The position numbers were made by a program, and so were the translations under genes. From positions 14,596-78,595 of IMG/VR virus record IMGVR_UViG_2531839301_000007: a stretch of 64,000 nt of DNA, one strand, 5' to 3'. Below are positions 1 through 64,000 of the stretch, one piece after another. The notes beneath the pieces are model-generated. The model made no database searches. It worked only from the letters and a program-made list of their open reading frames with translations, and was not told the DNA's origin. Within the stretch, counting starts at the first letter, position 1. Each line of letters begins with the position of its first letter. The stretch comes from a virus. Taxonomy: Duplodnaviria > Caudoviricetes.

Positions 1-1
1 A

Positions 2-250
2 TACGATAGACTTCACCACGCCGTCCTCGCCTGTGTTCATTTTGATATAGATCTGGAGCGCGGCAACGACTACGAAAACCGAGGCGACAGCGTAGCAGAT
101 GTACAGCACGTACAGCATCATCGTCACCACGAAGTCGTGCATCGTTGCCAGTGCGTCTGCACCCCAACTGTAGTTTACGCTGCCACTTTTGGCGAATGCC
201 GCATAAGGGACAAAGCACAGTGCACATAATATTTTTTTTGCTTTCGACAT
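2..250 (-). CDS. DUF4134/TraE-like conjugation membrane protein, runs off the window
   Basis: Hand translation MSKAKKILCALCFVPYAAFAKSG...ALQIYIKMNTGEDGVVKSIV; signal peptide plus hydrophobic helices. Confidence 0.65.
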   Translation of the reverse strand, partial: MSKAKKILCALCFVPYAAFAKSGSVNYSWGADALATMHDFVVTMMLYVLYICYAVASVFVVVAALQIYIKMNTGEDGVVKSIV

Positions 251-251
251 T

Positions 252-821
252 TTACAATCGGTCTTTGAGAGGTTTCCATACCAGTTTCGGACGGTTGCCC
301 GTCTTTCCTTTGGCAAGCATCGCTTTGTATAGTTCGTCTGCCGTGTATGCGTCCGACAGGTAGGTCTCGGTTTCTTCCATCTGTTCCTCCGCTTGGGCTT
401 TCAGGCGTTTTAGCTTCTCCGCCACGGCTATCTCGCCATTATTGTCTGCGGTTTCCGTCTCCCGTGGTGCAGGCGAAGCGGTAGGGGCAATATCTGTTTC
501 ATATTTCTCATTACCCACATTGAATCCCGTATCGCTCTCCGTCACGTACACACTCTGCTCATCTTCTGGCGCACCGAGGTCAAATACCTCTTCTTCCAGC
601 TTGCCATTTCCTTTTTTTCCATAAAGGTCCTGCACGATGATAACTGCATAATAGACGAGATAGGCAACCGTCAGGACAATGGTGAAAATAAAATATGATT
701 TCATATATTTTTGTATAATATGATTTTTATATTTGGTTGTGTGTGCAAAATAAGAATGGATAAGTTTAAAGATAAAATTATTGGCTACAAAACATATTAT
801 TTTAATATGATATTTTCTCAA
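252..821 (-). CDS. Hypothetical ICE membrane-anchored protein
   Basis: 189-aa ORF; hydrophobic segment YFIFTIVLTVAYLVYYAVIIV then acidic tail. Confidence 0.6.
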   Translation of the reverse strand: MRKYHIKIICFVANNFIFKLIHSYFAHTTKYKNHIIQKYMKSYFIFTIVLTVAYLVYYAVIIVQDLYGKKGNGKLEEEVFDLGAPEDEQSVYVTESDTGFNVGNEKYETDIAPTASPAPRETETADNNGEIAVAEKLKRLKAQAEEQMEETETYLSDAYTADELYKAMLAKGKTGNRPKLVWKPLKDRL

Positions 822-935
822 AATACAAAAATCATATTACAAAATCATATTCAAATACGATTTTACATAAGAAAGCAGGAAAAGTTGGGGTATAAAAAAA
901 GCCCTCCGTGAAGGAGAGCTTAGGGAGTGGGTTGT

Positions 936-1829
936 TCATTGTTTCTTCCCGCGTAGGTAGTCGTTTAGGTCTTTGTAACCGGCATAACGGTTGGACTCGT
1001 TATAGACGCGTCTATCATACATCCCGGCTACGGTTTCCACTGTCTTTTGTCCGGCAAGGTCATTGTCAAGGTAACAGTGGATATACGTGTATTTTTGCAG
1101 ATACGTCAATGTCTTTTTCAGATTACTGATCGAGTTCATAATAAGGTGGTCACAGGGAGCATTAATACAAATGGCACTATCGTCCGTCTGTTTGAGAGTC
1201 AGATAGGACAGAAAGTCCATGAACCCTTCAAACAGGCAGACACGGCTCTGTGTCTCACCACGCGATTGGAGTATCAAAGAAATGTCCTTGTTCTTGATAC
1301 ATCCTTTATAATAAGGGTTTCGCACCTCGTATCCACCGGATATGTTGCCAAAAGCCAGTGCAAAGTAACGTCGCTGGCGCAGTTCGTAATGCACTTCCTT
1401 ACAGAACATTCGTCCGATATCCGAATCAATCATACGTGAATGGAGATATGAGAACAGTGCGTGGTGTCGCAGCGGCACGATAATCAGATTTTTCATGTCG
1501 GCTTCCACGGGTCGGAACGTTGTGGGCAATGTCCGGGTTTTCGGTAGCGATACACCATTGACATGCCGTTCGATGTATGCTAATGCTTCACTCACACTTT
1601 TTGTTTCGCAAAGGTACTTACCCAGTTCCACAAGGTCGCCTCCGGTGGCCTCGCCAAAATCATACCATTCATTCAGCCGGTCATTGACTTTGAACGATGG
1701 CGTCACCTCTTTCCTGAGAGGCGAAAGATACCAGTATTGCTCTGATTTCATATACTGCGCACGGTGGCCGAGCTGGGCCAAAAAGTCCACGATACGCACT
1801 CGTTTTGCTTCATCTATGGTCATATTCAA
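936..1829 (-). CDS. DNA primase-like toprim protein
   Basis: N-terminal SPLR..E.TPSFKV..WYDFG, toprim FEGFMDFLS and LDND.AG motifs. Confidence 0.85.
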   Translation of the reverse strand: MNMTIDEAKRVRIVDFLAQLGHRAQYMKSEQYWYLSPLRKEVTPSFKVNDRLNEWYDFGEATGGDLVELGKYLCETKSVSEALAYIERHVNGVSLPKTRTLPTTFRPVEADMKNLIIVPLRHHALFSYLHSRMIDSDIGRMFCKEVHYELRQRRYFALAFGNISGGYEVRNPYYKGCIKNKDISLILQSRGETQSRVCLFEGFMDFLSYLTLKQTDDSAICINAPCDHLIMNSISNLKKTLTYLQKYTYIHCYLDNDLAGQKTVETVAGMYDRRVYNESNRYAGYKDLNDYLRGKKQ

Positions 1830-1929
1830 ATTCTTTTCACTTGTTTGCGCAAAAGCGGTTTAGTTTAGTTTGCGACCCTATATATATAAATACTAAATTA
1901 AACTGAATTATATAGGCCCGCGCCCGCTC

Positions 1930-3099
1930 TCATTCTTCATCGAAAAGCATGGTTTCTGCCTGTGTCATGTCATAATAAAAAAGTTTATCTCGTTTGATAA
2001 CCAGTTTTAAGGTGTCAGTCAGATATTGCAGCAGTTTGACCATTACGTTTCTCCCACGCTTAAATCCGATTGCCTCGTAAGCTGTCATCATGGCTTGCAG
2101 CATATTTTCAAACCCACGGATAGGTTTGTCTCCAAACGCAGCGGAAAGGGCTTCACGGTGCTGTTCGACGCTTAGTTCCATAAAACCCGTCCGCTGTTTA
2201 GGTTTCTGATGTGGGGCATTCTCAAACAAATGCCCTTCTGCGAGAACCGGGAGCCCGCCCTCATTAACAGTGAAAGCAAAGGGTTTAAACTCTTTCTCAC
2301 GGATGTGTAACGCATGAACCTCGCTGACGTTGGGACAATCGTTGTTTTTGCTGATGACCAGTACAGTCTCCGCCTTGTTGCTCATTTCCGTACCGATATG
2401 CCCGCGCACATTGTTATCTCCTTTATTCAAGTGTAGCACACAGTGGATATGCAGGTCATACTTTGATGACCACTCCATCATCTTGTTAATGACTTCCACG
2501 GACTCACCGGTACTGTTTATGTCAAGCATCAGGTCACGGATACCGTCGATGATAACAAGTCCGTATCCTTTTCTTTGACGTAAGGCGTAGTCGATGACCC
2601 CAATGCGTATTGCCGGAGAGTATTCGCGCAAGCAAATAAAGTCGAGGTTTTCACTGTCGGTTGTAGTGGGCAGTCCGGCAAGCCGCAAGATGCGTTCCAG
2701 TACATTGTGACAATGGAAGCGGCTCTGCTCCGTGTCCACGTACAGAATCTTGCGTTTACCTTCCGGGAGGTGCGCCCGGTAGTTCAGCACTTGTTTCCCT
2801 GCCAGCGATGCAGCGACAATGGCCGAAACGTTAAATGTTTTTTTTGATTTCGCCTTGCCGGTTGATGCGCTGAAGTTGCCGAGCGTAGCAATGGTCGAGT
2901 TGTCTATCCAGATAATCTGTGGCGGCGTTTCATAGGTATCCGTCGCCCGAATCTGCGAGGCGGAGAGGATATCCGATAAGAAATCCTCCTCCGGCCTCAT
3001 ATCCACATTATATTCAGTTCTTCTTTCGTTTTCCATGGCGTCTTTGATTAAAGAAAGGTTGTGTGGCAGCGGCCTCGTTTGCCATACGTGCTGCTTCAT
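1930..3099 (-). CDS. AAA-family ATPase/helicase of mobile element (start may be 3036)
   Basis: Walker A-like TGKAKSKKT, VDTEQ, IIDGIRD, HLNK motifs. Confidence 0.85.
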   Translation of the reverse strand: MKQHVWQTRPLPHNLSLIKDAMENERRTEYNVDMRPEEDFLSDILSASQIRATDTYETPPQIIWIDNSTIATLGNFSASTGKAKSKKTFNVSAIVAASLAGKQVLNYRAHLPEGKRKILYVDTEQSRFHCHNVLERILRLAGLPTTTDSENLDFICLREYSPAIRIGVIDYALRQRKGYGLVIIDGIRDLMLDINSTGESVEVINKMMEWSSKYDLHIHCVLHLNKGDNNVRGHIGTEMSNKAETVLVISKNNDCPNVSEVHALHIREKEFKPFAFTVNEGGLPVLAEGHLFENAPHQKPKQRTGFMELSVEQHREALSAAFGDKPIRGFENMLQAMMTAYEAIGFKRGRNVMVKLLQYLTDTLKLVIKRDKLFYYDMTQAETMLFDEE

Positions 3100-3412
3100 C
3101 TACGGTTGGTTCATAATTCTGCAAAAGCCATTCGTCCAGATCTTCTTTGGCGAAATATATCATTTTGCCACGTGGCTTGTAGTGCGGAATCTCCTTGCCT
3201 GATGTTAGCTTGTACAGCATACTCTCGGATATTCCGATATACATACAAGCCTCTTGGAAGGTAAACACCTGTTTGGTGGTATATATATTTTTTTCCAGCA
3301 ATGCGATGCGTTCCAACAGACTTTCTATCGGATCTAATTTCTTTAGGATGGCTTCGACGCTTGTAAGCCGTTCACTCAGCCGTTCCATGAATGTCAATCT
3401 ATTATTTTGCAT
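3014..3412 (-). CDS. xis: Excisionase-like HTH protein
   Basis: FTFQEACMYIGISESMLYKLTS..EIPHYKP.GK..YF is a typical HTH_17 pattern. Confidence 0.85.
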   Translation of the reverse strand: MQNNRLTFMERLSERLTSVEAILKKLDPIESLLERIALLEKNIYTTKQVFTFQEACMYIGISESMLYKLTSGKEIPHYKPRGKMIYFAKEDLDEWLLQNYEPTVDEAARMANEAAATQPFFNQRRHGKRKKN

Positions 3413-3588
3413 AAATGAGTTATTATAAATTTAGACAATGAAGTATATCCTCCGTTATGTAGCGCGCTAACGGAGGTCAAAGATAGGGCAACCCAAAAGG
3501 TCAGCGTGAGTTTGTACCGTGATAGTAACCACGTATCACGGCAACTGTCACGCTTTTACCTTTCACATACTTCGCTTATTGGCACTTC

Positions 3589-4362
3589 TTACCACTCTCT
3601 CAGTTCATCAATGGCTCGTCTGATACCGTAACCTGTTGATGTCATGTTGTTACGCAAGGCAGACAGAGCGGATGAAAGGCTTGAAGCTGAAACGAATCCT
3701 TTTCCATCCTTGGTTTGCAAGAACCGCCCACTACTGAGAACGGACTGCCATTTGGCTTGGATAAACGAGTGCTCAAGGAGTGTATCAAACAGGATGGCCA
3801 CATGGCGGATATTGTTTACACGAATACAGAATCCTTCTTTACAGGAAAGCAGGGCTTCCATATCTTCAACGTGTAGGGTAGAAACGCAAAACAGATGATA
3901 AGCATTGGCACAAGCTGTAATACCTATCATCTGTTTACGAGTGAGATTGCATCCAAAAGAAAGAGGATAAATTCTTGTCGGTCCATCTTTGCAGCACGTG
4001 ACGGACTGTGATGGTGGCACAAACGTATCATACGTTCGTTTCAGTTCCATACACTTCTCGAACGAGAAGTCTGCTTCGGTAAAAAATGCTCGGATAAGAT
4101 GGGAGCAATCGTTTAATAGCCCCTTGACGATATGAATGTTCATTTCATGGCAGTTCCGGCAGACCGCATGGTCACAGTCGATATACCGGTGGCTGTTTAC
4201 GAAATCCTCCACGTAACGGTAGTACTGCTTATTGCCCGTCACGACATCACGGAGATACATTGTTTTTGCTTCAACGAGCAATGCGAATAATTCTTTCGCT
4301 ACATCCTGTTCTGCAACAAAATGGTGCAGATGTTTTTTCCCTCCAAAAAGAGAGAGAGCCAT
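3589..4362 (-). CDS. Hypothetical ICE protein
   Basis: 257-aa ORF between integrase and xis. Confidence 0.6.
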   Translation of the reverse strand: MALSLFGGKKHLHHFVAEQDVAKELFALLVEAKTMYLRDVVTGNKQYYRYVEDFVNSHRYIDCDHAVCRNCHEMNIHIVKGLLNDCSHLIRAFFTEADFSFEKCMELKRTYDTFVPPSQSVTCCKDGPTRIYPLSFGCNLTRKQMIGITACANAYHLFCVSTLHVEDMEALLSCKEGFCIRVNNIRHVAILFDTLLEHSFIQAKWQSVLSSGRFLQTKDGKGFVSASSLSSALSALRNNMTSTGYGIRRAIDELREW

Positions 4363-4495
4363 TGTTAGGTCTTTTCATGATGAAATATTTTAAATTGGAT
4401 TTATATGATATATTATAAGAGTGTTGCTCCCGAAAGAGAATCCTGTCGGAACAACACCCTTATAAGTGATTACATATCTGATGTTCATTGCATTG

Positions 4496-5626
4496 TCAAT
4501 CGAATAAACCGTTGGTCAGATTTACTGCATCGTCTTTTTTCTTATTGACGATTTTGGCATACACTTGGGTCATCTTTACAGATGTATGACCGAGTAATTT
4601 AGATACAGTGTACAAATCGGCCCCCAATGTCAGCATCATTGTGGCGAACGTGTGGCGGGCGGTATGAAAGGTGAATCGCTTGGAAATTCCGGCGGCTTTG
4701 GCCCATGGTTTGATAAGCTGGTTGATACCAGAAGGCAAATCGAACACATGGTCGTCTGCTGTCTTGTCCCCACGTTCCGGCATCCACTTCAACGCTTCAT
4801 TGGAGAGCGGAAGGTAAATCGGTTCTTTCGTCTTCTGCATGGCTACTGCCAAGCGGTATTGGCCGTTGTCAATAAACACATCTTTCCATTGCAATCCGAT
4901 AATGTCACTGATACGTAGTCCACAGAAGCAGGAGAACAGGTAGGCACTTTTTACCCCTTCGTTCTGCATTGGTGTAGCGATTAATGATCTCACTTCTTCA
5001 ATAGTCATATACGAACGCACACTTTCCGGCATCTTGGGCTTCTCCGATTTTTCCATTTCGTTGAATGGATTCTTTAAGATCCGTTTCGCACGGACAGCGG
5101 CATTTAACGCACCGTTGAAAATCTGGTAATAGGTATTACGCGTAGAAGCCGAGATGGGTTTTCCTTTGGGACGGTAGTTTGTCAGCATATAGTCGATATA
5201 GCCGTGGCAAAAAGTGAGGTCAATCTGATTTAATGTGAATCTTTCTCCTGCATACTCTTTCAAGATATCGGTAACAGATTTTATCTGGCCTATGTTTTTC
5301 TTACCACGTTTCTTCTGTTCCTCTTTATAGAGTTGCATCCAGTCCAGCAGATAAACCTTATCCTTGTGATTCATGATACCGGCTTCACCACTTGTCAACT
5401 CTATGATACGCTTCGATTTGATTGCATTTGCGGCAGCCATTGTCGTTTCGTTCTGTTGGCGGGCATTACGATCCGTTTCCGGAATAAGATACATTTTCAG
5501 ATACTCGTATGTCCGCTTACCATTTCGGTATATATCCAGATACAAACTCTTGCTGCCATTGGCCAACTCCTTCGTCCGAAGACGAATCGGCTCCTTTACT
5601 TTTATTGGCTTTCTGGTCCTTGGCAT
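4496..5626 (-). CDS. int: Tyrosine recombinase/integrase
   Basis: Arm-binding N-terminus SLYLDIY..GKR.YEYL; catalytic GLRISD, FHTARHTFAT, LLGH, TQVY. Confidence 0.95.
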   Translation of the reverse strand: MPRTRKPIKVKEPIRLRTKELANGSKSLYLDIYRNGKRTYEYLKMYLIPETDRNARQQNETTMAAANAIKSKRIIELTSGEAGIMNHKDKVYLLDWMQLYKEEQKKRGKKNIGQIKSVTDILKEYAGERFTLNQIDLTFCHGYIDYMLTNYRPKGKPISASTRNTYYQIFNGALNAAVRAKRILKNPFNEMEKSEKPKMPESVRSYMTIEEVRSLIATPMQNEGVKSAYLFSCFCGLRISDIIGLQWKDVFIDNGQYRLAVAMQKTKEPIYLPLSNEALKWMPERGDKTADDHVFDLPSGINQLIKPWAKAAGISKRFTFHTARHTFATMMLTLGADLYTVSKLLGHTSVKMTQVYAKIVNKKKDDAVNLTNGLFD

Positions 5627-5859
5627 ATTTGTGTCCTTTTATTCGTTATTTCCTATCACAAAGGTACAAATAAAAAACGAAATCAAGAAACAAACAAGAA
5701 ACAAAAATGCACCTAAAAAGAGCAAAGCAACAGAAAACGTAGAAAACAACTGAAAATAAAAACTCGTATATAAATTATTGATATATAGATGATTTATCTA
5801 TATTTATTTGGAACTTGTTTTCATTTTATATATGTCTTTATGATTATTGGTAAGGAAAA

Positions 5860-6081
5860 ATGACAATGGAAGAAAAGAAGGTAAAAGTGTCTATGGAATT
5901 AGACAAAGATGTGTTTCAAGCATTTTGCTTTATGATGGGAGAGAAATTGACCGATGAACTATGGAGTAAGCTAACAGCCGAAGAAATTGCTATCAACGTA
6001 GATGAAATGGGTGAAGAGGCACAACAAATTAAATTGGCTTTTTCTGCGTTTGCCATTGCAATGGTAGCGGATAAGAAGTAA
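5860..6081 (+). CDS. Phage hypothetical protein
   Basis: 73-aa ORF, first of a tightly packed run. Confidence 0.6.
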   Translation: MTMEEKKVKVSMELDKDVFQAFCFMMGEKLTDELWSKLTAEEIAINVDEMGEEAQQIKLAFSAFAIAMVADKK

Positions 6082-6085
6082 TAAT

Positions 6086-6307
6086 ATGGCTGTAAAATTC
6101 AGACATAAAGAAACCGGATTATTCTTTTGCCGGGCAAAAGGTTTATCTCCTTCGAGAAGAGATTATGATAAGCTGGGAGAAGAAGGAGTTTTCAGGAAAA
6201 GGCATTTGTCTAAGCGAGGAAGAATCTATGAAACCGCTACTGAAAATCAGAAACGGGATTGGATCGGCAAGAAACATGCTGATGAATTTGAAATTGTAAC
6301 TGTATAA
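6086..6307 (+). CDS. Phage hypothetical protein
   Basis: 73-aa ORF in operon. Confidence 0.6.
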   Translation: MAVKFRHKETGLFFCRAKGLSPSRRDYDKLGEEGVFRKRHLSKRGRIYETATENQKRDWIGKKHADEFEIVTV

Positions 6308-6319
6308 CCAAACAACAAA

Positions 6320-6610
6320 ATGGCAAAGAACACTAAGTATATGCTTTGTATCACAAGGCTATTTGAATCTACTTCCAACCGGAAGATTGAACTGTATGAC
6401 GTGTTATGTAAGAAACATTGGTGGCAAAGATTCACTTCTATTCACCCTACGTTTCTATCTCTTAAAGATGCACATGGAGCTATTGTAGAGAACTCCAAAA
6501 CTCCATCCATTACTGTAACTATAATGCTGAATGGAAAGCCACAATCTATCGGTACATATAAGAGGATTAACGATGGAGCTTACGAACGAGTAATGACGAA
6601 AAATTTATAA
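6320..6610 (+). CDS. Phage hypothetical protein
   Basis: 96-aa ORF in operon. Confidence 0.55.
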   Translation: MAKNTKYMLCITRLFESTSNRKIELYDVLCKKHWWQRFTSIHPTFLSLKDAHGAIVENSKTPSITVTIMLNGKPQSIGTYKRINDGAYERVMTKNL

Positions 6611-6629
6611 ATCACAAACAATTTTAGGT

Positions 6630-7007
6630 ATGAGTAAAAAGGCACCATTGCAATTTGGCAATTTTACTATTACAAGAGATAGTAGTAACGAACATGATTG
6701 GATTAGTATTAAGGCTATATCCGGCTTTTGGACAATGCGGTTCCGGGATGATAACGAGATGTTTGAGCGGATTCGTCTACTGGCAAACAACAAAGATTTC
6801 GGTGAGTATATGGACACATGGATTAAGGTAAACTTTCTTATGTCAAATTGTACTCCTGATGCTGAATTTATGAAAGACTTCTTCGAGGCTTATACCAAGA
6901 TGAATGAAAGATTGATTTCTCGCCGGAAGCAAATCTCGGAAGAAGAAGACAAAGCCATTTTGGAGCAAGAGAAAGCTGCCTACGAACTTAAAGAGCAAGC
7001 AAAATGA
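6630..7007 (+). CDS. Phage hypothetical protein
   Basis: 125-aa ORF overlapping the next start by 4 nt. Confidence 0.65.
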   Translation: MSKKAPLQFGNFTITRDSSNEHDWISIKAISGFWTMRFRDDNEMFERIRLLANNKDFGEYMDTWIKVNFLMSNCTPDAEFMKDFFEAYTKMNERLISRRKQISEEEDKAILEQEKAAYELKEQAK

Positions 7008-7366
7008 AGGTTCCAATTAGTAATATGACTTTTGCCGAAAGCCAATTCAATGGTGAAGGTGGTTCATGGAAAGCCCAAACACTGTATGATTTTGCTAAAG
7101 CAAAAGAATATCCTATAATGGATATGCCTTTATGGTGTGTAGATTTGAGTACCGATGCCTTTGAATGTGGCAGTCTTAAAGATTTCATCTTCCAATGTAA
7201 AAGAGTAAATGATACCTCTCTTGATTATCCTATCATACTTGATGATAAAGGTCAAATAGCGGATGGTTATCATCGCTTATGCAAGGCGATATTGGAGGGA
7301 CGGGAAACTATAAAGGCTATTCGGATGCTGGAAATGCCTGCACCTGATAAAGTTGATAATAATTAG
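7004..7366 (+). CDS. ParB/Srx-like N-terminal domain protein
   Basis: YPIILD..GQIADGYHRL motif. Confidence 0.65.
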   Translation: MKVPISNMTFAESQFNGEGGSWKAQTLYDFAKAKEYPIMDMPLWCVDLSTDAFECGSLKDFIFQCKRVNDTSLDYPIILDDKGQIADGYHRLCKAILEGRETIKAIRMLEMPAPDKVDNN

Positions 7367-7585
7367 TTTATTTATATCTTTGTTCCGGCAATCGGTCATT
7401 ACTCCTATAAGTTCAGTGCATCGTTCCTGGCGAACCTCTGCTGGAAGCTGAATACCGATTGTCTTTATTGTATAAATAAAAGGCTGCCCCCACTTAACAG
7501 AGTTAGATGGGGGCTTAACTTTTTCAACGCTTGGTTGATAAGCAAACTTCTACATTGCAAATGTAGTCAATAGATTCATGGGTAC

Positions 7586-7891
7586 TTATCTTTTCAGTCT
7601 TTTATTTGTAGGCTTCTTGGGATATTTTTGATTTATTCTCTTTTGTAAATCATCGTTTATACTTTCTTCCAAAAGGATTTTAGAATTGAGCACCCGGACT
7701 TCTCCGGTAAGTTCCATGATTGTTTTAGCCTGAAGAGCATTTTGTTTTGAAAGCTCGACGTTGGTAATTGCCAACTTGCTACATTCAGATGCAAGCTGAT
7801 TCCATTTTTTTGTAGTGATAATTTTGATTCCAAACATAATATTGAGGTTTAAATATCTATTTCGTATATCGGTACTATATAACAGCAGCAA
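7586..7891 (-). CDS. Phage hypothetical coiled-coil protein
   Basis: ORF at end of portal operon. Confidence 0.5.
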   Translation of the reverse strand: MLLLYSTDIRNRYLNLNIMFGIKIITTKKWNQLASECSKLAITNVELSKQNALQAKTIMELTGEVRVLNSKILLEESINDDLQKRINQKYPKKPTNKRLKR

Positions 7892-8652
7892 TGCGCATGG
7901 TATGGCGGTACCGGGTCGCCGTTACTAAAGACATGGAAATAAGTAGTTTCATCATCACATTGCTGGCATGGATAACTACTGCCCCTAAATGACATGAAAC
8001 CTATTGCTCCACTCTTTTGAGCTATCATGGCAAAGTAATCCATCCAGCCCTCGGCTATGGCGAAGTTGGTTAGATTATCAAGTGCAGTGAAAGAACTATT
8101 TGTACGTCCCACACCGTATGTTTCCGGGACTTTCAATCTTGATATTACCGGGAAGCCCTGTGATGTAGCCTGTCTTATGTGTCGATTGAATAAAGGACTC
8201 TTCCGACTTTCTTTAATGGAAGACAATAATTCACCTTCCGCAACATTGAGTAATACGCCGGATGCTATGGCTACTTCCAGTTCTTTTTTGAATTGGGTAG
8301 TATATGCGTTGATACGATCAACAAGAGTTTTTCCATGACTCTCTCGGTTGATAAAAGAAATGATATGTTCTTTTTCATCCGTATGGGTTGCCACGGCAAG
8401 CGTTTCTGTATAATCCTCAATAAGCTCCCGAAGGTTAGCTATAATAGTTTCCACTTCTTCTTGTAGCTCTTTGTTATAAGAGAAACTGAATTGATTTGTG
8501 GGAACGTTGTATTTGTAGGATACAGCGATTATCTCCTTTGCAGCTTGATACATAATGGCAAGTAGATTGTTCTCCATTGAAAGTTCTGCATTAAGCCTTT
8601 GCCGGAGATAGTCTTTCGCTTCTTCTATTTCCTTACTCGTTGGTTGTTTCAT
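7849..8652 (-). CDS. Head morphogenesis protein (SPP1 gp7/MuF-like)
   Basis: Follows portal; C-terminal CQQC...PPYHAHCCC motif. Confidence 0.7.
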   Translation of the reverse strand: MKQPTSKEIEEAKDYLRQRLNAELSMENNLLAIMYQAAKEIIAVSYKYNVPTNQFSFSYNKELQEEVETIIANLRELIEDYTETLAVATHTDEKEHIISFINRESHGKTLVDRINAYTTQFKKELEVAIASGVLLNVAEGELLSSIKESRKSPLFNRHIRQATSQGFPVISRLKVPETYGVGRTNSSFTALDNLTNFAIAEGWMDYFAMIAQKSGAIGFMSFRGSSYPCQQCDDETTYFHVFSNGDPVPPYHAHCCCYIVPIYEIDI

Positions 8653-10156
8653 CTTTATTTTCTTCGCTTATCTTAGCTGTTTGCTGTTGTGATTTCAACT
8701 GATAAAGTAGGTCTGCCGACTGTTCTTCCTTCTTTTCCCGCATGATTCTATCCCATTCATTATTTCTGCCGTACCCGCTAAGTTCGGATGCGCTTTCTTT
8801 GGACAAGAAACCACCGCCAACCGCTTGTACAAGGTTGCTGATAAGTTCTGCGGCGTTCTGATGCACATACGGTTCTGCCCATGACAAAACTTTCATATTG
8901 GCAAATGGAGTACTCATTTTTCTCTCGATACCATAACCGTAAATGAATAGTCTCTTCATTGTATCAATGGAAGAATCAAACTCTTTGCAGTCTATCATAG
9001 CTTTCTCCAAAGATGGAGAATAAATCAGCTTGATTGCTACACCCGGTAAATCACCTGATTTTACTTCAGGGGGCATTACAGTGAAACTTCCCATGAATAT
9101 CATCTTCAGGAGAGTATTGAACTGTAACTCGAATGATTGTGAAGATTCCGGTCTGTTCATAAATCCAGCATCATCTTCTTTGCCCATTGTTATAGCTTTT
9201 ACCGCACCGTACATGTCACCTTTGATTTCAACATCTTCACCTTTAAGTAACATAATGGGAAAGGCATAAGCCATATTGTTTTGACAAAGGTGTGAAACTG
9301 CAAGCTCGAAATCATCTATATTGCTTTGTGAGAAAGACCAACACGCGCCATGCTTATCACGAAGATATACTACTGGACATTCTTCAAACTGATGAAGTTC
9401 TTTGCTATCCAATTCATACCCATCTATTCCAAATATCTCTTTAAGTTTGTTTACCGCTCCCTTAAATCCGGCTTTTGTCTGCCGATAGCGATAGAGGTAT
9501 TTGTTATCCCATAATTCTACCCATGAAACAAGCTCCTTACCTTCAGAGTCGTAGTCACTGTATTGCCGGGCAAAATATTCCATCTTTCCGGTAATGGAGT
9601 TTGTATGTGGATATAATATATCTCCATCGAAGAATGAAAGAACTTTGGTTCCCACTTCTCCTTTATCCATATAGAATACAACCGCTCCATCTCCGGTGAT
9701 CTTTACGCTCTTTGCAAATTCGTAGAACGTAATCTCCATGTTTTTATCCAGCCACCCTTTCTGAAATTCAAGGAAGGATTCTTTCAATTTATCATCAACT
9801 TGTGCGGCTGTAAGTTCATGGTGAATATCATTTCCGCAGAGGTGAACAAGTTGCTGAATGGTAATAATCATTTGGAAGGGGAAAGCGACACGCATAACCT
9901 TCTCTTCAAAGAAGCGTTTATTCCCATTTTCGTCTTCCTCGAATTTGATGCGATTAGGATAAAATGCCGGAGAATTTATCTTGTGACCGGATGGATAAAA
10001 CTCTCTGATAAAATCCGCTTGGGATAAAATCTGATATTCTATCTTGTTGTTATAATACGAAGCGATTGATAAATCACTTGTAGTTTTGCCATTAAGATAG
10101 CCTGTTGGCGTTACTCTTGTAAACGGCTTTTTGGTAAGAACTTCATTTTTAATCAT
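8633..10156 (-). CDS. Portal protein
   Basis: 507 aa directly downstream of terminase; SGVA-like LPGVAIK and helical C-terminus. Confidence 0.8.
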   Translation of the reverse strand: MIKNEVLTKKPFTRVTPTGYLNGKTTSDLSIASYYNNKIEYQILSQADFIREFYPSGHKINSPAFYPNRIKFEEDENGNKRFFEEKVMRVAFPFQMIITIQQLVHLCGNDIHHELTAAQVDDKLKESFLEFQKGWLDKNMEITFYEFAKSVKITGDGAVVFYMDKGEVGTKVLSFFDGDILYPHTNSITGKMEYFARQYSDYDSEGKELVSWVELWDNKYLYRYRQTKAGFKGAVNKLKEIFGIDGYELDSKELHQFEECPVVYLRDKHGACWSFSQSNIDDFELAVSHLCQNNMAYAFPIMLLKGEDVEIKGDMYGAVKAITMGKEDDAGFMNRPESSQSFELQFNTLLKMIFMGSFTVMPPEVKSGDLPGVAIKLIYSPSLEKAMIDCKEFDSSIDTMKRLFIYGYGIERKMSTPFANMKVLSWAEPYVHQNAAELISNLVQAVGGGFLSKESASELSGYGRNNEWDRIMREKKEEQSADLLYQLKSQQQTAKISEENKDETTNE

Positions 10157-11820
10157 AACAATCCTATTCCTTTAAAGTGTTTGCGTTTCTTTTTTATCTC
10201 GAATATTTCTCTTGTCATCATGCTTTCCCAAAAGTCAGGAGAGTGACCGACTATTTTTTTCATTTCAGACTTGGCTATAAGTTTCCAATATTTGTCAGCC
10301 GCATTTTCATCTTGTCGCATTGCTTGTCTTTCATTGATAAGCACTTGTGAAAGAGGAACATCTTTGAATCCTTTGCCGGAGTATTTACGTTTCAGCAAGT
10401 CGGGTAATATACTAACTCCACCACGGGTGAATCTGTCAATAAATTTGTATGCAACTTCTGATTTCAGATAGTCAAACATTGTATGCGATCCATCTGACGG
10501 ACATTCTATATTATTGAACTTCAATGCTTTAGGGAAGAAACCGACAAATATCTGTCCAAGACCATTAAGGTCGTAGGCGAAGTTCTCTTCCAAAACTTTA
10601 TATTGTTCGAGCAGGAATTTTGCGGTTTCAATAGTCTTTTTACTATCTTTCTTGCAAACGTGAATACCTATAATGTTCCAGCCTTCCCATATCCAAAACA
10701 CGCAGTTATCTCCACCCGTAAACGCCGGGTCACAAGTTATATACCGAGTTCCCGATTCTGTTTGAAGGGCATTTTCAAAGAAACTTCTCATGTGTTCGAG
10801 AGTAACAAGCCCGGTTCCGGCTGTACGGAATTTCCAGTTACCTTCAAGGTCACGGGCACGTTGTTCTTCGGACTGATTGGCAAGGTTGGCAAGATAGTTC
10901 GGGTCAGAACGGAGAAGCTGCATGTTTTCTTCCAGCTTACCTTCTATGAAGGTCACTGATTTAATGAATAGCTCTTGCGGACTGCCCAATGATTCGTATT
11001 CGGGTTTCCACAAACGATCAATGATGTGCTTACATTGTTCATATACTTCTTCGCGGGTATCTCCCCAATAGATTCCTTCAATACTATCTCCGTCCATGAA
11101 ACAATAGCGTACAACTCCATCACGATCTAGGATGGGAAAGCCATCTGAATCTATCCACCAATTTATGAATGTAGCTACCCAACTGTCGGGGTCAGGGTTA
11201 CATGTACCAAAGAAACGGTTGCGGATAAAATGGGCATTACGGTTACAGGTAATAAGGTATTTGAACTTCGGATAATCCATGTGCGTGATTTCATCCACTC
11301 CTATATAAGAGAACTGTCTTCCCTGAAAACGTTTCTTGAAATCCTCAATGCTATCAGAGTAGTAATTAAATTCCAGCCATCCTCCCCAGTTGAAGTTCCA
11401 AGTCATATCTCCTTTTGACTTGTTATACTTACCGAAATCATCGTAAATCTGATAGGAAGTAGTGATAAGGTCGGTAAGGTCATTAATCTCGTTACGGAAG
11501 ATTATAGAGTTGAAGTATTTGCTTTGTATGTCATGTTGGGATTCAAGCAACAAGGAGAATGATTTGGCACCACCACGTTTTCCACCGTATATAACAATGT
11601 CTGCCATCGTAGAAAGGAATTTCTCTTGTCCTCCACGTTGGGCAATAATCTTTTGCGGGTTTGGCATTTTCTTATCTGCCTCCCTTAACGTTTCGATAAA
11701 TTCATAAGTAAGAATCTTCTTTCCGTCCGTTGTCGTGACACCACTATATTCAGCTATTTCTTCCATAAATAAAAAGCCTACATGATAAATTTCTCTATCA
11801 TGTAGGCTTTGAAAGCTCAC
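10153..11820 (-). CDS. terL: Terminase large subunit
   Basis: Walker A YGGKRGGAKS, Walker B GVDEITH, TCNP, nuclease DPAFTGGD. Confidence 0.92.
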   Translation of the reverse strand: MSFQSLHDREIYHVGFLFMEEIAEYSGVTTTDGKKILTYEFIETLREADKKMPNPQKIIAQRGGQEKFLSTMADIVIYGGKRGGAKSFSLLLESQHDIQSKYFNSIIFRNEINDLTDLITTSYQIYDDFGKYNKSKGDMTWNFNWGGWLEFNYYSDSIEDFKKRFQGRQFSYIGVDEITHMDYPKFKYLITCNRNAHFIRNRFFGTCNPDPDSWVATFINWWIDSDGFPILDRDGVVRYCFMDGDSIEGIYWGDTREEVYEQCKHIIDRLWKPEYESLGSPQELFIKSVTFIEGKLEENMQLLRSDPNYLANLANQSEEQRARDLEGNWKFRTAGTGLVTLEHMRSFFENALQTESGTRYITCDPAFTGGDNCVFWIWEGWNIIGIHVCKKDSKKTIETAKFLLEQYKVLEENFAYDLNGLGQIFVGFFPKALKFNNIECPSDGSHTMFDYLKSEVAYKFIDRFTRGGVSILPDLLKRKYSGKGFKDVPLSQVLINERQAMRQDENAADKYWKLIAKSEMKKIVGHSPDFWESMMTREIFEIKKKRKHFKGIGLL

Positions 11821-11839
11821 TATTTGATTAATAATGAGG

Positions 11840-11936
11840 CAAAAGTATATATAAAAATATGAATTTTCTAATTTTAAGATGAAAATAATCTATTATTTGC
11901 ATTGGAATATAGAAAATATATATTATGTTTGCAGCG
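11840..11936. promoter_or_regulatory. Divergent Bacteroidota-type promoters
   Basis: TAnnTTTG matches: TACTTTTG on minus (~11840-11847) and TATGTTTG on plus (11924-11931). Confidence 0.55.
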
Positions 11937-11950
11937 AATAAGGATAACAG

Positions 11951-12172
11951 ATGATTAAAATTGATACAAAAGAAGACCCTCGACAAGTGGTTGAACACCA
12001 CAAGTTAGTGATTTGCCCGACATGCGGACAAAAGCTCACTGATGTTAAGTATGTTGATGGTATTGTTATGCTACGGATTAAATGCCGTAGATGCAGGAAA
12101 TACATTAGTGTTGATTTGATAGGTAGTAAAGAAGATATTCAGGATACATTGCGGGATGGAGCAGTCAGGTAG
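11951..12172 (+). CDS. Zinc-ribbon protein, Mu Com-like regulator candidate
   Basis: CPTCGQKL...IKCRRCRK double CxxC. Confidence 0.65.
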   Translation: MIKIDTKEDPRQVVEHHKLVICPTCGQKLTDVKYVDGIVMLRIKCRRCRKYISVDLIGSKEDIQDTLRDGAVR

Positions 12173-12223
12173 CTCGTTGGGGTCATATCCCAAAGGTCGT
12201 TGGTTCAAATCCAACTCCCGCTA
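12150..12223 (+). tRNA. tRNA-fMet(CAT), initiator type
   Basis: Anticodon arm TTGGG GTCATAT CCCAA with three G-C pairs; 1:72 mismatch; T-loop TTCAAAT. Confidence 0.9.
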
Positions 12224-12300
12224 CAATCAAACGGAGGTGCGGTTACTCTACCGCCGGGGATGAAAAGGAGACGTTTTCCCGTTCGGAAAAAACGGGGAAT

Positions 12301-12376
12301 GGAAAGATGGCAGACGCGGTGTATGCGCCGGACTGAAAATCCGGTTAAGGTGATTCGATTTCATCTCTTTCCACCA
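12301..12376 (+). tRNA. tRNA-Phe(GAA) with encoded CCA
   Basis: Acceptor GGAAAGA/TCTTTCC; anticodon arm CCGGA CTGAAAA TCCGG. Confidence 0.85.
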
Positions 12377-12441
12377 TTCAGTATTGTACAGGAGACGGGG
12401 GCGCATTGGGTCGATATATTGAATTTCAAATCCCTCTCATC

Positions 12442-12563
12442 GGCGTGACGGTGAATAGTTTAGTGGTCGAAAACACCAGTACAAACAATTACTTCGTAGT
12501 TGCAAATGCGAGTATGACTGATGAAAACCTATACGGTGTGGTTCAATTCCCACAGGTACGCCG
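12442..12563 (+). ncRNA. tRNA-like RNA with non-canonical central domain
   Basis: GGCGT(G)AC/GTACGCC acceptor-like stem, GTTT/AAAC D-like arm, TGTGG-TTCAATTC-CCACA T-like arm. Confidence 0.4.
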
Positions 12564-12601
12564 CAATGGGGTATCGCAGGTCAGGTGAGTATAGGTATGT
12601 T

Positions 12602-12674
12602 GTCCGGTTAGCTCAATTGGTAGAGCAATACACTGTTAATGTAAAGGTCGGTAGTTCGATTCTATCACCGGGCG
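12602..12674 (+). tRNA. tRNA-Asn(GTT)
   Basis: Acceptor GTCCGGT/ACCGGGC; loop CT GTT AA. Confidence 0.9.
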
Positions 12675-12681
12675 CAATGAA

Positions 12682-12754
12682 GCGGAGATAGTTCAGTTGG
12701 AAGAACGTCAGATTCCAAACCTGATTGTCGGGGGTTCGAGTCCTTCTCTTCGCG
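12682..12754 (+). tRNA. tRNA-Trp(CCA)
   Basis: Acceptor GCGGAGA/TCTTCGC; loop TT CCA AA. Confidence 0.9.
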
Positions 12755-12759
12755 CATAT

Positions 12760-12830
12760 TGAGATATGGTGTAATGGTAACACAACAGATTTTGGTTCTG
12801 TTATTCAAGGTTCGAGTCCTTGTGTCCCAA
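12760..12830 (+). tRNA. tRNA-Gln(TTG)
   Basis: Anticodon arm ACAGA TTTTGGT TCTGT; T arm CAAGG TTCGAGT CCTTG. Confidence 0.9.
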
Positions 12831-12835
12831 CATTT

Positions 12836-12920
12836 GGAAGTATGGGTGAGTGAACGATACCACCTCTTTGCTAAAGAGGCAAGCTGAAAGGCTTCGGAGG
12901 TTTGAATCCTTCTGCTTCCG
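12836..12920 (+). tRNA. tRNA-Ser(GCT)
   Basis: Acceptor GGAAGTA/TGCTTCC; CCTCT TTGCTAA AGAGG; long variable arm. Confidence 0.9.
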
Positions 12921-12939
12921 CAATTAAAGATATAAGACC

Positions 12940-12983
12940 AAAGAGTCAGATTGATGCAAAAAGCATTGTCTGACTCTTTTTTT
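12940..12983 (+). terminator. Intrinsic terminator between tRNA cluster and head genes
   Basis: AAGAGTCAGA...TCTGACTCTT followed by a T run. Confidence 0.75.
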
Positions 12984-13008
12984 ATGCAACATAAACACAA
13001 AGTAAAAC

Positions 13009-13677
13009 ATGGACAAAGAGACCCTTTTATCCAATTTCACAAAGAGTATCGGAGAACCCGATGCCACTACTGGGATGTACGGAGACACCGGAATTTCCCG
13101 TAGAACTATGGATGTCTATATTGACAATCTTTTACCTCGTATTACTGACGACAATACGGTCAATGATGCTTTTATTGAAGCACACGTCAACTTCATTAAA
13201 GCTATGGGAGGTCAATTGAGACATGAACAAAGTGAGTTTGTAAAAAACTACAAACCAAATCAGCAACAAGCTAATGATACTCCGCAGGAAGGTAAAGACA
13301 ATGAAGTTCTTGAATTGCTGAAAAGCATTAAGAATGAGAACAAAGAATTGCGCGAACGTCTTGACAGACAAGACCAAGCAAAGAGCCAAAGTGAATTGCG
13401 TGAGAAAGTCATTGCCGGGATGAAAGCCAAAGGTGTAAATGACGAGTATGTATTGACTACTACTTTGACTAAACACGGAGAACTTGATTCCAAGAAATCA
13501 GTAGATGAACTTGTGGATTCTCTTCTTCCAGTTTATGACAAAGAGTTTAGTGCTTGTCGTGGAAATGGGGCTGTTCCGAGAACCGGACAACAACAGCAAC
13601 AAAACACAAAGAATGAAACACTGAAGAAGTTTAAAGAACGGCACCAAAAAGCAGGTGATTTGCCTGTTGCAAATTAA
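13009..13677 (+). CDS. Capsid scaffolding protein
   Basis: Coiled-coil acidic/Q-rich ORF just upstream of capsid genes. Confidence 0.65.
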   Translation: MDKETLLSNFTKSIGEPDATTGMYGDTGISRRTMDVYIDNLLPRITDDNTVNDAFIEAHVNFIKAMGGQLRHEQSEFVKNYKPNQQQANDTPQEGKDNEVLELLKSIKNENKELRERLDRQDQAKSQSELREKVIAGMKAKGVNDEYVLTTTLTKHGELDSKKSVDELVDSLLPVYDKEFSACRGNGAVPRTGQQQQQNTKNETLKKFKERHQKAGDLPVAN

Positions 13678-13716
13678 AATAATTAACTGATTACAAACAC
13701 ATTAAAACACAGAACT

Positions 13717-14331
13717 ATGATTGGTAATACTTTTGGTAGTAAGACAAGAAAGTTTGGTGGTGCATTTCCCGTATGGAAAGATGTATTTAGCAAGGTAGAC
13801 GGTGGCGGCGTATTTGAGAAGACGCCGGACGTGGGAGATGTTATTCCCGCAGGAACACCCGTATATCTTGATAAAACCGGAGGTACTTCTAAATGCTTAG
13901 AATTTTATGAGGCATTGGAAGGTAGCACTGGCACCACATTGAAAGTGACTGTTGGTATGGGGCTTCCGACTCCAACCGTGGGTCAATTCTTAATGAAAGT
14001 ACCCGATTCTCTTAACGGTACGGGAACGGGCGTGAAGGTGACGAAAGTAGTCATTGATGGAAACGAAGCTACTGTTACCTTGAGTGCTGACCCTGATACT
14101 CTTGCAGAAGGTGATATTCTGACCGTAGCTGCCGCATCTGGTGCAACACAGAAAATGGCTATCACGCACATGTCAGGTCTGACAAAGAATGATGCTTACA
14201 TCGAAGAAGGCACGCAAGCAGCCACTTGTACGGTCGTATGGAGTGGAAAGGTTTATGCAGACCGTATTCAACCTATCCCGGATATTTTCAAAGCATTGGT
14301 TCCTAACATTTTATTTCAGAAGGAGGCGTAA
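13717..14331 (+). CDS. Head decoration/cement protein
   Basis: 204-aa G/T/V-rich ORF preceding major capsid; IPAGTPV motif. Confidence 0.6.
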   Translation: MIGNTFGSKTRKFGGAFPVWKDVFSKVDGGGVFEKTPDVGDVIPAGTPVYLDKTGGTSKCLEFYEALEGSTGTTLKVTVGMGLPTPTVGQFLMKVPDSLNGTGTGVKVTKVVIDGNEATVTLSADPDTLAEGDILTVAAASGATQKMAITHMSGLTKNDAYIEEGTQAATCTVVWSGKVYADRIQPIPDIFKALVPNILFQKEA

Positions 14332-14334
14332 GTT

Positions 14335-15501
14335 ATGGAAGTTAGAGATAGAGAATTTTATGATTTGATTGCCCGTGGGCTTGAAAACAATGGTATTTCT
14401 TTTCAGGATTACATTGACGAAATGTTTGCTGAAAAGTATAATAAGCCCGAAACTCCCGGATTTGATTGGGAACCGGATATGCAGGATGATTTTGAGTTTA
14501 AGCAAATCTCCGCAACTGCTCGTGTATATACGATGGCAACGTATGTTGATTTCGACTCTCCCGGTCCGGTTAAGCACACAGAAGGCTTCGAGCTTGGTAG
14601 TGACAAGATGCCTCGTATGAAGCATGAGTTCAATATTGACGAAGCTAAAATCCGCTTGCACATGCAAGCATTGCAACAGTTCGGGGTGTTCTCTGAACGT
14701 ATGGCACAAAGTGTTGAAAACTTGCTGTTTGAAAGCACTGATATGTTGCTCGGTGGTAACTACAACTCTTTGAAGTTCCAACGCCATCAAGCCGTATCTA
14801 AAGGTCAGTTTGATATTATCGCGGAAAACAACCCGCAAGGTATTACAGGTGTCAGCATTGATTTCCATGTACCCGGCAAGAACCGTTGGGAAATTGCTTG
14901 GTGGAAGAAAGATGGTACTCTGAATGCGGATATCACACCATTGGAAGACCTGAAAAACAAGGTTACTTATATTCGTCAGACTTGCTATGCTCCGGTAGAC
15001 CATATCGAAGTAAACAAGATTACATGGGACAAGTTCATTATGATTCCGGCTGTAAGACAGGCTCTCGGATACATCAAGAATCCGTTGGTTACTACTGCTG
15101 ATGCTGCCGTACAAATTGGCGTGAGCTTGCTGGATGATGAAATGAAGGTCTTGGTAGAGAAGTATGTTGGTGCTCCTATTACCATTATTGATAGTGTTTC
15201 CGTTGTAGAGAAGTTCGACAAGAAAACTCGCACGGTTTCTACTCCGACATTGCAGAGTTTCGATGAAAATGTATTTGTTTTCGTTCCTTCTTCTCGTATC
15301 GGTACGATCAAGGCGGTAACTCCAATCGTAATCAATGATCCGGCGGCTCGTATTGCTTTCTATGATGAAGGACGTACCGTAATCACACAGACTTTTGATG
15401 CCTATAACAAGGTACAGAAGATTTCGAGTGAGCTTACAGCATTGTGCGTGCCGAATGTGGTGAGACAAATGTATTACCTGACTGTAAAGGCAAGTAAATA
15501 A
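14335..15501 (+). CDS. Major capsid protein (HK97 fold, inferred)
   Basis: 388 aa, position after scaffold/decoration and before connector genes. Confidence 0.8.
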   Translation: MEVRDREFYDLIARGLENNGISFQDYIDEMFAEKYNKPETPGFDWEPDMQDDFEFKQISATARVYTMATYVDFDSPGPVKHTEGFELGSDKMPRMKHEFNIDEAKIRLHMQALQQFGVFSERMAQSVENLLFESTDMLLGGNYNSLKFQRHQAVSKGQFDIIAENNPQGITGVSIDFHVPGKNRWEIAWWKKDGTLNADITPLEDLKNKVTYIRQTCYAPVDHIEVNKITWDKFIMIPAVRQALGYIKNPLVTTADAAVQIGVSLLDDEMKVLVEKYVGAPITIIDSVSVVEKFDKKTRTVSTPTLQSFDENVFVFVPSSRIGTIKAVTPIVINDPAARIAFYDEGRTVITQTFDAYNKVQKISSELTALCVPNVVRQMYYLTVKASK

Positions 15502-15881
15502 TGGCAGATACGGTTTCTCATATTGATATGCCGATTGAAGAATATTTAAGAGGTGTTGTTGGCTATCAAATAGCTGACAATGCCCTTAATTCCATTCTCT
15601 TCAAACGGAAAATTGCAGCCGAAGCAATGGCAAGTTCGCTGACAGAAAAGCAACTTGACCTTTGTACTGCTGACCTTTATTTATGGTGTGCAGCTACTCC
15701 CAGTACACAAAATAATACGGAGGACAGCGATGGCGGATGGAAGCACGTTGAAGGTGGCTGGCAGACTTCAGCTTTTGATAAGAGGGAGTTGCGGGCTATG
15801 GCAAAAGAGCTATATGAGAAATGGGGAGAGAACATGCCGGGTAAAAGTAAAATGAAAATAGTACACTTTGGTATAAGATGA
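15501..15881 (+). CDS. Head-tail adaptor
   Basis: 126 aa after capsid; synteny. Confidence 0.6.
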   Translation: MADTVSHIDMPIEEYLRGVVGYQIADNALNSILFKRKIAAEAMASSLTEKQLDLCTADLYLWCAATPSTQNNTEDSDGGWKHVEGGWQTSAFDKRELRAMAKELYEKWGENMPGKSKMKIVHFGIR

Positions 15882-16201
15882 AACCAAATAATCCACGATT
15901 CCCACACAAATGTACCATTTACCGGATGGAAGGTGAAACTTCGTTTTCGGAAGGTAAAAGAGATATTCTCTATGAAGGAGAGTGCCGGAAGTATGGTAAT
16001 ACTTCACTCCGCACATTTAAAACAGAAAATGTGGTAAAGGCTGACTATGCGTTAAGTATTCCGGGGGTAATAGAAGGTATCAAAACGGGATATTTAATAG
16101 ATGTGACAGACCGCGTAGAAACTTTTACCGAATGTATGGTTGCAGACTGTTACCCCGGAAATTTGGGAACAACCGTCTATTTCAATCTTGCAAAAAACTG
16201 A
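15878..16201 (+). CDS. Head closure protein
   Basis: 107 aa beta-rich; synteny. Confidence 0.55.
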   Translation: MKPNNPRFPHKCTIYRMEGETSFSEGKRDILYEGECRKYGNTSLRTFKTENVVKADYALSIPGVIEGIKTGYLIDVTDRVETFTECMVADCYPGNLGTTVYFNLAKN

Positions 16202-16203
16202 TT

Positions 16204-16734
16204 ATGGATAATTCAAAGGCATTTGATGCAGGTATAAAAAAAGCAAGGCAGATTGTCAGCGGTTATGTATTTGACTGCTTGACAAAAGCCTGTGAAGAGC
16301 TTGCTGATGATGCTGTCAAGAATTATCGTTCTCCGATAGGGGCGTTTACCGGAAATACGATAACAAGCTATGCTTGCGGACTGTATATGGATGGAATTTT
16401 AAGCTATTATTACAGTAATGGTGATAAGATGAAATCTCCCGTCCGGGCGAAGTTGGCTAAAGGTGAAACTGCTTTTTTAAACCCCGATTATGAAGGACGA
16501 AGCAGAAAGTTTACTGGTAAGACAGATACGGACAAAGGTTTTGGAGAAGGTTTCTCTTTCAAGTTTCTTTCCCAGTATAAGTCAAGGGTAAAAAAGGGAT
16601 TCGAGATAGTGGTGTGCAGTGGTACTGAATACTCCAGTTATATAGAAAATGTATGGCATGGAAATGTTTTGACTGACACATTTGAACGGGCACCTAAGAT
16701 TCTGGCGAAAAATTTTAAACCGATGAAATTATGA
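16204..16734 (+). CDS. Neck/tail completion protein (HK97 gp10-like)
   Basis: FTGNT..SY and EYSSYIE motifs; start at ATG 16204 preferred. Confidence 0.6.
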   Translation: MDNSKAFDAGIKKARQIVSGYVFDCLTKACEELADDAVKNYRSPIGAFTGNTITSYACGLYMDGILSYYYSNGDKMKSPVRAKLAKGETAFLNPDYEGRSRKFTGKTDTDKGFGEGFSFKFLSQYKSRVKKGFEIVVCSGTEYSSYIENVWHGNVLTDTFERAPKILAKNFKPMKL

Positions 16735-17114
16735 GCATAAGGTTTGACAGAATGGGGATTTTGAAGAAGTTGGTTGATTCAATGGCTGATGTAAGCAATA
16801 ATATATTTGTTACAGACCGCCCAAGTGCCACAACAGAACAGATGAACAACTTTGTGGTTGTGGCTTTGACGGGTGCAATGAATGATAGAAATGCTTATGG
16901 TGATTCTCATATCAGAATAGATGTCTTTGCCAAAGACAGGACTGGCGGGATTGAAGCAACGGATAAGTTGGAAGAAATGCAGCTAAAGATTTTTGAGAAA
17001 TTTCCAATGGTGAATGATAAGTTTACTACTTACAAACCGCGATTGATTGCAGGAGGTGATGATGGACTCGGATTTCATTATCTGATGATTACAGCAAAAA
17101 TAGTATTTACATAA
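16731..17114 (+). CDS. Tail terminator protein
   Basis: 127 aa before major tail protein. Confidence 0.55.
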   Translation: MSIRFDRMGILKKLVDSMADVSNNIFVTDRPSATTEQMNNFVVVALTGAMNDRNAYGDSHIRIDVFAKDRTGGIEATDKLEEMQLKIFEKFPMVNDKFTTYKPRLIAGGDDGLGFHYLMITAKIVFT

Positions 17115-17144
17115 TAACATATAACACTTTAATAACACACAATT

Positions 17145-17720
17145 ATGGCGAAATTAAACATTACAACAGGACTTGCGGACTTGCAAAAACTGTTTAACAA
17201 GATGAAGGAGGTTTATTTTGTGGCAACACCAAACTCTGATTTGGCTACGCTGGATGCATTTGACATGGAACTTCCGGTTATTGATGATGGCATTAGCTTT
17301 AATACCGGAGAACCCGATGTAACAACAGTAAAACTGACAACCGGAGAGAACTGGACTTCTTATGGTAAAGCTGGCGACCCTGACATTTCAATTCAGGTTG
17401 CTTCCATTGCCGGAGTGGTGAATGATTTGCTTATGAACAAGCAGGGAGCAAAGAAAACTATGGCAAATGGTTTTGGAGAAACTGGTGCTGAAACTTATGA
17501 AGGACAAGGTTATGACCTGAATCCGAAGAAGACAACCGGAGCTTTGTTTTTCCGTTCGGAAGACATGCAGAGTGCTATTTGGCTACCCAATGTGGAAATG
17601 TATTCAAACCTTGTTATTGAAACGGATAAACCTGCATATTTTAATATCAAGATTACACCGCTTGCAGGAAAAGATGGCGCAGCTATTGTCCCATTGACAA
17701 GAGTTGCTTCGGGGGGATAA
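17145..17720 (+). CDS. Major tail protein
   Basis: 191 aa followed by terminator and chaperone genes. Confidence 0.7.
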   Translation: MAKLNITTGLADLQKLFNKMKEVYFVATPNSDLATLDAFDMELPVIDDGISFNTGEPDVTTVKLTTGENWTSYGKAGDPDISIQVASIAGVVNDLLMNKQGAKKTMANGFGETGAETYEGQGYDLNPKKTTGALFFRSEDMQSAIWLPNVEMYSNLVIETDKPAYFNIKITPLAGKDGAAIVPLTRVASGG

Positions 17721-17748
17721 ACTCGCAAAACTCAATATCATTTGTTTG

Positions 17749-17787
17749 GGGCGGTGAGCTTAGTGATTAAGCCGCCGCCTCTTTTTG
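17749..17787 (+). terminator. Intrinsic terminator after major tail gene
   Basis: GGGGCGG...CCGCCGCC stem then CTTTTTG. Confidence 0.6.
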
Positions 17788-17810
17788 TTTAACAATTAAC
17801 ACAAAAAAAC

Positions 17811-18293
17811 ATGGAAATAAAAAAAATAGAACAACCATCTACTGACAGTGAACGACTACTGGACGACATCTTGGGTGACAGTGTAGAAATGGTATCATTG
17901 AGAAGTAAGAAGAAACAATATCCTGTTAGATGGATGAAGCCGGGGACTATGCGCAAACTGACTCATATCATACTGAAAAAAGGTAATGATAGCAAATTGA
18001 GTTGCATGAGTGCTTCACTTATCATCCTGAATAACTTTTGGAAAATCAAATGCTTCTATCCGCTTCATTGGCGTTGGTTCTATTACATAAAGCAGTACAC
18101 GGATGATGAATTGTTTCCCATTATTGCTGCTGGTAAAAAAAAAGTTCCTCTGCAAACATACTTAATGAATATCACATTGCTGACCGAAATGAAGGATACG
18201 ATAATGATAATGAAGAAGGAGGAAGCGATTACTTCCCTTCAAGGACGCTCTACGGAGCCGGATGGGAAAGTGCAAAAGACCACAGTTGGATGA
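17811..18293 (+). CDS. Tail assembly chaperone (G-like)
   Basis: Between tail tube and tape measure; contains A9 slippery run. Confidence 0.7.
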   Translation: MEIKKIEQPSTDSERLLDDILGDSVEMVSLRSKKKQYPVRWMKPGTMRKLTHIILKKGNDSKLSCMSASLIILNNFWKIKCFYPLHWRWFYYIKQYTDDELFPIIAAGKKKVPLQTYLMNITLLTEMKDTIMIMKKEEAITSLQGRSTEPDGKVQKTTVG

Positions 18294-18544
18294 TGCGACC
18301 ACTCCTTTTGTTGGGTGGGCTGATATGCGTTCCGATGTATGGCTATAACTGGGTTATGACATTGGCACAACTGGAATTGATTGGCAATGACAAGCCTTTG
18401 TCCCTTCTGAAAAGGAACAATAAAAAAGATGGTAAACCTAAAGCTCCATCAGCAGAAAAAATACAGGAGGCATTAGATAGATATACAGAAAAAGCAAACA
18501 TGCATTTGGCGTTTAATCCGAATGAATACATAAACACGAAATAA
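18135..18544 (+). CDS. Tail chaperone -1 frameshift extension (GT-like); ORF track 18290-18544
   Basis: -1 frame is open from the A9 run at 18135-18143 through ATG 18290 to 18544. Confidence 0.7.
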
Positions 18545-18547
18545 GAT

Positions 18548-21500
18548 ATGGCAGACCTTGGTAATTTACAATTTTCAATTCTCTACAAAGACGACCCGAA
18601 GCAACTTGACAAGATAAAGGAAAGAGCTTTGAAGAAGTTACAGGATATGAATCTTGTAACTAAAGTCAGCGGTTCGATTAATAAGACTGATTTAGTTAAA
18701 AGCGTAAGGGAGGCTCTCGGAAGCGAGCAATTTAAAATTGGTGTAGTGGTTGATAAGGCGAGCACTGCAAAAGCGGTACGTGATGCTTTGGAGAAAGCCG
18801 GATTGAATACCAACTATTCGGCAAGTGACTTGCGGGCACAGCGAGCTTTGGAGATAAGACAACGTATGGCGGATAAGGCTATCATTGATGCAGAACGGTA
18901 TAAAAAAGCAGCAGCGGATGCAAAATCAGCTTTAGAGAAGTTGTCTCAGGTTCAACAGAGAAATGCAAATGCCGCAAATAATCATGCACGGGCATCGCTT
19001 AATCTTGGTAACGGAATGAATGCTAATATCCGAATAGCTGGTGAATTAAAGAATCAGATGCTTGGTATATATTCTATTTATACAATAGAACGCTTTATTA
19101 GCAGCTTGGTACGAGTTCGTGGTGAATTTGATATGCAACTTATATCCTTGAAAGCTATTTTGCAATCAGGAGAAAAAGCTACAGAGTTATTTAATCAAAT
19201 AAAATCGCTATCAGTTATTTCCCCCTTCCAGTTTAAGGATTTGATTGGTTTTGCAAAACAACTATCCGCTTATCAAATACCGAATAGTGAATTATTTAAT
19301 ACCACCAAACGTCTCGCTGATTTAAGTGCTGGCTTGGGGGTGGACATGAATCGTATAATTTTGGCATACGGTCAGGTAAGAAGTGCCGCTTTTCTTCGCG
19401 GTCAGGAACTTCGCCAATTTACAGAAGCCGGTATTCCGATGGTTGGAGCATTGGCTGATAAGTTTAGTAAATTGGAGAACCGTGTGGTATCTACCGGAGA
19501 AGTATTTGATAAGATTAGCAAACGCCAAGTTCCGTTTGAAATGGTTAAGGAAGTAATGGAAGACCTTACGGATGAGGGGGGACGCTTCTATATGATGCAA
19601 GAAAAGCAATCAGAGAGTCTGCAAGGTAAAATTTCTAATCTACGTGATGCCTATGATATTATGCTAAATTCAATTGGTGAGGCTAATGATGGTATCTTAA
19701 AAGGCAGTGTAGATGCTTTGACTTCTTTAATGGAAAATTCGGACAAACTTATATCCATAATCGGTTCACTTGTTGTGACATACGGTGCATATCGAGCAAT
19801 GGTTATACTTAATAGCATTGCTTTGGGGAAAGAAACGCAGTCTGTTATAAGTGAAACTTTGGCGAATAAGGCAAAACGCGCGGATATGCTTACCATGGCA
19901 AGCATGTATCGGACTTTAACCAAAGAAGAGCAAATAGCAATAAGCACACGTAAACAAATGACAACGGCAGATTGGAGGGCTGTTGCAAGTAGTGGTGCTC
20001 TGTCTAAAGAACACGCCTTACGTTTGGTCAGACTTGGCAAACTTACCGAGTTACAAGCGATGGAACTTACAAGTATATATGCAACTACAAATGCAGAAAG
20101 AGCTTTATATCAAAGTCAAGTTAAAAAAGCTCTTTCGATGCAGACAAACATACAGCTTGGGAAAAGAATGACGCAAGTTTTTGGAGCATTTGGGATTACA
20201 TCAAAAGAATTGACTAAGACCGTTAATAGCTTAAAATTAGGTTTATGGGGAATGGCAAATGGCATTGGTAACGCATTTGTATCTTTGGTGTCACCCGCTA
20301 ATATTGCCATGCTTGCGATTGGTGCTTTGATATATACTATTACAAACTATCAAAAAGAGCAACAAGAGTTAAGCAATAGGATTAAACAGACTGGGGATGC
20401 CATTAAAGATTCGTATGATGAACTTAATAAATTTTTAACTGATAATCCATTAAGCATTGCTTTTAATAATGGGAACGAAGGAATAAAAGCATTTATTGAC
20501 AAGCTGAAAGAACAAGTGAAAGAAAATTCACCTATTGCTATTGAGATAATTGCAAAAGCGGATGGTATTGAAGATAATGTAGAACGATTGGATTTTCTTC
20601 GTAAAGCATTGGAAGATACGGCACAAGCGTATTTGGTAGCAAGTGATGCCAAAGATATTTTTGAGAATGCTAATGTTGCTACAGATGATTGGGGAATTGA
20701 TGATAAATTAGATGAAAATTTGAATAATTATGCGGATGCTCTTCGCAAATTTAATTACGAATTGAGTTCTACTAAACGGGCTGATTTATTATCAAAACTT
20801 CCTGTCTTTGGGGAAAATACAAATGAAATAAGAAAGAACATAGAGACAATGCGTGATGCAGGTAAAAGTCTTCCTGAAATTTATGATTATTACTATAATA
20901 TATTTGCGAAAAATGCTAAATGGAATGATGGTCCCATTACACATTCAATGGGGATAATAAATGGGTTAAAAAAAATATTGGAAGATACCAAGAAAGAAGT
21001 AGAGCATGATTTTGATACGTTTTACAAAGATTTGGAAACTCAAATTGAGAATAAAGGTATTGATGTAAATTCTATTTTGGGAAAGACTTTTGTTGAACGC
21101 TTGAAAAAAGAATATTTCACTCAAAATAATGTGCAGCTATTGGGGCAGGAACTGTTTAATTTCAAACTTGACAGTAAACTATATAATCAGAGTGCGGCTG
21201 TTCTGAATGAAATAGTACGTTTAATGAAATTAAAGGGGAAAGAAGCAGTACGAGAGTTTTCGGATTCAGGAGTTTGGGGTGAAGGTATGAATAAAGCATT
21301 AAATTCAGCTATCACTGAAGTCAAAATGAAATTCCCTGAATTTAAAGATACCATTAATAAAACAATAAATAATCAAGAGTTTAAAATAAGTATAAAAACT
21401 GTTCTTCAAGTTCCTGATGAAACCGAAATTCAAAAATGGGCTAAGTCGGTTTATTTGTCTCAACGTGGACTCATTGAAGGGATAAGTGACCCGAAATTAA

Positions 21501-24322
21501 TAAATGATGCTATAAAGAACTTCAATATATCCGGTTTGAAACCGGGTAATGATACCAAGTCAGTTTTTGATATAATTGATAATCTTAAAAAAGAAGCGGA
21601 TGATTACAATGATAAAATAGATGAACTGACTAAAGTTTATGATTCCCAAAAGAGCGAAACTGTAAAGACAGAACTTGACGGATATATTAAACAAAGGGAT
21701 GCTATTATTAATCAACTTGCCGGATATGGATATGACTATGTACGAAAAGGCAAAAATGAAGAAAAAGACCCTGTACTTGAATTATTGAAAGAACGCTTTA
21801 AGCAAGTCAAAGATTTTATGTCTATGTACGAGAAGCTAAGTGATACTTATGGAAAGGCTGATGCTCTTCGCATGACAAAAGATAGTGGGCTTTTTGCATC
21901 TGATTTATTTAAAAACTCTACCACTGAAAGTATTACGGAGAATGTACAGAAAGAGATTGAGAAGATTATAAAAAGGTCAAGTAGTAAAACCAAAGATAGA
22001 CGCTCTCTGACTGAAAGTGCATTATCATACAATATTGACTTGGGTGTAAAAGTTGATAAGGAGAATTTGCAGAAAGCTGTTACAGAAATTGGAAAGTACA
22101 TATCTGACACAACAAAGAAATGGGATATATACAAGAATGCGCTCAACAGTACGAATAATGAAAAACTTGCCATGCAACTGGCTTTTGGCGGTAATGTAAG
22201 CTTCGGCAATGTGACAGACGAACTACAAGCCAAAATTCAGGAAATGATGCAGGGTGACAAACGAGTAAATATTGATTTTGCCACTCTTGTAGGAATGAAT
22301 ATCAAGGATATAGAGCAAAGTTTCGGGAAACCTCTTGCAAATCTTGTGAAAAGCTGGCAGGAAGAAACCGGTAAGTTGAAAGAGGAAACTGTAAAGAACT
22401 TCCTTGATATATTGAAACGTTCTGCTGACTTCGGAGAACAAATAGCTGCCATTGATGCGAAATTACAGAAGGATATTGCAGACTTGGAGAATAATAGTCA
22501 GAATTTAAGCAATGAAGATGTTGAAAGAAGGCGTAAGTTCCTGACGGATGAAGCTAATAAGGAAAAATCATCTGTAAGGTTTGAAGAATTTAAGCAAACT
22601 TCTGATTGGGTTAAAGTCTTTGATGATTTAGATAGAGTTTCTACAAGTACACTCAATGAAATGATTGAAAAAATCAGTGAGTTTGCGCAACAAGCCGGAT
22701 TGAGCGAGAAAGTGACTAAGCAGCTTGTAGAGGCTATGAGAAAGTTACGGGAAGAAAGCATTGATAGAAATCCATTTCAAGGTTTGTTAAATGCCATCAA
22801 CAATCATTCCAAATGGAACTTTGCAAAAGACAGACTTGGCAATAATGATTCTTTCACCTTTAAACGAGATGAAGGAGGCTTCAAAAAGGGACAAACTATT
22901 ACCAAGAAGGACGTGGATAATGGTTTAGCTGAATCCAACGATGATATGGAGAAATCCGCTTTGGATATTGCAAACAAGTTTAAAGCCGTTGCCGATGCTG
23001 CTGATATGTTGGGGGGAATGTTCGAGAATTTGGGCGTAAATATGGATGGTTTCTTAGGGGGTATAACCGATATTCTTGGTGGTGCTGCCAGTGGGGCACA
23101 AGCTGGTGCTGGTATTGCAAGTGCACTGGGAGCAGCTGGTCCTTGGGGTGCTGCTGCTGGTGCTGCCGTAGGTATGCTTTCAGCCGTTTTTGCTTTGCAT
23201 GATAAAAAGCAAGAAAAGATTATTAATGAGAGTAAACAACGTGTAAAAGAGTTGGAGAATCTTTATGATTTGATTGATAAGAAGTTAGAGTACTCATTAG
23301 GGAGTGGAGCCAGCGTAAAATTGCTTGATGCCGAGAATGACAAAATTCAACTGGATAAAGTTAATGCAAGAATAGACTCTATTCGTCGCAAAGATAAAAT
23401 AAGCATCTTTGATATTATGGCTTTATCGAAATATTCAAAAGAATCGGAGAAACTGCAAAAACGTGTCAAAGCATACAATGAAGGAGGTGCTTATGGTTAT
23501 CAGCGTGCTTTGATGCAAGAGCAGATGTCAGAGCTTGAAAAACAGAGGCAGGCAGAGATTGATAAGAAAAAAACGGATGATGGCAAAGTTGCTGATTATG
23601 AAAATCAGATTGCGGAACTAAAGCAGCAGATAAAGGATTTTGCCGAGGATGCTGCGGATTCTCTATACGGAATTAATCTGAAAGATTGGGCTTCACAGCT
23701 GGGGGATGCCTTGTACGAAGCATGGCAAAAAGGGGAAGATGGTGCCGAAGCCTTCAAGAAGAAAGCAGCCGAAATTATGGGAGATGTAATGAACTCCGTA
23801 TTGAAACTTGCAATACTTGAACCAGCTATGAAGAATCTCCAAACCATGCTTTTCGGGGAAGACGGTCAAAGCGGTATGTTTGGTAAAGATTTCAAATTAG
23901 ATAATAGCGAACTCGAAAACATTGCTGATTATTTGATGGGTGTTAGCAGTAAGACTGATGATTATTACGATGCACTGGATAAGCTGAACGAGTATATGGA
24001 AAAGAAATATGGAGTCAGCATGAAAGAAGAAGCTGAAAGTTCCGGTTTGAGTAAAGGAATTGAAGGGGTAACTGAAGACACCGCAAATTTGCTCGCCTCA
24101 TATTTGAATTCAGTTCGTTCTGATGTTGCGATGAAATTACAACTTGTGAGACAGATTGTAGATGAACATTTTCCTCGAATGAATTTGTTGGCAGAAGCTC
24201 AACTTACAGAACTCAAAGCTATTTCTCGAAATACAGCAAGTAACGTAGTGTTGGTTACTGAAATTAGAGATATGCTCGGTGCGGCAAGACTTAGTAAAGA
24301 CCGTGGTTTCTACTTAAAATGA
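18548..24322 (+). CDS. Tape measure protein
   Basis: 1924 aa helical; tape-measure domain motif LRGQELRQFTEAGIP. Confidence 0.92.
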   Translation: MADLGNLQFSILYKDDPKQLDKIKERALKKLQDMNLVTKVSGSINKTDLVKSVREALGSEQFKIGVVVDKASTAKAVRDALEKAGLNTNYSASDLRAQRALEIRQRMADKAIIDAERYKKAAADAKSALEKLSQVQQRNANAANNHARASLNLGNGMNANIRIAGELKNQMLGIYSIYTIERFISSLVRVRGEFDMQLISLKAILQSGEKATELFNQIKSLSVISPFQFKDLIGFAKQLSAYQIPNSELFNTTKRLADLSAGLGVDMNRIILAYGQVRSAAFLRGQELRQFTEAGIPMVGALADKFSKLENRVVSTGEVFDKISKRQVPFEMVKEVMEDLTDEGGRFYMMQEKQSESLQGKISNLRDAYDIMLNSIGEANDGILKGSVDALTSLMENSDKLISIIGSLVVTYGAYRAMVILNSIALGKETQSVISETLANKAKRADMLTMASMYRTLTKEEQIAISTRKQMTTADWRAVASSGALSKEHALRLVRLGKLTELQAMELTSIYATTNAERALYQSQVKKALSMQTNIQLGKRMTQVFGAFGITSKELTKTVNSLKLGLWGMANGIGNAFVSLVSPANIAMLAIGALIYTITNYQKEQQELSNRIKQTGDAIKDSYDELNKFLTDNPLSIAFNNGNEGIKAFIDKLKEQVKENSPIAIEIIAKADGIEDNVERLDFLRKALEDTAQAYLVASDAKDIFENANVATDDWGIDDKLDENLNNYADALRKFNYELSSTKRADLLSKLPVFGENTNEIRKNIETMRDAGKSLPEIYDYYYNIFAKNAKWNDGPITHSMGIINGLKKILEDTKKEVEHDFDTFYKDLETQIENKGIDVNSILGKTFVERLKKEYFTQNNVQLLGQELFNFKLDSKLYNQSAAVLNEIVRLMKLKGKEAVREFSDSGVWGEGMNKALNSAITEVKMKFPEFKDTINKTINNQEFKISIKTVLQVPDETEIQKWAKSVYLSQRGLIEGISDPKLINDAIKNFNISGLKPGNDTKSVFDIIDNLKKEADDYNDKIDELTKVYDSQKSETVKTELDGYIKQRDAIINQLAGYGYDYVRKGKNEEKDPVLELLKERFKQVKDFMSMYEKLSDTYGKADALRMTKDSGLFASDLFKNSTTESITENVQKEIEKIIKRSSSKTKDRRSLTESALSYNIDLGVKVDKENLQKAVTEIGKYISDTTKKWDIYKNALNSTNNEKLAMQLAFGGNVSFGNVTDELQAKIQEMMQGDKRVNIDFATLVGMNIKDIEQSFGKPLANLVKSWQEETGKLKEETVKNFLDILKRSADFGEQIAAIDAKLQKDIADLENNSQNLSNEDVERRRKFLTDEANKEKSSVRFEEFKQTSDWVKVFDDLDRVSTSTLNEMIEKISEFAQQAGLSEKVTKQLVEAMRKLREESIDRNPFQGLLNAINNHSKWNFAKDRLGNNDSFTFKRDEGGFKKGQTITKKDVDNGLAESNDDMEKSALDIANKFKAVADAADMLGGMFENLGVNMDGFLGGITDILGGAASGAQAGAGIASALGAAGPWGAAAGAAVGMLSAVFALHDKKQEKIINESKQRVKELENLYDLIDKKLEYSLGSGASVKLLDAENDKIQLDKVNARIDSIRRKDKISIFDIMALSKYSKESEKLQKRVKAYNEGGAYGYQRALMQEQMSELEKQRQAEIDKKKTDDGKVADYENQIAELKQQIKDFAEDAADSLYGINLKDWASQLGDALYEAWQKGEDGAEAFKKKAAEIMGDVMNSVLKLAILEPAMKNLQTMLFGEDGQSGMFGKDFKLDNSELENIADYLMGVSSKTDDYYDALDKLNEYMEKKYGVSMKEEAESSGLSKGIEGVTEDTANLLASYLNSVRSDVAMKLQLVRQIVDEHFPRMNLLAEAQLTELKAISRNTASNVVLVTEIRDMLGAARLSKDRGFYLK

Positions 24323-24463
24323 TGATTGCTTCACAATAACCTACTTTAACACTGTTTTTACAGACTATACGAATGTACTATGGCGTATAGGCTATTTAAT
24401 ATTTGTTTTTACTAAAATTATAGTGGTAAATTATTCGTACTTGCACAGTCAAAAAACGCCTTG

Positions 24464-24582
24464 TATATTTGCACTGTATCAAGTAGGACTGATGCCCAAA
24501 CATACTGATTATCATTGCCTGATATAGGCTTTATAATATTAAAGAGCCGTGCCAAAAGTCCTACTTGGTGCGGTTCTTTTTT
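24464..24582 (+). promoter_or_regulatory. Promoter plus terminator/antiterminator leader
   Basis: TATATTTG 24464; CAAGTAGGACT (24480-90) is the exact complement of AGTCCTACTTG (24557-67) inside terminator 24541-24582. Confidence 0.6.
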
Positions 24583-24944
24583 GCGGTTCTATCAGTGCCA
24601 ACCGTGCGGACTTATCACCCGTGAGATAAAATGGCTCTTCAGTCGATTAAGACGCTTGTTTAACCCTGCTCCGTTCCACGCACTAACGACAGGTGACTCA
24701 CAAAGGATTACCACTTTTGACAAGCGAACGAAATTATCATTCAAGCAAAGAAGCTTGGGTAGTGAGGCGGAAGTGCTTAATTCGGCTTGATTTTCTTGAT
24801 TTTTCAGATAAACGAATTAAATAAATAGTTTATTGATAAAATGCATAAATGTTATGTAATGATTAATCAAGAAGATAACTCTCTTACCTCTGTTGATATA
24901 TAGGTAGTGAGAGATAAGGTGCGATATATAATTAAGTAAGCTAT

Positions 24945-25445
24945 ATGGATAAATTAAACAATGAATTAAAAAAACAAGCTATCGCCTACGGCTTATGCGA
25001 GCAATGGACGAACGATTGGAGTGAGAGCCACAACAAACAAGAATTGATTGATATGTGGCTCCGGGGGATTGACTTTGCAGTTGAAAACGATTATCCCACT
25101 AATGAATTTATCAAAGAGCATTTTGAACCGGAACTTCTGAAAGAGAACCATATCTTTGTTGATAGTCCTTTTAATGGTGTCAATCTCGACAAAAAGGTGG
25201 TAGTATGTGGCAAAAGTGATGGTGTGTTGGAGTTTGACAAGTTCTCGACATGTGATATTTATATACGCCATGAATGTCATGCGCATATACGCGCTTCGGG
25301 ATGCTCGAAAATTTTCATCAATTTGTATGACGGTGCAAATATAACTATCAAGCAAATGGAAGCTGCAAAGGTGTATGTTTATCTTCATGGTTCTAATTGC
25401 CATGTGAAGTATGAGGGAGAAGTCTTTGTAAGAAATAGTAGATAA
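24945..25445 (+). CDS. Phage hypothetical protein
   Basis: 166-aa ORF with typical codon composition. Confidence 0.7.
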   Translation: MDKLNNELKKQAIAYGLCEQWTNDWSESHNKQELIDMWLRGIDFAVENDYPTNEFIKEHFEPELLKENHIFVDSPFNGVNLDKKVVVCGKSDGVLEFDKFSTCDIYIRHECHAHIRASGCSKIFINLYDGANITIKQMEAAKVYVYLHGSNCHVKYEGEVFVRNSR

Positions 25446-25467
25446 TCAATTTTAAAAAAAGCGATAT

Positions 25468-26118
25468 ATGAAAACAAATCAAATAATGACACGTCCTATG
25501 GGCGAATTTAAAGTAACCCAACGAACAAAAGACGGATTCTTTAATGCTACGGAGCTTTTGAAGCAATGGAACGAAAACTCTGGGATGAAAAAGGAAGTAA
25601 CAAAATTTTTTGAAGTCCAATCTACTGGGGAACTTGTAAAAGTGATAATGGAGCGAGAAAATCTAAATACGCAAGATTCTACGTATTTAAAAATGAGGGG
25701 TAAAAATGGTGGTACATGGATGCACCCAATTCTCTTTATAGACTTCGCCATGTGGATAAATCCATCATTCAAGTATGATGTGATTAAATTTGTTTATGAT
25801 GAGATGATAAAGTTTCGCAATCTATCCGGTGATGCTTATCCCACAATGTGTAAGGCAGTCAAAACGATTCTCCCCGAAGGTATGTTCCGTGAAAAGATAA
25901 AAGACCTTGCCCGTTCGCTGAATATTATCGTTTTTGGAAAACATGAATCAGAAATGAGGAATAAAATAGCTGACGAAGCCAAATTAAAAGAATTGTACGA
26001 TCTTGAAATGAATATAGCCCAATGGATAAATATCGGCATTGTTAGCAACTATCTACAACTTAAAAAGGCTCTTACTACCTTGTATTATCAGAGATATCCA
26101 AATGTACTGCCGCTTTGA
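25468..26118 (+). CDS. KilA-N domain protein
   Basis: QRTKDGFFNATELLK...GGTWMHP KilA-N motifs. Confidence 0.85.
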   Translation: MKTNQIMTRPMGEFKVTQRTKDGFFNATELLKQWNENSGMKKEVTKFFEVQSTGELVKVIMERENLNTQDSTYLKMRGKNGGTWMHPILFIDFAMWINPSFKYDVIKFVYDEMIKFRNLSGDAYPTMCKAVKTILPEGMFREKIKDLARSLNIIVFGKHESEMRNKIADEAKLKELYDLEMNIAQWINIGIVSNYLQLKKALTTLYYQRYPNVLPL

Positions 26119-26138
26119 TATGGTACTGGGATAAGAGA

Positions 26139-26160
26139 AAGCCGGGGTAGTTCCCGGCTT
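26139..26160. terminator. Bidirectional terminator hairpin
   Basis: AAGCCGGG-GTAGTT-CCCGGCTT between convergent genes. Confidence 0.65.
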
Positions 26161-26171
26161 ATGTAAGCAAG

Positions 26172-26777
26172 CTAAAAATTATCAAGCATAGGGTCTTTTA
26201 CGGATTTGAGTTTTTCTAATATTTCTTTTTTATATTCTCCTAATATGTTTCCAATTACATCTGTATCATATTCTTTATAAATACTATCGTTAAATTTGCT
26301 ATTTGTAGGAGCTGGAATTTCAAAAGCAATTTTAATTATTCCTTTTTGAAATATTTTATCAATATCTTTTTGGGAAATGTCGGCAAATACCGATATTTTA
26401 TAGTCATAATTTATTCCTTTCCTCCCAATCCTATCAATATAATCATCATTTGACTTCAATGTTACAATTTCATTGTTTGATAATTTTAACAAAATTCGCT
26501 TATTTTTCATCATAATCAAATCATATTTTCCTTCTATATAAAAAACAACAGACCAAAAATATTTTTTATTTTCTTTTTTGTAATTCAATACCGTAAGTGA
26601 TAATCCAGGAGAAAAAGAGTAGTAACAATTATCGTCTTTCATATACTGCATATTTTTTAAAGGCTCAAATTTACAAAGCACCCTATCCATTCCTACTATT
26701 TCATCACTGACATTATGCTCTTGCGACATCGTTAGCTGAGAGGTTATTATAAAAAGAAAGAATAAAATTTTCTTCAT
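26172..26777 (-). CDS. Secreted hypothetical protein (moron)
   Basis: Signal peptide MKKILFFLFIITS; very AT-rich; antisense to tail operon. Confidence 0.7.
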   Translation of the reverse strand: MKKILFFLFIITSQLTMSQEHNVSDEIVGMDRVLCKFEPLKNMQYMKDDNCYYSFSPGLSLTVLNYKKENKKYFWSVVFYIEGKYDLIMMKNKRILLKLSNNEIVTLKSNDDYIDRIGRKGINYDYKISVFADISQKDIDKIFQKGIIKIAFEIPAPTNSKFNDSIYKEYDTDVIGNILGEYKKEILEKLKSVKDPMLDNF

Positions 26778-26780
26778 AAT

Positions 26781-26975
26781 TTATAGTTTAACAATTTGAA
26801 AATAAATCAATAGCAAATATATGAACCACCATAAATAAATTATCATTGCGTACCTAAGATTGATATAATATGCCACACAACCGACTGGAAGTGTAACAAC
26901 AAACACCCAAAAAAGGAATGATGATATTTTACGCTGGAATGAGGGCATCTTATCTAAGTTCATGTTTAATTCCAA
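26781..26975 (-). CDS. Small membrane protein (moron)
   Basis: 64 aa, two hydrophobic helices. Confidence 0.5.
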   Translation of the reverse strand: MELNMNLDKMPSFQRKISSFLFWVFVVTLPVGCVAYYINLRYAMIIYLWWFIYLLLIYFQIVKL

Positions 26976-27087
26976 AGAAAAGTGCTAATGCACCACCCAC
27001 TATCCATACAATAGCATAAATCCATCCACCACATACGCAAAAGCATATTAGAAGAATAAATAATATCCAAAGAATAACTCCTATCAT
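26950..27087 (-). CDS. Small membrane peptide, 45 aa (not in ORF track)
   Basis: Hand translation MIGVILWILFILLICFCVCGGWIYAIVWIVGGALALFFGIKHELR; TATTTTTG upstream at 27113-27120. Confidence 0.45.
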   Translation of the reverse strand: MIGVILWILFILLICFCVCGGWIYAIVWIVGGALALFFGIKHELR

Positions 27088-27308
27088 GTTCGTATCATTT
27101 GTTATCTAAATGCAAAAATATTAATTATACAGTCAAGAATACAAGTTTCTCGATATGTTTGATTGCATGATTTCGTTGTTTAGAATATTTCTAAATAAAT
27201 GGGCGTAAATATGTTGTGCAACTTAATTTGTTTTCATTCTTTCTCACTCTTGTCCATAATGTGCTAAAAACCAACATAATGCCATTTGTGAGTGATATTA
27301 TATTGCCT

Positions 27309-27438
27309 TAGCTTTGCATCAGAAAACAACGTTGAATCTCATGTTTCGTGGTGGTTACATGGAGATAGATAACAATATATTTATGGGCATTTGGGCTTTG
27401 TCGTAAACCACCACAATATACGGCATTCCCATTTGCCC
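27309..27438 (+). promoter_or_regulatory. Promoter plus alternative-hairpin leader of antirepressor
   Basis: TAGCTTTG 27309; GTGGTGGTT (27348-56) complements AACCACCAC (27406-14) in the loop of GGGCA..TGCCC hairpin 27385-27438. Confidence 0.55.
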
Positions 27439-27462
27439 TTTCTCATTTTAATAATTATGATT

Positions 27463-28248
27463 ATGAATACGAATTTAGTTTTGTCCAAAGATAGTAGCGA
27501 GAGTGAAATCAAAGCATATTTCAATGCAGTTCTTGAACTGTCAAAGTCGGAAAATGAATTTCCAATCAATCTTGATGATGTATGGGCGATAGCCTATACA
27601 GAAAAAAGAAGTTGTGTACGTGAATTAAAGAATAATTTCATTGAAAGTGTTGATTATCAAGTTTTACGCAAAAGTGTGCAAAACTCAAAAGGCGGTCGTC
27701 CCACTGAAGATTACTATATTTCAGTTTCATGCCTTGAATATTTAATCGCTCGTAAAGTACGCATGGTATTTGAGGTGTATAGACAGGTATTTCATAAAGT
27801 AGCCAATGGAGAAGTGAATGGTCTTGGATTGAGTAAAGATGATATAGCTTCATTGAAGATGCTTGCTGGAATGGTACGAATGATGAATATGCAGACTTTC
27901 GTAGCTCCTTCAAATCCTGAAACTGTTTCGCCGGAATACGTATCATATAAAAGAATGAACAGTAATCGTAATGCGGAGTTGGATGCAAGCGTTGAACACC
28001 TTATCGGAAATGAAGACTTGCAGCGTACTTATTATACTGTTTGTGCTTTTGCCCGGCACAACTTTATAGAGCTTGATAAGTATGAAGCTGCCCGTCTCGG
28101 TAATCTTTCCGCTAATCTTTGTCGTAGAAATGGATTTGCTATTGGAAAATGTGCAGATATTCGTTTTGATACTATAAATGTCTATCCCCGTGAGATATTG
28201 ACTGCTGTTTTCCGGCAACGCTATCCTGAACGCCACATAAATTCATAA
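27463..28248 (+). CDS. AntA/AntB-family antirepressor
   Basis: FPINLDDVW...FIESVDY...GGRPTEDY; start at 27457 or 27463 preferred to 27391. Confidence 0.75.
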   Translation: MNTNLVLSKDSSESEIKAYFNAVLELSKSENEFPINLDDVWAIAYTEKRSCVRELKNNFIESVDYQVLRKSVQNSKGGRPTEDYYISVSCLEYLIARKVRMVFEVYRQVFHKVANGEVNGLGLSKDDIASLKMLAGMVRMMNMQTFVAPSNPETVSPEYVSYKRMNSNRNAELDASVEHLIGNEDLQRTYYTVCAFARHNFIELDKYEAARLGNLSANLCRRNGFAIGKCADIRFDTINVYPREILTAVFRQRYPERHINS

Positions 28249-28277
28249 CAAAAAATAGAAAATACAACCATTAGTTC

Positions 28278-28384
28278 TTTGAAATAATAGAAAATATATA
28301 TAGTTTTGTAGCGTAATAAAAAGAATAAAAGCCAAAAGAGCTTGTTATTGGAGTTTAATAGCCCCAATAGCAAGCTCTTTTTTT
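28278..28384 (+). promoter_or_regulatory. Tail-operon promoter followed by terminator-like hairpin
   Basis: TTTG-N19-TAGTTTTG (28278-28308); AAAGAGCTTG...CAAGCTCTTT+TTTT (28335-28384). Confidence 0.6.
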
Positions 28385-28405
28385 ATTGTCATACAAAACG
28401 AGGTA

Positions 28406-28918
28406 ATGGTAGAGGCATATAGCATATTGTTTCAGAAGACTTCAGACGGTGCGAAGGTGAAAGACCTTCTTACTGAATGGAAGATGGTGTGTACCGATTT
28501 TCCATTTGAATTGTATCCTGAAACGAAGGATTTGCCTAAACGTGATTGGGCTGACGAAGACGGAGAGGACACTTTTATTCCTGACGTATTACCGCTAAAG
28601 GCTTATGATCTTGAAGCTGGGATATGTTATACAGGTGAAATGGCAACCGCCTATGATAATGTTGTTTCATTTTTAGGCTACCTGATTGGAGAAGATGGCA
28701 ATGGTGCCACTTTGAAGGTGTATAATCCACATACCAATATCGGAAGACGGAATTTATACTTTCTTGGAGCAAGTGACTATGACTTCCATTCAACTAAAGA
28801 TGGTGATTCAGTCACATTTAAAGTGAAGTTCCGGGTAACTGATCCAAAGACGGAAATTGTGCCTTCGTACAGTATTGATATGACTACGATTTTAGCATTA
28901 GTAGCAAAGAAGGGATAG
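28406..28918 (+). CDS. Distal tail (Dit)-like protein
   Basis: 170 aa preceding the large hub gene. Confidence 0.55.
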   Translation: MVEAYSILFQKTSDGAKVKDLLTEWKMVCTDFPFELYPETKDLPKRDWADEDGEDTFIPDVLPLKAYDLEAGICYTGEMATAYDNVVSFLGYLIGEDGNGATLKVYNPHTNIGRRNLYFLGASDYDFHSTKDGDSVTFKVKFRVTDPKTEIVPSYSIDMTTILALVAKKG

Positions 28919-28919
28919 T

Positions 28920-31757
28920 ATGTGGAAGGTATATGACAAAACAGGAACGAAGGTACGCTGTGAGGTACGAAAAGTACAATACAGTGGAACTTTCATGGGC
29001 GAATGTTTCGTAAATACTACCATAAACTCTGAACTACCGATTGATTTTGAAATCGGAGATTACTTCATTTACCGTAATGAACAGTTCACGATTAACTATG
29101 ATCCAAGTGTTTTAAAGAAAGCCGGAGCAAGAAAAAATGGAGAGGCTTATGTTTACGATGGTGTGAAGTTCAATAGTTATTCGGATGAACTGACTCGATG
29201 TGATTTTCTTGACTATGTTCTTGCTGACAACTTCGTTCATTTTTCTTCTCTTCCTACTTTTAGCTTCTTTGCATCAAGCATACAGGATTTGGCTGACCGC
29301 ATACAAGCTAACCTCGACCGTGTTTATACTGGCGACCAAAAATGGGCTGTTGAAGTTCACCCGGAATATGTCAATACAACCAATGTGAACATTGACGCAA
29401 GTAAGCTAAAGGTGTGGGCTGCGCTGGATTTCATTAAATCGAAATTCGATGCAAATTTCATTATTCGCGGACGCAAGATAATTATTGGTACTGCGGGAGT
29501 AGCTATCGACAATGTTTTCCAATATGGGAAGGGAAAGGGATTATTTGAAATTCAGCGCGTGGCTGAAAGTAACCAGCAAATAATTACCCGTCTTCGTGTG
29601 TATGGTAGTACAAGAAATCTTCCGGTTAGATATTACAATAAGTTGTCGGACGCATCCCTTACCAATTATCTGCCTAATAACATGGCAGTACAAAATCTGA
29701 TGTTGCCGGATTTTCCCAAGAGGACGTTGGATGCTTATATTGATAGCCCCAATATATCGGTGCTTGGAGTACGTGAGGATAGCGTGTATTTTGATGGAAG
29801 TGACGAATCATTGCCAGAGATTTACCCGTCAATGGAAGGCATGACTGCGGAGCAACTTATTGCTGCCGGAATATCATGCAGTATTGATACCGGGGACAAC
29901 GGAAACTTGGACGAGATTGTGACGGATGCTACCGAAAAAGATGGTAAAGCAATCAGTGATGATGGTATGTGGGACAAGTTGAAAGAGGGTGAGAATATTC
30001 CATCATTTCTTTTGACTATTAAAGATGTTGGTTTTGATATAAATGACTATCTGACCGGAGAAACAGCCACCATTAGCATGGAAGATGGTATGTGTGGTGG
30101 ACGAGAATTTGAGATTACAAAATGTGAGAAGAAGGGTAATAAATACATTCTCACTTGTAATCGTGTTTATGATGATGGGCTGAAACTCTATTTCCCATAT
30201 AAAGATTACAATATCAAAGCCGGAGACAAATTTGTCTTCTTGAATATTGATATGCCGGAAGTGTACATATCTGCTGCTGCTCAACGCCTTTTGAAAGCTG
30301 GCAAGGAGTATTTGGCAAAAAATGATTATGTGCGCTATACCTATGAAGTGAAGATTGACGAGATATACATGGCTCGGCACCCACAACTTTATAGCTTGCT
30401 GAAGGAAGGAGATTTGATGTTGTTCACTGAATCCGATTTCAAGATTGACGGAAGTATCATTATTGATTCTCTGCGAATTACTGAAGGAGAAGGTCTTGTC
30501 CCGACTTACGAAGTGACATTGGCAAATGAGAAATCTGTTGGTACTCTTGAAAAGATTCAAAATGCAATAGACTCCATTGGAGGTGGGCAAGGTTCGGGCG
30601 GATATAATGCACAACAGATAAACAGCTTAATTCGGACTTTTGGCAGTAAACTATTCCTTTCTAAGATTTCGGATGATATTGCGCAAGGAGTAATCCAGTT
30701 TCTCAAAGGGGCAGTCTTCGGAGAGTTTGCAGAAGGTATTTCCGGCTTTGGTGGGAAGATAGACCAATTCGGTTCCGCTTGGCTTGATTCATTATCTGTC
30801 CGCAAGTTCTTGGAAGTTCCTGAATTGAGATATAACCGGATAAGCATAGAAGTTGGTAATCGTTGGAACGCTCCGGGCGGGGGTGTCGTTGAGAGTGTGG
30901 TTCCTGATACTGATGTTGATGGAAACATTCTTAATACGGGAACAATAATATTACACTTGCAAGACAAAGAAATTGGCAAAGTTGCCGTGGATGATATTTG
31001 TCAGGGGATATTCCATGATGGAATGACGTTGGACAATAATTTTTCAGATGATTATGACGACGGAATAGGCAATTTTCAATTCTCCGGATTCTATACATGC
31101 TATTTTCGCATTACGGATATTTTAGAAGTTGGAAGAAACAGCAAGTTCCGATATATGCTTCGTGGCGTAAGTGATCGTTGGAGATTTCTTTTTCATCCGT
31201 GCGAGGCAATGCACTTTGTTGGATATGGAAACTTCACAGATAAATCACGGCAGACCTCTCGCTATTCTACTCGAACGTATGAACGCTATTTGCGGGGAGT
31301 TAATGACTGGGAGTTTACTTCAGATAATATCGGGGCACAATTTGGTGATTTGAGTAACTTGTCTGTCTTCGGAATGAACATGGAAGGTTATTCTGCTTAT
31401 TTGAATAACATATACATGACCGGAGTTATTGAACAACTTGAAAACTACCCGGCACGTATTGAGATAGATACGCAAGGAGATAATTTTCTTGCTTTTGGTG
31501 AGACTATGGACATTACTTGTAGGGTATTCAAAGGTTGGAGCGATATAACCGATACTGTAACAAAATGGAGAATAACCCGTGATAGTGGTGATACGGCAGA
31601 TGATGAAGCGTGGGCAATCAAGAATAAAAACTTTGCCGGAAATATAACGCTTGCTTATGAAGACCTCGGAGATAACGCTATCACATCTGTAAGTACATTA
31701 TTTACCGTTACGGCAACAAATAAAACTGATACGGCGAAAGCTATTATAAGTATATAG
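28920..31757 (+). CDS. Tail hub/Tal-like protein
   Basis: 945 aa; IITRLRVYGS motif typical of tail endopeptidase-like hubs. Confidence 0.7.
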   Translation: MWKVYDKTGTKVRCEVRKVQYSGTFMGECFVNTTINSELPIDFEIGDYFIYRNEQFTINYDPSVLKKAGARKNGEAYVYDGVKFNSYSDELTRCDFLDYVLADNFVHFSSLPTFSFFASSIQDLADRIQANLDRVYTGDQKWAVEVHPEYVNTTNVNIDASKLKVWAALDFIKSKFDANFIIRGRKIIIGTAGVAIDNVFQYGKGKGLFEIQRVAESNQQIITRLRVYGSTRNLPVRYYNKLSDASLTNYLPNNMAVQNLMLPDFPKRTLDAYIDSPNISVLGVREDSVYFDGSDESLPEIYPSMEGMTAEQLIAAGISCSIDTGDNGNLDEIVTDATEKDGKAISDDGMWDKLKEGENIPSFLLTIKDVGFDINDYLTGETATISMEDGMCGGREFEITKCEKKGNKYILTCNRVYDDGLKLYFPYKDYNIKAGDKFVFLNIDMPEVYISAAAQRLLKAGKEYLAKNDYVRYTYEVKIDEIYMARHPQLYSLLKEGDLMLFTESDFKIDGSIIIDSLRITEGEGLVPTYEVTLANEKSVGTLEKIQNAIDSIGGGQGSGGYNAQQINSLIRTFGSKLFLSKISDDIAQGVIQFLKGAVFGEFAEGISGFGGKIDQFGSAWLDSLSVRKFLEVPELRYNRISIEVGNRWNAPGGGVVESVVPDTDVDGNILNTGTIILHLQDKEIGKVAVDDICQGIFHDGMTLDNNFSDDYDDGIGNFQFSGFYTCYFRITDILEVGRNSKFRYMLRGVSDRWRFLFHPCEAMHFVGYGNFTDKSRQTSRYSTRTYERYLRGVNDWEFTSDNIGAQFGDLSNLSVFGMNMEGYSAYLNNIYMTGVIEQLENYPARIEIDTQGDNFLAFGETMDITCRVFKGWSDITDTVTKWRITRDSGDTADDEAWAIKNKNFAGNITLAYEDLGDNAITSVSTLFTVTATNKTDTAKAIISI

Positions 31758-31760
31758 AGT

Positions 31761-32963
31761 ATGGAAAGTGTAAAGAAAAGAATTAGAAAAGATTTTCAAC
31801 CATTGACTATTGCGGTCAGCTTGAAAATTATGACTCCGAATAGCCCGACTTCGCAAGTATATAATAGCGAGAATGGCGAATATGAGCCTGACCGTGGCGT
31901 TACTCCGCTTGTGATTCTGCCGGAAGTTATTGCGAACTGTACGGATGGTAGCTGGAATACTCCTTATGCGAATGAGTTACTTTCCGAAATGAAGTGGTAT
32001 ATCAACGGAAAAGAGGCTTCAACCGTAGCTTCTTGGAATGGAAAGTATTCTATTGATACTGTTGGTTCGACTCGCGGTGCAATTACGATCAACCGCAATG
32101 TTTCTCCGGGAGAAAGTTTTGAGCTTCATTTTGAAGGTGTAGTTGCTGATACCCGATTGGGTGCAAATATCCCAGTGAAGACAGATACTATAACTCTTTC
32201 TACCGTAGATAAAAGTGAAGATGAATACAGCTTATCAATCGGAGACGACCAAATCATCCGGTACAATCCATTTGAGGATGCTTTGCTACTGTATGATTAT
32301 AAAGTTGCTAATGGTTTGACTACGGCTTCAACATCTGCACGCAATGCTGCGCTGAATGAAAACGCATACGAACGCTCTATTTCTGTATCCGTGCATAAAG
32401 GGGACACACTTTTAGCTGCTGGTTATACATTGAATTTATACAGCATTGGTAGTGGCGGTGTCTTGACACAACTTACAACTGCCAAACATGAGATAATCGC
32501 TTTGACCTTAACGAAGATCACTATGGATTTGCGGCTAATAGAAAAAGGTGATTTTCTCTTGGTTGTCAATGTTGGTGGAAAAGAAAAAGCAAGAAAACAG
32601 TTTTCTATAAACCGGGTATATCCCAAATTTGATATAGAACCAGTAAGCGGAGTTTCCATTAATCCGGGTGAGACTACTCACTATAATAAAGTAATGGTGC
32701 ATTACAATGGAAATATAGTTCCGGTTCCCGCTCCAATTTTAAAGATGGTATGGTTTACTGATACAGAGAATTTAACCGGAGTACAACATAATGAGGGAAC
32801 TGAAACGGTGATAACATTATCTCGTACAGGAATTGGAAATACATATCTTGATGATTGGCTTGATATATACGTGGAAGCGGAACAGAAACCGATATTTAAA
32901 GTTATGACTGATGCTTCGGGCACAGAATATACGGACAAAAGTGGAAATGTTTACATAAACTGA
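31761..32963 (+). CDS. Tail structural protein
   Basis: 400 aa beta-rich in tail operon. Confidence 0.6.
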   Translation: MESVKKRIRKDFQPLTIAVSLKIMTPNSPTSQVYNSENGEYEPDRGVTPLVILPEVIANCTDGSWNTPYANELLSEMKWYINGKEASTVASWNGKYSIDTVGSTRGAITINRNVSPGESFELHFEGVVADTRLGANIPVKTDTITLSTVDKSEDEYSLSIGDDQIIRYNPFEDALLLYDYKVANGLTTASTSARNAALNENAYERSISVSVHKGDTLLAAGYTLNLYSIGSGGVLTQLTTAKHEIIALTLTKITMDLRLIEKGDFLLVVNVGGKEKARKQFSINRVYPKFDIEPVSGVSINPGETTHYNKVMVHYNGNIVPVPAPILKMVWFTDTENLTGVQHNEGTETVITLSRTGIGNTYLDDWLDIYVEAEQKPIFKVMTDASGTEYTDKSGNVYIN

Positions 32964-32968
32964 TAATT

Positions 32969-33196
32969 ATGAGATATGTAGTAGCAAAAACCAAAACAGT
33001 CACTAATGCTGGAATCAGTGATAGCGGACATAGAACAAAGAAAGGATTTATCATTATCAATGAAAAAGAGGTGATGAATAGTGATTTCCTCGAAGGTGAT
33101 TTTGAAGCTCGTGTTCAAATACTTGGAGGTACAACATATACAAACGTGGAAATAAATAACATTATAAACGAAGGAGGATGGAATTATGGCTTATGA
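32969..33196 (+). CDS. Small tail-module protein
   Basis: 75 aa coupled to neighbours. Confidence 0.55.
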   Translation: MRYVVAKTKTVTNAGISDSGHRTKKGFIIINEKEVMNSDFLEGDFEARVQILGGTTYTNVEINNIINEGGWNYGL

Positions 33197-34208
33197 TTAC
33201 AGTGCCCAAAATAGTATTACCATCAAGCGATTACGAGCGAATGATAGCTTGACACTTAGTTTTGATAATAACGGAATACCTCTGTTTCAGGGCGTAGATT
33301 CTGAAAGTGGAGTCGTATCGCCGGATTGGACGAAAGCAGCAAACCAACCGATAAGAACTCCGAAGGTTATTTCATCGCATGGGCTGGCAGTCGCATTGTC
33401 AAACCATACTTGGACATACAATGGCGTGGCATTAAAATTTAGTGGTGCGGAAAGTAGCGGATGGAAGGCTGATAGCACCGGAAAGTTTCAAATGAACACT
33501 ACTACCGGAGCTATTAAGATTATTGCCAATTTAGCAAGTAAGACCAATATTGCCGGGGATACTCTTATTTATTCGTGTGTGGCTACGGTTGCCGGAGTAG
33601 AGTATAACTTGACAAAGGATTTGCCTATCGTAATTCAAAACATAGGTGCAAGTTCATATTATCTTGCTATTCTCGCTACAACTGAACAGCTAACGAGTAA
33701 GGTTACTTCAACTTCATTGCAGACAAAATTATATCTTGGAGCAAATGAGGCATCGGATTACTATGTGAAATGGTATAAAGACACGGCGGCATGGGCAGAT
33801 AAAAACGGTCAAAAAACTATTACTGTCGGAAGAGGTGATGTTGATGGTACTCAACTGTTCATTGCTGAAGTGTACAAGTCTTCCAGTGACTCACAGCCTT
33901 TGGCACGTTCGGGTATCCGTATTATTGATACTGCGGATGAATTTCAGGTTGTGTGCTACATTTCTTCAGCCAATAAAGAGGTGGATACAGGTAGCCCGGT
34001 AACTGTTAGTGCAAAAATTGTCAATATGACTACCGGAGCGACATATTCCCCTTCGTCTGCCGCATGGACAATGAATATAATGGATAAGGAAAACTGGAAG
34101 AGTCTGAAATCTTCATCTACGAACAGCATATCAGTAACAACAACTGAAACAGATCGTAACGGGAATCTGTATGACGTAGATGTAGTTGCAGAATGTAACT
34201 TCAATTAA
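33186..34208 (+). CDS. Tail protein with Ig-like domains
   Basis: 340 aa S/T-rich beta protein; VKWYKD motif. Confidence 0.6.
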   Translation: MAYDYSAQNSITIKRLRANDSLTLSFDNNGIPLFQGVDSESGVVSPDWTKAANQPIRTPKVISSHGLAVALSNHTWTYNGVALKFSGAESSGWKADSTGKFQMNTTTGAIKIIANLASKTNIAGDTLIYSCVATVAGVEYNLTKDLPIVIQNIGASSYYLAILATTEQLTSKVTSTSLQTKLYLGANEASDYYVKWYKDTAAWADKNGQKTITVGRGDVDGTQLFIAEVYKSSSDSQPLARSGIRIIDTADEFQVVCYISSANKEVDTGSPVTVSAKIVNMTTGATYSPSSAAWTMNIMDKENWKSLKSSSTNSISVTTTETDRNGNLYDVDVVAECNFN

Positions 34209-34229
34209 TAATTAATCAAATACAAAATT

Positions 34230-35549
34230 ATGGCATCAAAAACTTTAGGAAGTGAAACCATAGTACAATCTATGCTAAGAAGCAATAGTGTACTCGTTGA
34301 GATTGACGGAAACGTTCGCCGTATTTCATTGGAGAATCTGATGAACGCAATTAATACAGGTAATGAACAACTTCTGCGACAAGTCGCATGGGGTATCCCT
34401 TTAAAGCATAAAGTTCAGAGTAGTACTGCTTATGGAGTTGTAGGAAATACGGCTGCATGGGCTGAATACAAACGAATGAGTGGACGTTATCTCGTTAATA
34501 ATGCGGGGAAAGCCTCAAAACTATCTCCGACTAATTCAGGAGTGTTTGCTGACGGTACTGCTCTTGACGAATCCAAAGGACATGTAATGTTCATTTCTCC
34601 GCGTTTATACTTTTTAGTTAAGACTGATAGTGTAAGCGGAATACCTTATTTATGGTTAAGCATGTATCCAATCGGTGGACATTATATTGGTGGAGCCAAT
34701 GGTGGTGAATACAACTGTATTGGTGCGTATAAAGGTTCTATGTCAGGCAGTGCGCTTGTTTCCCGTTCCGGGGTATCTCCGGCAGGAAGTAAGACTATCA
34801 ATGCCTTTTGGAGTGCAGCACAAGTGAATGGTAAAGACTGGGGACTGACTGACTACGATCAGCGTAAACTTATTATGATGCTTGGATTATCTGAATATGG
34901 AGATACCAATATTCAAGCAAAACTGGGGTACGGTGTTAGTGGTAGCTCAAACTTGGATTTATGGGGGGCTGCGGCATCATTGAAAACCGGAGCTACCAAA
35001 AGTCTTGGTGATAACTGGGGAAAGATTGGCATTTCATTAGTGAATGGAAGCATTACGGGTGTGAATTGTTCACGTGTAAACATGATGGGTATTGAAGACC
35101 CTTATGGATGGCAATGGGAAGATATACAAGGGGTATATTGTGGAAACTCTGCAAATGATACACAAGACGGAACCGAAATCTTTATCTATAAAGGCAACCG
35201 ACTTCCAACTACTGCTGAAGTATCTACTCACCCTAACGGGGAATACCGACAAGCAACCCGTTTAACAACAAGTGGGTATGTACAGGAAATTATGGCTGGG
35301 GATAACTTCGATATTTTCCCGGCAAAGATTGGCGGAGGAAGTACTTCATATTGGGCTGATTATTCATGGGCTAACAACACTGGGCAGCTTGTCTTTTGGG
35401 GCGGTAATGCGTCTTTCGGTGCGTACTGCGGCTTGGCGTATGCGTACTCGAATTACGCTTGGTCGCTCTCGTATGCGGATGTCGGCTCTCGCCTTGCTTA
35501 TTATGGGAATTTAACATTTGTTACGGGTGCTGAATTGATGGCATCTTAA
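34230..35549 (+). CDS. DGR target 1: putative receptor-binding protein with C-type-lectin/FGE-like C-terminus
   Basis: GIEDPYGWQWE and GGN...GSRLA motifs; VR1 at 3' end. Confidence 0.9.
   Translation: MASKTLGSETIVQSMLRSNSVLVEIDGNVRRISLENLMNAINTGNEQLLRQVAWGIPLKHKVQSSTAYGVVGNTAAWAEYKRMSGRYLVNNAGKASKLSPTNSGVFADGTALDESKGHVMFISPRLYFLVKTDSVSGIPYLWLSMYPIGGHYIGGANGGEYNCIGAYKGSMSGSALVSRSGVSPAGSKTINAFWSAAQVNGKDWGLTDYDQRKLIMMLGLSEYGDTNIQAKLGYGVSGSSNLDLWGAAASLKTGATKSLGDNWGKIGISLVNGSITGVNCSRVNMMGIEDPYGWQWEDIQGVYCGNSANDTQDGTEIFIYKGNRLPTTAEVSTHPNGEYRQATRLTTSGYVQEIMAGDNFDIFPAKIGGGSTSYWADYSWANNTGQLVFWGGNASFGAYCGLAYAYSNYAWSLSYADVGSRLAYYGNLTFVTGAELMAS
35386..35502 (+). repeat. DGR variable repeat VR1
   Basis: 117 bp vs TR: 13 mismatches, all at TR adenines (hand alignment). 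Confidence 0.97.
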
Positions 35550-35604
35550 CGAATTAATGAAACTTAGTTCTTTGAAATACAAATAGTTACAAAATCCGTT
35601 CACA

Positions 35605-35638
35605 GCGTCACGTTCTCGAATTACGAATAGCGTGACGC
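35605..35638 (+). other. Hairpin upstream of TR
   Basis: GCGTCACG...CGTGACGC perfect 8-bp stem. Confidence 0.55.
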
Positions 35639-35672
35639 ACCCGACAGGGGTGGACGGTTGGCGGAAGGGAAC

Positions 35673-35792
35673 AAGAGCTTGTCTTTTGGGGCGGTAATGC
35701 GAATAACGGTGCGAACTGCGGCTTGGCGTATGCGAACTCGAATAACGCTTGGTCGAACTCGAATGCGAATGTCGGCTCTCGCCATACTTATT
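35673..35792 (+). repeat. DGR template repeat TR
   Basis: Ten AAT/AAC codons in the VR reading frame; matches VR1 and VR2 except at adenines. Confidence 0.97.
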
Positions 35793-36063
35793 TAATCGTG
35801 GAGAAATCTGCGAGTTCCCTGAACCATGACCCTGCAATATTATGGTTGCAGCGTAGTAACCAGTAAGTTACGATGTCAAAAAAACACGTGCGGAAAGGTC
35901 TGTTCATCTTGCGAAAACAGACAAGCGGCGTTAGTAGGTTTATTCTCGAAAGCTCCGGGCAAATTATTCAAGCAAGCAAAATGGACTTGCAATATCGGAA
36001 TAATTGAAATAGGTCTGAAGAAGACAAAATTAAAAGTATGGTGTAAATTTTAAATAGAAGGTA

Positions 36064-36744
36064 ATGACTAAGAGAAGAGGATTTTTGATAGAACAGATTG
36101 CTGATATGGATAATCTTCGGGAAGCGGATAGAGATGCGCAGGATGGAAAGGTAAAGAAGAACCGATTTATCCGCCGTCACAACGAGCACGCCAAAGATGA
36201 TTTAGAGGCTTTAAGGGAAATGATATTAACGCTGAACTTTCCTGACCCGAACTTCAGTATTATGACGGTTGTCAGTGATGCGGGGAAGAGAAGGGATATT
36301 GCAAAACAAAGCTATTTCCCGTGGCGTATTCTCCACCATGCCATAATGAGGGTAATTGGGGAAGAGCTTTATAAGAGCCTCATTCTTGATACGAGTGCTT
36401 GTATAAAAGGAAAGGGATTGCATTTTGGAGTCAGGCGCATGAAGATGTTTCTACGTAGGTATCCTGAATATAAATGGTTTGTAAAGACCGATTTCAAAAA
36501 GTTCTATCAGAGTATTCCACATGAAGTATTGCTTAATGCGCTTCGCCGGAAATTCAAAGACGAGAAGTTTATAAAGCTGATTGAGATTGCATTATTGAGT
36601 TATGATAGCGGAGAAGAGTTAATTGAAATTTTGGAAAATGAAGAACTTCGGAAAAAGAGGTGTACCGATTGGAGCATACACAAGCCAACCACTCGGAAAT
36701 TTCGCTGTAAGCCCGATAGACCACAAGTTCAAAGAACAGTATAA
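36064..36744 (+). CDS. DGR reverse transcriptase, N-terminal part
   Basis: GKRRDI, WRILHHAI, SACIKGKG, KTDFKKFYQSI. Confidence 0.9.
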   Translation: MTKRRGFLIEQIADMDNLREADRDAQDGKVKKNRFIRRHNEHAKDDLEALREMILTLNFPDPNFSIMTVVSDAGKRRDIAKQSYFPWRILHHAIMRVIGEELYKSLILDTSACIKGKGLHFGVRRMKMFLRRYPEYKWFVKTDFKKFYQSIPHEVLLNALRRKFKDEKFIKLIEIALLSYDSGEELIEILENEELRKKRCTDWSIHKPTTRKFRCKPDRPQVQRTV

Positions 36745-36958
36745 GGTCAAATGTTTGCATCGGTATTGTGATGATAACGTGATGCTTGCTCGGACAAAAG
36801 GTGAAGCTAAGTTCCTACTTCGGGAATATAACCGGGTAAGTGCAGAATATGGATTGGTTGTGAAAGGGAATAGTTGTATTTCTCCAATAGGAACGGAAGT
36901 TAGGCATGAAAACAAAAAACATAGAAAGCGAAAAAGAAGTAAGAGGAAGAAGGATTAG
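36623..36958 (+). CDS. DGR reverse transcriptase, middle part (+1 frame)
   Basis: GVPIGAYTSQPLGN and catalytic RYCDD. Confidence 0.9.
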   Translation: MKFWKMKNFGKRGVPIGAYTSQPLGNFAVSPIDHKFKEQYKVKCLHRYCDDNVMLARTKGEAKFLLREYNRVSAEYGLVVKGNSCISPIGTEVRHENKKHRKRKRSKRKKD

Positions 36959-37493
36959 CTTCTTGGGATATTGCTTTACACCGGACAATGTAAGGCTTCG
37001 TAAGAACATGAAGAAAACCTTCGCGCGAAAAGATAAACGAATAAAGAGCCGTAAACGTAAGCAACAAATCCGTGCATCATACTGGGGATGGTGTAAATGG
37101 GGAGATTGCCGAAATTTATGGAAAACAATAACAGATAATGATATGAGTTTTGCTGACAAAGGAATCAAACAAAGTGGAAAGACAAAGGACGGAAAGAAGT
37201 TCTTTGATGTTTCGGAAATGAGATTAATGGAAATTTTGAATATTCCCATTAAGGTATTGGATTTTGAAACAAACGTGAAGACTTCACAGGGAGACGGAAG
37301 GTATTGTGTACTGTTTGAAATGAATGGTGCAAAATACAAGTTCATAACAAATTGCTTTAACCTGAAAGATGTGCTCGATCAAGCAAGGCTACGGGAACAA
37401 GAAACGGGCGATAAGATTTTCCCGGTGGAGAATGTGATTATTAAAAGACGTGCACTTCGTGAAGGAAAGAGTGCTTATTATTTTGATGAATAA
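36906..37493 (+). CDS. DGR RT C-terminal part (+1 again) fused to an extra ~116-aa domain
   Basis: ISFLGY motif, thumb SYWGWCKW, then MSFADKG... from in-frame ATG 37143. Confidence 0.85.
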   Translation: MKTKNIESEKEVRGRRISFLGYCFTPDNVRLRKNMKKTFARKDKRIKSRKRKQQIRASYWGWCKWGDCRNLWKTITDNDMSFADKGIKQSGKTKDGKKFFDVSEMRLMEILNIPIKVLDFETNVKTSQGDGRYCVLFEMNGAKYKFITNCFNLKDVLDQARLREQETGDKIFPVENVIIKRRALREGKSAYYFDE

Positions 37494-37510
37494 TTTAAAA
37501 GGAGGTAAAA

Positions 37511-37885
37511 ATGAAAGCGTACAGTGATTTTAATGGAGTGGTGCCCGAAGGTGTACAAGTTACAGTGGAAGGTAGTTTGGTGCGATTGTTCTTTGATTAT
37601 GCCAAAAACGAAATTACCGTTGAAGGTGAAAAGCGTGAACAGTTGGTTTGTGAGAATGTAAATGCAAGCGGGAGAACGTATGAAGAGCTTGTCAGTGCTA
37701 TTGTAACTGACCGCTATTCGGCAGATAGACGTGAAGCCGTATTCGCCAATTATGAAGAAGCCAAAGATGAAACGAGTGAACTAACTGAAGTAAAACGCGC
37801 TGAATATTTAAAGGAATATTCTGATTTTCAGGCATGGCGTAAACGCGCAAAAGAAGTAGCAAATGAAGTATTAGCAAAATTGTAA
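37511..37885 (+). CDS. Phage hypothetical protein
   Basis: 124 aa with GGAGG upstream. Confidence 0.65.
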   Translation: MKAYSDFNGVVPEGVQVTVEGSLVRLFFDYAKNEITVEGEKREQLVCENVNASGRTYEELVSAIVTDRYSADRREAVFANYEEAKDETSELTEVKRAEYLKEYSDFQAWRKRAKEVANEVLAKL

Positions 37886-37889
37886 TAGA

Positions 37890-39209
37890 ATGAAGATACA
37901 AGGACATATAATAATAAGAAGAAAACCCAAAAACGGAGATAATGGGCAGGACGCGGTTCTCTATGAACTGATGCCAAGTGGACAAATTATCAATTTTTCC
38001 AATGACAATGTGTTTTCTCCAAGTTTTGTCACTTGTTCTATTAAGAAGATACAAGGCAATAATCTTATTATGCTTACTACTGCATCCGCATTATCTACCG
38101 AAGGACTTCGATTAAGTTATGCTATGGATGATGGTTCTGATGGTGACACAGTTATCAATCCTACCACTAAAGTATATCCGAATGATAAAATATCATATAT
38201 AAATTTTACTCTTAAAAAGAATGAAGCAATAATAGATAAGAAGACTATTCAAATATGCAATGATGGTAAAGATGGAGAGAAGGGAGAAGACGGATTACAG
38301 GGGTGCATCCTTCGGCAATCTGAATGGGCATCTGGCGTAGAGTATCGCAATGACGAGGCTCTTATTTCCGGTACTCGGTACTTGGATATTGCCATTGTAA
38401 CAACTGGTGCTAATACTTTCAACGCTTATAAATGCTTGAAGACACATGTTTCCAGTTCTTCTATTCCGGTTACTAACACAACATATTGGCAGAAGTTTAA
38501 TACTCTTCAGCCTGTTTATACTCCATTAATTATGGCTCAAAATGCTATTCTTCGGTTTATGCAGGGGAATCAGCTTTTGATTATGAAGCCTGATGGAAAA
38601 ACTATTGTAGCAGGACTCGTTGGTGGAGACATACCATTTTGGGTCGGAGGGGAAACGCCTAATAATGCTTCTGTGTATTTCGGAATGGCGGGTAACGGGC
38701 AGTTAGCGCATGGAAATATCAGTTGGAATGAAGCTGGTGATTTGACTTGTGAAAGAGGTATTTTTAAAGTGGGTATAAAAAAAATATATCGTAAAGTTAG
38801 TTTAGATAAATATACTTCAGAATCTTTCAAAGCAGACCTTACAACTGGGTTGAATTTTGTTTTTACCAAAAATACAGGAAACGATACACATTATATGACT
38901 TTGCCAACTTCCACTGATTTAGATGGATTCGATTCTGAAATGATATTTTATGGTAATCCGGGAGCAGTAATGATTAGTGGAGAAAATGGTACATATCCTT
39001 TTATGTACAATGGCATGAGAGTAAAACAAATTAAAATAGGCTCTTTTCCTCGGCGTTTGCATTTAAGTGCGAGAATAAGTAATGATATTGGAGGGTCTAA
39101 TAGGATTGAATGGTGGATTGTAAATACTTCAGATTTTACTTTACAAGGAAAAATTTCAAGTAGTGGGTATTATAATTATGTAGAATCACAATATTACAAT
39201 TCATTGTAA
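37890..39209 (+). CDS. Tail fiber-like protein
   Basis: 439 aa; short collagen-like GKDGEKGEDG; precedes lysis genes. Confidence 0.6.
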   Translation: MKIQGHIIIRRKPKNGDNGQDAVLYELMPSGQIINFSNDNVFSPSFVTCSIKKIQGNNLIMLTTASALSTEGLRLSYAMDDGSDGDTVINPTTKVYPNDKISYINFTLKKNEAIIDKKTIQICNDGKDGEKGEDGLQGCILRQSEWASGVEYRNDEALISGTRYLDIAIVTTGANTFNAYKCLKTHVSSSSIPVTNTTYWQKFNTLQPVYTPLIMAQNAILRFMQGNQLLIMKPDGKTIVAGLVGGDIPFWVGGETPNNASVYFGMAGNGQLAHGNISWNEAGDLTCERGIFKVGIKKIYRKVSLDKYTSESFKADLTTGLNFVFTKNTGNDTHYMTLPTSTDLDGFDSEMIFYGNPGAVMISGENGTYPFMYNGMRVKQIKIGSFPRRLHLSARISNDIGGSNRIEWWIVNTSDFTLQGKISSSGYYNYVESQYYNSL

Positions 39210-39238
39210 ATAATATTATACACAAACACAGGATAACA

Positions 39239-39724
39239 ATGAAAGAATTGAATGAATTATTTGTAATTGCATGGATGCTATTTGGCATCTACATGCTTGT
39301 ATTATTGCTGATCGGGGCAGATTTATGGAGTGGATACAGAAAAGCTAAACAAAGAGGTGAAGCAAGAACGAGTTATATGCTTAGAAAAACCGTTGATAAA
39401 ATCGCACGGTACTATAACGCATTATTGGCTTTGACCTTCGTTGATTGTATGCAGATGGGGGGAATTTGGTTTTTGGACAACTATTATGATTGGCATATCC
39501 CGATTTTCCCGTTAGTAACATTGTTGGGTGCAATCGCTTTCGGTGCCATAGAAGTCAAAAGCATTTATGAAAAGGCAGAAGATAAAATGAAGGACGACTA
39601 TCGACAAGTAGCCATACTTGCTGCTGAAATAGCAAAGCATAAAAACGAGCCTGACAAGATGATACATGCAGTTGATGATTTTATGAATAAAAATAACAAA
39701 GGAAATAAGGAGGAACAGAAATGA
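39239..39724 (+). CDS. Holin
   Basis: Three hydrophobic helices; DLWSGYRKAK..G..RTS..LRKTVDK pattern. Confidence 0.8.
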   Translation: MKELNELFVIAWMLFGIYMLVLLLIGADLWSGYRKAKQRGEARTSYMLRKTVDKIARYYNALLALTFVDCMQMGGIWFLDNYYDWHIPIFPLVTLLGAIAFGAIEVKSIYEKAEDKMKDDYRQVAILAAEIAKHKNEPDKMIHAVDDFMNKNNKGNKEEQK

Positions 39725-40137
39725 CACGAGGACTACGAAATAACAATCCATTGAATATTAGGAAGAATAGCACAAAATGGCAGGGCTTATCTGCAACACA
39801 AACAGATAAGAGCTTCTTTCAATTCACGTCTATGGCATACGGATACCGGGCTGCTTTTAAGACTCTCCAAACATACATCTTGAACAAGTATGATACTGAT
39901 AAAGATGGAGTGTCAAACGAACTTGAAGATGTCATAATGAGATGGGCACCGCCATGTGAGAATAATACAGAATCGTATATTTCCACAGTAGAACGGCGTT
40001 CAGGGGTATCCCGACATACTGTTTTACGTAGAGACAATAAAGAACAGCTTATTGCGATAGTTTCTGCTATGAGCTATGTTGAGAATGGCGTTCCGGCTAA
40101 TATGGAAGACGTTAGGAAAGGATGGGAATTGATATAA
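39721..40137 (+). CDS. Endolysin-like (lysozyme-fold) protein
   Basis: RGLRNNNPLNIR and RWAPP.EN.T motifs after holin. Confidence 0.75.
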   Translation: MTRGLRNNNPLNIRKNSTKWQGLSATQTDKSFFQFTSMAYGYRAAFKTLQTYILNKYDTDKDGVSNELEDVIMRWAPPCENNTESYISTVERRSGVSRHTVLRRDNKEQLIAIVSAMSYVENGVPANMEDVRKGWELI

Positions 40138-40160
40138 TAACTATCATAAAACAGAACTGT

Positions 40161-40862
40161 ATGATAAGTCTAAATTTTATTCAAGTGGAAGACGGGTGGT
40201 TTGAGAGCCAGCCGATTCAGGTGTCGGGGAACATTGCTATTAACCTGACTTTTGATGATACAAATGACAACCGGGTAGTACTACTGAAAAGTTCTACCGG
40301 GCATAGTTATGTGTCGTTTAAGGAGAATCTTAATGTTGGTTCTTGTTGTGATATGAATGAGAATTATCTAATTCCCGGTCAATATATCAAAGTGCGAGTT
40401 AATAAACTTCCGGCAACATCATCTTTGTTGGAAGACCTACAAGGGAGCTTCGCAAGTAAGCAAGATTTGTTTGTTGAAAGTGGAAGGGCACAGACAGAGG
40501 AATCAAAACTGGAACAGTCTATCAATAGTGTGAAGCAAGCATTAGATACGCTGGTTAAAGGTGTAGATGCGACTACGGCTATTGATACATTTAAGGAGAT
40601 TGAGGATTTCTTGGCAGGAGTAACGAATGAGAAGACCTTAACCGGGATGCTTGCTGCCGTTGATGGAAAGGCTGGCACTGCGCAAACGACTGCCGACTCT
40701 GCAAAGAAAACGGCGTCTTCTGCTTTGGCAAAAGCAACTGAAAACGGAACAAAACTTGCTACTATTCCTGACATGCCAGCCAATGACGGGAAAATATATG
40801 GATTCTGTAATGGTGCATGGATAGTGATAGCTGAAAGTGGTAAATCTGTATATACAACATAA
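40161..40862 (+). CDS. Phage hypothetical protein with coiled-coil
   Basis: AIDTFKEIEDFLAG and MPANDGKIYG tail-appendage-like motifs. Confidence 0.6.
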   Translation: MISLNFIQVEDGWFESQPIQVSGNIAINLTFDDTNDNRVVLLKSSTGHSYVSFKENLNVGSCCDMNENYLIPGQYIKVRVNKLPATSSLLEDLQGSFASKQDLFVESGRAQTEESKLEQSINSVKQALDTLVKGVDATTAIDTFKEIEDFLAGVTNEKTLTGMLAAVDGKAGTAQTTADSAKKTASSALAKATENGTKLATIPDMPANDGKIYGFCNGAWIVIAESGKSVYTT

Positions 40863-40864
40863 CA

Positions 40865-41428
40865 ATGAAAAGCAAATTACCAATAGGAATAGTGATAGCG
40901 GTATTGATTGCCGCTATCATTTGCCTCTCCAATTTATTGAAGAAGGAGCGTATTGAAAGTAAACGTCAGTCCGGGAATGTTGAGGCACTGTTTTCAGAGT
41001 TGAAAACTTATAAGGTGAGGGATAGCCTCAACGTGGCTGAAAGTAAACAGCTTCGCTTGACTATCGAAGAACTGAAGGAGTATCGTGAAGCTGATGCAAA
41101 ATTGATTAAGGAGTTGAAATTAAAGCCATCACAGGTAGAGTATATAGCTCACACGAAAGTGGTAACAAAAGATAGTATTGTCTTTGTGCTGAAAGATAGC
41201 TGCTTCAATTATGCGGATAGGTGGGCGGAGTTTAACGGTTGCATCAGGTCTGATACAGTAGATTTTAACTATCAGACATCAGATAGTCTTTCTACCGTAG
41301 TGAATCGGGAATATAAACATCATTTCTTATGGTTCCGGTGGGGTACAAAGGGGTATCGGATGAAAATAGTGAACCATAATCCACGATCACGGATAACATA
41401 CAATGAATTTATAAAGATTGAGAAGTAG
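40865..41428 (+). CDS. Spanin-like membrane-anchored coiled-coil protein
   Basis: N-terminal TM helix, coiled coil, end of lysis cassette. Confidence 0.6.
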   Translation: MKSKLPIGIVIAVLIAAIICLSNLLKKERIESKRQSGNVEALFSELKTYKVRDSLNVAESKQLRLTIEELKEYREADAKLIKELKLKPSQVEYIAHTKVVTKDSIVFVLKDSCFNYADRWAEFNGCIRSDTVDFNYQTSDSLSTVVNREYKHHFLWFRWGTKGYRMKIVNHNPRSRITYNEFIKIEK

Positions 41429-41429
41429 C

Positions 41430-41454
41430 GGGTGGTAATAGTAACCACCCTTTT
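41430..41454. terminator. Bidirectional terminator between late and early arms
   Basis: GGGTGGT-AATAGTA-ACCACCC-TTTT. Confidence 0.7.
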
Positions 41455-41460
41455 ACTTTT

Positions 41461-41853
41461 TTAGAAAGGCAAATCATCCTTATTGTCGTTATCGAACATT
41501 TGCTGTTGTGTCGGTTGTGGGGGAGTCGGTTGTTGAGGCGGTGCCGTAGCGTAATTTGGCTGACTGGGTGCCGTTTGCTGACCCGGATTGCGAACAATGA
41601 CTTTCCAACATGTGATTGAGTTATACCACTTACCATTCCATTCAGTCGCATTAATATCAATGTGAATGTCTACTTCTTGACCGACTGTTAATCCAAAATT
41701 CATAATGTTATCGTTCATAACAGAGAAAGCTATCTTTTTAGGATATTGCTCTTTTGTCTCGATAACATAATCTTGGCGCGACCACTCTTTCCCGGCTTTA
41801 GAAACTCCGCCTTGCGCTGGAAGTGCTACAATTATTTTCCCGCTAATTTCCAT
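41461..41853 (-). CDS. DUF3127 SSB-like protein
   Basis: MEISGKII..LP..GGVSK.GKEW; P/Q linker; acidic DDLPF tail. Confidence 0.85.
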   Translation of the reverse strand: MEISGKIIVALPAQGGVSKAGKEWSRQDYVIETKEQYPKKIAFSVMNDNIMNFGLTVGQEVDIHIDINATEWNGKWYNSITCWKVIVRNPGQQTAPSQPNYATAPPQQPTPPQPTQQQMFDNDNKDDLPF

Positions 41854-41871
41854 TATAATATGTTTTTTAAG

Positions 41872-42516
41872 TTACACAGCCGGATTCAATTTGTCTGACG
41901 TGCTGATTGCCCGGCTGATTATGTTACAATCCGTCAGTTTTCTTTGTATGATTTGCATTGCCATTTTGCAATTAGAACTTTCGTTCAAGTTGATGTATTC
42001 TTTGCTTTGATAGAGAATATTTGATAATCCATCAACATAGCTGAAAAGTGCTGTAAGGCGAAGATAAGTAAGCCTTTTCACATCTTGATTATATGGAGTT
42101 GCTTCTTCTATTCGTTTATCAAGCGACAAACAAGATAACTCGCACATGCACCGGGTCAATTCCATTTTTGCAAGGAGAGCACTATCTTTGAGTTTATGTT
42201 TGTCAAACTCTGATTTGATGCTGTATTCCATTTTCAGTAAATCAGGCTGTAACTCTTCAGAAATAACTTCGTTAGCGTCCGCCATGAAGAAGATGCGTTT
42301 CCCGGAAATCTCGGCAATGCGCTTTTCATATTTCCGCATTTCATTCTCTATGCGTTTGGCTTGTTGTTTCACATTGAAACGGTAATATGGTGATTTCTTC
42401 AGTTGGCTTATGAAATCTACCACAAGTCCACAAACAACATCATTAGTAAATAGTATATTGTAAACGGCAGTAAGTGTGACATTCTCCGCTATATCCCGGC
42501 TTATTTGTTTTTCCAT
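41872..42516 (-). CDS. Phage hypothetical protein
   Basis: 214-aa ORF. Confidence 0.65.
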   Translation of the reverse strand: MEKQISRDIAENVTLTAVYNILFTNDVVCGLVVDFISQLKKSPYYRFNVKQQAKRIENEMRKYEKRIAEISGKRIFFMADANEVISEELQPDLLKMEYSIKSEFDKHKLKDSALLAKMELTRCMCELSCLSLDKRIEEATPYNQDVKRLTYLRLTALFSYVDGLSNILYQSKEYINLNESSNCKMAMQIIQRKLTDCNIISRAISTSDKLNPAV

Positions 42517-42604
42517 ACGTTCATTAAATCTTTGATTATTACTTTAAGGATACAAATAAGGGCAACCATTTCGATTGCCCTTATAATCCATTGTATTATA
42601 CTCA

Positions 42605-42898
42605 TTAATCATTCCTTATTTGATTAAAGTCCATTTTTGCTTTTATCAGAGCATCTATATCACTTCCGAAATGATTAAGAGTGCTCATGGCTACAAGTAT
42701 TACGTCTGCCAATTCCTCTTCAAAATCAGAGAAGTGCTCAATGTGCGAGCTTTTCTTCCCTTCAGCATTGAACACTTCTGCAACTTCATTCAGTAAATCA
42801 CGGTGGAAATTATTTTCTTCGTCTATAAGACTTATCTTTCCACGGCGAACGGCGCAATCATGCGCTTTCTTAGCAATTTCATTTAGATTTTCAACCAT
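42605..42898 (-). CDS. MazG-like nucleotide pyrophosphohydrolase
   Basis: NEVAEV...EEELADVI motif. Confidence 0.8.
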   Translation of the reverse strand: MVENLNEIAKKAHDCAVRRGKISLIDEENNFHRDLLNEVAEVFNAEGKKSSHIEHFSDFEEELADVILVAMSTLNHFGSDIDALIKAKMDFNQIRND

Positions 42899-43001
42899 GA
42901 TTTACTACAATTCCTAAGCTGAACATCGAAATTAATATCTACTTTAAAAGTTATTCTATCCATATTACATATTAATATTATTATCCATAAGTTTATTTAT
43001 T

Positions 43002-43271
43002 TTATTTTCTAAAAAACATATCTCCCGAAATGGATCGGGCTGTATCATCACCGGTAAGACGAATATACCTGAAGAAGTTTTGTTCTGTCCGGTGCCCGGT
43101 GAATTGACCTACAGTTTCGGGAATGACTACATAGGGAACATTTCGGCTTGTCTCCGATAATGACTGCCTGTCTTCTACAATGTAAGTATTACCACACTCA
43201 TGATAATAGTACCCGGTAATCCATTTCCCATTATCGGCAGACTTCCCTCTGAATTTTATTGTACGATTCAT
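43002..43271 (-). pseudogene. Truncated YopX-like gene fused to an integrase C-terminal fragment
   Basis: IKFRGKS..GKW..G ...ETVGQFTG then HRTEQNFFRYIRLT. Confidence 0.65.
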
Positions 43272-43272
43272 T

Positions 43273-43470
43273 TTAATTCTCATCTAAATTTATCAAATCC
43301 ATTTTACTGACAGCCTTTAAGACTCTTAGGATATCCTCCTGAAAGTCTATAACCTGTTGGTTACGCACTCTCTTTTTCAACTCTATCAGGGATAGTTCCT
43401 GTATTCTTATCAAAGATGAAATATCGTTCACCAACTCAATTGTAATTTCTTTTTTCTTAGATTGTTTCAT
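43273..43470 (-). CDS. Phage hypothetical protein
   Basis: 65 aa coupled ORF. Confidence 0.5.
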   Translation of the reverse strand: MKQSKKKEITIELVNDISSLIRIQELSLIELKKRVRNQQVIDFQEDILRVLKAVSKMDLINLDEN

Positions 43471-43472
43471 AA

Positions 43473-43910
43473 TTATTCCTTTCCTTTAAAGTGTTCGATT
43501 AGCTCTTCTACGGTAGCCTTGTGATAATTTCCCATGTTAGTATCTTTAGGTATAGAATCAAAAGCTAATGTTCTATATACAGTATTACATGGTGAACAAC
43601 ATTCTGTTTTTGGATGATATGCCCATTCTTCTCCATTGGTGAACCATTGATTTTCGTTTGTATCATCCCTGAGTGAAGCGATAGCCAAGAAAAGTTCTTC
43701 GTTAGTTCCGCAATCAATATCATTAGTTTTACGAATATCTTCATTGTCGAGCCATTCAGGGTGTATAGAATGATAAAAATTAAGATAGGCAGCTGTACAC
43801 AAACAAGACCTATCACGTCTTAATGAAGAACAGTTATATCCCAACTCCTCCAACTTCTTCCGAAGCTCCGGTGTGTTGCGTCTAATAAACGCTGCTGTTG
43901 TAAATCCCAT
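43473..43910 (-). CDS. Phage hypothetical protein
   Basis: MGFTTAAFIRRNTPELRKKLEELGY; coupled ORF. Confidence 0.65.
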   Translation of the reverse strand: MGFTTAAFIRRNTPELRKKLEELGYNCSSLRRDRSCLCTAAYLNFYHSIHPEWLDNEDIRKTNDIDCGTNEELFLAIASLRDDTNENQWFTNGEEWAYHPKTECCSPCNTVYRTLAFDSIPKDTNMGNYHKATVEELIEHFKGKE

Positions 43911-43912
43911 AG

Positions 43913-44104
43913 TTAGTCCTCCTTTCTGTATCTTTTAATGACAGCACTTTTGTTGAAAATAAATAGTTTTATCAAAGCTATAATTAGCTTTAATAGCTCT
44001 AATTTGCCGACAATGATGACGTTAATATCATAGATAATATTATACCAATTTCGATATGGCTTAAGACACCTGAAAACAGTAGTCACATTTGTTATTTTCT
44101 TCAT
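43913..44104 (-). CDS. Small hypothetical protein
   Basis: 63 aa coupled ORF. Confidence 0.4.
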   Translation of the reverse strand: MKKITNVTTVFRCLKPYRNWYNIIYDINVIIVGKLELLKLIIALIKLFIFNKSAVIKRYRKED

Positions 44105-44126
44105 TTCTTTATTGTTTTGAGCCTAA

Positions 44127-44921
44127 TTAGGCTACATCGTTAATACTAATTTCTCCTTTCAAAACTCGTTCTACCTGCCTGTCGATTATCTCTTGAAACT
44201 CTATCTGGCAGATAAGAGAGCAATCCGGTATAATTTCTTCCACTGGGTCACCTCGCCACGTTGGTAGTTCATCAAGGAAGATTCGCCCGTCTTTATCTTT
44301 TAGGCATGTTGCACCTACATCACGTTCAATCTGTGCCATTTGAGCAAATACCTCCGGGAAGTCTTTCCGGATTTTGTTCCAGTAGCCCATGCCACCTTTC
44401 ACACAGCCGATGCAGTTGTTGTTATTGTATCCCATCCTGTACATGGCGGGGATTTCAATACCGGCTTTCCAAAGCATACCCATAGCATCCGACTTTGTAA
44501 TCTGCTTTTCAATGAGCGGAAACAGTGGCTTTGTGTCTGGATACTGCTGTTTCAAGCGGATAGCCCGGTTAATCTCTTTTGGATCGTAATCGAATCCCCA
44601 AACTTGACCGTCCCAAGAACCAAGTTCCTTTTCTAACTTATACCGAACTTGTTTCTTCAGTTCGAATGTACAAGCTGCACCAGTCGGACCATTGATGTAC
44701 CGTTTTTTAATCAGTACATCTTCTACGTTGAAATACTTATCGCTGCGAATGGTGTGTATTGGCTGATCGTACCATTTTTCACAATCCGCAAGGAATCGGG
44801 CGTTATCAGGATGTCCGGAGCCTGTCTCGATGTAGTAAATCTGCACATCATCGTATAGACTTAATGCTATCTTACAAGCAACTGCGGATGTTGCACCACA
44901 AGAAAACCATGTTATTATCAT
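44127..44921 (-). CDS. PAPS reductase-family (PP-loop) protein
   Basis: WFSCGATSA PP-loop; NNNCIGCVKG; start at 44921 preferred. Confidence 0.8.
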   Translation of the reverse strand: MIITWFSCGATSAVACKIALSLYDDVQIYYIETGSGHPDNARFLADCEKWYDQPIHTIRSDKYFNVEDVLIKKRYINGPTGAACTFELKKQVRYKLEKELGSWDGQVWGFDYDPKEINRAIRLKQQYPDTKPLFPLIEKQITKSDAMGMLWKAGIEIPAMYRMGYNNNNCIGCVKGGMGYWNKIRKDFPEVFAQMAQIERDVGATCLKDKDGRIFLDELPTWRGDPVEEIIPDCSLICQIEFQEIIDRQVERVLKGEISINDVA

Positions 44922-44943
44922 TTGATTACTTTCTTTTTCGTTA

Positions 44944-45225
44944 TTAGTTATTCTTTGAAATCCAGTTATCAGTATCACAGTGGAAGCAATATCCGCTTTT
45001 AGGATGTTCCGCACCGTCTTTAGCTCCACAAGTTCCGCAATAATACTCCTTATCATATTCCGGAGAAAGACCTTTATTCCGTTCTTTGATTACTGCTTTT
45101 CTTTCTTCAAGCATCATCATTTTATCGGGATTACGGCTCAAATAAAACTTTCTGACTTTATGTATTTGCTTTTCAAACAGTTCGTCAGATTCTGCAATTT
45201 GTTTGGCTGTATATTTCATATCCAT
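44944..45225 (-). CDS. Hypothetical zinc-finger protein
   Basis: CGTCG...CFHCD. Confidence 0.55.
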   Translation of the reverse strand: MDMKYTAKQIAESDELFEKQIHKVRKFYLSRNPDKMMMLEERKAVIKERNKGLSPEYDKEYYCGTCGAKDGAEHPKSGYCFHCDTDNWISKNN

Positions 45226-45229
45226 TTTG

Positions 45230-45448
45230 TTATTCGTTATCTAATCCTATGCAAAACTCCTCTCTCGTCTCGTTCCCATAATTGGTATGTAGGGCATTGA
45301 GTGCATTCGTGATTTTGTCCGCTTCATCTGCATATACTTCACAATCCCACCTAATTGTAGTTTTAGATGGTAACTTTATTACAGCAAGAAGTGTATCTAA
45401 ATTGTCAACTGCTTCTTGAATCTTATCTAAGCATTCCTTTCGTGTCAT
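45230..45448 (-). CDS. Phage hypothetical protein
   Basis: 72 aa coupled ORF. Confidence 0.5.
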   Translation of the reverse strand: MTRKECLDKIQEAVDNLDTLLAVIKLPSKTTIRWDCEVYADEADKITNALNALHTNYGNETREEFCIGLDNE

Positions 45449-45468
45449 AAATGTTCCTTTCTATCTTG

Positions 45469-45873
45469 TTATACGTTAAACACTTTCTTAGCCATATCAA
45501 TGACCTTATCAAACTCTCGATTAAATTCATCTATGCTAATTCTTTCACCAAGAGAATGAACGAATTTAGAATAATGCGGGTCAATGCTAATAATGCCATC
45601 CTTGCATACTTGAAATTTTAAAGTTTCACATCTAGCTAGTACATTGTCATTTTTTAAACCACCGATGTACAAATCATTAGGAGTTAGAGAAGTAATTTTA
45701 AAATAAGTGTACCAGTAGTCTGATTCTTTCTCTGGGCAGCTATACGAATTTCTGTACTTATAACATGTTCCGATTAATTCCTTAAATTTAGGATATTCAG
45801 CATTTATCATTGCCTGCCGTTCCTGTTCTTCGATATCGGCTAATGCTTTCATTAGTTCTTCTTTCTTGCTCAT
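45469..45873 (-). CDS. Phage hypothetical protein
   Basis: 134 aa. Confidence 0.6.
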   Translation of the reverse strand: MSKKEELMKALADIEEQERQAMINAEYPKFKELIGTCYKYRNSYSCPEKESDYWYTYFKITSLTPNDLYIGGLKNDNVLARCETLKFQVCKDGIISIDPHYSKFVHSLGERISIDEFNREFDKVIDMAKKVFNV

Positions 45874-45921
45874 ATCTTTCTTGTTTTATGCAAATCCTTC
45901 AAGAACTTGCAAGGTTTTACT

Positions 45922-46404
45922 CTAATTGATTCGTACATACTTACCTGCGATATCGCAAGTTCTTAATATCTCTGCATTATTTTCTCCAAAGGCTATTAGG
46001 ATACTGCCGCAACCGGGCGAATCTCCACGAGTCCCATCAGGTCGGAAGAACCTAATCCGGTTACGCAAAAACTTCATCGCTGTTGCCTTCTCGAATATTA
46101 TGTCTTGAAACATCTTTGAATCACAACGATTAAAGAGTAATGCAATTCCGTTTCCATGCTCCGCCATCCGTTTTATAAACTGTTCAATAAGCGGACGGGA
46201 ATAAGGAGGATTAAGCCATACTCTGCCAAACCATTCTTTTGATAAGCCATCATCATTCTTGTTATACATTCGTGTAGCTGTTTGCCAAAGCGGTTTAACC
46301 GGAGCGCATGGATCTAAATCAAACTTTCCCAATGCGTCTATTATTTCCTTCGGAGTGTACCATTCGTCAGTAGCACAAGCCGAACGTTCAAATCTTGTAT
46401 TCAT
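45922..46404 (-). CDS. Phage N6-adenine DNA methyltransferase
   Basis: DEWYTP, FDLDPCA, WLNPPY. Confidence 0.9.
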   Translation of the reverse strand: MNTRFERSACATDEWYTPKEIIDALGKFDLDPCAPVKPLWQTATRMYNKNDDGLSKEWFGRVWLNPPYSRPLIEQFIKRMAEHGNGIALLFNRCDSKMFQDIIFEKATAMKFLRNRIRFFRPDGTRGDSPGCGSILIAFGENNAEILRTCDIAGKYVRIN

Positions 46405-47507
46405 TATTCTTTTGTTGTTTGCAATTTAGACAACCAATATTCCCAAATCCGTTGTGCTATTTGAGCCATCATTACAGGAGGAACAGACATTCCCATGATA
46501 TATCCGGGATTCATCTGTAGAAAGTTGTAATCTGACGGAAAGCTGCTTATTAGCAGCCATTCTCTTTTGGAAAGTAATCGCTTTTCATCAAATATAACAT
46601 AGCACGCGTTATCGACATGTGCAGCAAGAGTTCCACAAACTTCATCTTTGTATAGATACATATAACTGAATGCCTTTCTTTTTCCTGTAACTCTTTGATA
46701 AGTTTCTCCCATACATTTCTCACCAAACTTCTTTAAATCCCATCCTTCGCTTACAATACGTGTCATTGATTTCATGGGGATGTCCTTCGGTTTATATATT
46801 TCTTTAAAGGGAGTTTTGGGTTCGTCAAAATCCAATTTTATATATGGCTCAACATTAAATAAGTCTGAAACCTTTAAGAAATTGATACCTAAATCATGTC
46901 TGATACAAATAAAAAACACTCTTTCTCTTGATTGAGGTACGCCCATATTTTCGGAATTAAGCAAAAAGTGTTGGCAGTAATATCCTGCTTTATCAAACTC
47001 TTTATATATCTTTATTACATAGTTAATTGCTGTTCCAATCAATAATCCTTTCACGTTTTCAGCTACAACAACTTTAGGCTTTAATTCTTTTGTTAAGTCT
47101 ATAAAATCAAAGAACAAAGTATCAAGAATCTGCTTGGATTGACCTTCACGGAATTTCTTTTCTTTTCTCCAATCGCTTTCCCTATTGCCAGCTATGGAAA
47201 ATGTGGAACATGGAGGACTGCCATCTAAAATATTCAGATTGTATAACTCATGCGGCAATGCCTTCTCTTTGGCTTTTGTGACAAGTTTTCGTATATCACA
47301 ATTGAAGTTCAGTCTTGGATGATGGTTTTCAACATAGACTTCATTAATTTTAGGGTCTATTTCGTTGCAACCAATAACATCAAATCCTGCAAGTTTATAC
47401 CCCATCGTACTACCACCTCCACATGCGAAGCAGGAGAAAACAGTTCCTTTATCTTTTGTGAAAATACTATTCTTTAAAGTCCAATTAAATGGGAATTTAC
47501 ATTTCAT
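46404..47507 (-). CDS. C5-cytosine DNA methyltransferase
   Basis: FACGGG, GSPPC, ENV, QSRERVF, GMSVPP. Confidence 0.92.
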   Translation of the reverse strand: MKCKFPFNWTLKNSIFTKDKGTVFSCFACGGGSTMGYKLAGFDVIGCNEIDPKINEVYVENHHPRLNFNCDIRKLVTKAKEKALPHELYNLNILDGSPPCSTFSIAGNRESDWRKEKKFREGQSKQILDTLFFDFIDLTKELKPKVVVAENVKGLLIGTAINYVIKIYKEFDKAGYYCQHFLLNSENMGVPQSRERVFFICIRHDLGINFLKVSDLFNVEPYIKLDFDEPKTPFKEIYKPKDIPMKSMTRIVSEGWDLKKFGEKCMGETYQRVTGKRKAFSYMYLYKDEVCGTLAAHVDNACYVIFDEKRLLSKREWLLISSFPSDYNFLQMNPGYIMGMSVPPVMMAQIAQRIWEYWLSKLQTTKE

Positions 47508-47509
47508 GT

Positions 47510-48025
47510 TTATATTGTTATAGAGTTAGACGTTTGTAGATAATTAATCCTTCGTAGTTTATGGAAACGATAATATGCCGAAAGATTAAGTTTATCAATG
47601 AATTTGTTGTCAGCTTTGGTAGAGGACACCTTTTGAGCGGCTTTAGCTACATGGAAATAAATAATAGGTTCCGTATATCCATCTGCCCGGCGTGTTCCAT
47701 TGATAGCATAAATAAGTCCGGCAAATTCAGGAACTTCTTCTGGCTTCACAAGTCCATCAGGAACTATGTAATAGAAGTAGTTGGTACGTCCACCAGCCAA
47801 AATGTTATCAAATTTGCTGTCCCCATTTTGATCTTGCTTCTTACTATCTTTGTGGAAATCACACCTACTGACTTTTACTTCATATTCATAAGTGAGCCGT
47901 GACCGGGTAACTTCTAAAAGGTCGGCTTCCCATTTTTCAACGAAAACATTTGGGTATATTTTGTTTCCCTTTCTATCCCGGAAGACAAGCTCACAGAATC
48001 CATTAATAATATCGGCTGTTTTCAT
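47510..48025 (-). CDS. MmcB-like PD-(D/E)XK nuclease
   Basis: EADLL...YEVKVSRCDF...YFYYIVP. Confidence 0.75.
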   Translation of the reverse strand: MKTADIINGFCELVFRDRKGNKIYPNVFVEKWEADLLEVTRSRLTYEYEVKVSRCDFHKDSKKQDQNGDSKFDNILAGGRTNYFYYIVPDGLVKPEEVPEFAGLIYAINGTRRADGYTEPIIYFHVAKAAQKVSSTKADNKFIDKLNLSAYYRFHKLRRINYLQTSNSITI

Positions 48026-48429
48026 TTCAGTTTACCAAACTGTTTATCAAGTTCATATTGGAAGAAGCCTAAAGCCTCTTCATACTCTTTTCCTTCAATA
48101 TTAGAAAAATACATGGCACTACTAAAGGCTTTAAGTGCAGCTTCCTTTCCTTTCTTTATGTAATATTCAGCTTTTACAACCGCCTTTCTTTCAGTCTCTT
48201 CTTTTTGAAATTGTAGATGTCGGTCAATGGCACTACGTCCCCATTGGAATAGCTCTTCTTTATCTCCAAAAGTTTTTGATTCTTGCCAAACGATACGTTT
48301 TTCAGAAGAAAAAGCGTAAGCGGATATTCCTTTGTGTTTTTGTACGTGTACAACAATATCAAAACCTTTGTATTCTTCTTGCCAGCCGTAACCACCAAGA
48401 GAGAAAGGAAACTCATTTTTTTCGATCAT
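48022..48429 (-). CDS. Phage hypothetical protein
   Basis: 135 aa coupled ORF. Confidence 0.6.
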   Translation of the reverse strand: MIEKNEFPFSLGGYGWQEEYKGFDIVVHVQKHKGISAYAFSSEKRIVWQESKTFGDKEELFQWGRSAIDRHLQFQKEETERKAVVKAEYYIKKGKEAALKAFSSAMYFSNIEGKEYEEALGFFQYELDKQFGKLK

Positions 48430-49688
48430 AAAGCCTTAATGTTTATCAATGGTCGAATCGTATCAATTATATCAACGGTAGGTTCAATAAGCTCTTTGAT
48501 TTCATCCGTATTTTTGTATGCCATAGGACTTTCGTCTATTGTTCCTTCACATACGGATGTAGAATATACTTCAACCATTCTTTCTTTGAATGTCTCCATT
48601 GATAATTTCTCTTTGGCAAAAGACCGGGAGAATAAACGTCCGGCTCCATGTGGTGCAGAGTAATTCCAATCAGGATTTCCCTTACCGCGACAAAGTAATA
48701 TACCGTCAGCCATATTCATAGGAATAACTACTATTTCATTCTCATGTGCAGATATGGCACCTTTACGAATAATAAGGTCATCAAAGTTGATATAATTATG
48801 CACCGTTTCGATGGTAGACGAAGTTTTCCAGCCCAATGCATGGGAGATACGATTGATAATTGTCTGCCGATTTAATGAAGCGTATGTTTGCGCTATTGAC
48901 ATATCAAATAGATAATTATACATTGCAGTATCAGACAAATATCCATTTCTAATAGAAAATTCTTCTTTAATCCGTTTTATCTCTTCCTGAAGACGCTGTG
49001 GTGGAACAGTTTTCTTGATCTCTTCCAATTCCGAGGAAAAAGCCCTCTTGTCAAACTTCGCTAATTTGGCGTAATACTTACAAACTTTCACACCAAAGTT
49101 TCGAGAACCTGAATGAATAGTTAGATATATACAATTATTTGCATCTTTTCCTATCTCAATAAAGTGATTTCCACCACCCAAAGAGCCGATTGAATTGTAG
49201 AATACCTTTTCATTCATACCTACCTTTTTGCATAGTTTGGTTATATATGATTCATCGACATAAGGCGGCTCCGGGAACATCCCCTCTCGATGAAAAGATA
49301 GATTAATGTTTGCTTTGTCGAAGAATGACTGCTTTTCGGATTCTGTGATAGATTCACTATTAATGTCAAATCCCATTGGAACAACGTTTCTGATAGTTCT
49401 ATCAATCTCTTCAAAAGAAGATTCACTAACAACATTCAGAATCCTCACAAAAGCCATCCCGCAACCAATATCTACACCAATATGATTGGGGTTGATAAGC
49501 CCTGTAACTGGCATTGTGAAACCAATCACAATATCAACTCCCTGATGTGTGTCCGGCATAATCCGTACAGGAACATCTTTGGTAACTGGATTATCAAGAA
49601 TGTTTTGGATTGTGCCGATAGCAGCAGACTCTATTGTTTTTGCAAAAACCTTGCAGTCTTTTCCATATTTTCCTTTTAGTTCTATCAT
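48426..49688 (-). CDS. rtcB: RtcB-family RNA ligase
   Basis: MPDTH, VGVDIGCG-like HIGVDIGCG, GSLGGGNHF, HSGSR, HNY, HGAGR, DESPMAYK. Confidence 0.93.
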   Translation of the reverse strand: MIELKGKYGKDCKVFAKTIESAAIGTIQNILDNPVTKDVPVRIMPDTHQGVDIVIGFTMPVTGLINPNHIGVDIGCGMAFVRILNVVSESSFEEIDRTIRNVVPMGFDINSESITESEKQSFFDKANINLSFHREGMFPEPPYVDESYITKLCKKVGMNEKVFYNSIGSLGGGNHFIEIGKDANNCIYLTIHSGSRNFGVKVCKYYAKLAKFDKRAFSSELEEIKKTVPPQRLQEEIKRIKEEFSIRNGYLSDTAMYNYLFDMSIAQTYASLNRQTIINRISHALGWKTSSTIETVHNYINFDDLIIRKGAISAHENEIVVIPMNMADGILLCRGKGNPDWNYSAPHGAGRLFSRSFAKEKLSMETFKERMVEVYSTSVCEGTIDESPMAYKNTDEIKELIEPTVDIIDTIRPLINIKAL

Positions 49689-49690
49689 AG

Positions 49691-49900
49691 TTATATTTTT
49701 TCGTTGAGTTTATCTTGAAGTTCGTTTGCACAGTTCTTTGCGTAATCTGAATCGGCGTCCACAAATGACTTAATTGTTATCCAAATTAACATAATTCTCA
49801 CCTGTACTTTATACTTTGGGATAACGTACAAGTCTTCACATCCATATTTGTCAGCCATGATTGCATAGCATTTTACTGTTTTAATTCTGTACTTCTTCAT
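49691..49900 (-). CDS. Phage hypothetical protein
   Basis: 69 aa coupled ORF. Confidence 0.5.
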   Translation of the reverse strand: MKKYRIKTVKCYAIMADKYGCEDLYVIPKYKVQVRIMLIWITIKSFVDADSDYAKNCANELQDKLNEKI

Positions 49901-50180
49901 ACCCTTCTTGTTTTTGTGATTTCTCCTTCACCAATCGAAAAGCGTCTTCAGCCCCTTTCTCATAGCCTTTATAATATCCGGTTTTCTCTTTGTGATTTTC
50001 AACAGCACGCCATTGAGACGCACCAATACAAATAGAAAAACCGATAAGCATGACAATTGCTCCGATGCCAAATACTGGATTGTCCAGACTGAATTTCAGT
50101 GGTCTAAAAGAAATGTCCACGCCGGAAAGGGCTATAAATAATATGAATAGCCCGGCAATTAGTTTAATTATTTGTTCCAT
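49881..50180 (-). CDS. Small membrane protein
   Basis: Two hydrophobic helices. Confidence 0.55.
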   Translation of the reverse strand: MEQIIKLIAGLFILFIALSGVDISFRPLKFSLDNPVFGIGAIVMLIGFSICIGASQWRAVENHKEKTGYYKGYEKGAEDAFRLVKEKSQKQEGYEEVQN

Positions 50181-50614
50181 AATGCTTCTTCTACTTTAAA
50201 TGTGAATGATAACAATGATTGGCATCCGCCTCTTAATTGAGTATGTCGGTTACAAACGCTTGCAGAACCACAATGGGAACAAAAAGCATTTTGTACCTTT
50301 TCAAGTGACTTTTCCGTACCTTCCTCAAATATTAGTTCTAATCCATAAATTTGTGCGGCATGGTATTCCAATAAACATCCGTTAGATTTCTCCCAGCCAC
50401 GGCAAAAGAAAACCGCTTGACATTCCAGTAATGCCATAATATCACGTCCCATGTAGTATGATATTGGCTTGTCCGGTTCCGGTGAGATTTCTAACGGGGA
50501 GATAGGTATGTATCCTTTTTGTTTGAGAGCCTTTTTTATCAGGTCTGACTTGCGCTTAACATATTGGTGTGGAATACCCGTTATTGGCAAACTGATATAA
50601 ACGCTCTTATTCAT
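50168..50614 (-). CDS. DUF4406 / nucleoside deoxyribosyltransferase-like protein
   Basis: VYISLPITG...WEKSNGCLLE; start at 50614 preferred. Confidence 0.75.
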   Translation of the reverse strand: MNKSVYISLPITGIPHQYVKRKSDLIKKALKQKGYIPISPLEISPEPDKPISYYMGRDIMALLECQAVFFCRGWEKSNGCLLEYHAAQIYGLELIFEEGTEKSLEKVQNAFCSHCGSASVCNRHTQLRGGCQSLLSFTFKVEEALWNK

Positions 50615-51200
50615 ACCTGAAAGATGTAAAATGAATGATAGCCATATCTTGTGAAGTATCGGCACCTTTGAACCATGCTGCCCAATCTTCAAAGGACAAT
50701 CCATCATTATGTGCAATTTCTTCCAATGTAAGATTTACTTTTATCTTGCCATCAACAGATATAGCTACACACTCTTTGTTATCCAGTTTATCTACGAATC
50801 TTATAATCTTCAATGGCTGTATTCCAACGCCATCATCTTTTGTCAGATTAAGAATAGTCGTTTGCTTACTCCGGTAGGGTTTTCCCGACCATTGTCGAAT
50901 AGATAATACCGCATTTCCTTCTTGTACTTCATTGATACGCTTCTCCCATAATTGGTAGTTTGTGCGTATCGTATGAATCTTTGGAAAATTCCACGGTATT
51001 CCGTTTTCAATTATTGCGTTTCGGGAACAACTTCTTCGGGTATTATCTTTCCCATCAAAAGAACAGTCCCACATGCAAGCATCACTTAAATTTCTTCCCA
51101 TGAGAAATTTACACCGAAATCGAGTTGGTTTTCCGACTTTTGGGTGCCCTTTCAAGAAGAAAGGTGAAAGAGTTATCACGTATGTTTTTATTTTGTCCAT
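50607..51200 (-). CDS. Hypothetical protein, possibly ASCH/PUA-like
   Basis: KIHTIRTNY, LSIRQWSGKPY, IAHNDGL. Confidence 0.6.
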   Translation of the reverse strand: MDKIKTYVITLSPFFLKGHPKVGKPTRFRCKFLMGRNLSDACMWDCSFDGKDNTRRSCSRNAIIENGIPWNFPKIHTIRTNYQLWEKRINEVQEGNAVLSIRQWSGKPYRSKQTTILNLTKDDGVGIQPLKIIRFVDKLDNKECVAISVDGKIKVNLTLEEIAHNDGLSFEDWAAWFKGADTSQDMAIIHFTSFRYE

Positions 51201-51258
51201 ACTATCAGAAATAAAAATGGCTGCAACTAACGCCGCAGCCATTGATTAGACATGCTTT

Positions 51259-51843
51259 TTATCTTTTCCCGATCAGAAAATCTCTCCATAATTCTTTGAA
51301 CTGATTTCCAAAGTATTTGGCTATTTCCTCTGATTTTACAGCAAGGCGAGAGCCGACAGACGCAGTCGAGACCGACCAAGCGTACTTCGAGTACGCACAC
51401 GCCAAGCCGCAGTACGCACCGTAATCCGCATTACCGCCCCAAAAGACAAGCTCTTTGCGTTTCTCTTCGTCCATGTCGTCAATCTCTTCTTGTGAATACA
51501 GATAATACCACGGGAACCAACGGTATTCGTTTTCAGTGAACCGAGGAAACTCCGGGTCATTGTTCAAAGCACGGGCAATCGTGGATAGCTTCACATAAGC
51601 GATATGTGCAATGTCAATCACCTCTTCTTTCTGCCCGTCTCCATATTCGATAAGTAGGCGGGAAACAGGTTTGATACCAAGTGCTTCACAAGCATCTTCA
51701 TAGGTTTTAATGTTATGAAAATCAGTATAATCCGGTTTCTGTTTACCGAAAAGATTAGTAAGAATGTTGATAGCAACTTCGCAACCGTCAGCGGACTTAA
51801 ACGCTTCAGTTACATTTTCTTGTTTAATTTCAATAGCTTTCAT
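51259..51843 (-). CDS. DGR target 2: small non-structural protein with VR at C-terminus
   Basis: Contains VR2 (ELVFWGGNADYGAYCGLACAYSKYAWSVSTASVGSRLA). Confidence 0.9.
   Translation of the reverse strand: MKAIEIKQENVTEAFKSADGCEVAINILTNLFGKQKPDYTDFHNIKTYEDACEALGIKPVSRLLIEYGDGQKEEVIDIAHIAYVKLSTIARALNNDPEFPRFTENEYRWFPWYYLYSQEEIDDMDEEKRKELVFWGGNADYGAYCGLACAYSKYAWSVSTASVGSRLAVKSEEIAKYFGNQFKELWRDFLIGKR
51340..51455 (-). repeat. DGR variable repeat VR2 (remote)
   Basis: 116 bp vs TR 35673-35788: 14 mismatches, 13 at TR adenines, one T>G. Confidence 0.95.
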
Positions 51844-51868
51844 AATTTACTGATTATTAAAATGTTAG

Positions 51869-52549
51869 TTATTTATTTTCTTCTTTTTGTATTTGACGAA
51901 CAATGAAAGGTTGGCTGACAAAAGACTTTTTTTCTCTCATTTTCTTAATAAGGTCTTCATGGAATTTCACTCTTTCAATCGCTTCTTCGTCTCCGGCTTC
52001 AGCAAGTTTATGCTGATTATCCCAAAATTCATCATAAGGACAACTGATTGAAGACTTATCATCTGCTTTATGAGCTTTGTTTTCGTTTATGATATTAAGT
52101 GAACAGAACTCGTCGCGTTCTGCATCATAATCATTAAGCCAGCCAATGATTATGTTCCCGTCCAATCTATCGTACACTTTGCCGGAGCACATTGCTCTGT
52201 GAAAGCAATATTTTATCTCTTCCAGTTTGAAATAATAAAACCTGTCTATAATCAAATCTGATGTAATTGCTACCTGAATATCATTCATTGTTTTTCCAAC
52301 ATTGAAAAACTGAACAACTTCAGAGATGGCTATTGCGACAATAGCTTGTGCCGCGTTTATATCACCATATTTAATTGTAGCAAGTTCGGAGATAGGTAAT
52401 TCCGGTGTATCAGTTAAAATGCTCTTAATCGAGGATTTTTGCAAACCCCTGTAATACGCCTTCGGAGAGGTCAGCAAGTCTTTCAACGCTTTCTTTACGG
52501 TTGCCGGGAGATTGGTTTTGGCTAATACTAAGTTGTGTTCCTGTTCCAT
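51869..52549 (-). CDS. Putative replication/helicase-loader-associated protein
   Basis: 226 aa next to replication-initiator-like gene; VYDRLDG motif. Confidence 0.55.
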   Translation of the reverse strand: MEQEHNLVLAKTNLPATVKKALKDLLTSPKAYYRGLQKSSIKSILTDTPELPISELATIKYGDINAAQAIVAIAISEVVQFFNVGKTMNDIQVAITSDLIIDRFYYFKLEEIKYCFHRAMCSGKVYDRLDGNIIIGWLNDYDAERDEFCSLNIINENKAHKADDKSSISCPYDEFWDNQHKLAEAGDEEAIERVKFHEDLIKKMREKKSFVSQPFIVRQIQKEENK

Positions 52550-52889
52550 TTTTTAGTTCAAATAAGCCAGCCCAGTTATTTGCGATGGATTGTTCTACGA
52601 CTGCCATTGCAATATTGGGATTGGTGTTTGACAATTCGAGTAGTTTATGGTAACATGCTTCTATCCCTGATTGGGTGTACGCTTGTTTCCGTTCTTGTTT
52701 GTATTTTACCCACCTTTCGATAATAGGTAAAAAATCTGCCGGGACAAATGATAAATCAAGTTCCTTTTTACGAGATTTACTTCTTTTTCCTGCATCGTAA
52801 CCAGCAAGCCATGATTGTTTGGCTACCTCTTGACAATCAGGATATGTTTTTGCATAATCCTCTGCCTTTTGTACTAAATCCTTTCCCAT
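52425..52889 (-). CDS. Replication-initiator-like C-terminal domain protein
   Basis: WVKYKQERK..Y.......VEQSIANNWAGLF. Confidence 0.55.
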   Translation of the reverse strand: MGKDLVQKAEDYAKTYPDCQEVAKQSWLAGYDAGKRSKSRKKELDLSFVPADFLPIIERWVKYKQERKQAYTQSGIEACYHKLLELSNTNPNIAMAVVEQSIANNWAGLFELKNGTGTQLSISQNQSPGNRKESVERLADLSEGVLQGFAKILD

Positions 52890-53413
52890 AACTTTCCTAC
52901 TCGTTTAAATTCTTCATCATGGGGAACCGGACAATCTTTTATCCAGATCATATCCTTTATCTGCCAATGGGATAGATTAATACTTTTAGGAATAAGAGCT
53001 TTCATATTAGCGAAGAGATTAAGACGAAGAGATTTATTCTTGACTGTTTCAGGGAATAGTCCGATTGCTCTATTCGCTTTTAGAAAAGATTCAATGTCTT
53101 TTTCCGAGTGTGGGGTATAAACAACTCCATCCACATAAGGAAGAATAGTCAGAATACCATCTGCAAGCGCAGTATATATAAAAACGCTTACCTCGTGGTT
53201 GTACGCTAACACATTGGAGTTTTTAATAGCATCCGATAAGATAGCTACTTGATCGGGAAACAGGAGTGGTTCACCACCAGTTATCATCACTTCTTTATAA
53301 TTGAAATGGTCTACTACCGGAAGTTTCGTGAAATCCCATGAATTATTGCAGCACATGGGACATTTATTGGGGCATTGGGTAGTTACCAGCAAACGTAATT
53401 TATCTTTTTCCAT
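52874..53413 (-). CDS. Small radical SAM protein
   Basis: CPNKCPMC (CxxxCxxC) and ITGGEP. Confidence 0.85.
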   Translation of the reverse strand: MEKDKLRLLVTTQCPNKCPMCCNNSWDFTKLPVVDHFNYKEVMITGGEPLLFPDQVAILSDAIKNSNVLAYNHEVSVFIYTALADGILTILPYVDGVVYTPHSEKDIESFLKANRAIGLFPETVKNKSLRLNLFANMKALIPKSINLSHWQIKDMIWIKDCPVPHDEEFKRVGKLWERI

Positions 53414-53682
53414 TACAGAGTGATTTTTTGTGTATATTGTAATTCTCCTGTATAGCCACGCGCTTTCAGTTCATCCATTAGATGCCGTGGAGTAAACTTT
53501 GCTAATTCAGGATTGGTAAAGACCTTCTTCAAATTGTTAGCTGAAGGTTTACTCCTTTTTTTGAAATATTCCTTGCCACAATCTTTGCAATAATCTTGCA
53601 ATCCATCTTCTTTTGAAGCATTTTTCCAAAATTCACTTACTGGAAGTTCTCTTCCACATTTGGGGCATTTTTTTGTTTCCAT
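53413..53682 (-). CDS. Zinc-finger protein
   Basis: KKCPKCG...YCKDC. Confidence 0.7.
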   Translation of the reverse strand: METKKCPKCGRELPVSEFWKNASKEDGLQDYCKDCGKEYFKKRSKPSANNLKKVFTNPELAKFTPRHLMDELKARGYTGELQYTQKITL

Positions 53683-53693
53683 GATTTTTATAA

Positions 53694-54158
53694 TTATAGT
53701 TTCTCTTTTATTCTTGCATATTCACAAATGAGAAGTGCATCACTGATAGCAAGAGTGATACTCTTTATGTATGGGAAGAGTTGTTGGGCTTTAGCTCGGA
53801 GCTTATTCTTCCATATCGTAGTACTATCATCACCTTTAGTTCCCAACTGCAATGCTTTCTGCCATATTTGAGGTGTAACAGTTACAGTAGGGATATCACA
53901 AGCAAGCAATGCCATTTCTAAATGTCCGTAACCTTTTCCAAAGTTGAACATTGCGGAGCCACCTTGCCCCGGCATACCACCTACTTTTTCAAGATAGCAA
54001 ATAGAGTCTTCTTTATGCTTTAGAAGAAATGATAGTACATCTTGCGGAGTGGAAGGCATTTTAATAACTTCTATCACATTAGATGATTCATTGGAGTAGA
54101 CTGCTATACCACCGTTTGTACCGGGGTCAATAGCAATGATTTTAGATTTTGCTTTCAT
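53694..54158 (-). CDS. RuvC-like Holliday junction resolvase
   Basis: IIAIDPG, YLEKV, FNFG, DALLI. Confidence 0.85.
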   Translation of the reverse strand: MKAKSKIIAIDPGTNGGIAVYSNESSNVIEVIKMPSTPQDVLSFLLKHKEDSICYLEKVGGMPGQGGSAMFNFGKGYGHLEMALLACDIPTVTVTPQIWQKALQLGTKGDDSTTIWKNKLRAKAQQLFPYIKSITLAISDALLICEYARIKEKL

Positions 54159-54336
54159 TATCTAATTTATTGATTATTATTTGTGAAAGACGAGCCTTAT
54201 TAGCTTCTCTAAGAGACTTGTTTTCTTTGTAATTGGCAAGTCTTATTTGCCGTGCATACTCTAACTCGGCTCGCATGTGTTTCAAGTCTGCTTTGGTAAA
54301 TAGTTTCTTTTTCATAATCATAATAGAAATGGGCAA
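54142..54336 (-). CDS. Small hypothetical protein
   Basis: Short ORF coupled to resolvase. Confidence 0.45.
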   Translation of the reverse strand: MPISIMIMKKKLFTKADLKHMRAELEYARQIRLANYKENKSLREANKARLSQIIINKLDNESKI

Positions 54337-54408
54337 CCTACTTTCACAAGCGAGTTACCCCAAGATTAAACAAATGTAATTTTAAGTGCAATATTTTTAT
54401 CGTAATTG

Positions 54409-54489
54409 TGGACGGTGCCGGAGTCGAACCAGCCTCACGGATATTGGTGCACCTCACCGTAGTTTCAGCCCACGATAACACAACCGCCC
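54409..54489 (-). ncRNA. tRNA-Ala-like RNA with 16-nt anticodon loop
   Basis: Acceptor GGGCGGT/ACCGTCC with G3:U70 and A73; T arm GCTGG TTCGACT CCGGC. Confidence 0.65.
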
Positions 54490-54533
54490 TTATTTCCCGG
54501 ATACCAAACCAATGGACACCGGGATTTTTATTA

Positions 54534-54653
54534 TCATTCAGCGATAATCGCAAGCTGACCGCAAGCGGCACCATTTTCAATCTCTGACTTTGTAGCTATT
54601 GCCACAGCATAGTCATACCCTAAATTTTCTAACTGTTCTTTAATTTCCTTCAT
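54534..54653 (-). CDS. 39-aa peptide carrying the RlmN-type catalytic AACGQL motif (not in ORF track)
   Basis: Hand translation MKEIKEQLENLGYDYAVAIATKSEIENGAACGQLAIIAE. Confidence 0.8.
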   Translation of the reverse strand: MKEIKEQLENLGYDYAVAIATKSEIENGAACGQLAIIAE

Positions 54654-54672
54654 AACTTTGTAAATTAATTGT

Positions 54673-55455
54673 TTATACTAAATTCACACCTTCAATAATA
54701 CCTTCTCCCAAATGATTTTTTTCAGAAATATTATTAGGGTTTATGGGAGATAGTTTTATGAAGAAGTGCTTTTTATCGAAATATTTCTGAAGTAACTCGG
54801 CATTAAAATCAGATTCATCTACCAGTGTAAGATTAATAGTCGTTTTTAGATTACTTTCAGTCCGTATTCGACCAAGTTCTTCAATAGACATCTTTGATGG
54901 ATATGGGATAAGCCAATTCCGTTTTTGTTCATCAAAACTATGTAGACTGATTTGTAGAGTGATATTATCTTTAATAAAAGAGAAATCACTTCCCTGTATT
55001 CCTATTGTTGAAATGTAATGGTGGGTATTGGGATATACCTTCGATATACGTTCAATAGCTTCCTTTACAGCCTCTATATTCAAAAAAGGTTCACCCATTC
55101 GAGTATAGTTTATTTTAAACTCTTTAGCACTTTCAGGATTAAAACCAGCCTTCTTTATAGCAAAAAAGACTTGTCCCACTATTTCATCGGCTGTTAGATT
55201 CCGATATTTCTTCATATTCCCAGTTGCACAAAATTTGCATCTCACAGGGCAACCGCTCATTGTAGATACTCCGATCATCCATCGTTCTGAACGATTACCT
55301 AAATTGGAATTATCCAAAGAGTTTTGTTTTCTTCCTATTGCATCTTTTGTATAAAATGGGAGAAAGGTATCAGTCGTTTCTACTAACATTCCATCTTCAA
55401 GTTGGAGGCAATACACAACTCCATTCTTGAAATTCTTTTGTTTTTTTATTTCCAT
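54673..55455 (-). CDS. RlmN/Cfr-like radical SAM RNA methyltransferase, N-terminal part
   Basis: SGCPVRCKFCATG, MGEP, ISLH, LSPINP; lacks terminal AACGQL. Confidence 0.85.
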   Translation of the reverse strand: MEIKKQKNFKNGVVYCLQLEDGMLVETTDTFLPFYTKDAIGRKQNSLDNSNLGNRSERWMIGVSTMSGCPVRCKFCATGNMKKYRNLTADEIVGQVFFAIKKAGFNPESAKEFKINYTRMGEPFLNIEAVKEAIERISKVYPNTHHYISTIGIQGSDFSFIKDNITLQISLHSFDEQKRNWLIPYPSKMSIEELGRIRTESNLKTTINLTLVDESDFNAELLQKYFDKKHFFIKLSPINPNNISEKNHLGEGIIEGVNLV

Positions 55456-55568
55456 AGGTATATATAAAAGTTCCCGGATAGGTTATCAAGCTACACCGGG
55501 AGATGCTATTATTAATCAAATAATGGGGCTTTCACCCAACGCCATTCCTTACGATAGCGGATTAGTTA

Positions 55569-55784
55569 TTATTTGAGGAACTTTGAGAATGTCTTGATTG
55601 AACTGTCATTGTCAGTTTTCAGAGATTGAAGTTCCTTGTTTTTTGCAGCTAAATTTTGCATTTGAGCCACATTATCATCCATCTCTGCCTGAATTTCAGC
55701 ATTTAGATTCTCCAAATCCGTTTTTGCTTTAGCGAAATCGGATAAGATACTTTCTCTTCGTTGTTTATAGTCCATAGAGCACAT
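55569..55784 (-). CDS. Small coiled-coil protein
   Basis: 71 aa coupled ORF. Confidence 0.55.
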   Translation of the reverse strand: MCSMDYKQRRESILSDFAKAKTDLENLNAEIQAEMDDNVAQMQNLAAKNKELQSLKTDNDSSIKTFSKFLK

Positions 55785-56530
55785 TATTGTTCAATGATTG
55801 GAATTTCAGGAGTCAATTCACGGATGATTTTCAACTGTTCGTCAATAGCTTTGTTTCGCTCTTGCTCAATTACGACTTCGGCACCGGGAGAGCAGAGAGA
55901 TAATCGAATATTTCTACCATCAACATCAGCGATGATTTCTACTTCGATCACTTCTGCGGAACGTCCTTTGAAAATAGGGATGTTGAGGTTGAAAGCCGCC
56001 GGAAGATTTGAGTTTACTACCTGACTGTAATTGTCAGTCCGGCTACCGTTATCTTCATTACTTCTTTCCAATTTGGAGTCAATACTTGCCTTAAAGTTCT
56101 TCAAGATAGAAACTAACTCCATGTTGTACGCTATATCTGTGAAGAAGGCGCGGTTCATTTTGATGAAGCGGGAAAGTTGTGCTGGTTCCCATGTCTTCTC
56201 AACAGAATTGATGCCAAATTCAACGAACTTCGGATACATGGCTAATGAACCTTGTACTTCTGCCTTGTTGCGTCCGTCAGTTTCATTTGTAATTAGCTTG
56301 ATTGTCATATTCTCGCGATTCACAAGAATATGGCAACGTTTCTGATTGATCTGTTCCGGTTCAGACTTTCTCTTTTTCAAGAACTCTGCAACGCTTCCAA
56401 TCGTGCCACTCAAACTGACTTTTAGTGGTTCCAAAACAGGAAGAACATTCTCTTTGTCCAGTTCAATAACTTTAATAGTTGCTTTCTCCATACCCGGAGC
56501 AAGGTTAATTTGCATTTTTTCGTTTTCCAT
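55784..56530 (-). CDS. Phage hypothetical protein
   Basis: 248 aa. Confidence 0.7.
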   Translation of the reverse strand: MENEKMQINLAPGMEKATIKVIELDKENVLPVLEPLKVSLSGTIGSVAEFLKKRKSEPEQINQKRCHILVNRENMTIKLITNETDGRNKAEVQGSLAMYPKFVEFGINSVEKTWEPAQLSRFIKMNRAFFTDIAYNMELVSILKNFKASIDSKLERSNEDNGSRTDNYSQVVNSNLPAAFNLNIPIFKGRSAEVIEVEIIADVDGRNIRLSLCSPGAEVVIEQERNKAIDEQLKIIRELTPEIPIIEQ

Positions 56531-56552
56531 TGTTGTTTAAAAATTAAAATGA

Positions 56553-56981
56553 TTAATAATCTGTTCCTGTTGCAGCCAAATCCTCTTGGATTGTCTTTTG
56601 CATTTCTTGTGCCTCCATTGGACGCTCTCTCACCAAATCACCATTGCCATTGTAATAGCAAGCAGTACGGGTTTCGCGGTCAAGGAATTTGTAACATTCA
56701 TCTGTCACATCTTCATATTTGCGCTTGATGTCTTCTATGAGTTTTCCACGTTGCTTGGTAATAGGCTTCATTTTCTCTTTGATACGGTCTTGTACAGCCT
56801 TTTTCTCGGCTTCCAGTTCTGACATTTCTATATCCAAATTGGCAAGAGACGTTTTTCTTGCTTCCATTTCCTCTTCGGAAAATTGATGCGGATAAGTTAT
56901 TTTTTCAATAGCCGCACAGTTGTCTTGCAACATCTGTAATCTTGCAAGAGGTTCTTTGTTTTTAAATAATTCTTTTTCCAT
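56553..56981 (-). CDS. Phage hypothetical coiled-coil protein
   Basis: 142 aa. Confidence 0.65.
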   Translation of the reverse strand: MEKELFKNKEPLARLQMLQDNCAAIEKITYPHQFSEEEMEARKTSLANLDIEMSELEAEKKAVQDRIKEKMKPITKQRGKLIEDIKRKYEDVTDECYKFLDRETRTACYYNGNGDLVRERPMEAQEMQKTIQEDLAATGTDY

Positions 56982-56991
56982 AACTTGATAT

Positions 56992-57291
56992 TTAAAGTGG
57001 TTTTAAATCGTATCTTGCAGAGCCGACAAACGGTGTCGGATTTTTGCGAACAAAAGTCCTCAACTGGCTATCAGTTTTAGGATTGAATAAACGTTGTACT
57101 CCGTTTTTGTCAATGACAATTAATTCAGATGCCACATAACAAATGAATCCTTGCAAACGTTGTTTCAACCATTTGTTTTGAGCGGTGCGAGATTTCTTAT
57201 AATTTTCATAGCTCATTCCCTTTGGGCGAGAAGTAAGAAGCTGTACATTACGTCCAACTTCTTTTTGTACGTTAACTTTACTTTTCTTCAT
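56992..57291 (-). CDS. Phage hypothetical protein
   Basis: Basic ORF; start at 57291 preferred. Confidence 0.55.
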   Translation of the reverse strand: MKKSKVNVQKEVGRNVQLLTSRPKGMSYENYKKSRTAQNKWLKQRLQGFICYVASELIVIDKNGVQRLFNPKTDSQLRTFVRKNPTPFVGSARYDLKPL

Positions 57292-57850
57292 GGATAATTT
57301 TTTTAAATTGTGTATGAGATAAAAATTTGGTGCAGCATGTGTAAACAGAATTTTCGTTTGAAACAAAAGGTTCTTCTCTGTCGCTGTTAATAGTAGAAAG
57401 CTCTGCTATACAAGCACCGTTTTTATATCCATAGTTCCAGAAAATACATAAATCACCGGGAGTTGGTATGTATTTCGGCTTGTTCTCCTTAAAATCGAAA
57501 TCAAAATGAACTTCATTTTTTGCAAGCTCCAGTAGTTTCGATTTTTCTTTTTCGGTTGCTAAACGAAAGCCATCAATGTTACCGATTCCACATTCGGGAG
57601 TTTCCGTTATGAAGAATCTGTTCCCTTCTTCATTTTGAGGAACATAACTTATGTATCCATAAGGAACTTTAAATTTGATAGGAAGAAGAGGACTCGTATT
57701 TTCGATAATACTATCAAGAATCATCATGCTACCATCTTTATCTCTGATGATGACATCTCCTTTTCTGAATATCTTTTCCTCTTTACGGGTAGAGGACATC
57801 TCTTGACTGATTGCAGCAAGAGCCATTAATGCTAATAATCCTTTTTTCAT
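57278..57850 (-). CDS. Phage hypothetical protein
   Basis: 190 aa; RLATEKEK motif. Confidence 0.65.
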   Translation of the reverse strand: MKKGLLALMALAAISQEMSSTRKEEKIFRKGDVIIRDKDGSMMILDSIIENTSPLLPIKFKVPYGYISYVPQNEEGNRFFITETPECGIGNIDGFRLATEKEKSKLLELAKNEVHFDFDFKENKPKYIPTPGDLCIFWNYGYKNGACIAELSTINSDREEPFVSNENSVYTCCTKFLSHTQFKKIIHEEK

Positions 57851-57924
57851 AATTGTAATATTTAGTAGTTATTTATTGAAAAGCATGGGAATTATTAAAT
57901 TCTCAAACTTCTATTAATTGCTTG

Positions 57925-58812
57925 TTATTTGATCTCTTCGGCGTATGGAGTATCTTCTTCGTCAAAATCATCCGGCTTTTGACTTTGTGATTTACGCCAG
58001 TCTTCAAACATTTCATCATCTAACTGACTTTCTACTTCGAGAACTTTAATCATAGAATCTGAAATACCTGTTTTCGGAAGGAATTTGAAAGCCCAGTTTA
58101 CTATGGTTTTGCGTGCCATTTCCTCGAAGTCAGTGTCCCACGGAGACTGCTTTCCTTTTTTGACCGCCTCGGAACGACTTTTTATTTCCTCTATGCGAGA
58201 TTTAGGCATAGCATCGTACTTCTCTGCACCCGAAGTCAAAACTGCGTAATAGTAGCCTCCCATGAGGTCGCCACGTTCTCCAAAAACGTCCGGTTCGTGA
58301 GTTAATTTACCACCTGTGCCTTTAGTCATGCTGAACTTATCATTGGTGTAAACCAAATCAGCGTAGATGTCTTTGACGACTCCGGTACGGATAAGAATAT
58401 CAACCTTCCCCATGTATGAGGCTTGAAATTTGACCTTGCCCTTGTAAGGTACAAGATAACCTAACTTTAGTTCGGGATTCAGTGATAATCCAGTAAGCGA
58501 CACGTTTTTGATCGCTTCAATCAGGTGATCGGGGTATGCTTTTGCACAATCAATCAGATATGTGTTGTTCAACATTGCTTGCATAGCGAAGTTTACTTCA
58601 CGTGCAAACTGCTGTTCTGTACCTCCGGCAGCTAAAAACGCTTTCTTTGGAGATATAAAGCATTTTTCCAAACCGCTAAGTTGCTGGGGAAAAGCTGGTG
58701 GAGCCGTTGGGGTTACGACTGGAACTTGCGGTGCTGGTTGTTCAGGAGCCGCTTGCGGTTGTGGGGCTTGTTGTCCCATGTTTAAATTACCTTGTTGTTC
58801 ACTTGGTTTCAT
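57925..58812 (-). CDS. recT: RecT-like single-strand annealing protein
   Basis: GLSLNPELKLGYLVPY, SYMG, EMARKT. Confidence 0.85.
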   Translation of the reverse strand: MKPSEQQGNLNMGQQAPQPQAAPEQPAPQVPVVTPTAPPAFPQQLSGLEKCFISPKKAFLAAGGTEQQFAREVNFAMQAMLNNTYLIDCAKAYPDHLIEAIKNVSLTGLSLNPELKLGYLVPYKGKVKFQASYMGKVDILIRTGVVKDIYADLVYTNDKFSMTKGTGGKLTHEPDVFGERGDLMGGYYYAVLTSGAEKYDAMPKSRIEEIKSRSEAVKKGKQSPWDTDFEEMARKTIVNWAFKFLPKTGISDSMIKVLEVESQLDDEMFEDWRKSQSQKPDDFDEEDTPYAEEIK

Positions 58813-59783
58813 TGATTTTTGTTGTTATAAAAGTTAAACATTCTGTTTTTCTCGAATGAAGGAGTATCGGGTATCATAATTCTACGTCCTTTGAAACCGG
58901 GCTGGATAAATACCTGTGCTCCATCGAAATCATTGTTTTGTGTGCAGTAGACATGTTGTTCGAGCAACTTTGCAAATAGAAGAGCACTTGCACCCATTTT
59001 CACAATACCGTCTTCCATGTGATAAGCCCAGTTTGCGGCACTGACGAATACGGCATCATAAGGGGCAGTCTTTTGCTGCATTACCCAATAAAACTCTTTC
59101 CATACGCCTGTACGTTCGTGCTCCATAAACTGATAGAAGGCGGCAGATATTCCGTAATGGAATTTGGTGATTATCCTATTGACTGTATCTTCATGTAAAT
59201 CATCTACTGCAACAGTTTTCCAGTCGATGATTTTTTTGGCAGTCTCAACGTCCGGGCGGTATTTGAATTTACAATTTTTGTATTCAACAAAGTGACTGAC
59301 TTCAGCTTTCGTCTGTTTAAAGCTCAATATTTGCTTGATTTGCTTGGAAGTCTCCCGGCAGCAATTCAATAATTCATATACCATTGTTTCAACTAACTGA
59401 ACGTCAGCACTACTTGTTAGGCTTTTTCCGGGGTTTGCGGCAACAGCTTCCGCGAGTGCGTCTCTGTATTTTTGAGTTTCACGTCCATAAGGGCATCCGG
59501 TTCGTTCGTTGATCGGCGGCTGGAAAACTAATAAGCTGTTTCTCCATTTGTCAAGTGATCCAGTATTCACAATGCTTTCCATCGCATCATGGTACAAAGA
59601 GCCTTTTTCGGCAGCTTCAGCACCTATCTCGAACATTTCAGGATGAAGTGCTTTAAACCGGGCAAATTTGGGGGAGACAAGATAGTCTTTGATTTGTGTA
59701 CTACTTAGGAAGTCTTTGAACCGTTCTCCCCGGTGGTATTCCTCATTGGGAAGATCATAAATTGTATCTTTGAATTTACTCAT
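58809..59783 (-). CDS. RecE/exonuclease VIII-like PD-(D/E)XK nuclease
   Basis: LPNEEYH, GSLYH, KYRPD..IIDWKT; adjacent to RecT. Confidence 0.85.
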   Translation of the reverse strand: MSKFKDTIYDLPNEEYHRGERFKDFLSSTQIKDYLVSPKFARFKALHPEMFEIGAEAAEKGSLYHDAMESIVNTGSLDKWRNSLLVFQPPINERTGCPYGRETQKYRDALAEAVAANPGKSLTSSADVQLVETMVYELLNCCRETSKQIKQILSFKQTKAEVSHFVEYKNCKFKYRPDVETAKKIIDWKTVAVDDLHEDTVNRIITKFHYGISAAFYQFMEHERTGVWKEFYWVMQQKTAPYDAVFVSAANWAYHMEDGIVKMGASALLFAKLLEQHVYCTQNNDFDGAQVFIQPGFKGRRIMIPDTPSFEKNRMFNFYNNKNQ

Positions 59784-59860
59784 ATATTGATTATTTGAGA
59801 TTTCTATATAAAAAACTCCCTACTTTCACAAGCAAGGAGTCCGGCAGCTTTAATTAAAAG

Positions 59861-60562
59861 CTAATTATCATGTGTGGTTAATTTCTCTTTGTAATTTGAA
59901 AGGATATACTCTTTCTCTTCTTCGTCAAGAGAATATGCTTTCGTCATAAACCTAATTGCCATATCTTCGTTATTGTCAGAAAGAGGAAAATAATCAATAG
60001 CGAATCTTTTTGTGAGGTCATTTAGTCGCATGTACTTGCTACGAACTTCTGAAACTCGCTCACGTATTTCAGTGGTGATGCCGGATGCTTCTTGTAACTG
60101 TGACTCATATTCTTTTTTGTCTTTTTCGGCTTGTTCTTTCATTGCCTTGTTTTGTACTGCGAAGTCTGCTATTTTTGCATAAAGTTCACTGGAATACACC
60201 CAACCGGATTGTACATCAAAATCTGAATCACCCCTGAAAGCATATCTTTCTTTTTTCGTAAGGTATTTATAATCACTACCTAACTTGTTCCAATCGTAAT
60301 CCACCTTACGGAGTGAATTTACATTTTGTAGAACTTCAGCAACTTTTGTCACTTCTTCCATATCTGTAAAAGCGAATCCATCAAGAATGGGAATAGTGAA
60401 AATCTGTACGTCCGCAGGTGCTATCTCGAATAATTCAGGAACTTTTGGCTTATCCATGATTTTAATTCCTTCTTCCATCATGCGGAGTTTAATTATCTTT
60501 TGTACGTCTTCCTCCGTCAATGCAAGAATTTCTTGCTCGGTCATTTCTGTAATCTTTTTCAT
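59861..60562 (-). CDS. Phage hypothetical protein
   Basis: 233 aa. Confidence 0.65.
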   Translation of the reverse strand: MKKITEMTEQEILALTEEDVQKIIKLRMMEEGIKIMDKPKVPELFEIAPADVQIFTIPILDGFAFTDMEEVTKVAEVLQNVNSLRKVDYDWNKLGSDYKYLTKKERYAFRGDSDFDVQSGWVYSSELYAKIADFAVQNKAMKEQAEKDKKEYESQLQEASGITTEIRERVSEVRSKYMRLNDLTKRFAIDYFPLSDNNEDMAIRFMTKAYSLDEEEKEYILSNYKEKLTTHDN

Positions 60563-61284
60563 TTCTTCAAGAATTTATTTATAAAATATATTTGTCCTTT
60601 TCCGGTGACTTTTGTTGTGATCGTATTGATACTTTTATCAGCACGTACAATAGAGCCATAACTTACTTCAAAAAGTTCCAGTTCCATTGCCGTTTGGGTA
60701 GGCTGATTGTATTTTTCTCCACATTTACAGAGGTATCCATTATCACGTAACCATTTAAAAAGTCTGTTTTGACCGATTTCAATACCATTCTGTTTGAGAA
60801 CATTGGCAAGACGACCAATTAAAATGCTATTTTCAGAGGCTACAACGGCATCCGCAAAAAGAACTTTTGGAGCTTGTTCTGTCAGTAACATATCTTTTTG
60901 AGCGTTATTTCGGGCGAGAACTTGATTATTCTCGTATTGGTCTGCCCAAGCACGGGCGGCTTCTGCTGGATTATTGAAATTAGGAATAGAGAGAATTGCT
61001 TTCTGTTTTTCTATTTCCAATACTTCCCATCGATCAATTATTTTTTCGCGAAGTTTTGCATCATAACCGGATGCGAGAATAAGGCAACCTTTCTTCGTCA
61101 AATTGAAACAAGGTCTATCTCGTTGATTTGCATCTTTGTAGGTGCTCGCCTCAAAATTGAGGGCTGCAACTCCTTGCTCTAAAAGGGTACGAATGTCACG
61201 AATAACATTGTAATGCTCTTTTCCTGTAAGTTCGGCTATTTCAACTGAACTCATGGTTTCTTTTGATAAAATTAGCTCTTTCAT
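60559..61284 (-). CDS. Rha-family/antirepressor (Rha N-terminus, KilAC/ANT C-terminus)
   Basis: MSSVEIAELTGKEH..V.RDIR; PKVLFAD...TKVTGKGQIYF. Confidence 0.9.
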   Translation of the reverse strand: MKELILSKETMSSVEIAELTGKEHYNVIRDIRTLLEQGVAALNFEASTYKDANQRDRPCFNLTKKGCLILASGYDAKLREKIIDRWEVLEIEKQKAILSIPNFNNPAEAARAWADQYENNQVLARNNAQKDMLLTEQAPKVLFADAVVASENSILIGRLANVLKQNGIEIGQNRLFKWLRDNGYLCKCGEKYNQPTQTAMELELFEVSYGSIVRADKSINTITTKVTGKGQIYFINKFLKK

Positions 61285-61652
61285 GGCTTTTAGTATTGAT
61301 TAGCTCCCCCTCAACGACCCAACGTTATTACACCGAATTGTGCGGTAGGGGGTATGTTGTTCTGCTCATGGTAGTACTGCACCTTTATTGTCATTTTAGG
61401 CAGATAGATTCTTTAGTGAATCATTCTACTTTTTCACGCTGCCTCGGAAGGACAAGTCTACTTCCTACTGCTTTGGGCGTTTATCTCACTTTCCTCTATG
61501 TAATTCCTGCAACATCACAGGTGAGGCTATGCGCCGGGCAATTTCTCCAAGAGTGTAGCCGGATACAGACCACTAAGCAGGTTTCGCGCATCCCGAATAC
61601 TATCATCGGTTTAGTTGGTGGGTGGATAGGCGGTCAAGCCACACCATCCTTG

Positions 61653-61901
61653 TTATCTATTGAGGTATTGTAACAGTGCTGATTTTTTGAAGCGTAATCT
61701 GTTGTTGAGTTTGGTATGGGGTATTTCTTCGATTCGATTGTATAATGTGCCAACCGACCAGCCTAATACTTTTGCGGCTTCTTTTGCGCCTATCCATTCT
61801 TCGGTTTCTTCTTTCACAGTTTGGGAAACTATGTTTCTCACGTCTTTATGGATAAGTTTGTAGAGTTCTTCCGCTACCATCTTTGCTTCATTCCGGTTCA
61901 T
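61653..61901 (-). CDS. HTH DNA-binding protein (excisionase-like)
   Basis: EAAKVLGWSVGTLYN...IPHTK. Confidence 0.75.
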   Translation of the reverse strand: MNRNEAKMVAEELYKLIHKDVRNIVSQTVKEETEEWIGAKEAAKVLGWSVGTLYNRIEEIPHTKLNNRLRFKKSALLQYLNR

Positions 61902-62101
61902 GGGTCTACCACCTTAATAGTTACTGTATGCGTCTTCCAATCAGTGCTAACCGAATAAGTCTTTCCGTCTTCTCTCGGATGCACGTTTTTTACGTACTGC
62001 ACAGTGTTTCGGGCAGAGACACAAGCTGCATTATTTTCTAACTTAACTTGTAATACTCCGTTGGCGGGAATCTTCTTAATATCTTCAACTGTTACTTTCA
62101 T
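61898..62101 (-). CDS. Small protein at Cro position
   Basis: First gene of leftward arm, divergent from repressors. Confidence 0.55.
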   Translation of the reverse strand: MKVTVEDIKKIPANGVLQVKLENNAACVSARNTVQYVKNVHPREDGKTYSVSTDWKTHTVTIKVVDP

Positions 62102-62243
62102 ATTTCACTTTGTTTTTACAGGGTTTTATTTGGAAATAAGAAAGCTAACAGCTATCTTTGCTTTTGGAATATGTATAGTAGCTATTGGTAGCTGCCAGCC
62201 ATTCTTATATCCTTTTGTCTGTTGTTCTTTACTAACAACGATG

Positions 62244-62365
62244 CAAATGTAGTTCAAGATATTGAGTGGTGCAAGCATTTTCACTCAAAATATTGAGTGA
62301 ATTTATATGTTTTATAGCATGTTTTTGCTTAAATCATTGTCTAATAGTTTATTATCACTCAATAT
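62244..62365. promoter_or_regulatory. Lysis/lysogeny switch: leftward promoter and operator repeats
   Basis: TACATTTG on minus (62244-51); TTGAGTG/CACTCAA half-sites at 62259-68, 62281-62300 (palindrome) and 62355-65. Confidence 0.7.
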
Positions 62366-62377
62366 TTAAGTCTAAAA

Positions 62378-62767
62378 ATGGAAGAAAAGAAAGAAAATTC
62401 TAAGTCACGTTTTTTGGAGTTCTTGAATAGCATAGGAATTTCGCAATATAAATGTGCACAAATGTGCGGTTGGGCATCCGGTTACTTGACTGGGCTGAAG
62501 GGTGATTTTGGTGCTGATAAACTTGCCACAATGATATCCATCTTCCCGCAGCTTAATATCGTGTGGATTATAAACGGGAAAGGGGAAATGTTCAATTCTG
62601 ATATTTCTAAAAACGAAGAGGTAAAGGAGGCTTCTAAGGAACAAGGCTCCACTATTCCTTTTGATATGTTCATGCAAACCACCAACAACTACAATAAGAT
62701 AATCGCGGAGAAAGATGCCGAGATAAATGCTTTACGTCAGGAAGTGGAAAAGCTAAAAAATAAATAG
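62378..62767 (+). CDS. HTH repressor-like protein with coiled-coil tail
   Basis: FPQLNIVWIINGKGEM HTH-linker motif. Confidence 0.75.
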   Translation: MEEKKENSKSRFLEFLNSIGISQYKCAQMCGWASGYLTGLKGDFGADKLATMISIFPQLNIVWIINGKGEMFNSDISKNEEVKEASKEQGSTIPFDMFMQTTNNYNKIIAEKDAEINALRQEVEKLKNK

Positions 62768-62776
62768 AAAAGTAAT

Positions 62777-63340
62777 ATGGAAAGAGCTATTGATAGGTTG
62801 CTTCAATTCATCGAGTATCTAAAAAAAAACGATGGTGAGGTTAAAAATGCCAAAGTATTTGAAAAGAAGTGTGGTTTATCCAATAGCTATATCGCTAACT
62901 CCAAGAAAAGCAACGGAAGTATTGGAAGTGATACGATTGCAAAGATTCTATCATCATTTCCGCAGTTAAATGTCGAATGGATATGTACTGGGAGAGGTGA
63001 TATGTTAAAGAAAGGGATGGCTTTCTTTTCGGAGATACTTGGAAGTAGAAATGTTTCTATTGAGACTGCACGCGATAATTCAATGTTTCCGGTAATAGAG
63101 CAAGGGAGTATGGTTGCAGTAAGTCAAGAGCCGGAAAACGAGCTTATTTGTGGGCAGATTTATGCAATATACATGCCTGATGATTCTATATTCTTCCGCT
63201 ACGTGTCAAAGGTAGAATCAGCAAAAATATTGGTGGTTCCTGCTAACCGGGAGCCGCAATATGGAACTGGGCAAGAATTAAATAAGAAAAAAATAAAAGA
63301 AATAAAACGAGTTGTCGGAGTGGTTAAGTCATTTTTATGA
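62777..63340 (+). CDS. CI-like repressor (HTH plus S24-like domain)
   Basis: FPQLNVEWICTGRGDM; DNSMFPVIEQGS. Confidence 0.8.
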   Translation: MERAIDRLLQFIEYLKKNDGEVKNAKVFEKKCGLSNSYIANSKKSNGSIGSDTIAKILSSFPQLNVEWICTGRGDMLKKGMAFFSEILGSRNVSIETARDNSMFPVIEQGSMVAVSQEPENELICGQIYAIYMPDDSIFFRYVSKVESAKILVVPANREPQYGTGQELNKKKIKEIKRVVGVVKSFL

Positions 63341-63413
63341 TACTACAATGATACCAGTAATATAAATTAATCATGTATTGTGTTGATTATCAAATGTCAT
63401 ATCCTTTGTTGGT

Positions 63414-63431
63414 AGTCCCGTACGCACCGCA
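63414..63431 (+). repeat. Prophage att core: 3' end of tRNA-Asp
   Basis: AGTCCCGTACGCACCGCA reads as T-arm/acceptor 3' end of a Bacteroides tRNA-Asp (recalled); no 5' half upstream. Confidence 0.7.
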
Positions 63432-63445
63432 AAATACTTACAGAA

Positions 63446-63482
63446 GAAGCCTTTGATTGTATTATAATCGAAGGCTTTTTTA
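63446..63482 (+). terminator. Intrinsic terminator after att
   Basis: AAGCCTTTGATT...AATCGAAGGCTT followed by a T run. Confidence 0.7.
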
Positions 63483-63577
63483 TATACTATGCAGAACTTT
63501 GAAAAAGAATTGTCTTTAAAGTTCTTGTTTAGGTTATGTTTTTTATTCTGAACTTTACCATTCTAACTTTACCATAT

Positions 63578-64000
63578 ATGATTAGAGAAATTAAAGAAAC
63601 GGATTATCCGCGTTTGATAGAGATTTGGGAGAATGCGGTGCTAAATACCCATGATTTTCTAAAAGAAGAGGATTTCTTGTATTTCAAGAAACAACTTCCT
63701 GTCTATTTTCAATATGTTATGTTGTTAGGGTTTGAACAAGAGGGAGTGCTTGTTGGATTTATGGGAATTGCGAATGGTAATCTTGAAATGCTATTTGTAG
63801 ATAACTGTTGCCGGGGGGCAGGAATTGGAAAACAGCTGGTAGCGTATGCGGTAGCTAACTTGCAAGTGACTAAAGTTGATGTAAATGAGCAAAATACTCA
63901 AGCGATTGGTTTTTACAAATATATGGGTTTTAATATTGTGGGAAGATCGGAATTGGATGGAGAAGGTAAGGAGTATCCCATCTTACATATGGGGTTATAG
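63578..64000 (+). CDS. GNAT acetyltransferase (host gene)
   Basis: LFVDNCCRGAGIGKQL, VDVNEQN..A.GFY. Confidence 0.9.
   Translation: MIREIKETDYPRLIEIWENAVLNTHDFLKEEDFLYFKKQLPVYFQYVMLLGFEQEGVLVGFMGIANGNLEMLFVDNCCRGAGIGKQLVAYAVANLQVTKVDVNEQNTQAIGFYKYMGFNIVGRSELDGEGKEYPILHMGL

Follow-up and report, generated by a model that had tools for sequence, protein, structure and literature searches.

How does a phage obtain a working reverse transcriptase (RT) from a gene that changes reading frame twice? The question is raised by the DGR of a Bacteroides phage (Caudoviricetes), analysed here in a window of 64,000 nucleotides (positions 14,596 to 78,595 of IMG/VR record IMGVR_UViG_2531839301_000007). Three overlapping ORFs encode the RT, each shifted by +1 relative to the preceding one. 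An earlier note on this DNA had described the arrangement, argued against a sequencing error and proposed that double frameshifting or trans-assembly throttles DGR activity. It also mentioned a three-frame RT in 'Quimbyviridae'; this report is genuine, the layout having already been published for Quimbyvirus (= LoVEphage) and read as two programmed frameshifts (Benler 2021, PMC8008677). Our comparison of related loci favours another reading over a double frameshift, with a probability of about 0.6, namely that the enzyme is probably made as three separately initiated polypeptides.

One reverse transcriptase in three frames

The ORF coordinates (Table 1) and colinear matches of Pfam RVT_1 and PHROG 1423 (RT) to the three pieces, at profile positions 95-271, 282-385 and 356-529, confirmed the three-part gene and its intact YCDD, encoded at 36764-36775 within ORF2. 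The frame of ORF2 opens after a TAA at 36620-36622 and ends with the stop codon at 36956-36958; that of ORF3 opens after a TAG at 36888-36890 and ends at 37491-37493. The two overlaps, of 107 and 53 nt, are both in the +1 frame, and the ATG codons previously pointed out at 36638 and 36906 are present and in frame with ORF2 and ORF3, respectively. Alignment with the single-ORF RTs of Hankyphage, BKO1-TP3 and cr10_1 placed the first break between motifs 3 and 4 and the second between motifs 6 and 7, in agreement with the claim that both fall between conserved motifs. Each break lies in a lineage-specific insertion which these single-ORF RTs do not have.

Table 1. Coordinates in the window of the DGR features and of the elements at the RT junctions
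Feature	Position	Strand	Description
DGR target gene 1 (tail protein)	34230..35549	+	VR1 at C-terminus; PHROG 5302 'tail protein', E 1.7e-43
VR1	35386..35502	+	117-nt repeat, 89% identical to TR
TR	35676..35792	+	from repeat comparison with VR1
RT piece 1 (ORF1)	36064..36744	+	frame 1; RT motifs 1-3 including motif-3 Asp
Piece 1 C-terminal extension	36613..36660	+	acidic amphipathic helix, then R-K-x-R
RT piece 2 (ORF2)	36638..36958	+	frame 2; motif 4 (RGVPIGAYTSQ), motif 5 (YCDD), motif 6
Piece 2 start codon ATG	36638..36640	+	inside ORF1 codons AAT-GAA
RT piece 3 (ORF3)	36906..37493	+	frame 3; motif 7 (ISFLGY), thumb, C-terminal domain
Piece 3 start codon ATG	36906..36908	+	inside ORF2 codons CAT-GAA
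Basic motif R-K-R-K-R-S	36923..36940	+	piece 2 C-terminal tail, overlapped by ORF3 N-terminus
VR2	51336..51452	-	inside minus-strand ORF 51843-51259; TR 3' end motif recurs at 51345-51357

The RGVPIGAYTSQ and YCDD motifs of ORF2 form the signature of a DGR RT, and the best phage matches were DGR RTs, including BPP-1 brt. All 13 mismatches between VR1 and the TR lie at TR adenines, as do 13 of the 14 mismatches of VR2 over the first 112 aligned positions. The DGR diversifies the tail protein, through VR1, and a second, distal protein, through VR2; in PV4-TP1 and LoVEphage, the gene syntenic to target gene 1 carries the label of a tail or tail collar fibre protein. Profile matches recognised no Avd in the window, and the small ORFs neighbouring the RT (35826-36053 and 37511-37885) were without PHROG match.

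Conservation of the layout and activity of the DGR

The second +1 step was retained in 148 of 164 related loci (137/150 loci, plus 11/14 loci from genome assemblies), while the first step was +1 in all IMG/VR loci and phage records scored by tblastn, barring three single-ORF outgroups. The loci with this layout represent about 24 lineages, down to approximately 50% amino-acid identity, and include the genomes of cultured Bacteroides acidifaciens, B. intestinalis and B. oleiciplenus. Every indel among lineages leaves the +1/+1 layout intact. All three pieces are under purifying selection (pN/pS about 0.3; 0.30 for the core of ORF2), and the selected frame changes over within 2-4 codons at each junction.

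Within the lineage of the window, 229 of 232 VR/TR mismatches are at TR adenines. The 14 near-identical loci of this lineage carry nine distinct VRs and two TRs, the TR having a single variable site among them and being otherwise constant from genome to genome. For LoVEphage-type loci (n=45) the figures were 44 distinct VRs and five TRs. This distribution of substitutions indicates that the DGR is active and that the RT works in lineages with the three-piece layout. A throttling effect of the arrangement, as suggested in the earlier note, found no support, since VRs differ in almost every close relative.

These data leave virtually no chance that the layout is a sequencing or assembly error or that the RT is a decaying pseudogene. 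Genuine knock-outs do occur, as two contigs have an 11-nt deletion which takes out the YCDD codons, and these two share one identical VR. However, the identical two +1 steps are found at identical places in far more than 100 independent assemblies, those from cultured Bacteroides included; purifying selection acts on every piece, and the VRs are hypervariable at TR adenines. The three-frame layout is thus confirmed as real and conserved, as are its breaks: within three-frame lineages, close relatives retain them and their VRs vary.

Relatives with a continuous ORF are present in the wider clade, where P0042 and P0037 have a one-piece RT; P0039 has a two-piece RT with junction 1 only. In these three, the fused junction 2 has neither an ATG nor a basic tail. 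Stand-alone homologues of ORF2, of approximately 105-115 aa, numbered 36. One-piece and two-piece forms were interspersed among the three-piece ones in a free tree. An AU test does not reject monophyly of the three-piece form (p 0.24), and either order of fission and fusion may apply. Unsplit P0037 has an in-frame linker at junction 1, and the idea that this linker arose as a duplicate of the alternate-frame tail of ORF1 and then decayed was abandoned, the local alignment not being significant against shuffles (8 lineages, p 0.02-0.8, uncorrected).

Quimbyvirus/LoVEphage (MW660583; cultured relatives PV4-TP1, PQ571302, and BI-TP1, PQ571265) shares with the window phage the gene order of tail target, TR and RT in three overlapping +1 frames, matching junction positions, a further, distal VR encoded on the other strand and hosts belonging to Bacteroides or Phocaeicola. 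The window phage is a different species because the nucleotide identity of the two RT regions is only 76%, and that of the amino acids 75-80%; its ORF1 also starts 45 codons later than the ORF1 annotated in LoVEphage. Few temperate phages of the human gut are more prevalent than those of this type, with about 8% of 1,241 gut viromes testing positive for LoVEphage (PMC12629997), and their DGRs rewrite tail and counter-defence proteins.

Start codons and C-terminal extensions at the junctions

Comparison of the lineages indicates that synonymous changes which would destroy the starts of ORF2 and ORF3 are avoided, each piece having its own conserved in-frame start at both junctions. At junction 2, all 23 lineages have an in-frame ATG 27-48 nt upstream of G-R-x-I-D-F-L-G-Y. 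The codon that overlaps it in the frame of ORF2 is CAT, AAT, GAT or TAT (H/N/D/Y), and never NAC. With a background T share of 0.54, the probability of this bias is about 7e-7 for 23 independent lineages and 6e-4 if only 12 are independent, values which overstate independence because the lineages are related; at least one ATG is expected by chance in an 8-codon window at this junction at a rate of 0.22 per lineage. At junction 1, 21 of 24 lineages have an ATG 12-24 nt upstream of RG[VI]PIG, and the remaining three have a TTG. The ORF1-frame codon is NAT throughout these 24 lineages, NAC never being used, and in several of them the ORF2 frame opens exactly at this ATG or one codon upstream. The signal is weaker than that of junction 2 because the host-frame residues (N/D, then E) are chemically similar.

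A basic motif, R[KR]R[KQ]R[SGM], occurs in the C-terminal tail of ORF2 in all 23 lineages, its Arg codons alternating between AGR and CGN; it is not present in single-ORF relatives. The pN/pS of this motif is 0.24 in frame 2, that of ORF2, versus 1.07 in frame 3, that of ORF3, and therefore ribosomes read frame 2 well past the ATG of ORF3. The ORF2 stop lies 11 nt beyond junction 2 in 15 of 23 lineages. As expected of a split gene, translation of the upstream piece thus continues in its own frame until a functional C-terminus is reached. The first 13 aa of ORF3, by which the motif is overlapped, are unconserved.

The extension of piece 1 is likewise an insertion, with no counterpart in the RTs of Hankyphage, BKO1-TP3 or cr10_1. 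Its helix follows the pattern x-[ED]-[LIV]-[ILVM]-[ED]-x-L-[EDN]-[EDN]-E, which 13 lineages retain despite many nucleotide changes. ORF1 is constrained only from 36064 to about 36657, and the stretch 36661-36744 is an unconstrained alternate-frame tail: beyond junction 1, pN/pS exceeds 1 in frame 1 and is about 0.1 in frame 2. The position of the frame-1 stop ranges from -1 to +248 nt among lineages, with one lineage (L142) in which a TAG ends ORF1 exactly at the junction. Because most lineages are without an ORF1 stop near junction 1, a stand-alone piece 1 would end in a tail of 0-83 unselected residues (27 for the window phage). Such a tail is odd and would count against a dedicated subunit.

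On the basis of these conserved features, we infer that initiation occurs at the internal ATGs and that the pieces assemble. Each piece would be translated from its own start (ATG at 36064, 36638 and 36906), and the three polypeptides would associate non-covalently into one enzyme with a composite active site, formed by the motif-3 Asp of piece 1 and the YCDD of piece 2. Piece 1 would contribute motifs 1-3 and the acidic helix, piece 2 motifs 4-6 and the basic RKRKRS tail, and piece 3 motif 7 together with the thumb and an OB-like domain. Assembly or nucleic-acid binding may involve the acidic and basic extensions. Neighbouring genes overlap in the +1 frame because the downstream starts sit inside the C-terminal extension of the preceding piece. 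Of the two mechanisms put forward in the earlier note, trans-assembly is thus the better supported, by the conserved starts and by selection on the ORF2 tail in its own frame; double frameshifting lacks a conserved slippery site and a consistently stable downstream structure.

We know of no characterised natural split RT. If true, a three-subunit RT whose active site is composite would to our knowledge be the first natural split reverse transcriptase, and would correct the sole published interpretation of this layout. It would also reveal the places at which a DGR RT can be cut, and so help in building split or inducible DGR mutagenesis tools.

Alternative readings and known systems

Two programmed +1 ribosomal frameshifts would yield a single RT of about 470 aa from the three frames, as proposed by Benler 2021 (PMC8008677), a reading that we regard as rather unlikely. 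Ribosomes would change frame immediately upstream of conserved Gly codons, near 36655-36659 and 36941-36945, possibly because a slow AGG/CGG codon occupies the A site and not through tRNA re-pairing, and ATG-initiated fragments could be additional products. This agrees with the move of selection between frames within a few codons at both junctions, with the ORF1 stop that is not retained near junction 1 and the unselected tail that follows, and with the in-frame junction-1 linker of single-ORF relatives, which shows that the enzyme can function with a covalent join. At both junctions, nearly all lineages also have AGG, CGG or occasionally GGG as the host-frame codon that overlaps the next Gly, but a host-frame basic residue overlapping GGN would explain this equally well. 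Against it, the P site shows no conserved codon, since AAG, GAG, GCG, TAG, ATG, CGT, AAA, GGT or AAC precedes the switch in different lineages, and the AAG of LoVEphage, the commonest lineage, cannot re-pair in +1. The slip site CTT-CGG-A suggested at 36646-36652 does exist in the window and its closest relatives; in other lineages it is replaced, by GAA-CGG-A in LoVEphage and elsewhere by CGA-CGT-A, CTC-AAG-A and others. No conserved stop was found at the shift site, and no conserved stimulatory element emerged from downstream folding across 20 lineages, the mean z being only -0.8 and -0.5 (60 nt past the junctions; mononucleotide shuffles). The frameshift reading also leaves the protection of both in-frame ATGs from synonymous change unexplained. 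A variant in which slippage-independent +1 shifting takes place at a conserved [A/C]GG|GGN at both junctions in a Bacteroidota host, yielding fused and split RT forms, is more doubtful still; decoding at this motif could tune DGR activity, and may be aided by the six tRNAs and the RlmN/Cfr-like methyltransferase of the phage. Bacteroidota are known for unusual translation initiation and decoding, and two +1 frameshifts free of slippery sites, if they were the true mechanism instead, would constitute a new recoding signal in this phylum.

Correction at the nucleic-acid level, by which RNA polymerase slippage or editing in purine runs would restore one frame in some transcripts, is very improbable. 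The A-runs noticed earlier in the second overlap do exist, A5-A6 runs occurring at both overlaps of the window, and the purine run of the second overlap encodes the conserved basic peptide instead of forming a slippery homopolymer. An A6 tract just before the ATG of ORF3 varies among LoVEphage-type contigs, reaching A7 in two cases (L137, L138) and, in one (L040), an A8 that places ORF2 and ORF3 in one frame; the latter comes from an old sample, presumed to be 454 data, in which homopolymer errors are common. None of the runs is long or conserved, junction 1 of LoVEphage reads AAGAAG, and both junctions are GC-rich in many lineages. Such a correction would moreover discard a selected peptide, because the variable A tract is upstream of the conserved basic tail. 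A double translational bypass of the T4 gene 60 type, with take-off at GGA 36610 and 36890, landing at GGA 36650 and 36945 and the inserts skipped, is hardly credible. Matched GGA codons flank both inserts in the window and in LoVEphage, and the product minus the inserts would be colinear with the Hankyphage RT. However, the take-off Gly is absent in many lineages (residues NSE, DTK, ESD, VSS or ESS at junction 1 and PIA, PIE, PIQ or PIR at junction 2), no stop follows the take-off codon, and purifying selection at the protein level acts on the supposed gaps in the host frame, as it would not if they were untranslated. Bypass was rejected on these grounds.

Separate initiation, favoured here by conservation, would set the RT apart from the published mechanism for Quimbyvirus and from known cases of recoding. 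Programmed +1 frameshifting is exemplified by prfB (CUU-UGA-C), Listeria phages A118 and PSA, and yeast Ty1 and Ty3. The RT gene shares with these the overlap of 0 and +1 frames and the functional sequence that continues in +1, and the AGG/CGG at the switch resembles 'hungry codon' sites such as CUU-AGG-C of Ty1 or tandem AGG in E. coli. Unlike known +1 sites, it has no conserved re-pairing codon, stop or stimulator, and has conserved starts in the +1 frame. Naturally split forms of single-subunit polymerases are represented by the two-subunit RNAP II of phage N4 and by split archaeal PolB, in which a single-chain polymerase fold is likewise translated in separate pieces that assemble. Those enzymes are DNA-dependent and encoded by ordinary adjacent genes, whereas here an RT would be cut twice through the palm, with overlapping genes.

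The bRT of Bordetella phage BPP-1 is a single 328-aa polypeptide working with a separate Avd. The bRT-Avd complex (PDB 8ub7) likewise contains a DGR RT with a motif-4 SQ, adenine-specific mutagenesis and a tail-fibre target; residues 255-327 of bRT are matched by the thumb of ORF3, and the window RT differs by its extra C-terminal domain and by the lack of a recognised Avd. This beta-rich domain, at about 37227-37490, was modelled by AF2 with a pLDDT of about 80. Foldseek found no match of the ORF3 model in the PDB at E <= 0.001, and VIA-align gave weak OB-fold/SSB matches for the domain (Z up to 5.3). The same domain order, including a beta-rich C-terminal domain after the thumb, is seen in the RT of Hankyphage (Bacteroides phage p00, BK010646), which likewise targets a tail protein and has no Avd gene annotated beside the RT. 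That RT, in contrast, is a single ORF of 434 aa, with neither the acidic-helix insertion of junction 1 nor the insertion of ATG and basic tail at junction 2; its C-terminal 180 aa are 43% identical to ORF3.

Layout of the reverse transcriptase gene and activity of the retroelement

The reverse transcriptase (RT) gene of the diversity-generating retroelement (DGR) lies within a 78.6-kb provirus record and is divided among three overlapping ORFs, each shifted by +1 relative to the preceding one (see table). The pieces matched one RT profile, PHROG 1423, colinearly (positions 95-271, 282-385 and 356-529), and Pfam RVT_1 matched ORF1 and ORF2, in agreement with the earlier note, which had described three +1-shifted ORFs with an intact YCDD. 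Alignment with the single-ORF RTs of Hankyphage p00, BKO1-TP3 and the crAss-like cr10_1 located motif 4 (RGVPIGAYTSQ), YCDD and motif 6 in ORF2, and motif 7 (ISFLGY) in ORF3. Both breaks sit within insertions of about 15-20 residues that these RTs lack.

Coordinates of the RT gene and of other features in the window
Feature	Position	Frame or strand	Content
ORF1	36064-36744	frame 1	RT motifs 1-3
ORF2	ATG 36638, stop 36956-36958	frame 2, open after TAA 36620-36622	motifs 4-6
YCDD	36764-36775		in ORF2
A6 tract	~36895-36905		just 5' of ORF3 ATG in LoVEphage-type loci (equivalent position)
ORF3	ATG 36906, stop 37491-37493	frame 3, open after TAG 36888-36890	motif 7, thumb, extra C-terminal domain
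Beta-rich domain	37227-37490		ORF3 residues ~108-195
Tail-protein gene	34230-35549		VR1 at C-terminus
VR1	35386-35502		variable repeat
TR	35676-35792		template repeat
VR2	51336-51452	minus	variable repeat
VR2 target ORF	51259-51843	minus	194-aa protein
tRNA genes	12150-12921		Met, Phe, Asn, Trp, Gln, Ser
RlmN/Cfr-like gene	55455-54673 (region 54534-55455)	minus	radical-SAM, 260 aa

The three-frame RT is itself already known, and the window is a further example of a published kind: as the earlier note had stated, this layout was published for Quimbyvirus, together with adenine-specific VR variation and two targets (Benler et al. 2021, PMC8008677). Quimbyvirus was taken to be the same phage as LoVEphage because each is about 95% identical to one B. 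dorei prophage (CP011531). In the RT region, the window shares 76% nucleotide identity with LoVEphage and with the cultured phages PV4-TP1 and BI-TP1; the three frames are the same, and neither junction contains an indel. A literature search found no later paper testing the mechanism of this RT type. New here are the breadth of conservation, the series of one-, two- and three-piece forms and sequence evidence by which the published mechanism is probably wrong.

The RT cassette belongs to a working DGR. VR1 differs from TR at TR adenines only, and 13 of the 14 mismatches between VR2 and TR (first 112 positions) lie at TR adenines. Among 14 loci of the window's lineage, two TR and nine VR variants were found, with 229 of 232 VR/TR mismatches at TR adenines, and 45 loci of the LoVEphage lineage held 5 TRs and 44 VRs; invariant VRs, named in the earlier note as an argument against its reading, were not seen. 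In two contigs that are otherwise 99% identical (L006/L007, the same as L051/L052; IMGVR_UViG_3300045988_095628 and _125032), an 11-nt deletion equivalent to window 36768-36778 removes exactly the YCDD codons. Their VR is identical in both and also shows a few non-adenine changes, whereas nearly all relatives with an intact RT have different VRs. They resemble natural RT-null variants whose VR is frozen, an anecdotal case that fits a working DGR. The VR2 target is a second DGR target; it is encoded far from the RT cassette, on the other strand, and Quimbyvirus is likewise reported to have one.

Conservation of the split and relatives with fewer pieces

Related loci (n=164) were collected from IMG/VR (47 contigs), metagenomes (80 contigs), species-representative genomes (14 loci), contigs carrying divergent stand-alone ORF2 proteins, and annotated phage records. 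Of 150 loci, 137 showed a +1 step from ORF2 to ORF3, as did 11 of the 14 from genomes, among them Bacteroides acidifaciens DSM 15896, B. intestinalis, B. oleiciplenus and a Fermentimonas MAG; the step from ORF1 to ORF2 was +1 in all tblastn-scored loci save three single-ORF outgroups. The exceptions were single-ORF outgroups, the YCDD deletion, distant Melainabacteria RTs and variants of the A6 tract in LoVEphage-type contigs: A7 in two (L137, L138) and A8 in one (L040), where ORF2 and ORF3 share a single frame and the basic tail of ORF2 is absent. These tract lengths could be homopolymer sequencing errors (L040 comes from an old sample, taken to be 454 data) or real variation. Split forms fell into about 24 lineages with less than 88% identity in the ORF2 core, down to about 50%, and the cores of all three pieces are under purifying selection (pN/pS ~0.3). 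A layout so conserved, with selection on the cores, excludes sequencing error or a pseudogene; the earlier note had also argued against sequencing error, from the reported three-frame RT.

A search of ORF3 against 1.84 billion representative proteins recovered, besides stand-alone proteins of about 190-205 aa, RTs in one piece (477-492 aa: P0042; P0037, at loci L059-L061 and within a syntenic phage cassette) and a 272-aa ORF2+ORF3 fusion (P0039, L165). In the one-piece proteins junction 1 (ORF1/ORF2) is an in-frame linker, and junction 2 (ORF2/ORF3) has neither ATG nor basic tail. The P0039 contig keeps a +1 junction 1 with acidic helix and internal ATG; its junction 2 is uninterrupted. These forms and the three-piece ones constitute a single, strongly supported clade apart from the Hankyphage group (support 100/100). 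At junction 2, then, the ATG and basic tail accompany the split state, and a covalent join is dispensable. In the unconstrained tree, one- and two-piece forms are interspersed with three-piece ones; a single three-piece clade was not rejected (AU test, p 0.24), and fission and fusion may have occurred in either order within the clade.

Junctions and mode of expression

At junction 2, an ORF3-frame ATG lies 27-48 nt upstream of the conserved G-R-x-I-D-F-L-G-Y in 23/23 lineages. In ORF2, the A and T of this ATG belong to a codon that reads CAT, AAT, GAT or TAT. With all four first bases represented, the ORF2 residue is free to vary, yet the synonymous NAC occurs in none of the 23 lineages, against a C-ending share of 46% for such codons in the cores (P ~7e-7; ~6e-4 with only 12 lineages counted as independent). 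The ORF2 sequence that begins at this ATG specifies a basic tail. Its motif, R-[KR]-R-[KQ]-R-[SGM], is universal, and its Arg codons exchange freely between AGR and CGN. As pN/pS in the tail region is 0.24 in the ORF2 frame versus 1.07 in the ORF3 frame, ribosomes read frame 2 well beyond the ORF3 ATG. The first 10-15 residues of ORF3 are unconstrained; selection moves into its frame just 2-4 codons upstream of the Gly, and ORF2 stops 11 nt past this switch in 15 of 23 lineages.

At junction 1, ORF1 encodes a conserved acidic amphipathic helix followed by R-K-x-R, a pattern retained in 13 equally spaced lineages. An ORF2-frame ATG precedes K-R-G-[VI]-P-I-G by 12-24 nt in 21 of 24 lineages (TTG in the remaining three), the ORF1 codon at this start is NAT in every lineage, and in several the ORF2 frame opens at the ATG or one codon 5' of it. 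Downstream, pN/pS is ~0.05-0.2 in the ORF2 frame versus >1 in the ORF1 frame. The ORF1 stop varies from -1 to +248 nt; in L142 it is a TAG precisely at the junction.

The best-supported reading, to which we give a probability of about 0.6, is that the three polypeptides would be initiated separately and then assemble into the RT. It is favoured because pure frameshifting would leave the conserved start codons without a function and because the ORF2 tail is plainly a translated C-terminus; from these sequence patterns, the mechanism published for the Quimbyvirus-type RT, two programmed frameshifts, is probably not the right one. The main weakness of three polypeptides is the unselected and at times long read-through tail of ORF1. 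Owing to this tail and to the AGG/CGG codons at the junctions, two +1 frameshifts, alone or alongside fragments, keep a low probability. These codons are the one feature that both junctions share: in the host frame, AGG, CGG or in rare cases GGG overlaps the Gly codon with which the following piece continues. Such a codon might be slow and so allow a +1 shift that does not depend on re-pairing; a basic residue overlapping GGN explains it equally well. Only the window and the loci most closely related to it have the CTT-CGG-A slip site proposed in the earlier note; the corresponding sequence is GAA-CGG-A in LoVEphage and different again in other lineages. No codon is conserved before the switch at either junction (AAG, GAG, GCG, TAG, ATG, CGT, AAA, GGT, AAC), and the AAG of LoVEphage is unable to re-pair in +1. 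Folding of the downstream 60 nt was not consistently better than that of shuffles (mean z -0.8 and -0.5). Mixed or unforeseen readings take the remaining probability.

Translational bypass between matched GGA codons was rejected: many lineages lack the take-off Gly, and selection acts at the protein level on the supposed gaps. ARAGORN identified a cluster of six phage tRNA genes, none of them called with an enlarged anticodon loop; tRNAs for Arg or Gly that might be relevant to the AGG/CGG|GGN junctions were not called.

The ORF3 domain and a possible second gene in pieces

ORF3 was modelled with AlphaFold2 from an alignment of 16 sequences (mean pLDDT 68); the model comprised thumb helices and a beta-rich domain (pLDDT ~80); Hankyphage RT likewise has a C-terminal beta-rich domain after the thumb. 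Foldseek returned no match to the model at E <= 0.001. VIA-align gave weak matches of the domain to single-strand-binding OB-folds, including PRD1 P12 (Z 5.3, rmsd 3.2 over 87 residues), Rim1 and bacterial SSBs (Z ~4), so that a predicted OB-fold/SSB-like nature is only a lead. Pfam and PHROG profile searches recognised no Avd-like gene adjoining the RT, and the domain might stand in for this missing accessory protein.

The RlmN/Cfr-like gene may be a further case of a divided gene in this phage: it is followed, after 19 nt and in another frame, by an ORF of 39 aa that has an ATG of its own and ends in GAACGQL.

Follow-up and report, generated by a model that had tools for sequence, protein, structure and literature searches.

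Phage DGRs with two variable repeats (VRs) have already been described. Quimbyvirus ('Quimbyviridae'), reported by Benler 2021 (PMC8008677), has a reverse transcriptase (RT) encoded in three overlapping frames and two VRs, one located downstream of the tail-fibre genes and the other distal, on the opposite strand, near genes for a nuclease, methyltransferases and a tRNA ligase. Variation among near-identical genomes of this phage is adenine-specific, C-type lectin domains are reported in both of its targets and a role of the distal target in phage-host conflict is suggested (PMC8008677); the wording 'lectin' does not occur in the accessible portion of the supplements of this paper. According to the same work, all the phage DGR targets that have been studied experimentally are receptor-binding proteins. 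Furthermore, the accessible part of Dahlman 2025 (PMC12629997) reports that four species of induced prophages possess a second VR, distally placed and close to counter-defence genes, and states that bacterial DGRs have been implicated in anti-phage defence. The global DGR survey of Roux 2021 was unable to detect remote targets. The existence of a second target and the idea that it serves anti-defence are already published (Benler 2021; Dahlman 2025), hence neither is new.

The window studied here is a stretch of 64,000 nt (positions 14,596-78,595) of the IMG/VR provirus record IMGVR_UViG_2531839301_000007 (Caudoviricetes), a prophage whose host type is gut Bacteroides. Its distal target shows the same arrangement as that of Quimbyvirus, with no essential difference, and the window belongs to a relative of this phage. 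The sequence-only reading had mentioned a distal second target in 'Quimbyviridae', and correctly so: the feature is the same (PMC8008677). The nearest named phages, LoVEphage, PV4-TP1 and BI-TP1, share about 73% DNA identity with the target locus, and IMG/VR relatives are 90-93% identical. The elements of the DGR are the following.

34230-35549: 439-aa tail-type protein with VR1 (phrog_5302 'tail protein', E = 2e-43)
35386-35498, plus strand: VR1, at the C-terminus of the 439-aa protein
35673-35792, plus strand: TR, intergenic, A-rich wherever VR1 or VR2 departs from it
36064-37493, plus strand: DGR reverse transcriptase, three overlapping ORFs in three frames (36064-36744, 36623-36958 and 36906-37493)
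51259-51843, minus strand: gene for the 194-aa second DGR target (phrog_11581, full-length match, E = 1e-50)
51340-51455, minus strand: VR2, variable repeat, 88% complementary to the TR
51340-51357, minus strand: IMH-like 3' end of VR2, with TTGCT (ATACT in the TR) after a G+C-rich stretch

A repeat search of the window found three copies of a repeat of about 116 nt (35386-35502 and 35676-35792 on the plus strand and, inverted, 51340-51455), and there are still only three in the entire 78,595-nt provirus record. The second of them falls between genes and is rich in A wherever the two VRs depart from it, and is therefore the TR; read in the frame of the target, it contains ten AAY codons and one TAT. 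VR2 lies within the C-terminal third of the 194-aa ORF, 15,551 nt away from the TR and on the opposite strand, as had been noticed from the sequence (about 15.5 kb). Over 116 nt it shows 14 mismatches with the TR, and 13 of them fall on TR adenines (hypergeometric P = 2.3e-9, 26 of the 116 TR bases being A), which bears out the earlier count; the sole other mismatch is a T>G change (AAT>AAG, K153). VR2 also differs from VR1, as had been claimed, at 13 positions over the 116-nt register, 10 of them within the shared VR. The concentration of TR/VR mismatches at TR adenines by which a DGR variable repeat is recognised is found in VR2 and, in the same form, in five further genomes.

The adenine count needs one refinement. 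At the 3' end, CATACT occurs in all six TRs while CTTGCT occurs in all 12 VRs (VR1 and VR2 of the six related genomes). Of the 13 adenine mismatches, the two located here recur unchanged in VR1 and VR2 of all six genomes; they therefore represent a fixed IMH/IMH* marker rather than mutagenesis, which leaves 11 mutagenised adenines in VR2. The fixed difference between the VR end (IMH) and the TR end (IMH*) that characterizes DGRs is present here.

An RT gene adjoins the TR, as expected of a DGR cassette. RVT_1 was recognised in the first two RT ORFs at consecutive profile positions (41-103 and 114-185, E = 6e-5 each), each match taken singly being below the Pfam cut-off, and the enzyme would be active, judging from the variation of the VRs. 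Whereas the Mtd cassette has avd, no Avd-like gene was recognised here among the cassette ORFs scanned against Pfam or in the 124-aa ORF at 37511-37885, which has no NCBIfam family match. Likewise, no significant hairpin or cruciform of the BPP-1 type was found 3' of the VRs (DNA folding z = 0.03 for VR1 and -1.02 for VR2). The BPP-1-type hairpin enhancer is not universal among DGRs.

Comparison of related genomes indicates that VR2 is being rewritten. In the five IMG/VR relatives, the TR shows at most three differences from that of the window while VR1 and VR2 are particular to each genome, with mismatches nearly all at TR adenines. VR2 is not invariant beside a varying VR1, since both differ in these five relatives. 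Across the six related genomes, 11-19 TR adenines are changed in VR1 and 11-17 in VR2, so that the two VRs are at about equal distance from the TR. Among 19 proteins at least 93% identical to the target, the scaffold is identical nearly throughout and the variable residues are 138, 140, 141, 144, 149, 151, 153, 154, 158, 160 and 162, which the TR encodes by AAY (ten codons) or TAT (one codon); further differences are found at E131, whose codon has a TR adenine, and as single substitutions at five scaffold positions. The hypervariability that defines a DGR target is limited here to codons with TR adenines.

The VR peptide is unique in each of 92 full-length relatives; Tyr (24%) and Ser (19%) predominate, with position-specific preferences. 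Clusters at 90% identity contain 37,449, 14,127 and 1,149 distinct members. Codon analysis of Quimby-type genomes gave a dN/dS of 0.03-0.17 for the scaffold versus 2.7-9.5 for the VR (about 1-1.7 for the VR when compared with LoVEphage). The dS is about 0-0.06 in the VR and about 0.4 in the scaffold, the difference that repeated overwriting of the VR from a conserved TR would be expected to produce. Purifying selection on the scaffold together with change of the VR across relatives implies that the gene is functional and its VR continually refreshed. VR2 is a genuine, currently active remote target of the prophage DGR: the distinct VR peptides, the dN/dS contrast and the near-invariant TR strongly support the earlier proposal of a hypervariable second target. 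The theoretical diversity at the 11 sites amounts to about 2e12 peptides (9e12 with E131), and stop codons cannot arise from randomisation of the AAY and TAT codons of the TR.

The 194-aa protein consists of a scaffold (residues 1-130 and 167-194) and a VR (residues 131-166), and its start Met is common to its closest relatives (P0001-P0010). It resembles the tail target in one region only. The phrog_5302 'tail protein' profile matches residues 131-172 only, and the BLASTP alignment with the VR1 tail protein covers residues 131-180, with near-identity confined to the VR (131-168, 38 residues). The target was considered as a tail protein of the phrog_5302 type and this assignment was rejected, the match being limited to the VR instead of extending over the body of the protein. 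Since only the VR is shared with the tail target and with 'tail' PHROGs, a single VR module is carried by two unrelated scaffolds.

The target belongs to a large family. An exhaustive HMMER search retrieved 1,108 cluster representatives at 50% identity, mostly of 180-215 aa and matching end to end; the VR framework G-A-x-x-G-L ... S ... A ... G-S-R-L stays in frame across the family, and Tyr, Ser, Asn, Asp and His are abundant at the variable positions. Neither the target nor 69 of its relatives matched anything in Pfam, NCBIfam or PADLOC, including the defence and anti-defence families that these libraries contain; a profile search of PDB sequences with the target gave chance rows only and the ESM Atlas returned only its own unnamed clusters. 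Homology provided no tie of the target to a ligand, to defence or to replication. Some relatives (P0022, P0024, P0029 and P0117) have partial tandem duplications within the VR (212-219 aa) or out-of-frame residues 107-155, which may be either genuine enlargements of the VR or assembly errors in so variable a stretch.

With 29 close relatives, the AF2 model of the target reached a pLDDT of 49. With 69 diverse relatives, AlphaFold gave a pLDDT of 79 and a pTM of 0.69, residues 133-161 of the VR remaining below 50. A Foldseek search of this model, whose VR portion is of low confidence, against the PDB returned nothing at E <= 0.001, a VIA-wide structure comparison gave a best Z of 3.9 and no informative fold, and the BFVD matches are all uncharacterised gut-phage proteins. 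For the CLec fold (Mtd/TvpA type), the comparison comes down to the low pLDDT of residues 133-161 and to a profile alignment of Mtd with the target (hhalign) that has a probability of 1.4%, spans 12 columns at the VR end and is not significant. Other relatives are extended at the N-terminus, up to 362 aa, without recognisable domain except for one sub-threshold match: residues 40-71 of P0189 (244 aa) resemble Tad2 (Thoeris anti-defence 2 / DUF2829; E = 1e-3, 19.9 bits versus a cut-off of 25), in a stretch that ends ...SWEDILAEDW.... This is a weak lead towards an anti-defence context.

The genes surrounding the target are those of the early region of a temperate phage.

4496-5626: integrase
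41461-61284, minus strand: putative leftward early operon with the target, delimited from strand and gene order
45922-46404: Dam
46404-47507: C5-methyltransferase
48426-49688: RtcB
50607-51242: 211-aa protein (phrog_8581), directly downstream of the target
52425-52889: O-like/primosomal domain protein
53694-54158: RuvC-like resolvase
62777-63340, plus strand: CI-like repressor (phrog_4, phrog_6201), divergent from the early operon

In the order of transcription, the operon would start with an Ant-type anti-repressor, an exonuclease VIII-like protein, RecT and several unknown proteins, continue with radical-SAM proteins and the RuvC-like resolvase, then with a zinc-ribbon protein and the O-like/primosomal domain protein; a 226-aa unknown protein, the VR2 target, the 211-aa protein, a DUF4406 protein and RtcB follow, and the C5-methyltransferase, Dam and a PAPS-reductase-like protein close the series. 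The replication, methyltransferase and RtcB genes that the sequence-only reading had placed around the target were all located. The terminase, portal, head and tail genes, as well as the integrase, lie outside this block. The terminase and head genes are separated by a cluster of six tRNA genes at 12150-12921 (Met, Phe, Asn, Trp, Gln and Ser). Strand and gene order suggest the early operon of a temperate phage, transcribed as a single unit and expressed early.

The absence of a signal peptide had also been noted, and direct reading of the N-terminus MKAIEIKQENVTEAFK reveals neither a hydrophobic leader nor a lipobox. Leaders are also lacking in virion proteins such as tail fibres, which are synthesized in the cytoplasm as well. 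Because of this, the absence of a signal peptide is uninformative as to a cytoplasmic or a virion role. Of the earlier proposal that the protein is an early, non-structural one, what lends support is the gene order, which recurs in several unrelated phages; the argument from the signal peptide carries no weight.

Judging from their repeats, members of the same family are remote DGR targets in at least four other lineages: Bacteroides phage Versailles, BT-TP2, two crAss-like Suoliviridae and a metagenomic contig (L027). The members located most precisely are the following.

ON453897.1 10181-10762 (L030:9001-9582): homologue of the target in phage Versailles
NC_055889.1 97095-97463 (L031:3691-4059): gp19 (122 aa) of the crAss-like phage cr53_1 (Suoliviridae)
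L027 1-246, 968-1597, 6324-6908 and 14280-14367: paralogue and VR segments of the metagenomic contig

The Versailles homologue (38% identity) is encoded between NinB and a replisome organizer, and two more VR copies (53640-53741 and 53842-53938) are found 43 kb off, beside an RT (54436-54957). It is labelled 'tail protein', probably because of a likeness to tail PHROGs that concerns only the VR. A 38%-identical relative of the 211-aa protein is encoded 3 kb downstream of this small target; it is the sole relative found for any neighbour, no partner gene conserved across lineages having been detected. In BT-TP2, the VR of the family member has two copies near 40.3-40.7 kb.

In cr53_1, gp19 is about 60 kb from the DGR cassette, whose TR core is at 37624-37690 (NC_055889.1; L041), and 14 of its 15 mismatches with the TR over 67 nt are at TR adenines (P = 1e-7). 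The RT of this phage (38044-38619) contains six in-frame TAG codons, which suggests TAG recoding; in-frame TAG codons also occur in the genes neighbouring gp19, and their absence from the 122 codons of gp19 is uninformative on early timing. The same relation between repeats is found in cr115_1, a crAss-like phage of a different genus. The metagenomic contig encodes three paralogues. The VR of one of them (36% identity) recurs 7.4 kb away, at the C-terminus of a 1,882-aa protein; in all, two of the three have a VR in common with this protein, and the third, whose VR region is shortened and not repeated, may be non-diversified. Lastly, each of six LoVEphage-type records has extra matching places, consistent with VR1 and the TR.

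In Versailles and in loci L025 and L029, the family members are found at a distance from the structural genes, in regions devoted to early functions, recombination or replication, and wherever neighbours are annotated, these are recombination, replication, nucleotide-metabolism or methyltransferase genes. The members of cr53_1 and cr115_1 are found amid small unannotated genes and tRNAs, and that of L027 about 1.5 kb from an opposite-strand block that holds the 1,882-aa VR-bearing protein.

These data can be assembled into a mechanism. A cDNA of the TR with misread adenines replaces VR2 as well as VR1, both of which display the common 3' recognition end (the G+C-rich stretch and TTGCT); since this end is the same in both VRs, a single RT/TR cassette serves two genes 15.5 kb apart on opposite strands. 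The target, made from the leftward early operon, would remain in the cytoplasm and bind there, in an adaptable manner, a host component that varies from strain to strain and from species to species, i.e., it would be a determinant of host range acting after entry and complementing the receptor-binding VR1 protein. That VR2 is an active remote DGR target whose product works as such an early cytoplasmic binder is the interpretation we consider probable. Against it, homology links the protein to no ligand, to no defence and to no replication function, the structural model is least confident in the VR itself and matches no solved fold, and no neighbouring gene is strictly conserved across lineages. 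The precise role of the protein is more speculative. Neutralisation of a host defence protein can be put forward tentatively, while the capture of a host replication or recombination factor, suggested by the proximity of the gene to replication-initiation genes both here and in Versailles, seems rather unlikely.

Three other explanations have to be considered. The target could be an accessory adhesin associated with the virion, a small receptor-binding piece docked on the tail or head and encoded outside the structural module, in which case the DGR would diversify two adsorption specificities. Its VR is indeed the module of the tail target, with phrog_5302 matching residues 131-172, the Versailles homologue bears the label 'tail protein', a signal peptide is not required of a virion protein and the phage DGR targets studied by experiment all bind receptors (PMC8008677). 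However, the tail-protein similarity ends at the VR, and in Versailles, L025, L029 and the window the gene is surrounded not by structural genes but by those of early functions, recombination or replication, the situation of L027 being less clear. This makes an adhesin improbable.

The protein could also act on the side of the lysogen, as a sensor expressed by the prophage whose variable face would recognise the proteins of superinfecting phages and provide the host with an adaptable exclusion. The phage is temperate, as indicated by its integrase (4496-5626), its CI-like repressor and the classification of the record as a provirus, and bacterial DGRs are said to have been implicated in anti-phage defence (PMC12629997). 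Yet the gene is located deep within an operon that a repressor would silence, the protein has neither an effector domain nor a conserved partner gene, and the family is also present in crAss-like phages, so such a sensor appears quite improbable. A passive by-stander, in which a VR copy bearing an IMH would have landed in an unrelated gene and be rewritten without selected benefit, would account for the different origins of scaffold and VR (the tail-target similarity being limited to the VR) but is very improbable given about 1,100 clusters at 50% identity with the VR framework always in frame, the strong purifying selection on the scaffold, the targeting of the same family in at least five phage lineages and the position-specific residue preferences at the variable sites.

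If the cytoplasmic binder is retained, a broader proposal can be made, with reserve: proteins of the phrog_11581 type might constitute a dedicated class of DGR-diversified intracellular binders common to gut phages, encoded in the early regions of Bacteroidota phages that are unrelated to one another, Crassvirales among them, rewritten in trans by the tail-linked DGR and directing their variable face at host targets of defence or takeover. Were such a class to exist, phages would adapt after entry as well as at adsorption. A conserved, strongly selected and non-structural target would mean that phages also hypermutate proteins for use inside the cell. Moreover, as the target is one large family and a remote target in cultured or inducible phages (LoVEphage-type, BT-TP2 and Versailles), its ligand and its role are directly testable.

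Compared with Mtd of Bordetella phage BPP-1, the target shows the same general organization, i.e., a C-terminal VR whose 3' end carries an IMH, a TR with AAY codons and mutagenesis at adenines, as well as a short motif that resembles the end of the Mtd VR (AWSVSTASVGSR versus GPSFSFAFFGAR). The two differ in that Mtd is a tail-fibre protein encoded beside avd, TR and brt. As for the double-VR DGRs of induced gut prophages, the accessible part of Dahlman 2025 (PMC12629997) does not describe the distal targets as one family. Unlike in that account, as far as it is available, the family characterized here is also a remote target in crAss-like Suoliviridae, Versailles, BT-TP2 and a metagenomic contig, and this recurrence at the family level possibly goes beyond what Benler 2021 and the accessible part of Dahlman 2025 have reported.

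Follow-up and report, generated by a model that had tools for sequence, protein, structure and literature searches.

A conserved, putatively tRNA-Ala(UGC)-derived RNA with a palindromic loop in temperate phages of gut Bacteroidales

We describe an 81-nucleotide (nt) RNA element in a temperate gut (Bacteroides-type) phage. To judge from the pattern of change among its relatives, it is a conserved gene under selection, and a non-decoding derivative of a phage tRNA-Ala(UGC). Its enlarged anticodon loop contains a palindrome, and comparison of relatives indicates that this palindrome is the selected feature of the RNA, a point that an earlier note on this DNA had missed. Two copies of the RNA probably pair through the loop. 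We hold with moderate confidence the reading as a whole, in which a non-decoding tRNA-Ala(UGC) derivative would pair through its loop with a second copy of itself, much like the dimerisation site of HIV-1. The window, which is the whole 64,000-nt stretch of DNA that was analysed, comes from a 78.6-kb IMG/VR provirus.

Structure, conservation and ancestry of the RNA

The features that the earlier note had read from the letters (G1-C72, G2-C71, G3:U70, C4-G69, A73 and a canonical T arm) are all found on the minus strand (Table 1). Its description of a 16-nt loop with UGC inside the self-complementary GGUGCACC is confirmed by the sequence, in which the palindrome lies between UGA and AAUAU. The 7-bp acceptor with G3:U70, A73 and the T arm bear out the note's view that the RNA is shaped like a tRNA and has the acceptor set for alanine. 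Measured against the tRNA family (RF00005), the element has the 7-bp acceptor with a discriminator base, and a 5-bp T stem with a 7-nt UUCRANY loop (UUCGACU, with three compensatory pairs). Where a tRNA has its D arm and G18 G19, the element has an invariant GG and, in the window copy, a putative stem of about 3 bp beside alternative folds. The departure is in the anticodon loop, which in a tRNA has 7 nt with U33 and a 3-nt anticodon and here has 16 nt without U33. About 22 nt, with the invariant GG inside, separate the 5′ strand of the acceptor from the anticodon-arm stem. A pattern made of the acceptor, the T loop and their spacing matched once in the window and in 0 of 100 shuffles, and the palindrome, GGTGCACC at 54446-54453, occurs only once in the window.

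Table 1. Positions in the window of the RNA element, its flanks and the neighbouring RlmN/Cfr-like gene
Feature	Position	Strand	Remarks
Putative tRNA-Ala-derived RNA, 81 nt	54409-54489	minus	G1 (54489) to discriminator A73 (54409); covariance model R1, 109 bits
Leader hairpin UCCCGG...CCGGGA	54495-54524	minus	ends 5 nt before G1
Acceptor stem, 5′ strand GGGCGGU	54483-54489	minus	pairs with 54410-54416; G3 at 54487
Linker and remodelled D region	54462-54482	minus	UGU, then GUUAUCGUGGGCUGAAAC, invariant GG, CUGAAAC
Anticodon-arm stem, 5′ strand UACGG	54457-54461	minus	pairs with 54436-54440
Enlarged 16-nt loop UGAGGUGCACCAAUAU	54441-54456	minus	
8-nt palindrome GGUGCACC	54446-54453	minus	putative ancestral UGC anticodon inside, then A37 and C38
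Anticodon-arm stem, 3′ strand CCGUG	54436-54440	minus	followed by AG
T arm GCUGG-UUCGACU-CCGGC	54417-54433	minus	100% of cells paired
Acceptor stem, 3′ strand ACCGUCC	54410-54416	minus	U70 at 54412
3′ trailer CAA	54406-54408	minus	C74 encoded, remaining CCA not
Split RlmN/Cfr-like radical SAM gene	54534-55455	minus	directly upstream of the RNA; not an obligatory partner
RlmN/Cfr-like core, 260 aa	54673-55455	minus	
ORF of 39 aa with GAACGQL	54534-54653	minus	

Standard tRNA and RNA-family annotation overlooks this element. ARAGORN made no call on the element in default, intron, pseudogene, mitochondrial or tmRNA mode, and Rfam gave no match at the gathering score. At E ≤ 10, its sole match was tRNA-Sec (20 bits, E = 0.12, against a threshold of 47). 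The earlier note had proposed ARAGORN and Infernal as a check; a tRNA call was obtained from neither ARAGORN nor Rfam. A blastn search of phage GenBank records also gave no match. Because the single-sequence fold of the window copy is unremarkable (z = -0.9), the case for structure rests on covariation among relatives.

One family search used a pattern of the D loop and the anticodon-type loop, with the acceptor left free. It returned 68 metagenome stretches (three of them spurious), most from the human gut, and six genome contigs, from Bacteroides timonensis, B. muris, B. acidifaciens, two Parabacteroides and a Tannerellaceae metagenome-assembled genome; IMG/VR contigs also carry the RNA. Together, the metagenome stretches, genome contigs and IMG/VR contigs hold 29 distinct variants of the main family. 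Loci with the RNA number 176 in total, a count that does not represent independent events, as many contigs are near-identical and the patterns fixed parts of the sequence. In the 29-variant alignment, 99% of the cells of the acceptor helix are paired and three of its seven pairs have changed on both sides. The T arm is paired in 100% of cells, with three of five pairs changed on both sides, and the anticodon-type stem in 99%, with one of five so changed (C-G to U-A). None of 500 shuffles reached these pair counts, and slid controls were 34-52% paired. Conservation across phages, which the earlier note had left to be checked, is that of a real gene; it is carried at 176 loci, and all three stems covary in the 29-variant alignment. 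A decaying tRNA pseudogene is excluded by this covariation and by the wide conservation.

The central 45 nt scarcely differ among members of the main family, so that the D-region fold drawn for the window copy is tentative; G11-C28 is present in 28 of the 29 variants, and thermodynamic predictions favour other local hairpins in the centre. Three models of the centre were rejected: a 9-bp minimum-free-energy hairpin, which has no compensatory changes and several broken cells; a model derived from ARAGORN on one variant (L167), which is only 63% paired; and an RNAalifold model, which is supported by invariant pairs only. When a scan left the loop unspecified, over 98 contigs still shared one 13-nt loop start, in which single changes are rare. 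The 3′ part of the loop is of variable length (AAUAU, AAUAAU, AAUAUU, AACAAU or AAAAU). No removal of 9-10 nt gives a consistent 7-nt loop, and we rejected the reading of the extra loop sequence as an intron because the variable-length part would land in the ‘anticodon’. Judged by eye only, the flanks of the loop do not fit a kink-turn or a loop E.

More distant relatives suggest where the RNA came from. When only the acceptor and the T loop were specified, a scan found diverged relatives and, in a phage tRNA array, an ordinary tRNA-Ala(UGC) (L392:3082-3157). The acceptor of this tRNA, GGGCGGU/ACCGUCC-A, is identical to that of the element, and its loop is UUUGCAC, which gives meaning to the UGC that the earlier note had pointed out in the loop of the element. 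Another scan, with the acceptor and loop left free, brought in a sister group of 81-nt RNAs. Their cloverleaf is clean and consists of a 7-bp acceptor, a 2-nt linker, a 4-bp D stem (GUUU/AAAC, which is clear in this group), an anticodon stem of 4-5 bp, a loop of 12-14 nt, a 4-nt variable region and a T arm. The anticodon stem is wholly rewritten in relatives (CUGC/GCAG, UUAC/GUAA). The covariance model R1, which was built from the main family, scores the sister RNAs at 44-60 bits (E = 1e-9 to 1e-13) and the L392 tRNA-Ala(UGC) at 32.5 bits (E = 7e-6), the top score among the ordinary tRNAs searched. The anticodon loop of tRNA-Ala(UGC) already holds a 4-nt palindrome, UGCA (U34-A37), and the GGUGCACC of the window copy is this UGCA core with two more pairs. 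A guessed pattern for the host tRNA-Ala had no match in two draft genomes.

The palindromic loop

A search with the loop unspecified found, in the same alignment columns of relatives, the palindromes GGCGCGCC, GGGGCCCC, GUGCGCAC, AGGUGCACCU, GUGCAC, CCACAUGUGG and GUUGCGCAAC, all of them at the apex of a covarying stem. In an alignment of nine sister sequences, complementarity is 100% at all four palindrome pairs, three of which have changed on both sides. The innermost pair, formed by the adjacent positions 38 and 39, switches from GC to CG. As adjacent bases cannot pair in a hairpin, the constraint bears on pairing with a second copy or on a two-fold symmetric ligand. Loop shuffling gave p = 0.003-0.06 for each of six different palindromes, and every palindrome is unique within its locus. 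The flanks are purines (GA...GA or GA...AA), and the energies of the isolated self-duplexes range from -13.7 to -19.1 kcal/mol (-14.5 kcal/mol for the GGUGCACC of the window copy).

The large palindrome is not universal: L413, a close relative, has another acceptor and a closed loop of 5 nt, and a 69-nt paralogue in L372 also has a loop of only 5 nt. A single change in GGUGCACC would give GGCGCACC, and the compensating change would give GGCGCGCC, which occurs in relatives.

We also searched for antisense targets of the loop. Apart from the element itself, the window holds no perfect match, and its one match with two mismatches is at chance level; three host genomes gave no excess over a reversed-pattern control. 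Seven to eight nucleotides of the loop may be complementary to 23S rRNA beside A2503, which we take to be a chance-level match.

Genomic setting and alternative explanations

In every context, the RNA is co-directional with early genes for recombination and replication: those for RecT and a resolvase in the phage analysed here, and elsewhere those for Erf-like, RecE-like, exonuclease and single-stranded-DNA-binding (SSB) proteins, or for NinG. The RNA is often found in arrays, together with tRNAs and odd RNAs of tRNA shape, and tRNA genes in neighbouring loci have anticodon-loop inserts of 43 nt and 122 nt. No neighbouring protein gene accompanies the RNA across contexts, and a tRNA-shaped RNA lies upstream of homologues of the Holliday-junction resolvase in only 4 of 76 loci. 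Rfam had no match in window positions 12370-12605. All 21 clusters of upstream sequence contain a stable hairpin 3-14 nt before G1, of at least six unrelated sequences, and the trailer form N73-C-A-A/T is common to the element and five of the six ordinary tRNAs in the window.

Such a setting might suggest that the RNA is merely a processing signal, a tRNA-shaped RNase P/Z site at which the early polycistronic transcript is cut, with the new 3′ end shielded by the hairpin upstream. The constant direction inside early operons, the stable hairpin of unrelated sequence upstream in all 21 clusters and the tRNA-like trailer agree with this. RNase P, however, needs only the acceptor and T arm, and it is the loop and D region that are most conserved, with the palindromy of the loop kept by compensation, which makes a processing signal decidedly improbable as the whole explanation; the RNA probably arises by processing but does not owe its existence to it. 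For the RlmN/Cfr-like gene, the earlier note had suggested that the RNA might be the substrate of its enzyme, and had listed linkage across phages as a check. The two reading frames of this split gene are immediately upstream of the RNA, on its own strand, and RlmN methylates A37 of tRNAs; the putative ancestral A37 is retained inside the palindrome, and PDB 5hr7 is among the matches of the RlmN-like protein. In other phages, 34 of 81 entries with the same cassette have a tRNA-shaped RNA, of one of six types, no more than 450 nt downstream of it, against 0 of 76 in each of two sets of control regions. The linkage does not hold for this RNA, however: the gene adjoins it in 11 of 87 entries (eight contigs), all in the window’s own lineage, and an RlmN-like gene is absent from all five further phage records that carry the RNA, of which two are at least 99% complete. 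In sister phages such as L083, L085 and L159, the RNA and its hairpin are kept directly after the preceding gene, without the cassette. The RNAs that follow the cassette in other phages are unrelated and lack the alanine acceptor. The conserved co-occurrence of RNA and enzyme that a substrate of RlmN or Cfr should show is therefore lacking. On these distributions, the RlmN-like enzyme seems to be drawn to tRNA-type loci generally and not to this RNA, and a role for the RNA as the substrate or partner of the adjacent split methyltransferase is improbable.

Charging with alanine, the chargeable decoy of the earlier note, deserves more weight. The window copy has G3:U70 together with G1-C72, G2-C71 and A73. 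The alanyl-tRNA synthetase (AlaRS) recognises G3:U70 and ignores the anticodon, so host AlaRS might charge the RNA, and the alanyl-RNA might serve a non-ribosomal use or titrate AlaRS. The acceptor is identical to that of the phage tRNA-Ala(UGC), pairs 1-72 and 2-71 are invariant among the 29 variants, A73 is present in 28 of them, and A73-C74 is always encoded, with a full CCA in some sister RNAs. The earlier note had made its reading depend on conservation of G3:U70 and of loop size; neither is fixed. Loops range from 12 to 19 nt across the family. In the acceptor-free scans, 3:70 is G:U in 34 of 40 variants (27 of 29 in the main family and 7 of 11 in the sister group), A-U in three and G-C in two; the remaining one has an unrelated acceptor. 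The G:U pair has been lost in at least four lineages, to A-U in L167, L408 and L410 and to G-C in L255 and L422, and the rate of change at 3:70 is about equal to that of neighbouring pairs. In Escherichia coli, either change abolishes alanylation. Because G3:U70 has been lost at least four times, charging is possible but not essential; it may occur in the window copy, and it does not appear to be what unites the family. In addition, 4:69 is C-G instead of the usual G-C, no enzyme that uses aminoacyl-tRNA is linked to the RNA among the contexts, and the selected palindrome would be left unexplained. We consider it unlikely that charging accounts for the RNA. A symmetric dimeric protein that binds the palindrome on RNA or DNA would, by contrast, explain the loop with no RNA-RNA contact. 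A two-fold site would also give self-complementarity, including at the central adjacent pair, and the cores resemble the typical 6-8-bp sites of DNA enzymes. Such an explanation would, however, require six co-changing protein specificities for at least six palindromes, and no protein gene accompanies the RNA from context to context. Each locus has one palindrome, not a set of operators, and the palindrome is always at the apex of a covarying RNA stem in a tRNA frame; we regard a protein site as rather unlikely. We give very little credence to a role as an adaptor for frameshifting or bypass, to a role in ribosome rescue and to the view that the RNA is a decaying tRNA pseudogene. In favour are the enlarged loop and an alanine acceptor as in transfer-messenger RNA (tmRNA), and the earlier note had proposed a frameshift or rescue adaptor. 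This proposal fails on the loop, which has 12-19 nt (16 in the window copy), is variable in length in its 3′ half and lacks U33, whereas known frameshift suppressors have loops of 8-9 nt with an extended anticodon. It fails also on the absence of a tag reading frame and pseudoknots from an RNA of only 81 nt, on which the tmRNA mode of ARAGORN (-m) and Rfam were both empty.

Proposed function and comparison with known systems

In the mechanism that we favour, in which two copies of the RNA pair through their loops, the element encodes a stable RNA that no longer decodes and has a phage tRNA-Ala(UGC) as its ancestor. The RNA would be cut from an early transcript by RNase P and trimmed at its 3′ end, and the CCA would be completed as for a tRNA. 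The acceptor stem and T arm have been kept, together with the GG and T-loop elements that form the elbow of a tRNA, as has the anticodon stem. The ancestral 7-nt loop, UUUGCAC, has grown to 12-19 nt and been rebuilt around UGC-A-C into a purine-flanked palindrome. This loop would pair in trans with that of a second molecule, giving a symmetric homodimer of two tRNA-Ala bodies held by a kissing loop or an extended duplex. Most speculatively, the dimer might mimic tRNA and so occupy, early in infection, a host factor that binds tRNAs; a tRNA-cleaving defence nuclease and AlaRS are conceivable targets.

Some defences are set off by recombination genes of the kind found near the RNA. The fullest version of the proposal, in which a phage-made symmetric dimer of chargeable tRNA-Ala bodies acts as an early sponge for a tRNA-directed host factor, is unlikely; the target of such a sponge could be AlaRS or a tRNA-cleaving defence nuclease that responds to the recombination genes nearby. 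There is by now ample documentation of defence systems that cleave tRNAs (PMC10264068, PMC11555353, PMC12445682). Natural functional RNA homodimers are rare (PMC7357161), and if the proposal is true, the RNA would be the first natural tRNA-derived RNA with a function that depends on homodimerisation. A tRNA-derived homodimer would be of interest for research on both RNA structure and phage-host conflict. The family is abundant in human-gut Bacteroidales prophages and is present in cultured strains of Bacteroides acidifaciens (DSM 15896), B. muris (NM69_E16B) and B. timonensis (AP1). With an identifiable tRNA-Ala(UGC) ancestor and a visibly selected loop, it provides a concrete handle on non-decoding phage tRNA-shaped RNAs.

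The element belongs with the phage-encoded, non-decoding, tRNA-shaped RNAs, a class that is already known. It has in common with canonical tRNA-Ala(UGC) (RF00005 and the L392 gene) the acceptor stem with G3:U70 and A73, the kind of T arm, the GG in the D region and UGC-A-C in the loop. Canonical tRNA-Ala(UGC), however, has a 7-nt loop, whereas the element, with 16 nt and without U33, cannot decode; its D arm is remodelled and its variable region is short. Phage T4 makes small stable RNAs from its tRNA cluster, species 1 and 2 (rnaC and rnaD). These have long been known, and to our knowledge no function has been found for them. Like the element, they and the tRNA-like RNAs of phage T5 are phage-encoded, lie among or near tRNA genes and do not decode; they also undergo tRNA-type processing, as the element probably does. 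The likeness is one of description, and the hosts differ, as the element resides in temperate Bacteroidales phages; we know of no palindromic loop or alanine acceptor in the T4 and T5 RNAs. The tRNA-like domain of tmRNA, which also uses G3:U70, and the tRNA-like structure (TLS) of TYMV resemble the element as non-decoding RNAs with a chargeable-looking acceptor end. Unlike them, the element has no tag frame or pseudoknots, and it is a free small RNA instead of the 3′ end of a genome. Lak megaphages have tRNA genes with ‘enigmatic’ introns (Devoto et al. 2019, PMC6784885) and are thus another case of gut-phage tRNA genes with extra anticodon-loop sequence. Removing the extra 9 nt from the element, in contrast, leaves no usable anticodon loop, and the boundary of its insert varies in length while the loop sequence itself is conserved.

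In the literature that we searched, no phage tRNA-like RNA was paired with a palindromic kissing loop; what is new here is the descent from an alanine tRNA, the maintenance of the palindrome by compensating changes and the finding that linkage to RlmN is not general. The closest parallel for the loop lies outside phages. The HIV-1 dimerisation initiation site is a palindromic kissing loop, GUGCAC or GCGCGC, with purine flanks (PMC7357161). Like that site, the phage RNA has an apical GC-rich palindrome of at least 6 nt between unpaired purines, and its self-complementarity is maintained by compensation, including at positions that cannot pair within one molecule, in six different palindromes. 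The same two cores, GUGCAC and GCGCGC, recur in the phage RNA family. The two systems are unrelated by descent and the parallel is one of analogy only: the phage loop is set in the frame of a tRNA and encoded by a DNA phage, and its dimer is predicted.

RNAs next to the RlmN-like cassette

Downstream of the RlmN-like cassette, a tRNA-shaped RNA occurs in 34 of the 81 entries (L002–L081, contigs compared with the window; ≤450 nt 3′ of the 39-amino-acid open reading frame), compared with 0 of 76 in each of two control region sets. These RNAs fall into six unrelated types, with sizes of 74, 82, 143, 167 and 187 + 189 nt, some of which have Leu-like D arms.

In the split RlmN/Cfr-like enzyme itself, all 41 distinct phage homologues carry Gly62 where RlmN has its resolving cysteine (C118 in Escherichia coli), seven residues ahead of CxxxCxxC. 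The enzyme also has an N-terminal extension with an invariant Cys16, and its methyl-carrying cysteine is located on the separate 39-amino-acid peptide.

Locations of the features discussed
Feature	Location	Strand
Split RlmN/Cfr-like enzyme	window 54534–55455	minus
Gap (225 nt) from tRNA-Phe to tRNA-Asn	window 12377–12601	plus
tRNA with anticodon-loop insert	L184:4708–4819	minus
Four-gene RNA array	L190:10125–10869	minus
GC-rich Ala-acceptor RNA	L349:7861–7952	
Short relative: 69-nt paralogue	L372:1211–1279	
Short relative: 74 nt	L413:12878–12951	

Relatives and neighbours of the palindromic-loop RNA

Two of the relatives are short. The paralogue on L372 has the Ala acceptor and a loop of only 5 nt; in the relative on L413, the acceptor differs and the loop, of 5 nt, is closed. 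On L190, four genes on the same strand form an array: an odd tRNA comes first, then a Leu-like RNA of 98 nt, a 67-nt tRNA-shaped RNA in which a 4-nt loop closes the anticodon arm, and last the palindromic-loop RNA. A hairpin lies ahead of each of the last two, and probably also ahead of the first two.

GC-rich RNAs of 91–93 nt were also observed on L349 and about 30 similar contigs. They share the T arm and Ala-type acceptor (GGGCGG...CCGUCCA) of the palindromic-loop RNA, and their centre is different and contains no palindrome; these RNAs appear to be a distinct family of Ala-acceptor mimics.

A tRNA with an insert and a possible second case

The tRNA-Phe to tRNA-Asn gap, for which an Rfam search returned no match, ends in a segment similar to a T arm and a 3′ strand resembling that of an acceptor stem, which carries the usual G-C-A-A-T trailer; the gap may be a further insert-bearing tRNA-shaped RNA. 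The tRNA on L184 forms a perfect cloverleaf (59 bits, Rfam tRNA), the anticodon loop of which carries a 43-nt insert between UUUCAU and UUUUCAU, and is similar to unexplained introns in tRNA genes of Lak megaphages.

Follow-up and report, generated by a model that had tools for sequence, protein, structure and literature searches.

The window, by which we mean the whole 64,000-nt stretch of viral DNA that was analysed (IMGVR_UViG_2531839301_000007:14596-78595), carries on its minus strand two neighbouring ORFs: one for a radical SAM protein of 260 aa and one, in the +1 frame relative to it, for a peptide of 39 aa. The two ORFs and the codons referred to below are located as follows.

54673..55455, minus strand: large subunit, the RlmN-like radical SAM core of 260 aa, with an ATG start; the TAA stop (54673-54675) is included
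54534..54653, minus strand: small subunit peptide of 39 aa, with its own ATG; the TGA stop is included
54654..54672, minus strand: intergenic spacer of 19 nt, read from the sequence
55228..55251, minus strand: codons of C69-x3-C73-x2-C76, the predicted [4Fe-4S]/SAM cluster motif, from the translation
55270..55272, minus strand: codon of Gly62, at the site of the RlmN resolving cysteine C118 by HMMER alignment
54561..54563, minus strand: TGC codon of Cys31, putative counterpart of the RlmN methyl carrier C355, invariant in peptide alignments

The translated peptide is acidic and carries GAACGQL followed by AIIAE, an RlmN-type cysteine loop. This layout, with the small +1-frame ORF starting at its own ATG and bearing GAACGQL, agrees with what a first-pass annotation of the same DNA had described, except that the gap given there as 20 nt measures 19 nt. 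A scan for promoters and terminators, uninformative overall, found no terminator-like site at the locus.

The core matches Pfam Radical_SAM (PF04055) with 36.7 bits against a cut-off of 29.5, and phmmer aligns it with RlmN and Cfr chains in PDB. C69, C73 and C76 align with the cluster motif of RlmN and are invariant in 13 diverse split cores (alignment A2). Among NCBIfam models the best match was RlmN (TIGR00048); it begins at profile position 101 of 355 and, with 78.4 bits, falls below the cut-off of 290, as do the Cfr models (NF000424) with 56.4 bits against 530. In the core Pfam detected no domains other than Radical_SAM and Fer4_12, and conservation of the peptide extends along all of it; small RRE-like elements could escape such a search. 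No defence-system family in PADLOC was matched by the core, by the read-through protein or by the upstream gene.

A core stop followed by a separate peptide ORF was observed in all 80 IMG/VR relatives (81-98% identity), with CSQ replacing CGQ in two of the 80 peptide ORFs. A tblastn search of phage genomes, the check on the split that the first-pass annotation had proposed, gave the same pair in Kehishuvirus 'tikkala' on Bacteroides (262 + 43 aa) and in Moorella phage MTATph1 (274 + 40 aa), as well as a 281-aa core with a 93-aa ORF containing two tandem peptide modules in Vibrio phage D479. Such tandem modules are rare; the other cases are P0125 and P0126. Core and peptide genes are one or two genes apart, the peptide gene being the downstream one, in Yersinia phage P778 and the Pectobacterium phages Arno162, Arno18, Wc4 and Wc4-1. 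Among 51 loci of species-representative genomes, with 2 kb fetched per locus, the peptide was present in at least 40. The assemblies are labelled Bacteroidota, Firmicutes (Clostridia, Bacilli), Chloroflexi, CPR, DPANN and others, phylum labels that may be wrong where MAG binning has misplaced a phage contig. Several loci, in Lepagella muris, Muribaculaceae and Bacteroides congonensis, are on contigs 0.3-1.9 Mb long, a length that fits prophages.

The family is large: the core matches more than 2,000 clusters in a large protein collection, and profile A1, built from six peptides, matches no fewer than 2,730 clusters of peptides 40-65 aa long in public protein data. Core relatives at 75-99% identity have 260-262 aa and the C-terminus ...EGVNLV, an ending shared by hundreds of homologues of this length; the few longer ones are extended at the N-terminus only. 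The protein clusters and representatives searched contained no fused form among close relatives. The pairing of core and peptide, seen in all 80 of the close relatives and again in phages whose hosts are unrelated, is far beyond chance.

The relative placement of the two ORFs is variable. In 126 loci with both genes the peptide was in frame +0 relative to the core in 11 cases, +1 in 21 and +2 in 94; stops or more than 1.1 kb separated the ORFs in 49 of them, and the spacer in relatives was -4, 6-21, 37-59 or about 1150-1260 nt. The start is constant, every peptide found having kept its own ATG, and Cys31 is invariant in peptide alignments A1 and A3, being the only invariant cysteine of the peptide. 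Comparison of the window peptide with close relatives gave, for the peptide core, pN of 0.07-0.13 and pS of 0.5-1.0; the pN/pS of ∼0.1 indicates selection on the small ORF at the protein level. The split itself is old and has been kept by selection.

A broken gene or a frameshift is another way to read two ORFs in different frames. The first-pass annotation had named a recent 1-bp indel as its alternative; a programmed +1 frameshift at GTA-TAA-A would yield a fused protein, and in the window the peptide frame is indeed open back to the core stop, so that a +1 slip is formally possible. Still, the frequencies given above show every frame in use, some loci have gaps of up to 1.2 kb with other genes in between, the peptide is one or two genes away in the Pectobacterium and Yersinia phages, the ATG is always kept, pN/pS is low and no close relative is fused. 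The conserved shift site and constant frame relation of prfB-type frameshifting were not seen, all of the frames +0, +1 and +2 being represented. The conservation, the variable frame and spacing and the purifying selection thus exclude a pseudogene, a recent indel and a programmed frameshift of conserved type, and we regard this whole line of explanation as extremely improbable. The main suggestion of the earlier annotation, a two-chain enzyme with a C355-like cysteine on a separate peptide, is supported.

For structure prediction we used a single-chain read-through of a relative, L086, with a core 80% identical to that of the window; it was chosen because its two ORFs share one frame, and the TAA between them was read as Gly. 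The model had a mean pLDDT of 89.6 and a pTM of 0.90, values obtained from an input alignment that combined split cores with fused homologues; the fused homologues may bias the model toward the RlmN arrangement. Only in the artificial linker (residues 253-267) did pLDDT fall below 50. In its peptide part the model has a helix at 266-280 and a strand at 283-286, along with the cysteine loop. Foldseek ranked RlmN structures first (6FZ6, 3RFA, 4PL1, 5HR6 and 5HR7, E-values 7e-15 to 1e-11) and Cfr next (9P0P, 1e-8), with other radical SAM enzymes far lower. In VIA-align, residues 1-308 of the model superposed on residues 80-363 of E. coli RlmN with Z of 26-27 and rmsd of 2.5 A over 260-267 residues; Z was 18.8 for Cfr and 14 for the best match outside RlmN/Cfr. 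Model residues 266-308 are inside the stretch aligned up to RlmN residue 362-363. From this superposition the peptide would correspond to the last helix, the last strand and the C355 loop of RlmN, as the first-pass annotation had anticipated in stating that the peptide supplies the missing terminal segment. Peptide profile A3 did not retrieve RlmN from PDB sequences and gave chance matches with E >1, the peptide being too short.

The predicted fold is therefore of RlmN/Cfr type, as modelled on the 80%-identical relative rather than on the window's own pair. By sequence, Cys31 appears to be the methyl-carrier cysteine, situated on a separate peptide instead of in the same chain. The model indicates that the RlmN catalytic domain is reconstituted jointly from two gene products that are inherited together and under selection.

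RlmN and Cfr are the textbook example of methylation via a protein-bound methylcysteine, a chemistry for which two essential cysteines are present in one chain. The second of these, the resolving cysteine (RlmN C118, Cfr C105), is expected seven residues before the cluster motif. In HMMER alignments to 6FZ6, which has Cys at this site, and to 4PL1, the C118A form of E. coli RlmN, the residue opposite C118 is Gly62. This Gly62 is invariant in the 13 cores of A2, where the three cluster ligands are the only conserved cysteines, and Gly was found at the resolving-cysteine site in 24 of 24 full-length split representatives. Also, residue 1 of the L086 model aligns with RlmN residue 80; as the core starts where this residue lies, the RlmN N-terminal accessory domain (1-79) is absent.

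It has been shown for RlmN that C355 is the methyl carrier, that C118 (C105 in Cfr) is indispensable because it resolves the cysteine-CH2-adenine cross-link, and that the C118A protein traps a protein-RNA adduct (PMC9692996). Without C118 the canonical cycle cannot close, so that the term 'methyltransferase' may misdescribe the product of the split system. With two defining features of the family absent, we class the pair as a variant and not as an RlmN/Cfr orthologue; it is filed as a putative class-A-like radical SAM variant, likely to work as enzymes of that class do in the first half-reaction. The RlmN/Cfr RNA methyltransferase identity proposed at first pass is unsupported, given the invariant Gly, the absent N-terminal domain and the scores below the curated cut-offs, and the distance of these scores from the cut-offs leaves the Cfr-like resistance suggested along with it without basis. 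Gating of the activity by the peptide, which the first-pass annotation also proposed, is possible.

To place the split relative to the loss of C118, we took the 150 nearest representatives of 50% clusters and sorted them by the residue found seven places ahead of the cluster motif. In the Gly class the C-terminal CGQ motif was absent in every representative checked; this is the split class. The Cys class has mostly a fused GGCGQL loop. The class with Ile, Val, Asn, Met, Thr or Ala at this position, in which there is no C118, has mostly a fused GSNCGQ or AACGQ loop. P0316 is another fused relative lacking C118, and P0323 represents a second Gly-type subgroup. A maximum-likelihood tree was built for the core region, with canonical two-cysteine forms as the root; all forms lacking C118 fall into one clade (SH-aLRT 94), and inside it a small fused Thr-type clade and the split forms come together (SH-aLRT 85). 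The topology suggests, with moderate support, that C118 was lost first and that the gene was split second.

The pair is located in the early region of a temperate gut phage, recorded in IMG/VR as a provirus of 78.6 kb. Upstream there are genes for a Rha/KilAC antirepressor, RecT and a PDDEXK-like nuclease; downstream there are a RuvC-like resolvase, a small ORF with weak radical SAM similarity and DNA methyltransferases, as well as a gene which, following the first-pass annotation, we take to be RtcB. These neighbours point to no substrate. A 75%-identical pair is found in a lambdoid prophage, between CI-like, ERF, NinB and NinG genes; the core-peptide pair is a mobile module.

Three further elements flank the pair in the window.

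54408..54489, minus strand: aberrant tRNA-like element, detected by ARAGORN at lowered threshold; it lies 45 nt past the peptide gene
54495..54524, no strand assigned: hairpin TCCCGG..CCGGGA, 3' copy, just past the peptide stop
55472..55501, no strand assigned: hairpin TCCCGG..CCGGGA, 5' copy, just upstream of the core ATG

In its fold the tRNA-like element has an acceptor stem of 7 bp and a canonical T arm; the body is abnormal. The element was missed by ARAGORN at default settings, and Rfam gave nothing in 53500-56500 at E-values up to 1. At roughly half of the related loci, and in the unrelated lambdoid prophage too, the peptide gene has other aberrant tRNA-like elements on its 3' side, similar to that of the window but unrelated to it. 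The split-type phages tikkala and those of Moorella, Vibrio, Yersinia and Pectobacterium have no tRNA-like neighbour; an obligatory role of the element as a component of the system is ruled out by its absence from these distant phages. We consider the window element a neighbour and possible substrate.

The hairpin occurs in two copies only in the 64 kb, against 0.02 expected, and Bacteroides LoVEphage and BI-TP1 have intergenic DNA with 88-90% identity to the stretch that holds the 5' copy. As the twin hairpins are common only to the window and a 98% relative (L013), they are lineage-specific and were rejected as a part of the conserved system.

Other loci have other neighbours. In one of them (L152) the pair closes an NAD-salvage operon with an NrtR-like Nudix protein, a nicotinamidase-like protein, NAPRTase and an NMNAT-like protein, and PncA-like or NAPRTase-like genes are <2 kb from the pair in L138, L139, L140 and L117. 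NAD genes were not seen close to the pair, be it in the window, among the 80 relatives of its clade, in tikkala or in the Moorella, Vibrio D479, Pectobacterium and Yersinia phages. A four-gene variant, with a MoaA/viperin-like radical SAM protein (255 aa) and a small SAM methyltransferase inserted between core and peptide, was found in 17 of the 51 genome loci and in L087-L092. Between assemblies labelled as different phyla, the inserted radical SAM proteins are 58-64% and the methyltransferases 49-59% identical. The window phage has no homologue of either. The candidates for the substrate are then RNA, by homology and in view of the tRNA-like neighbours, or a small adenine nucleotide, in view of the missing N-terminal domain and the NAD and nucleotide enzymes encoded at other loci.

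Taking these data together, we think it quite likely that the two ORFs encode two chains of one class-A-like radical SAM enzyme and constitute a mobile, selected phage accessory module. In this scheme SAM and the [4Fe-4S] cluster would be bound by the 260-aa core. The peptide of 39 aa, which has its own ATG for translation, is predicted from the model to dock as the missing last barrel helix and strand, which would bring its single invariant cysteine, in the AACGQL loop, into the active site. By homology with RlmN, this cysteine would be S-methylated by one SAM; a second SAM would provide the 5'-deoxyadenosyl radical, converting the methylcysteine into a thiomethylene radical that would attack an sp2 carbon of an adenine-type substrate. 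With Gly62 in place of a resolving cysteine and with no N-terminal domain, resolution of the adduct, and probably the substrate as well, should differ from those of RlmN and Cfr.

Readings of what such an enzyme does diverge at the adduct and at the substrate. One could suppose that it is, after all, a two-chain RNA methyltransferase making m2A or m8A at 23S rRNA A2503 or tRNA A37, gated by the peptide and possibly conferring Cfr-like resistance. RlmN and Cfr are its closest relatives both in sequence and in structure, its AACGQL loop has the canonical RlmN form, and aberrant tRNA-like genes follow closely in the window and at about one in two related loci, an unrelated lambdoid prophage among them. 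Nevertheless, a cysteine indispensable for this chemistry is an invariant Gly, the 1-79 domain of RlmN is missing, scores are far below the RlmN/Cfr cut-offs, distant split-type phages have no adjacent tRNA-like element and the peptide is acidic; we find this reading improbable. A peptide that is sacrificed, by becoming methylene-bridged to an adenine-type target or by being otherwise spent once per reaction while the core is reused, would make sense of the missing C118, since RlmN C118A traps just such a cysteine-CH2-adenine adduct (PMC9692996). In line with this, 5hr6 and 5hr7 are top structural matches, the tree places the loss of C118 before the split with fused forms lacking C118 as sister to the split clade, D479, P0125 and P0126 have tandem modules, and there is no other conserved cysteine in core or peptide. 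Yet a helix and a strand modelled within the barrel suggest tight rather than exchangeable binding, the tandem modules are rare and the key nodes have SH-aLRT of 85-94%. Another base or water could also replace C118, in which case the peptide would be a small catalytic subunit and would not be consumed. On balance we see consumption of the peptide as rather unlikely. Its most specific form, a natural peptide-to-nucleobase ligase that leaves the 39-aa peptide thio-methylene-bridged to a target adenine (in RNA, for instance the tRNA-like transcript next to it, or of NAD/ADP-ribose type), is unlikely; in such a ligase the split would have arisen after the loss of C118 so that only a piece of ∼40 residues is spent.

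The target itself might be a small adenine nucleotide, such as NAD, ADP-ribose or a related compound, with a role in phage nucleotide or NAD metabolism or in counter-defence. The NAD-salvage operon of L152 and the PncA- or NAPRTase-like genes near L138, L139, L140 and L117 are compatible with such a target, and so are the MoaA/viperin-like radical SAM and methyltransferase genes inserted in 17 of 51 genome loci and the loss of the RlmN N-terminal domain. We know of no precedent for it, NAD genes are lacking near the pair in the window, its clade and the named phages, and gene neighbourhood in phages is weak evidence; we hold this target to be possible, if doubtful. A small conserved peptide gene with one or two neighbouring radical SAM genes and a methyltransferase gene also recalls RiPP loci, where the peptide would be both substrate and end product (e.g. 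with its cysteine S-methylated or modified in another way) and the core its maturase; tandem core-like modules occur, and RiPP maturases are among the weaker structural matches. However, the RlmN segment to which the peptide is homologous is an integral part of the structure, the model puts the peptide inside the barrel, the peptide is conserved as a whole with no leader/core organisation, and Pfam found no RRE or SPASM domain, which makes a RiPP-like system quite improbable.

Our literature searches brought up no description of a split RlmN-like enzyme or of one from phages. The data describe a large, widespread phage family in which the carrier cysteine is on a peptide of ∼40 residues and the second cysteine has been dropped. 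Either the requirement for a resolving cysteine is bypassed, or the product is not a methyl group but possibly a covalent peptide adduct; each outcome would add to radical SAM chemistry and would point to a new phage function in RNA or nucleotide (perhaps NAD) metabolism. In annotation pipelines the core is labelled 'radical SAM protein' or 'RlmN', and the peptide gene often goes unnoticed.

Among characterized systems RlmN, the C2-methyl synthase of 23S rRNA A2503 and tRNA A37 (PDB 3RF9, 3RFA, 4PL1, 5HR6, 5HR7 and 6FZ6), is the nearest to the pair: they share the CX3CX2C core, the fold (Z 26-27) and the AACGQL loop after the last helix and strand. RlmN is one chain, whereas in the split system the last helix, the strand and the cysteine loop are a separate 39-aa product, Gly replaces C118, and the RlmN tail after residue 363 is also absent. 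Cfr, the C8-methyltransferase of 23S rRNA A2503 (NF000424, TIGR04432; PDB 9P0P), has the class-A fold and the cluster motif in common with the split system but is farther from it than RlmN is; Cfr is unsplit, and its C105 has no equivalent in the pair. No NCBIfam model reaches its cut-off on the split class, on the fused class lacking C118 or on the two-cysteine class. Stenotrophomonas phage BUCTxx99 encodes a protein (319 aa) which, like the split core, is phage-borne and has no N-terminal domain; unlike the split pair, short proteins of this type keep C118 and a fused GGCGQL loop, and with both cysteines kept they may still run the canonical cycle. The nearest fused relatives in the tree, for example the radical SAM protein of Bacteroides phage Versailles (335 aa), P0304 and P0363, are uncharacterised; they have no C118, as in the split family, but are single chains with the cysteine loop at their own C-terminus. 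A carrier cysteine in the absence of a resolving cysteine, known from the C118A and C118S mutants of RlmN, is the natural state of the split family: the mutants are one-chain laboratory forms stalled on RNA, while the split proteins are natural and conserved and have a cysteine segment that is detachable.

The surroundings of the split pair, i.e. the 260-aa RlmN-like core and the 39-aa peptide carrying the cysteine loop, contained the following features in the window:

54408-54489, minus strand: aberrant tRNA-like element, 45 nt 3′ of the peptide gene
54495-54524 and 55472-55501: two copies of the hairpin TCCCGGATA...ACACCGGGA (plus-strand sequence), flanking the two-gene cassette on both sides
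52874-53413, minus strand: a further short ORF of radical SAM-like type (179 aa); the cassette lies ∼1.3 kb upstream

The tRNA-like element has a 7-bp acceptor stem, including G3:U70, and a canonical T arm, with an abnormal D/anticodon body. Aberrant tRNA-like elements of 68-143 nt come after the peptide gene in ∼45 of 85 related loci, occasionally as a tandem pair; they are as aberrant as the one in the window but unrelated to it. In a lambdoid prophage (L010) ARAGORN called a tRNA whose anticodon loop is 8 nt long (catc). In an 82% relative (L008:3945-6783) a tyrosine integrase gene comes immediately after the tRNA-like element that trails the peptide gene, and next are two small genes and one for an IS66-type transposase. 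Such an arrangement suggests that the tRNA-like site acts as an integration point within a phage genome.

The two hairpin copies (0.02 expected) are common only to the window and the 98% relative L013; the upstream copy matches intergenic sequence from Bacteroides LoVEphage and BI-TP1 at 88-90% identity.

In some core relatives, e.g. P0096 (438 aa), the predicted core protein is extended at its N-terminus by an HNH_3 endonuclease-like ORF, which probably represents a homing endonuclease gene that inserted immediately upstream. Some peptide genes, those of Vibrio phage D479 (L003:2300-2581), P0125, P0126 and P0131, carry two copies in tandem, either of the entire module or of just the cysteine loop.

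Two genes separate the core from its peptide in a four-gene variant:

L087:3268-4456, also L088-L092, L105, L108-L125 and L137: four-gene variant

One inserted gene encodes a MoaA/viperin-like radical SAM protein (255 aa, apparent CX11CX2C motif), the other a small SAM methyltransferase (148 aa, phrog_5399), and both were kept across assemblies labelled Bacteroidota and Firmicutes. The 179-aa ORF of the window, which scored 25.6 bits against Pfam PF04055, under the cut-off of 29.5, is unrelated to this second radical SAM protein.

In L152:2616-8070 the split pair forms the last genes of an NAD-salvage-like operon, with the order NrtR-like Nudix regulator, isochorismatase/nicotinamidase-like protein, NAPRTase, CTP_transf_like (NMNAT-like) protein, 241-aa unknown protein, core and 69-aa peptide.
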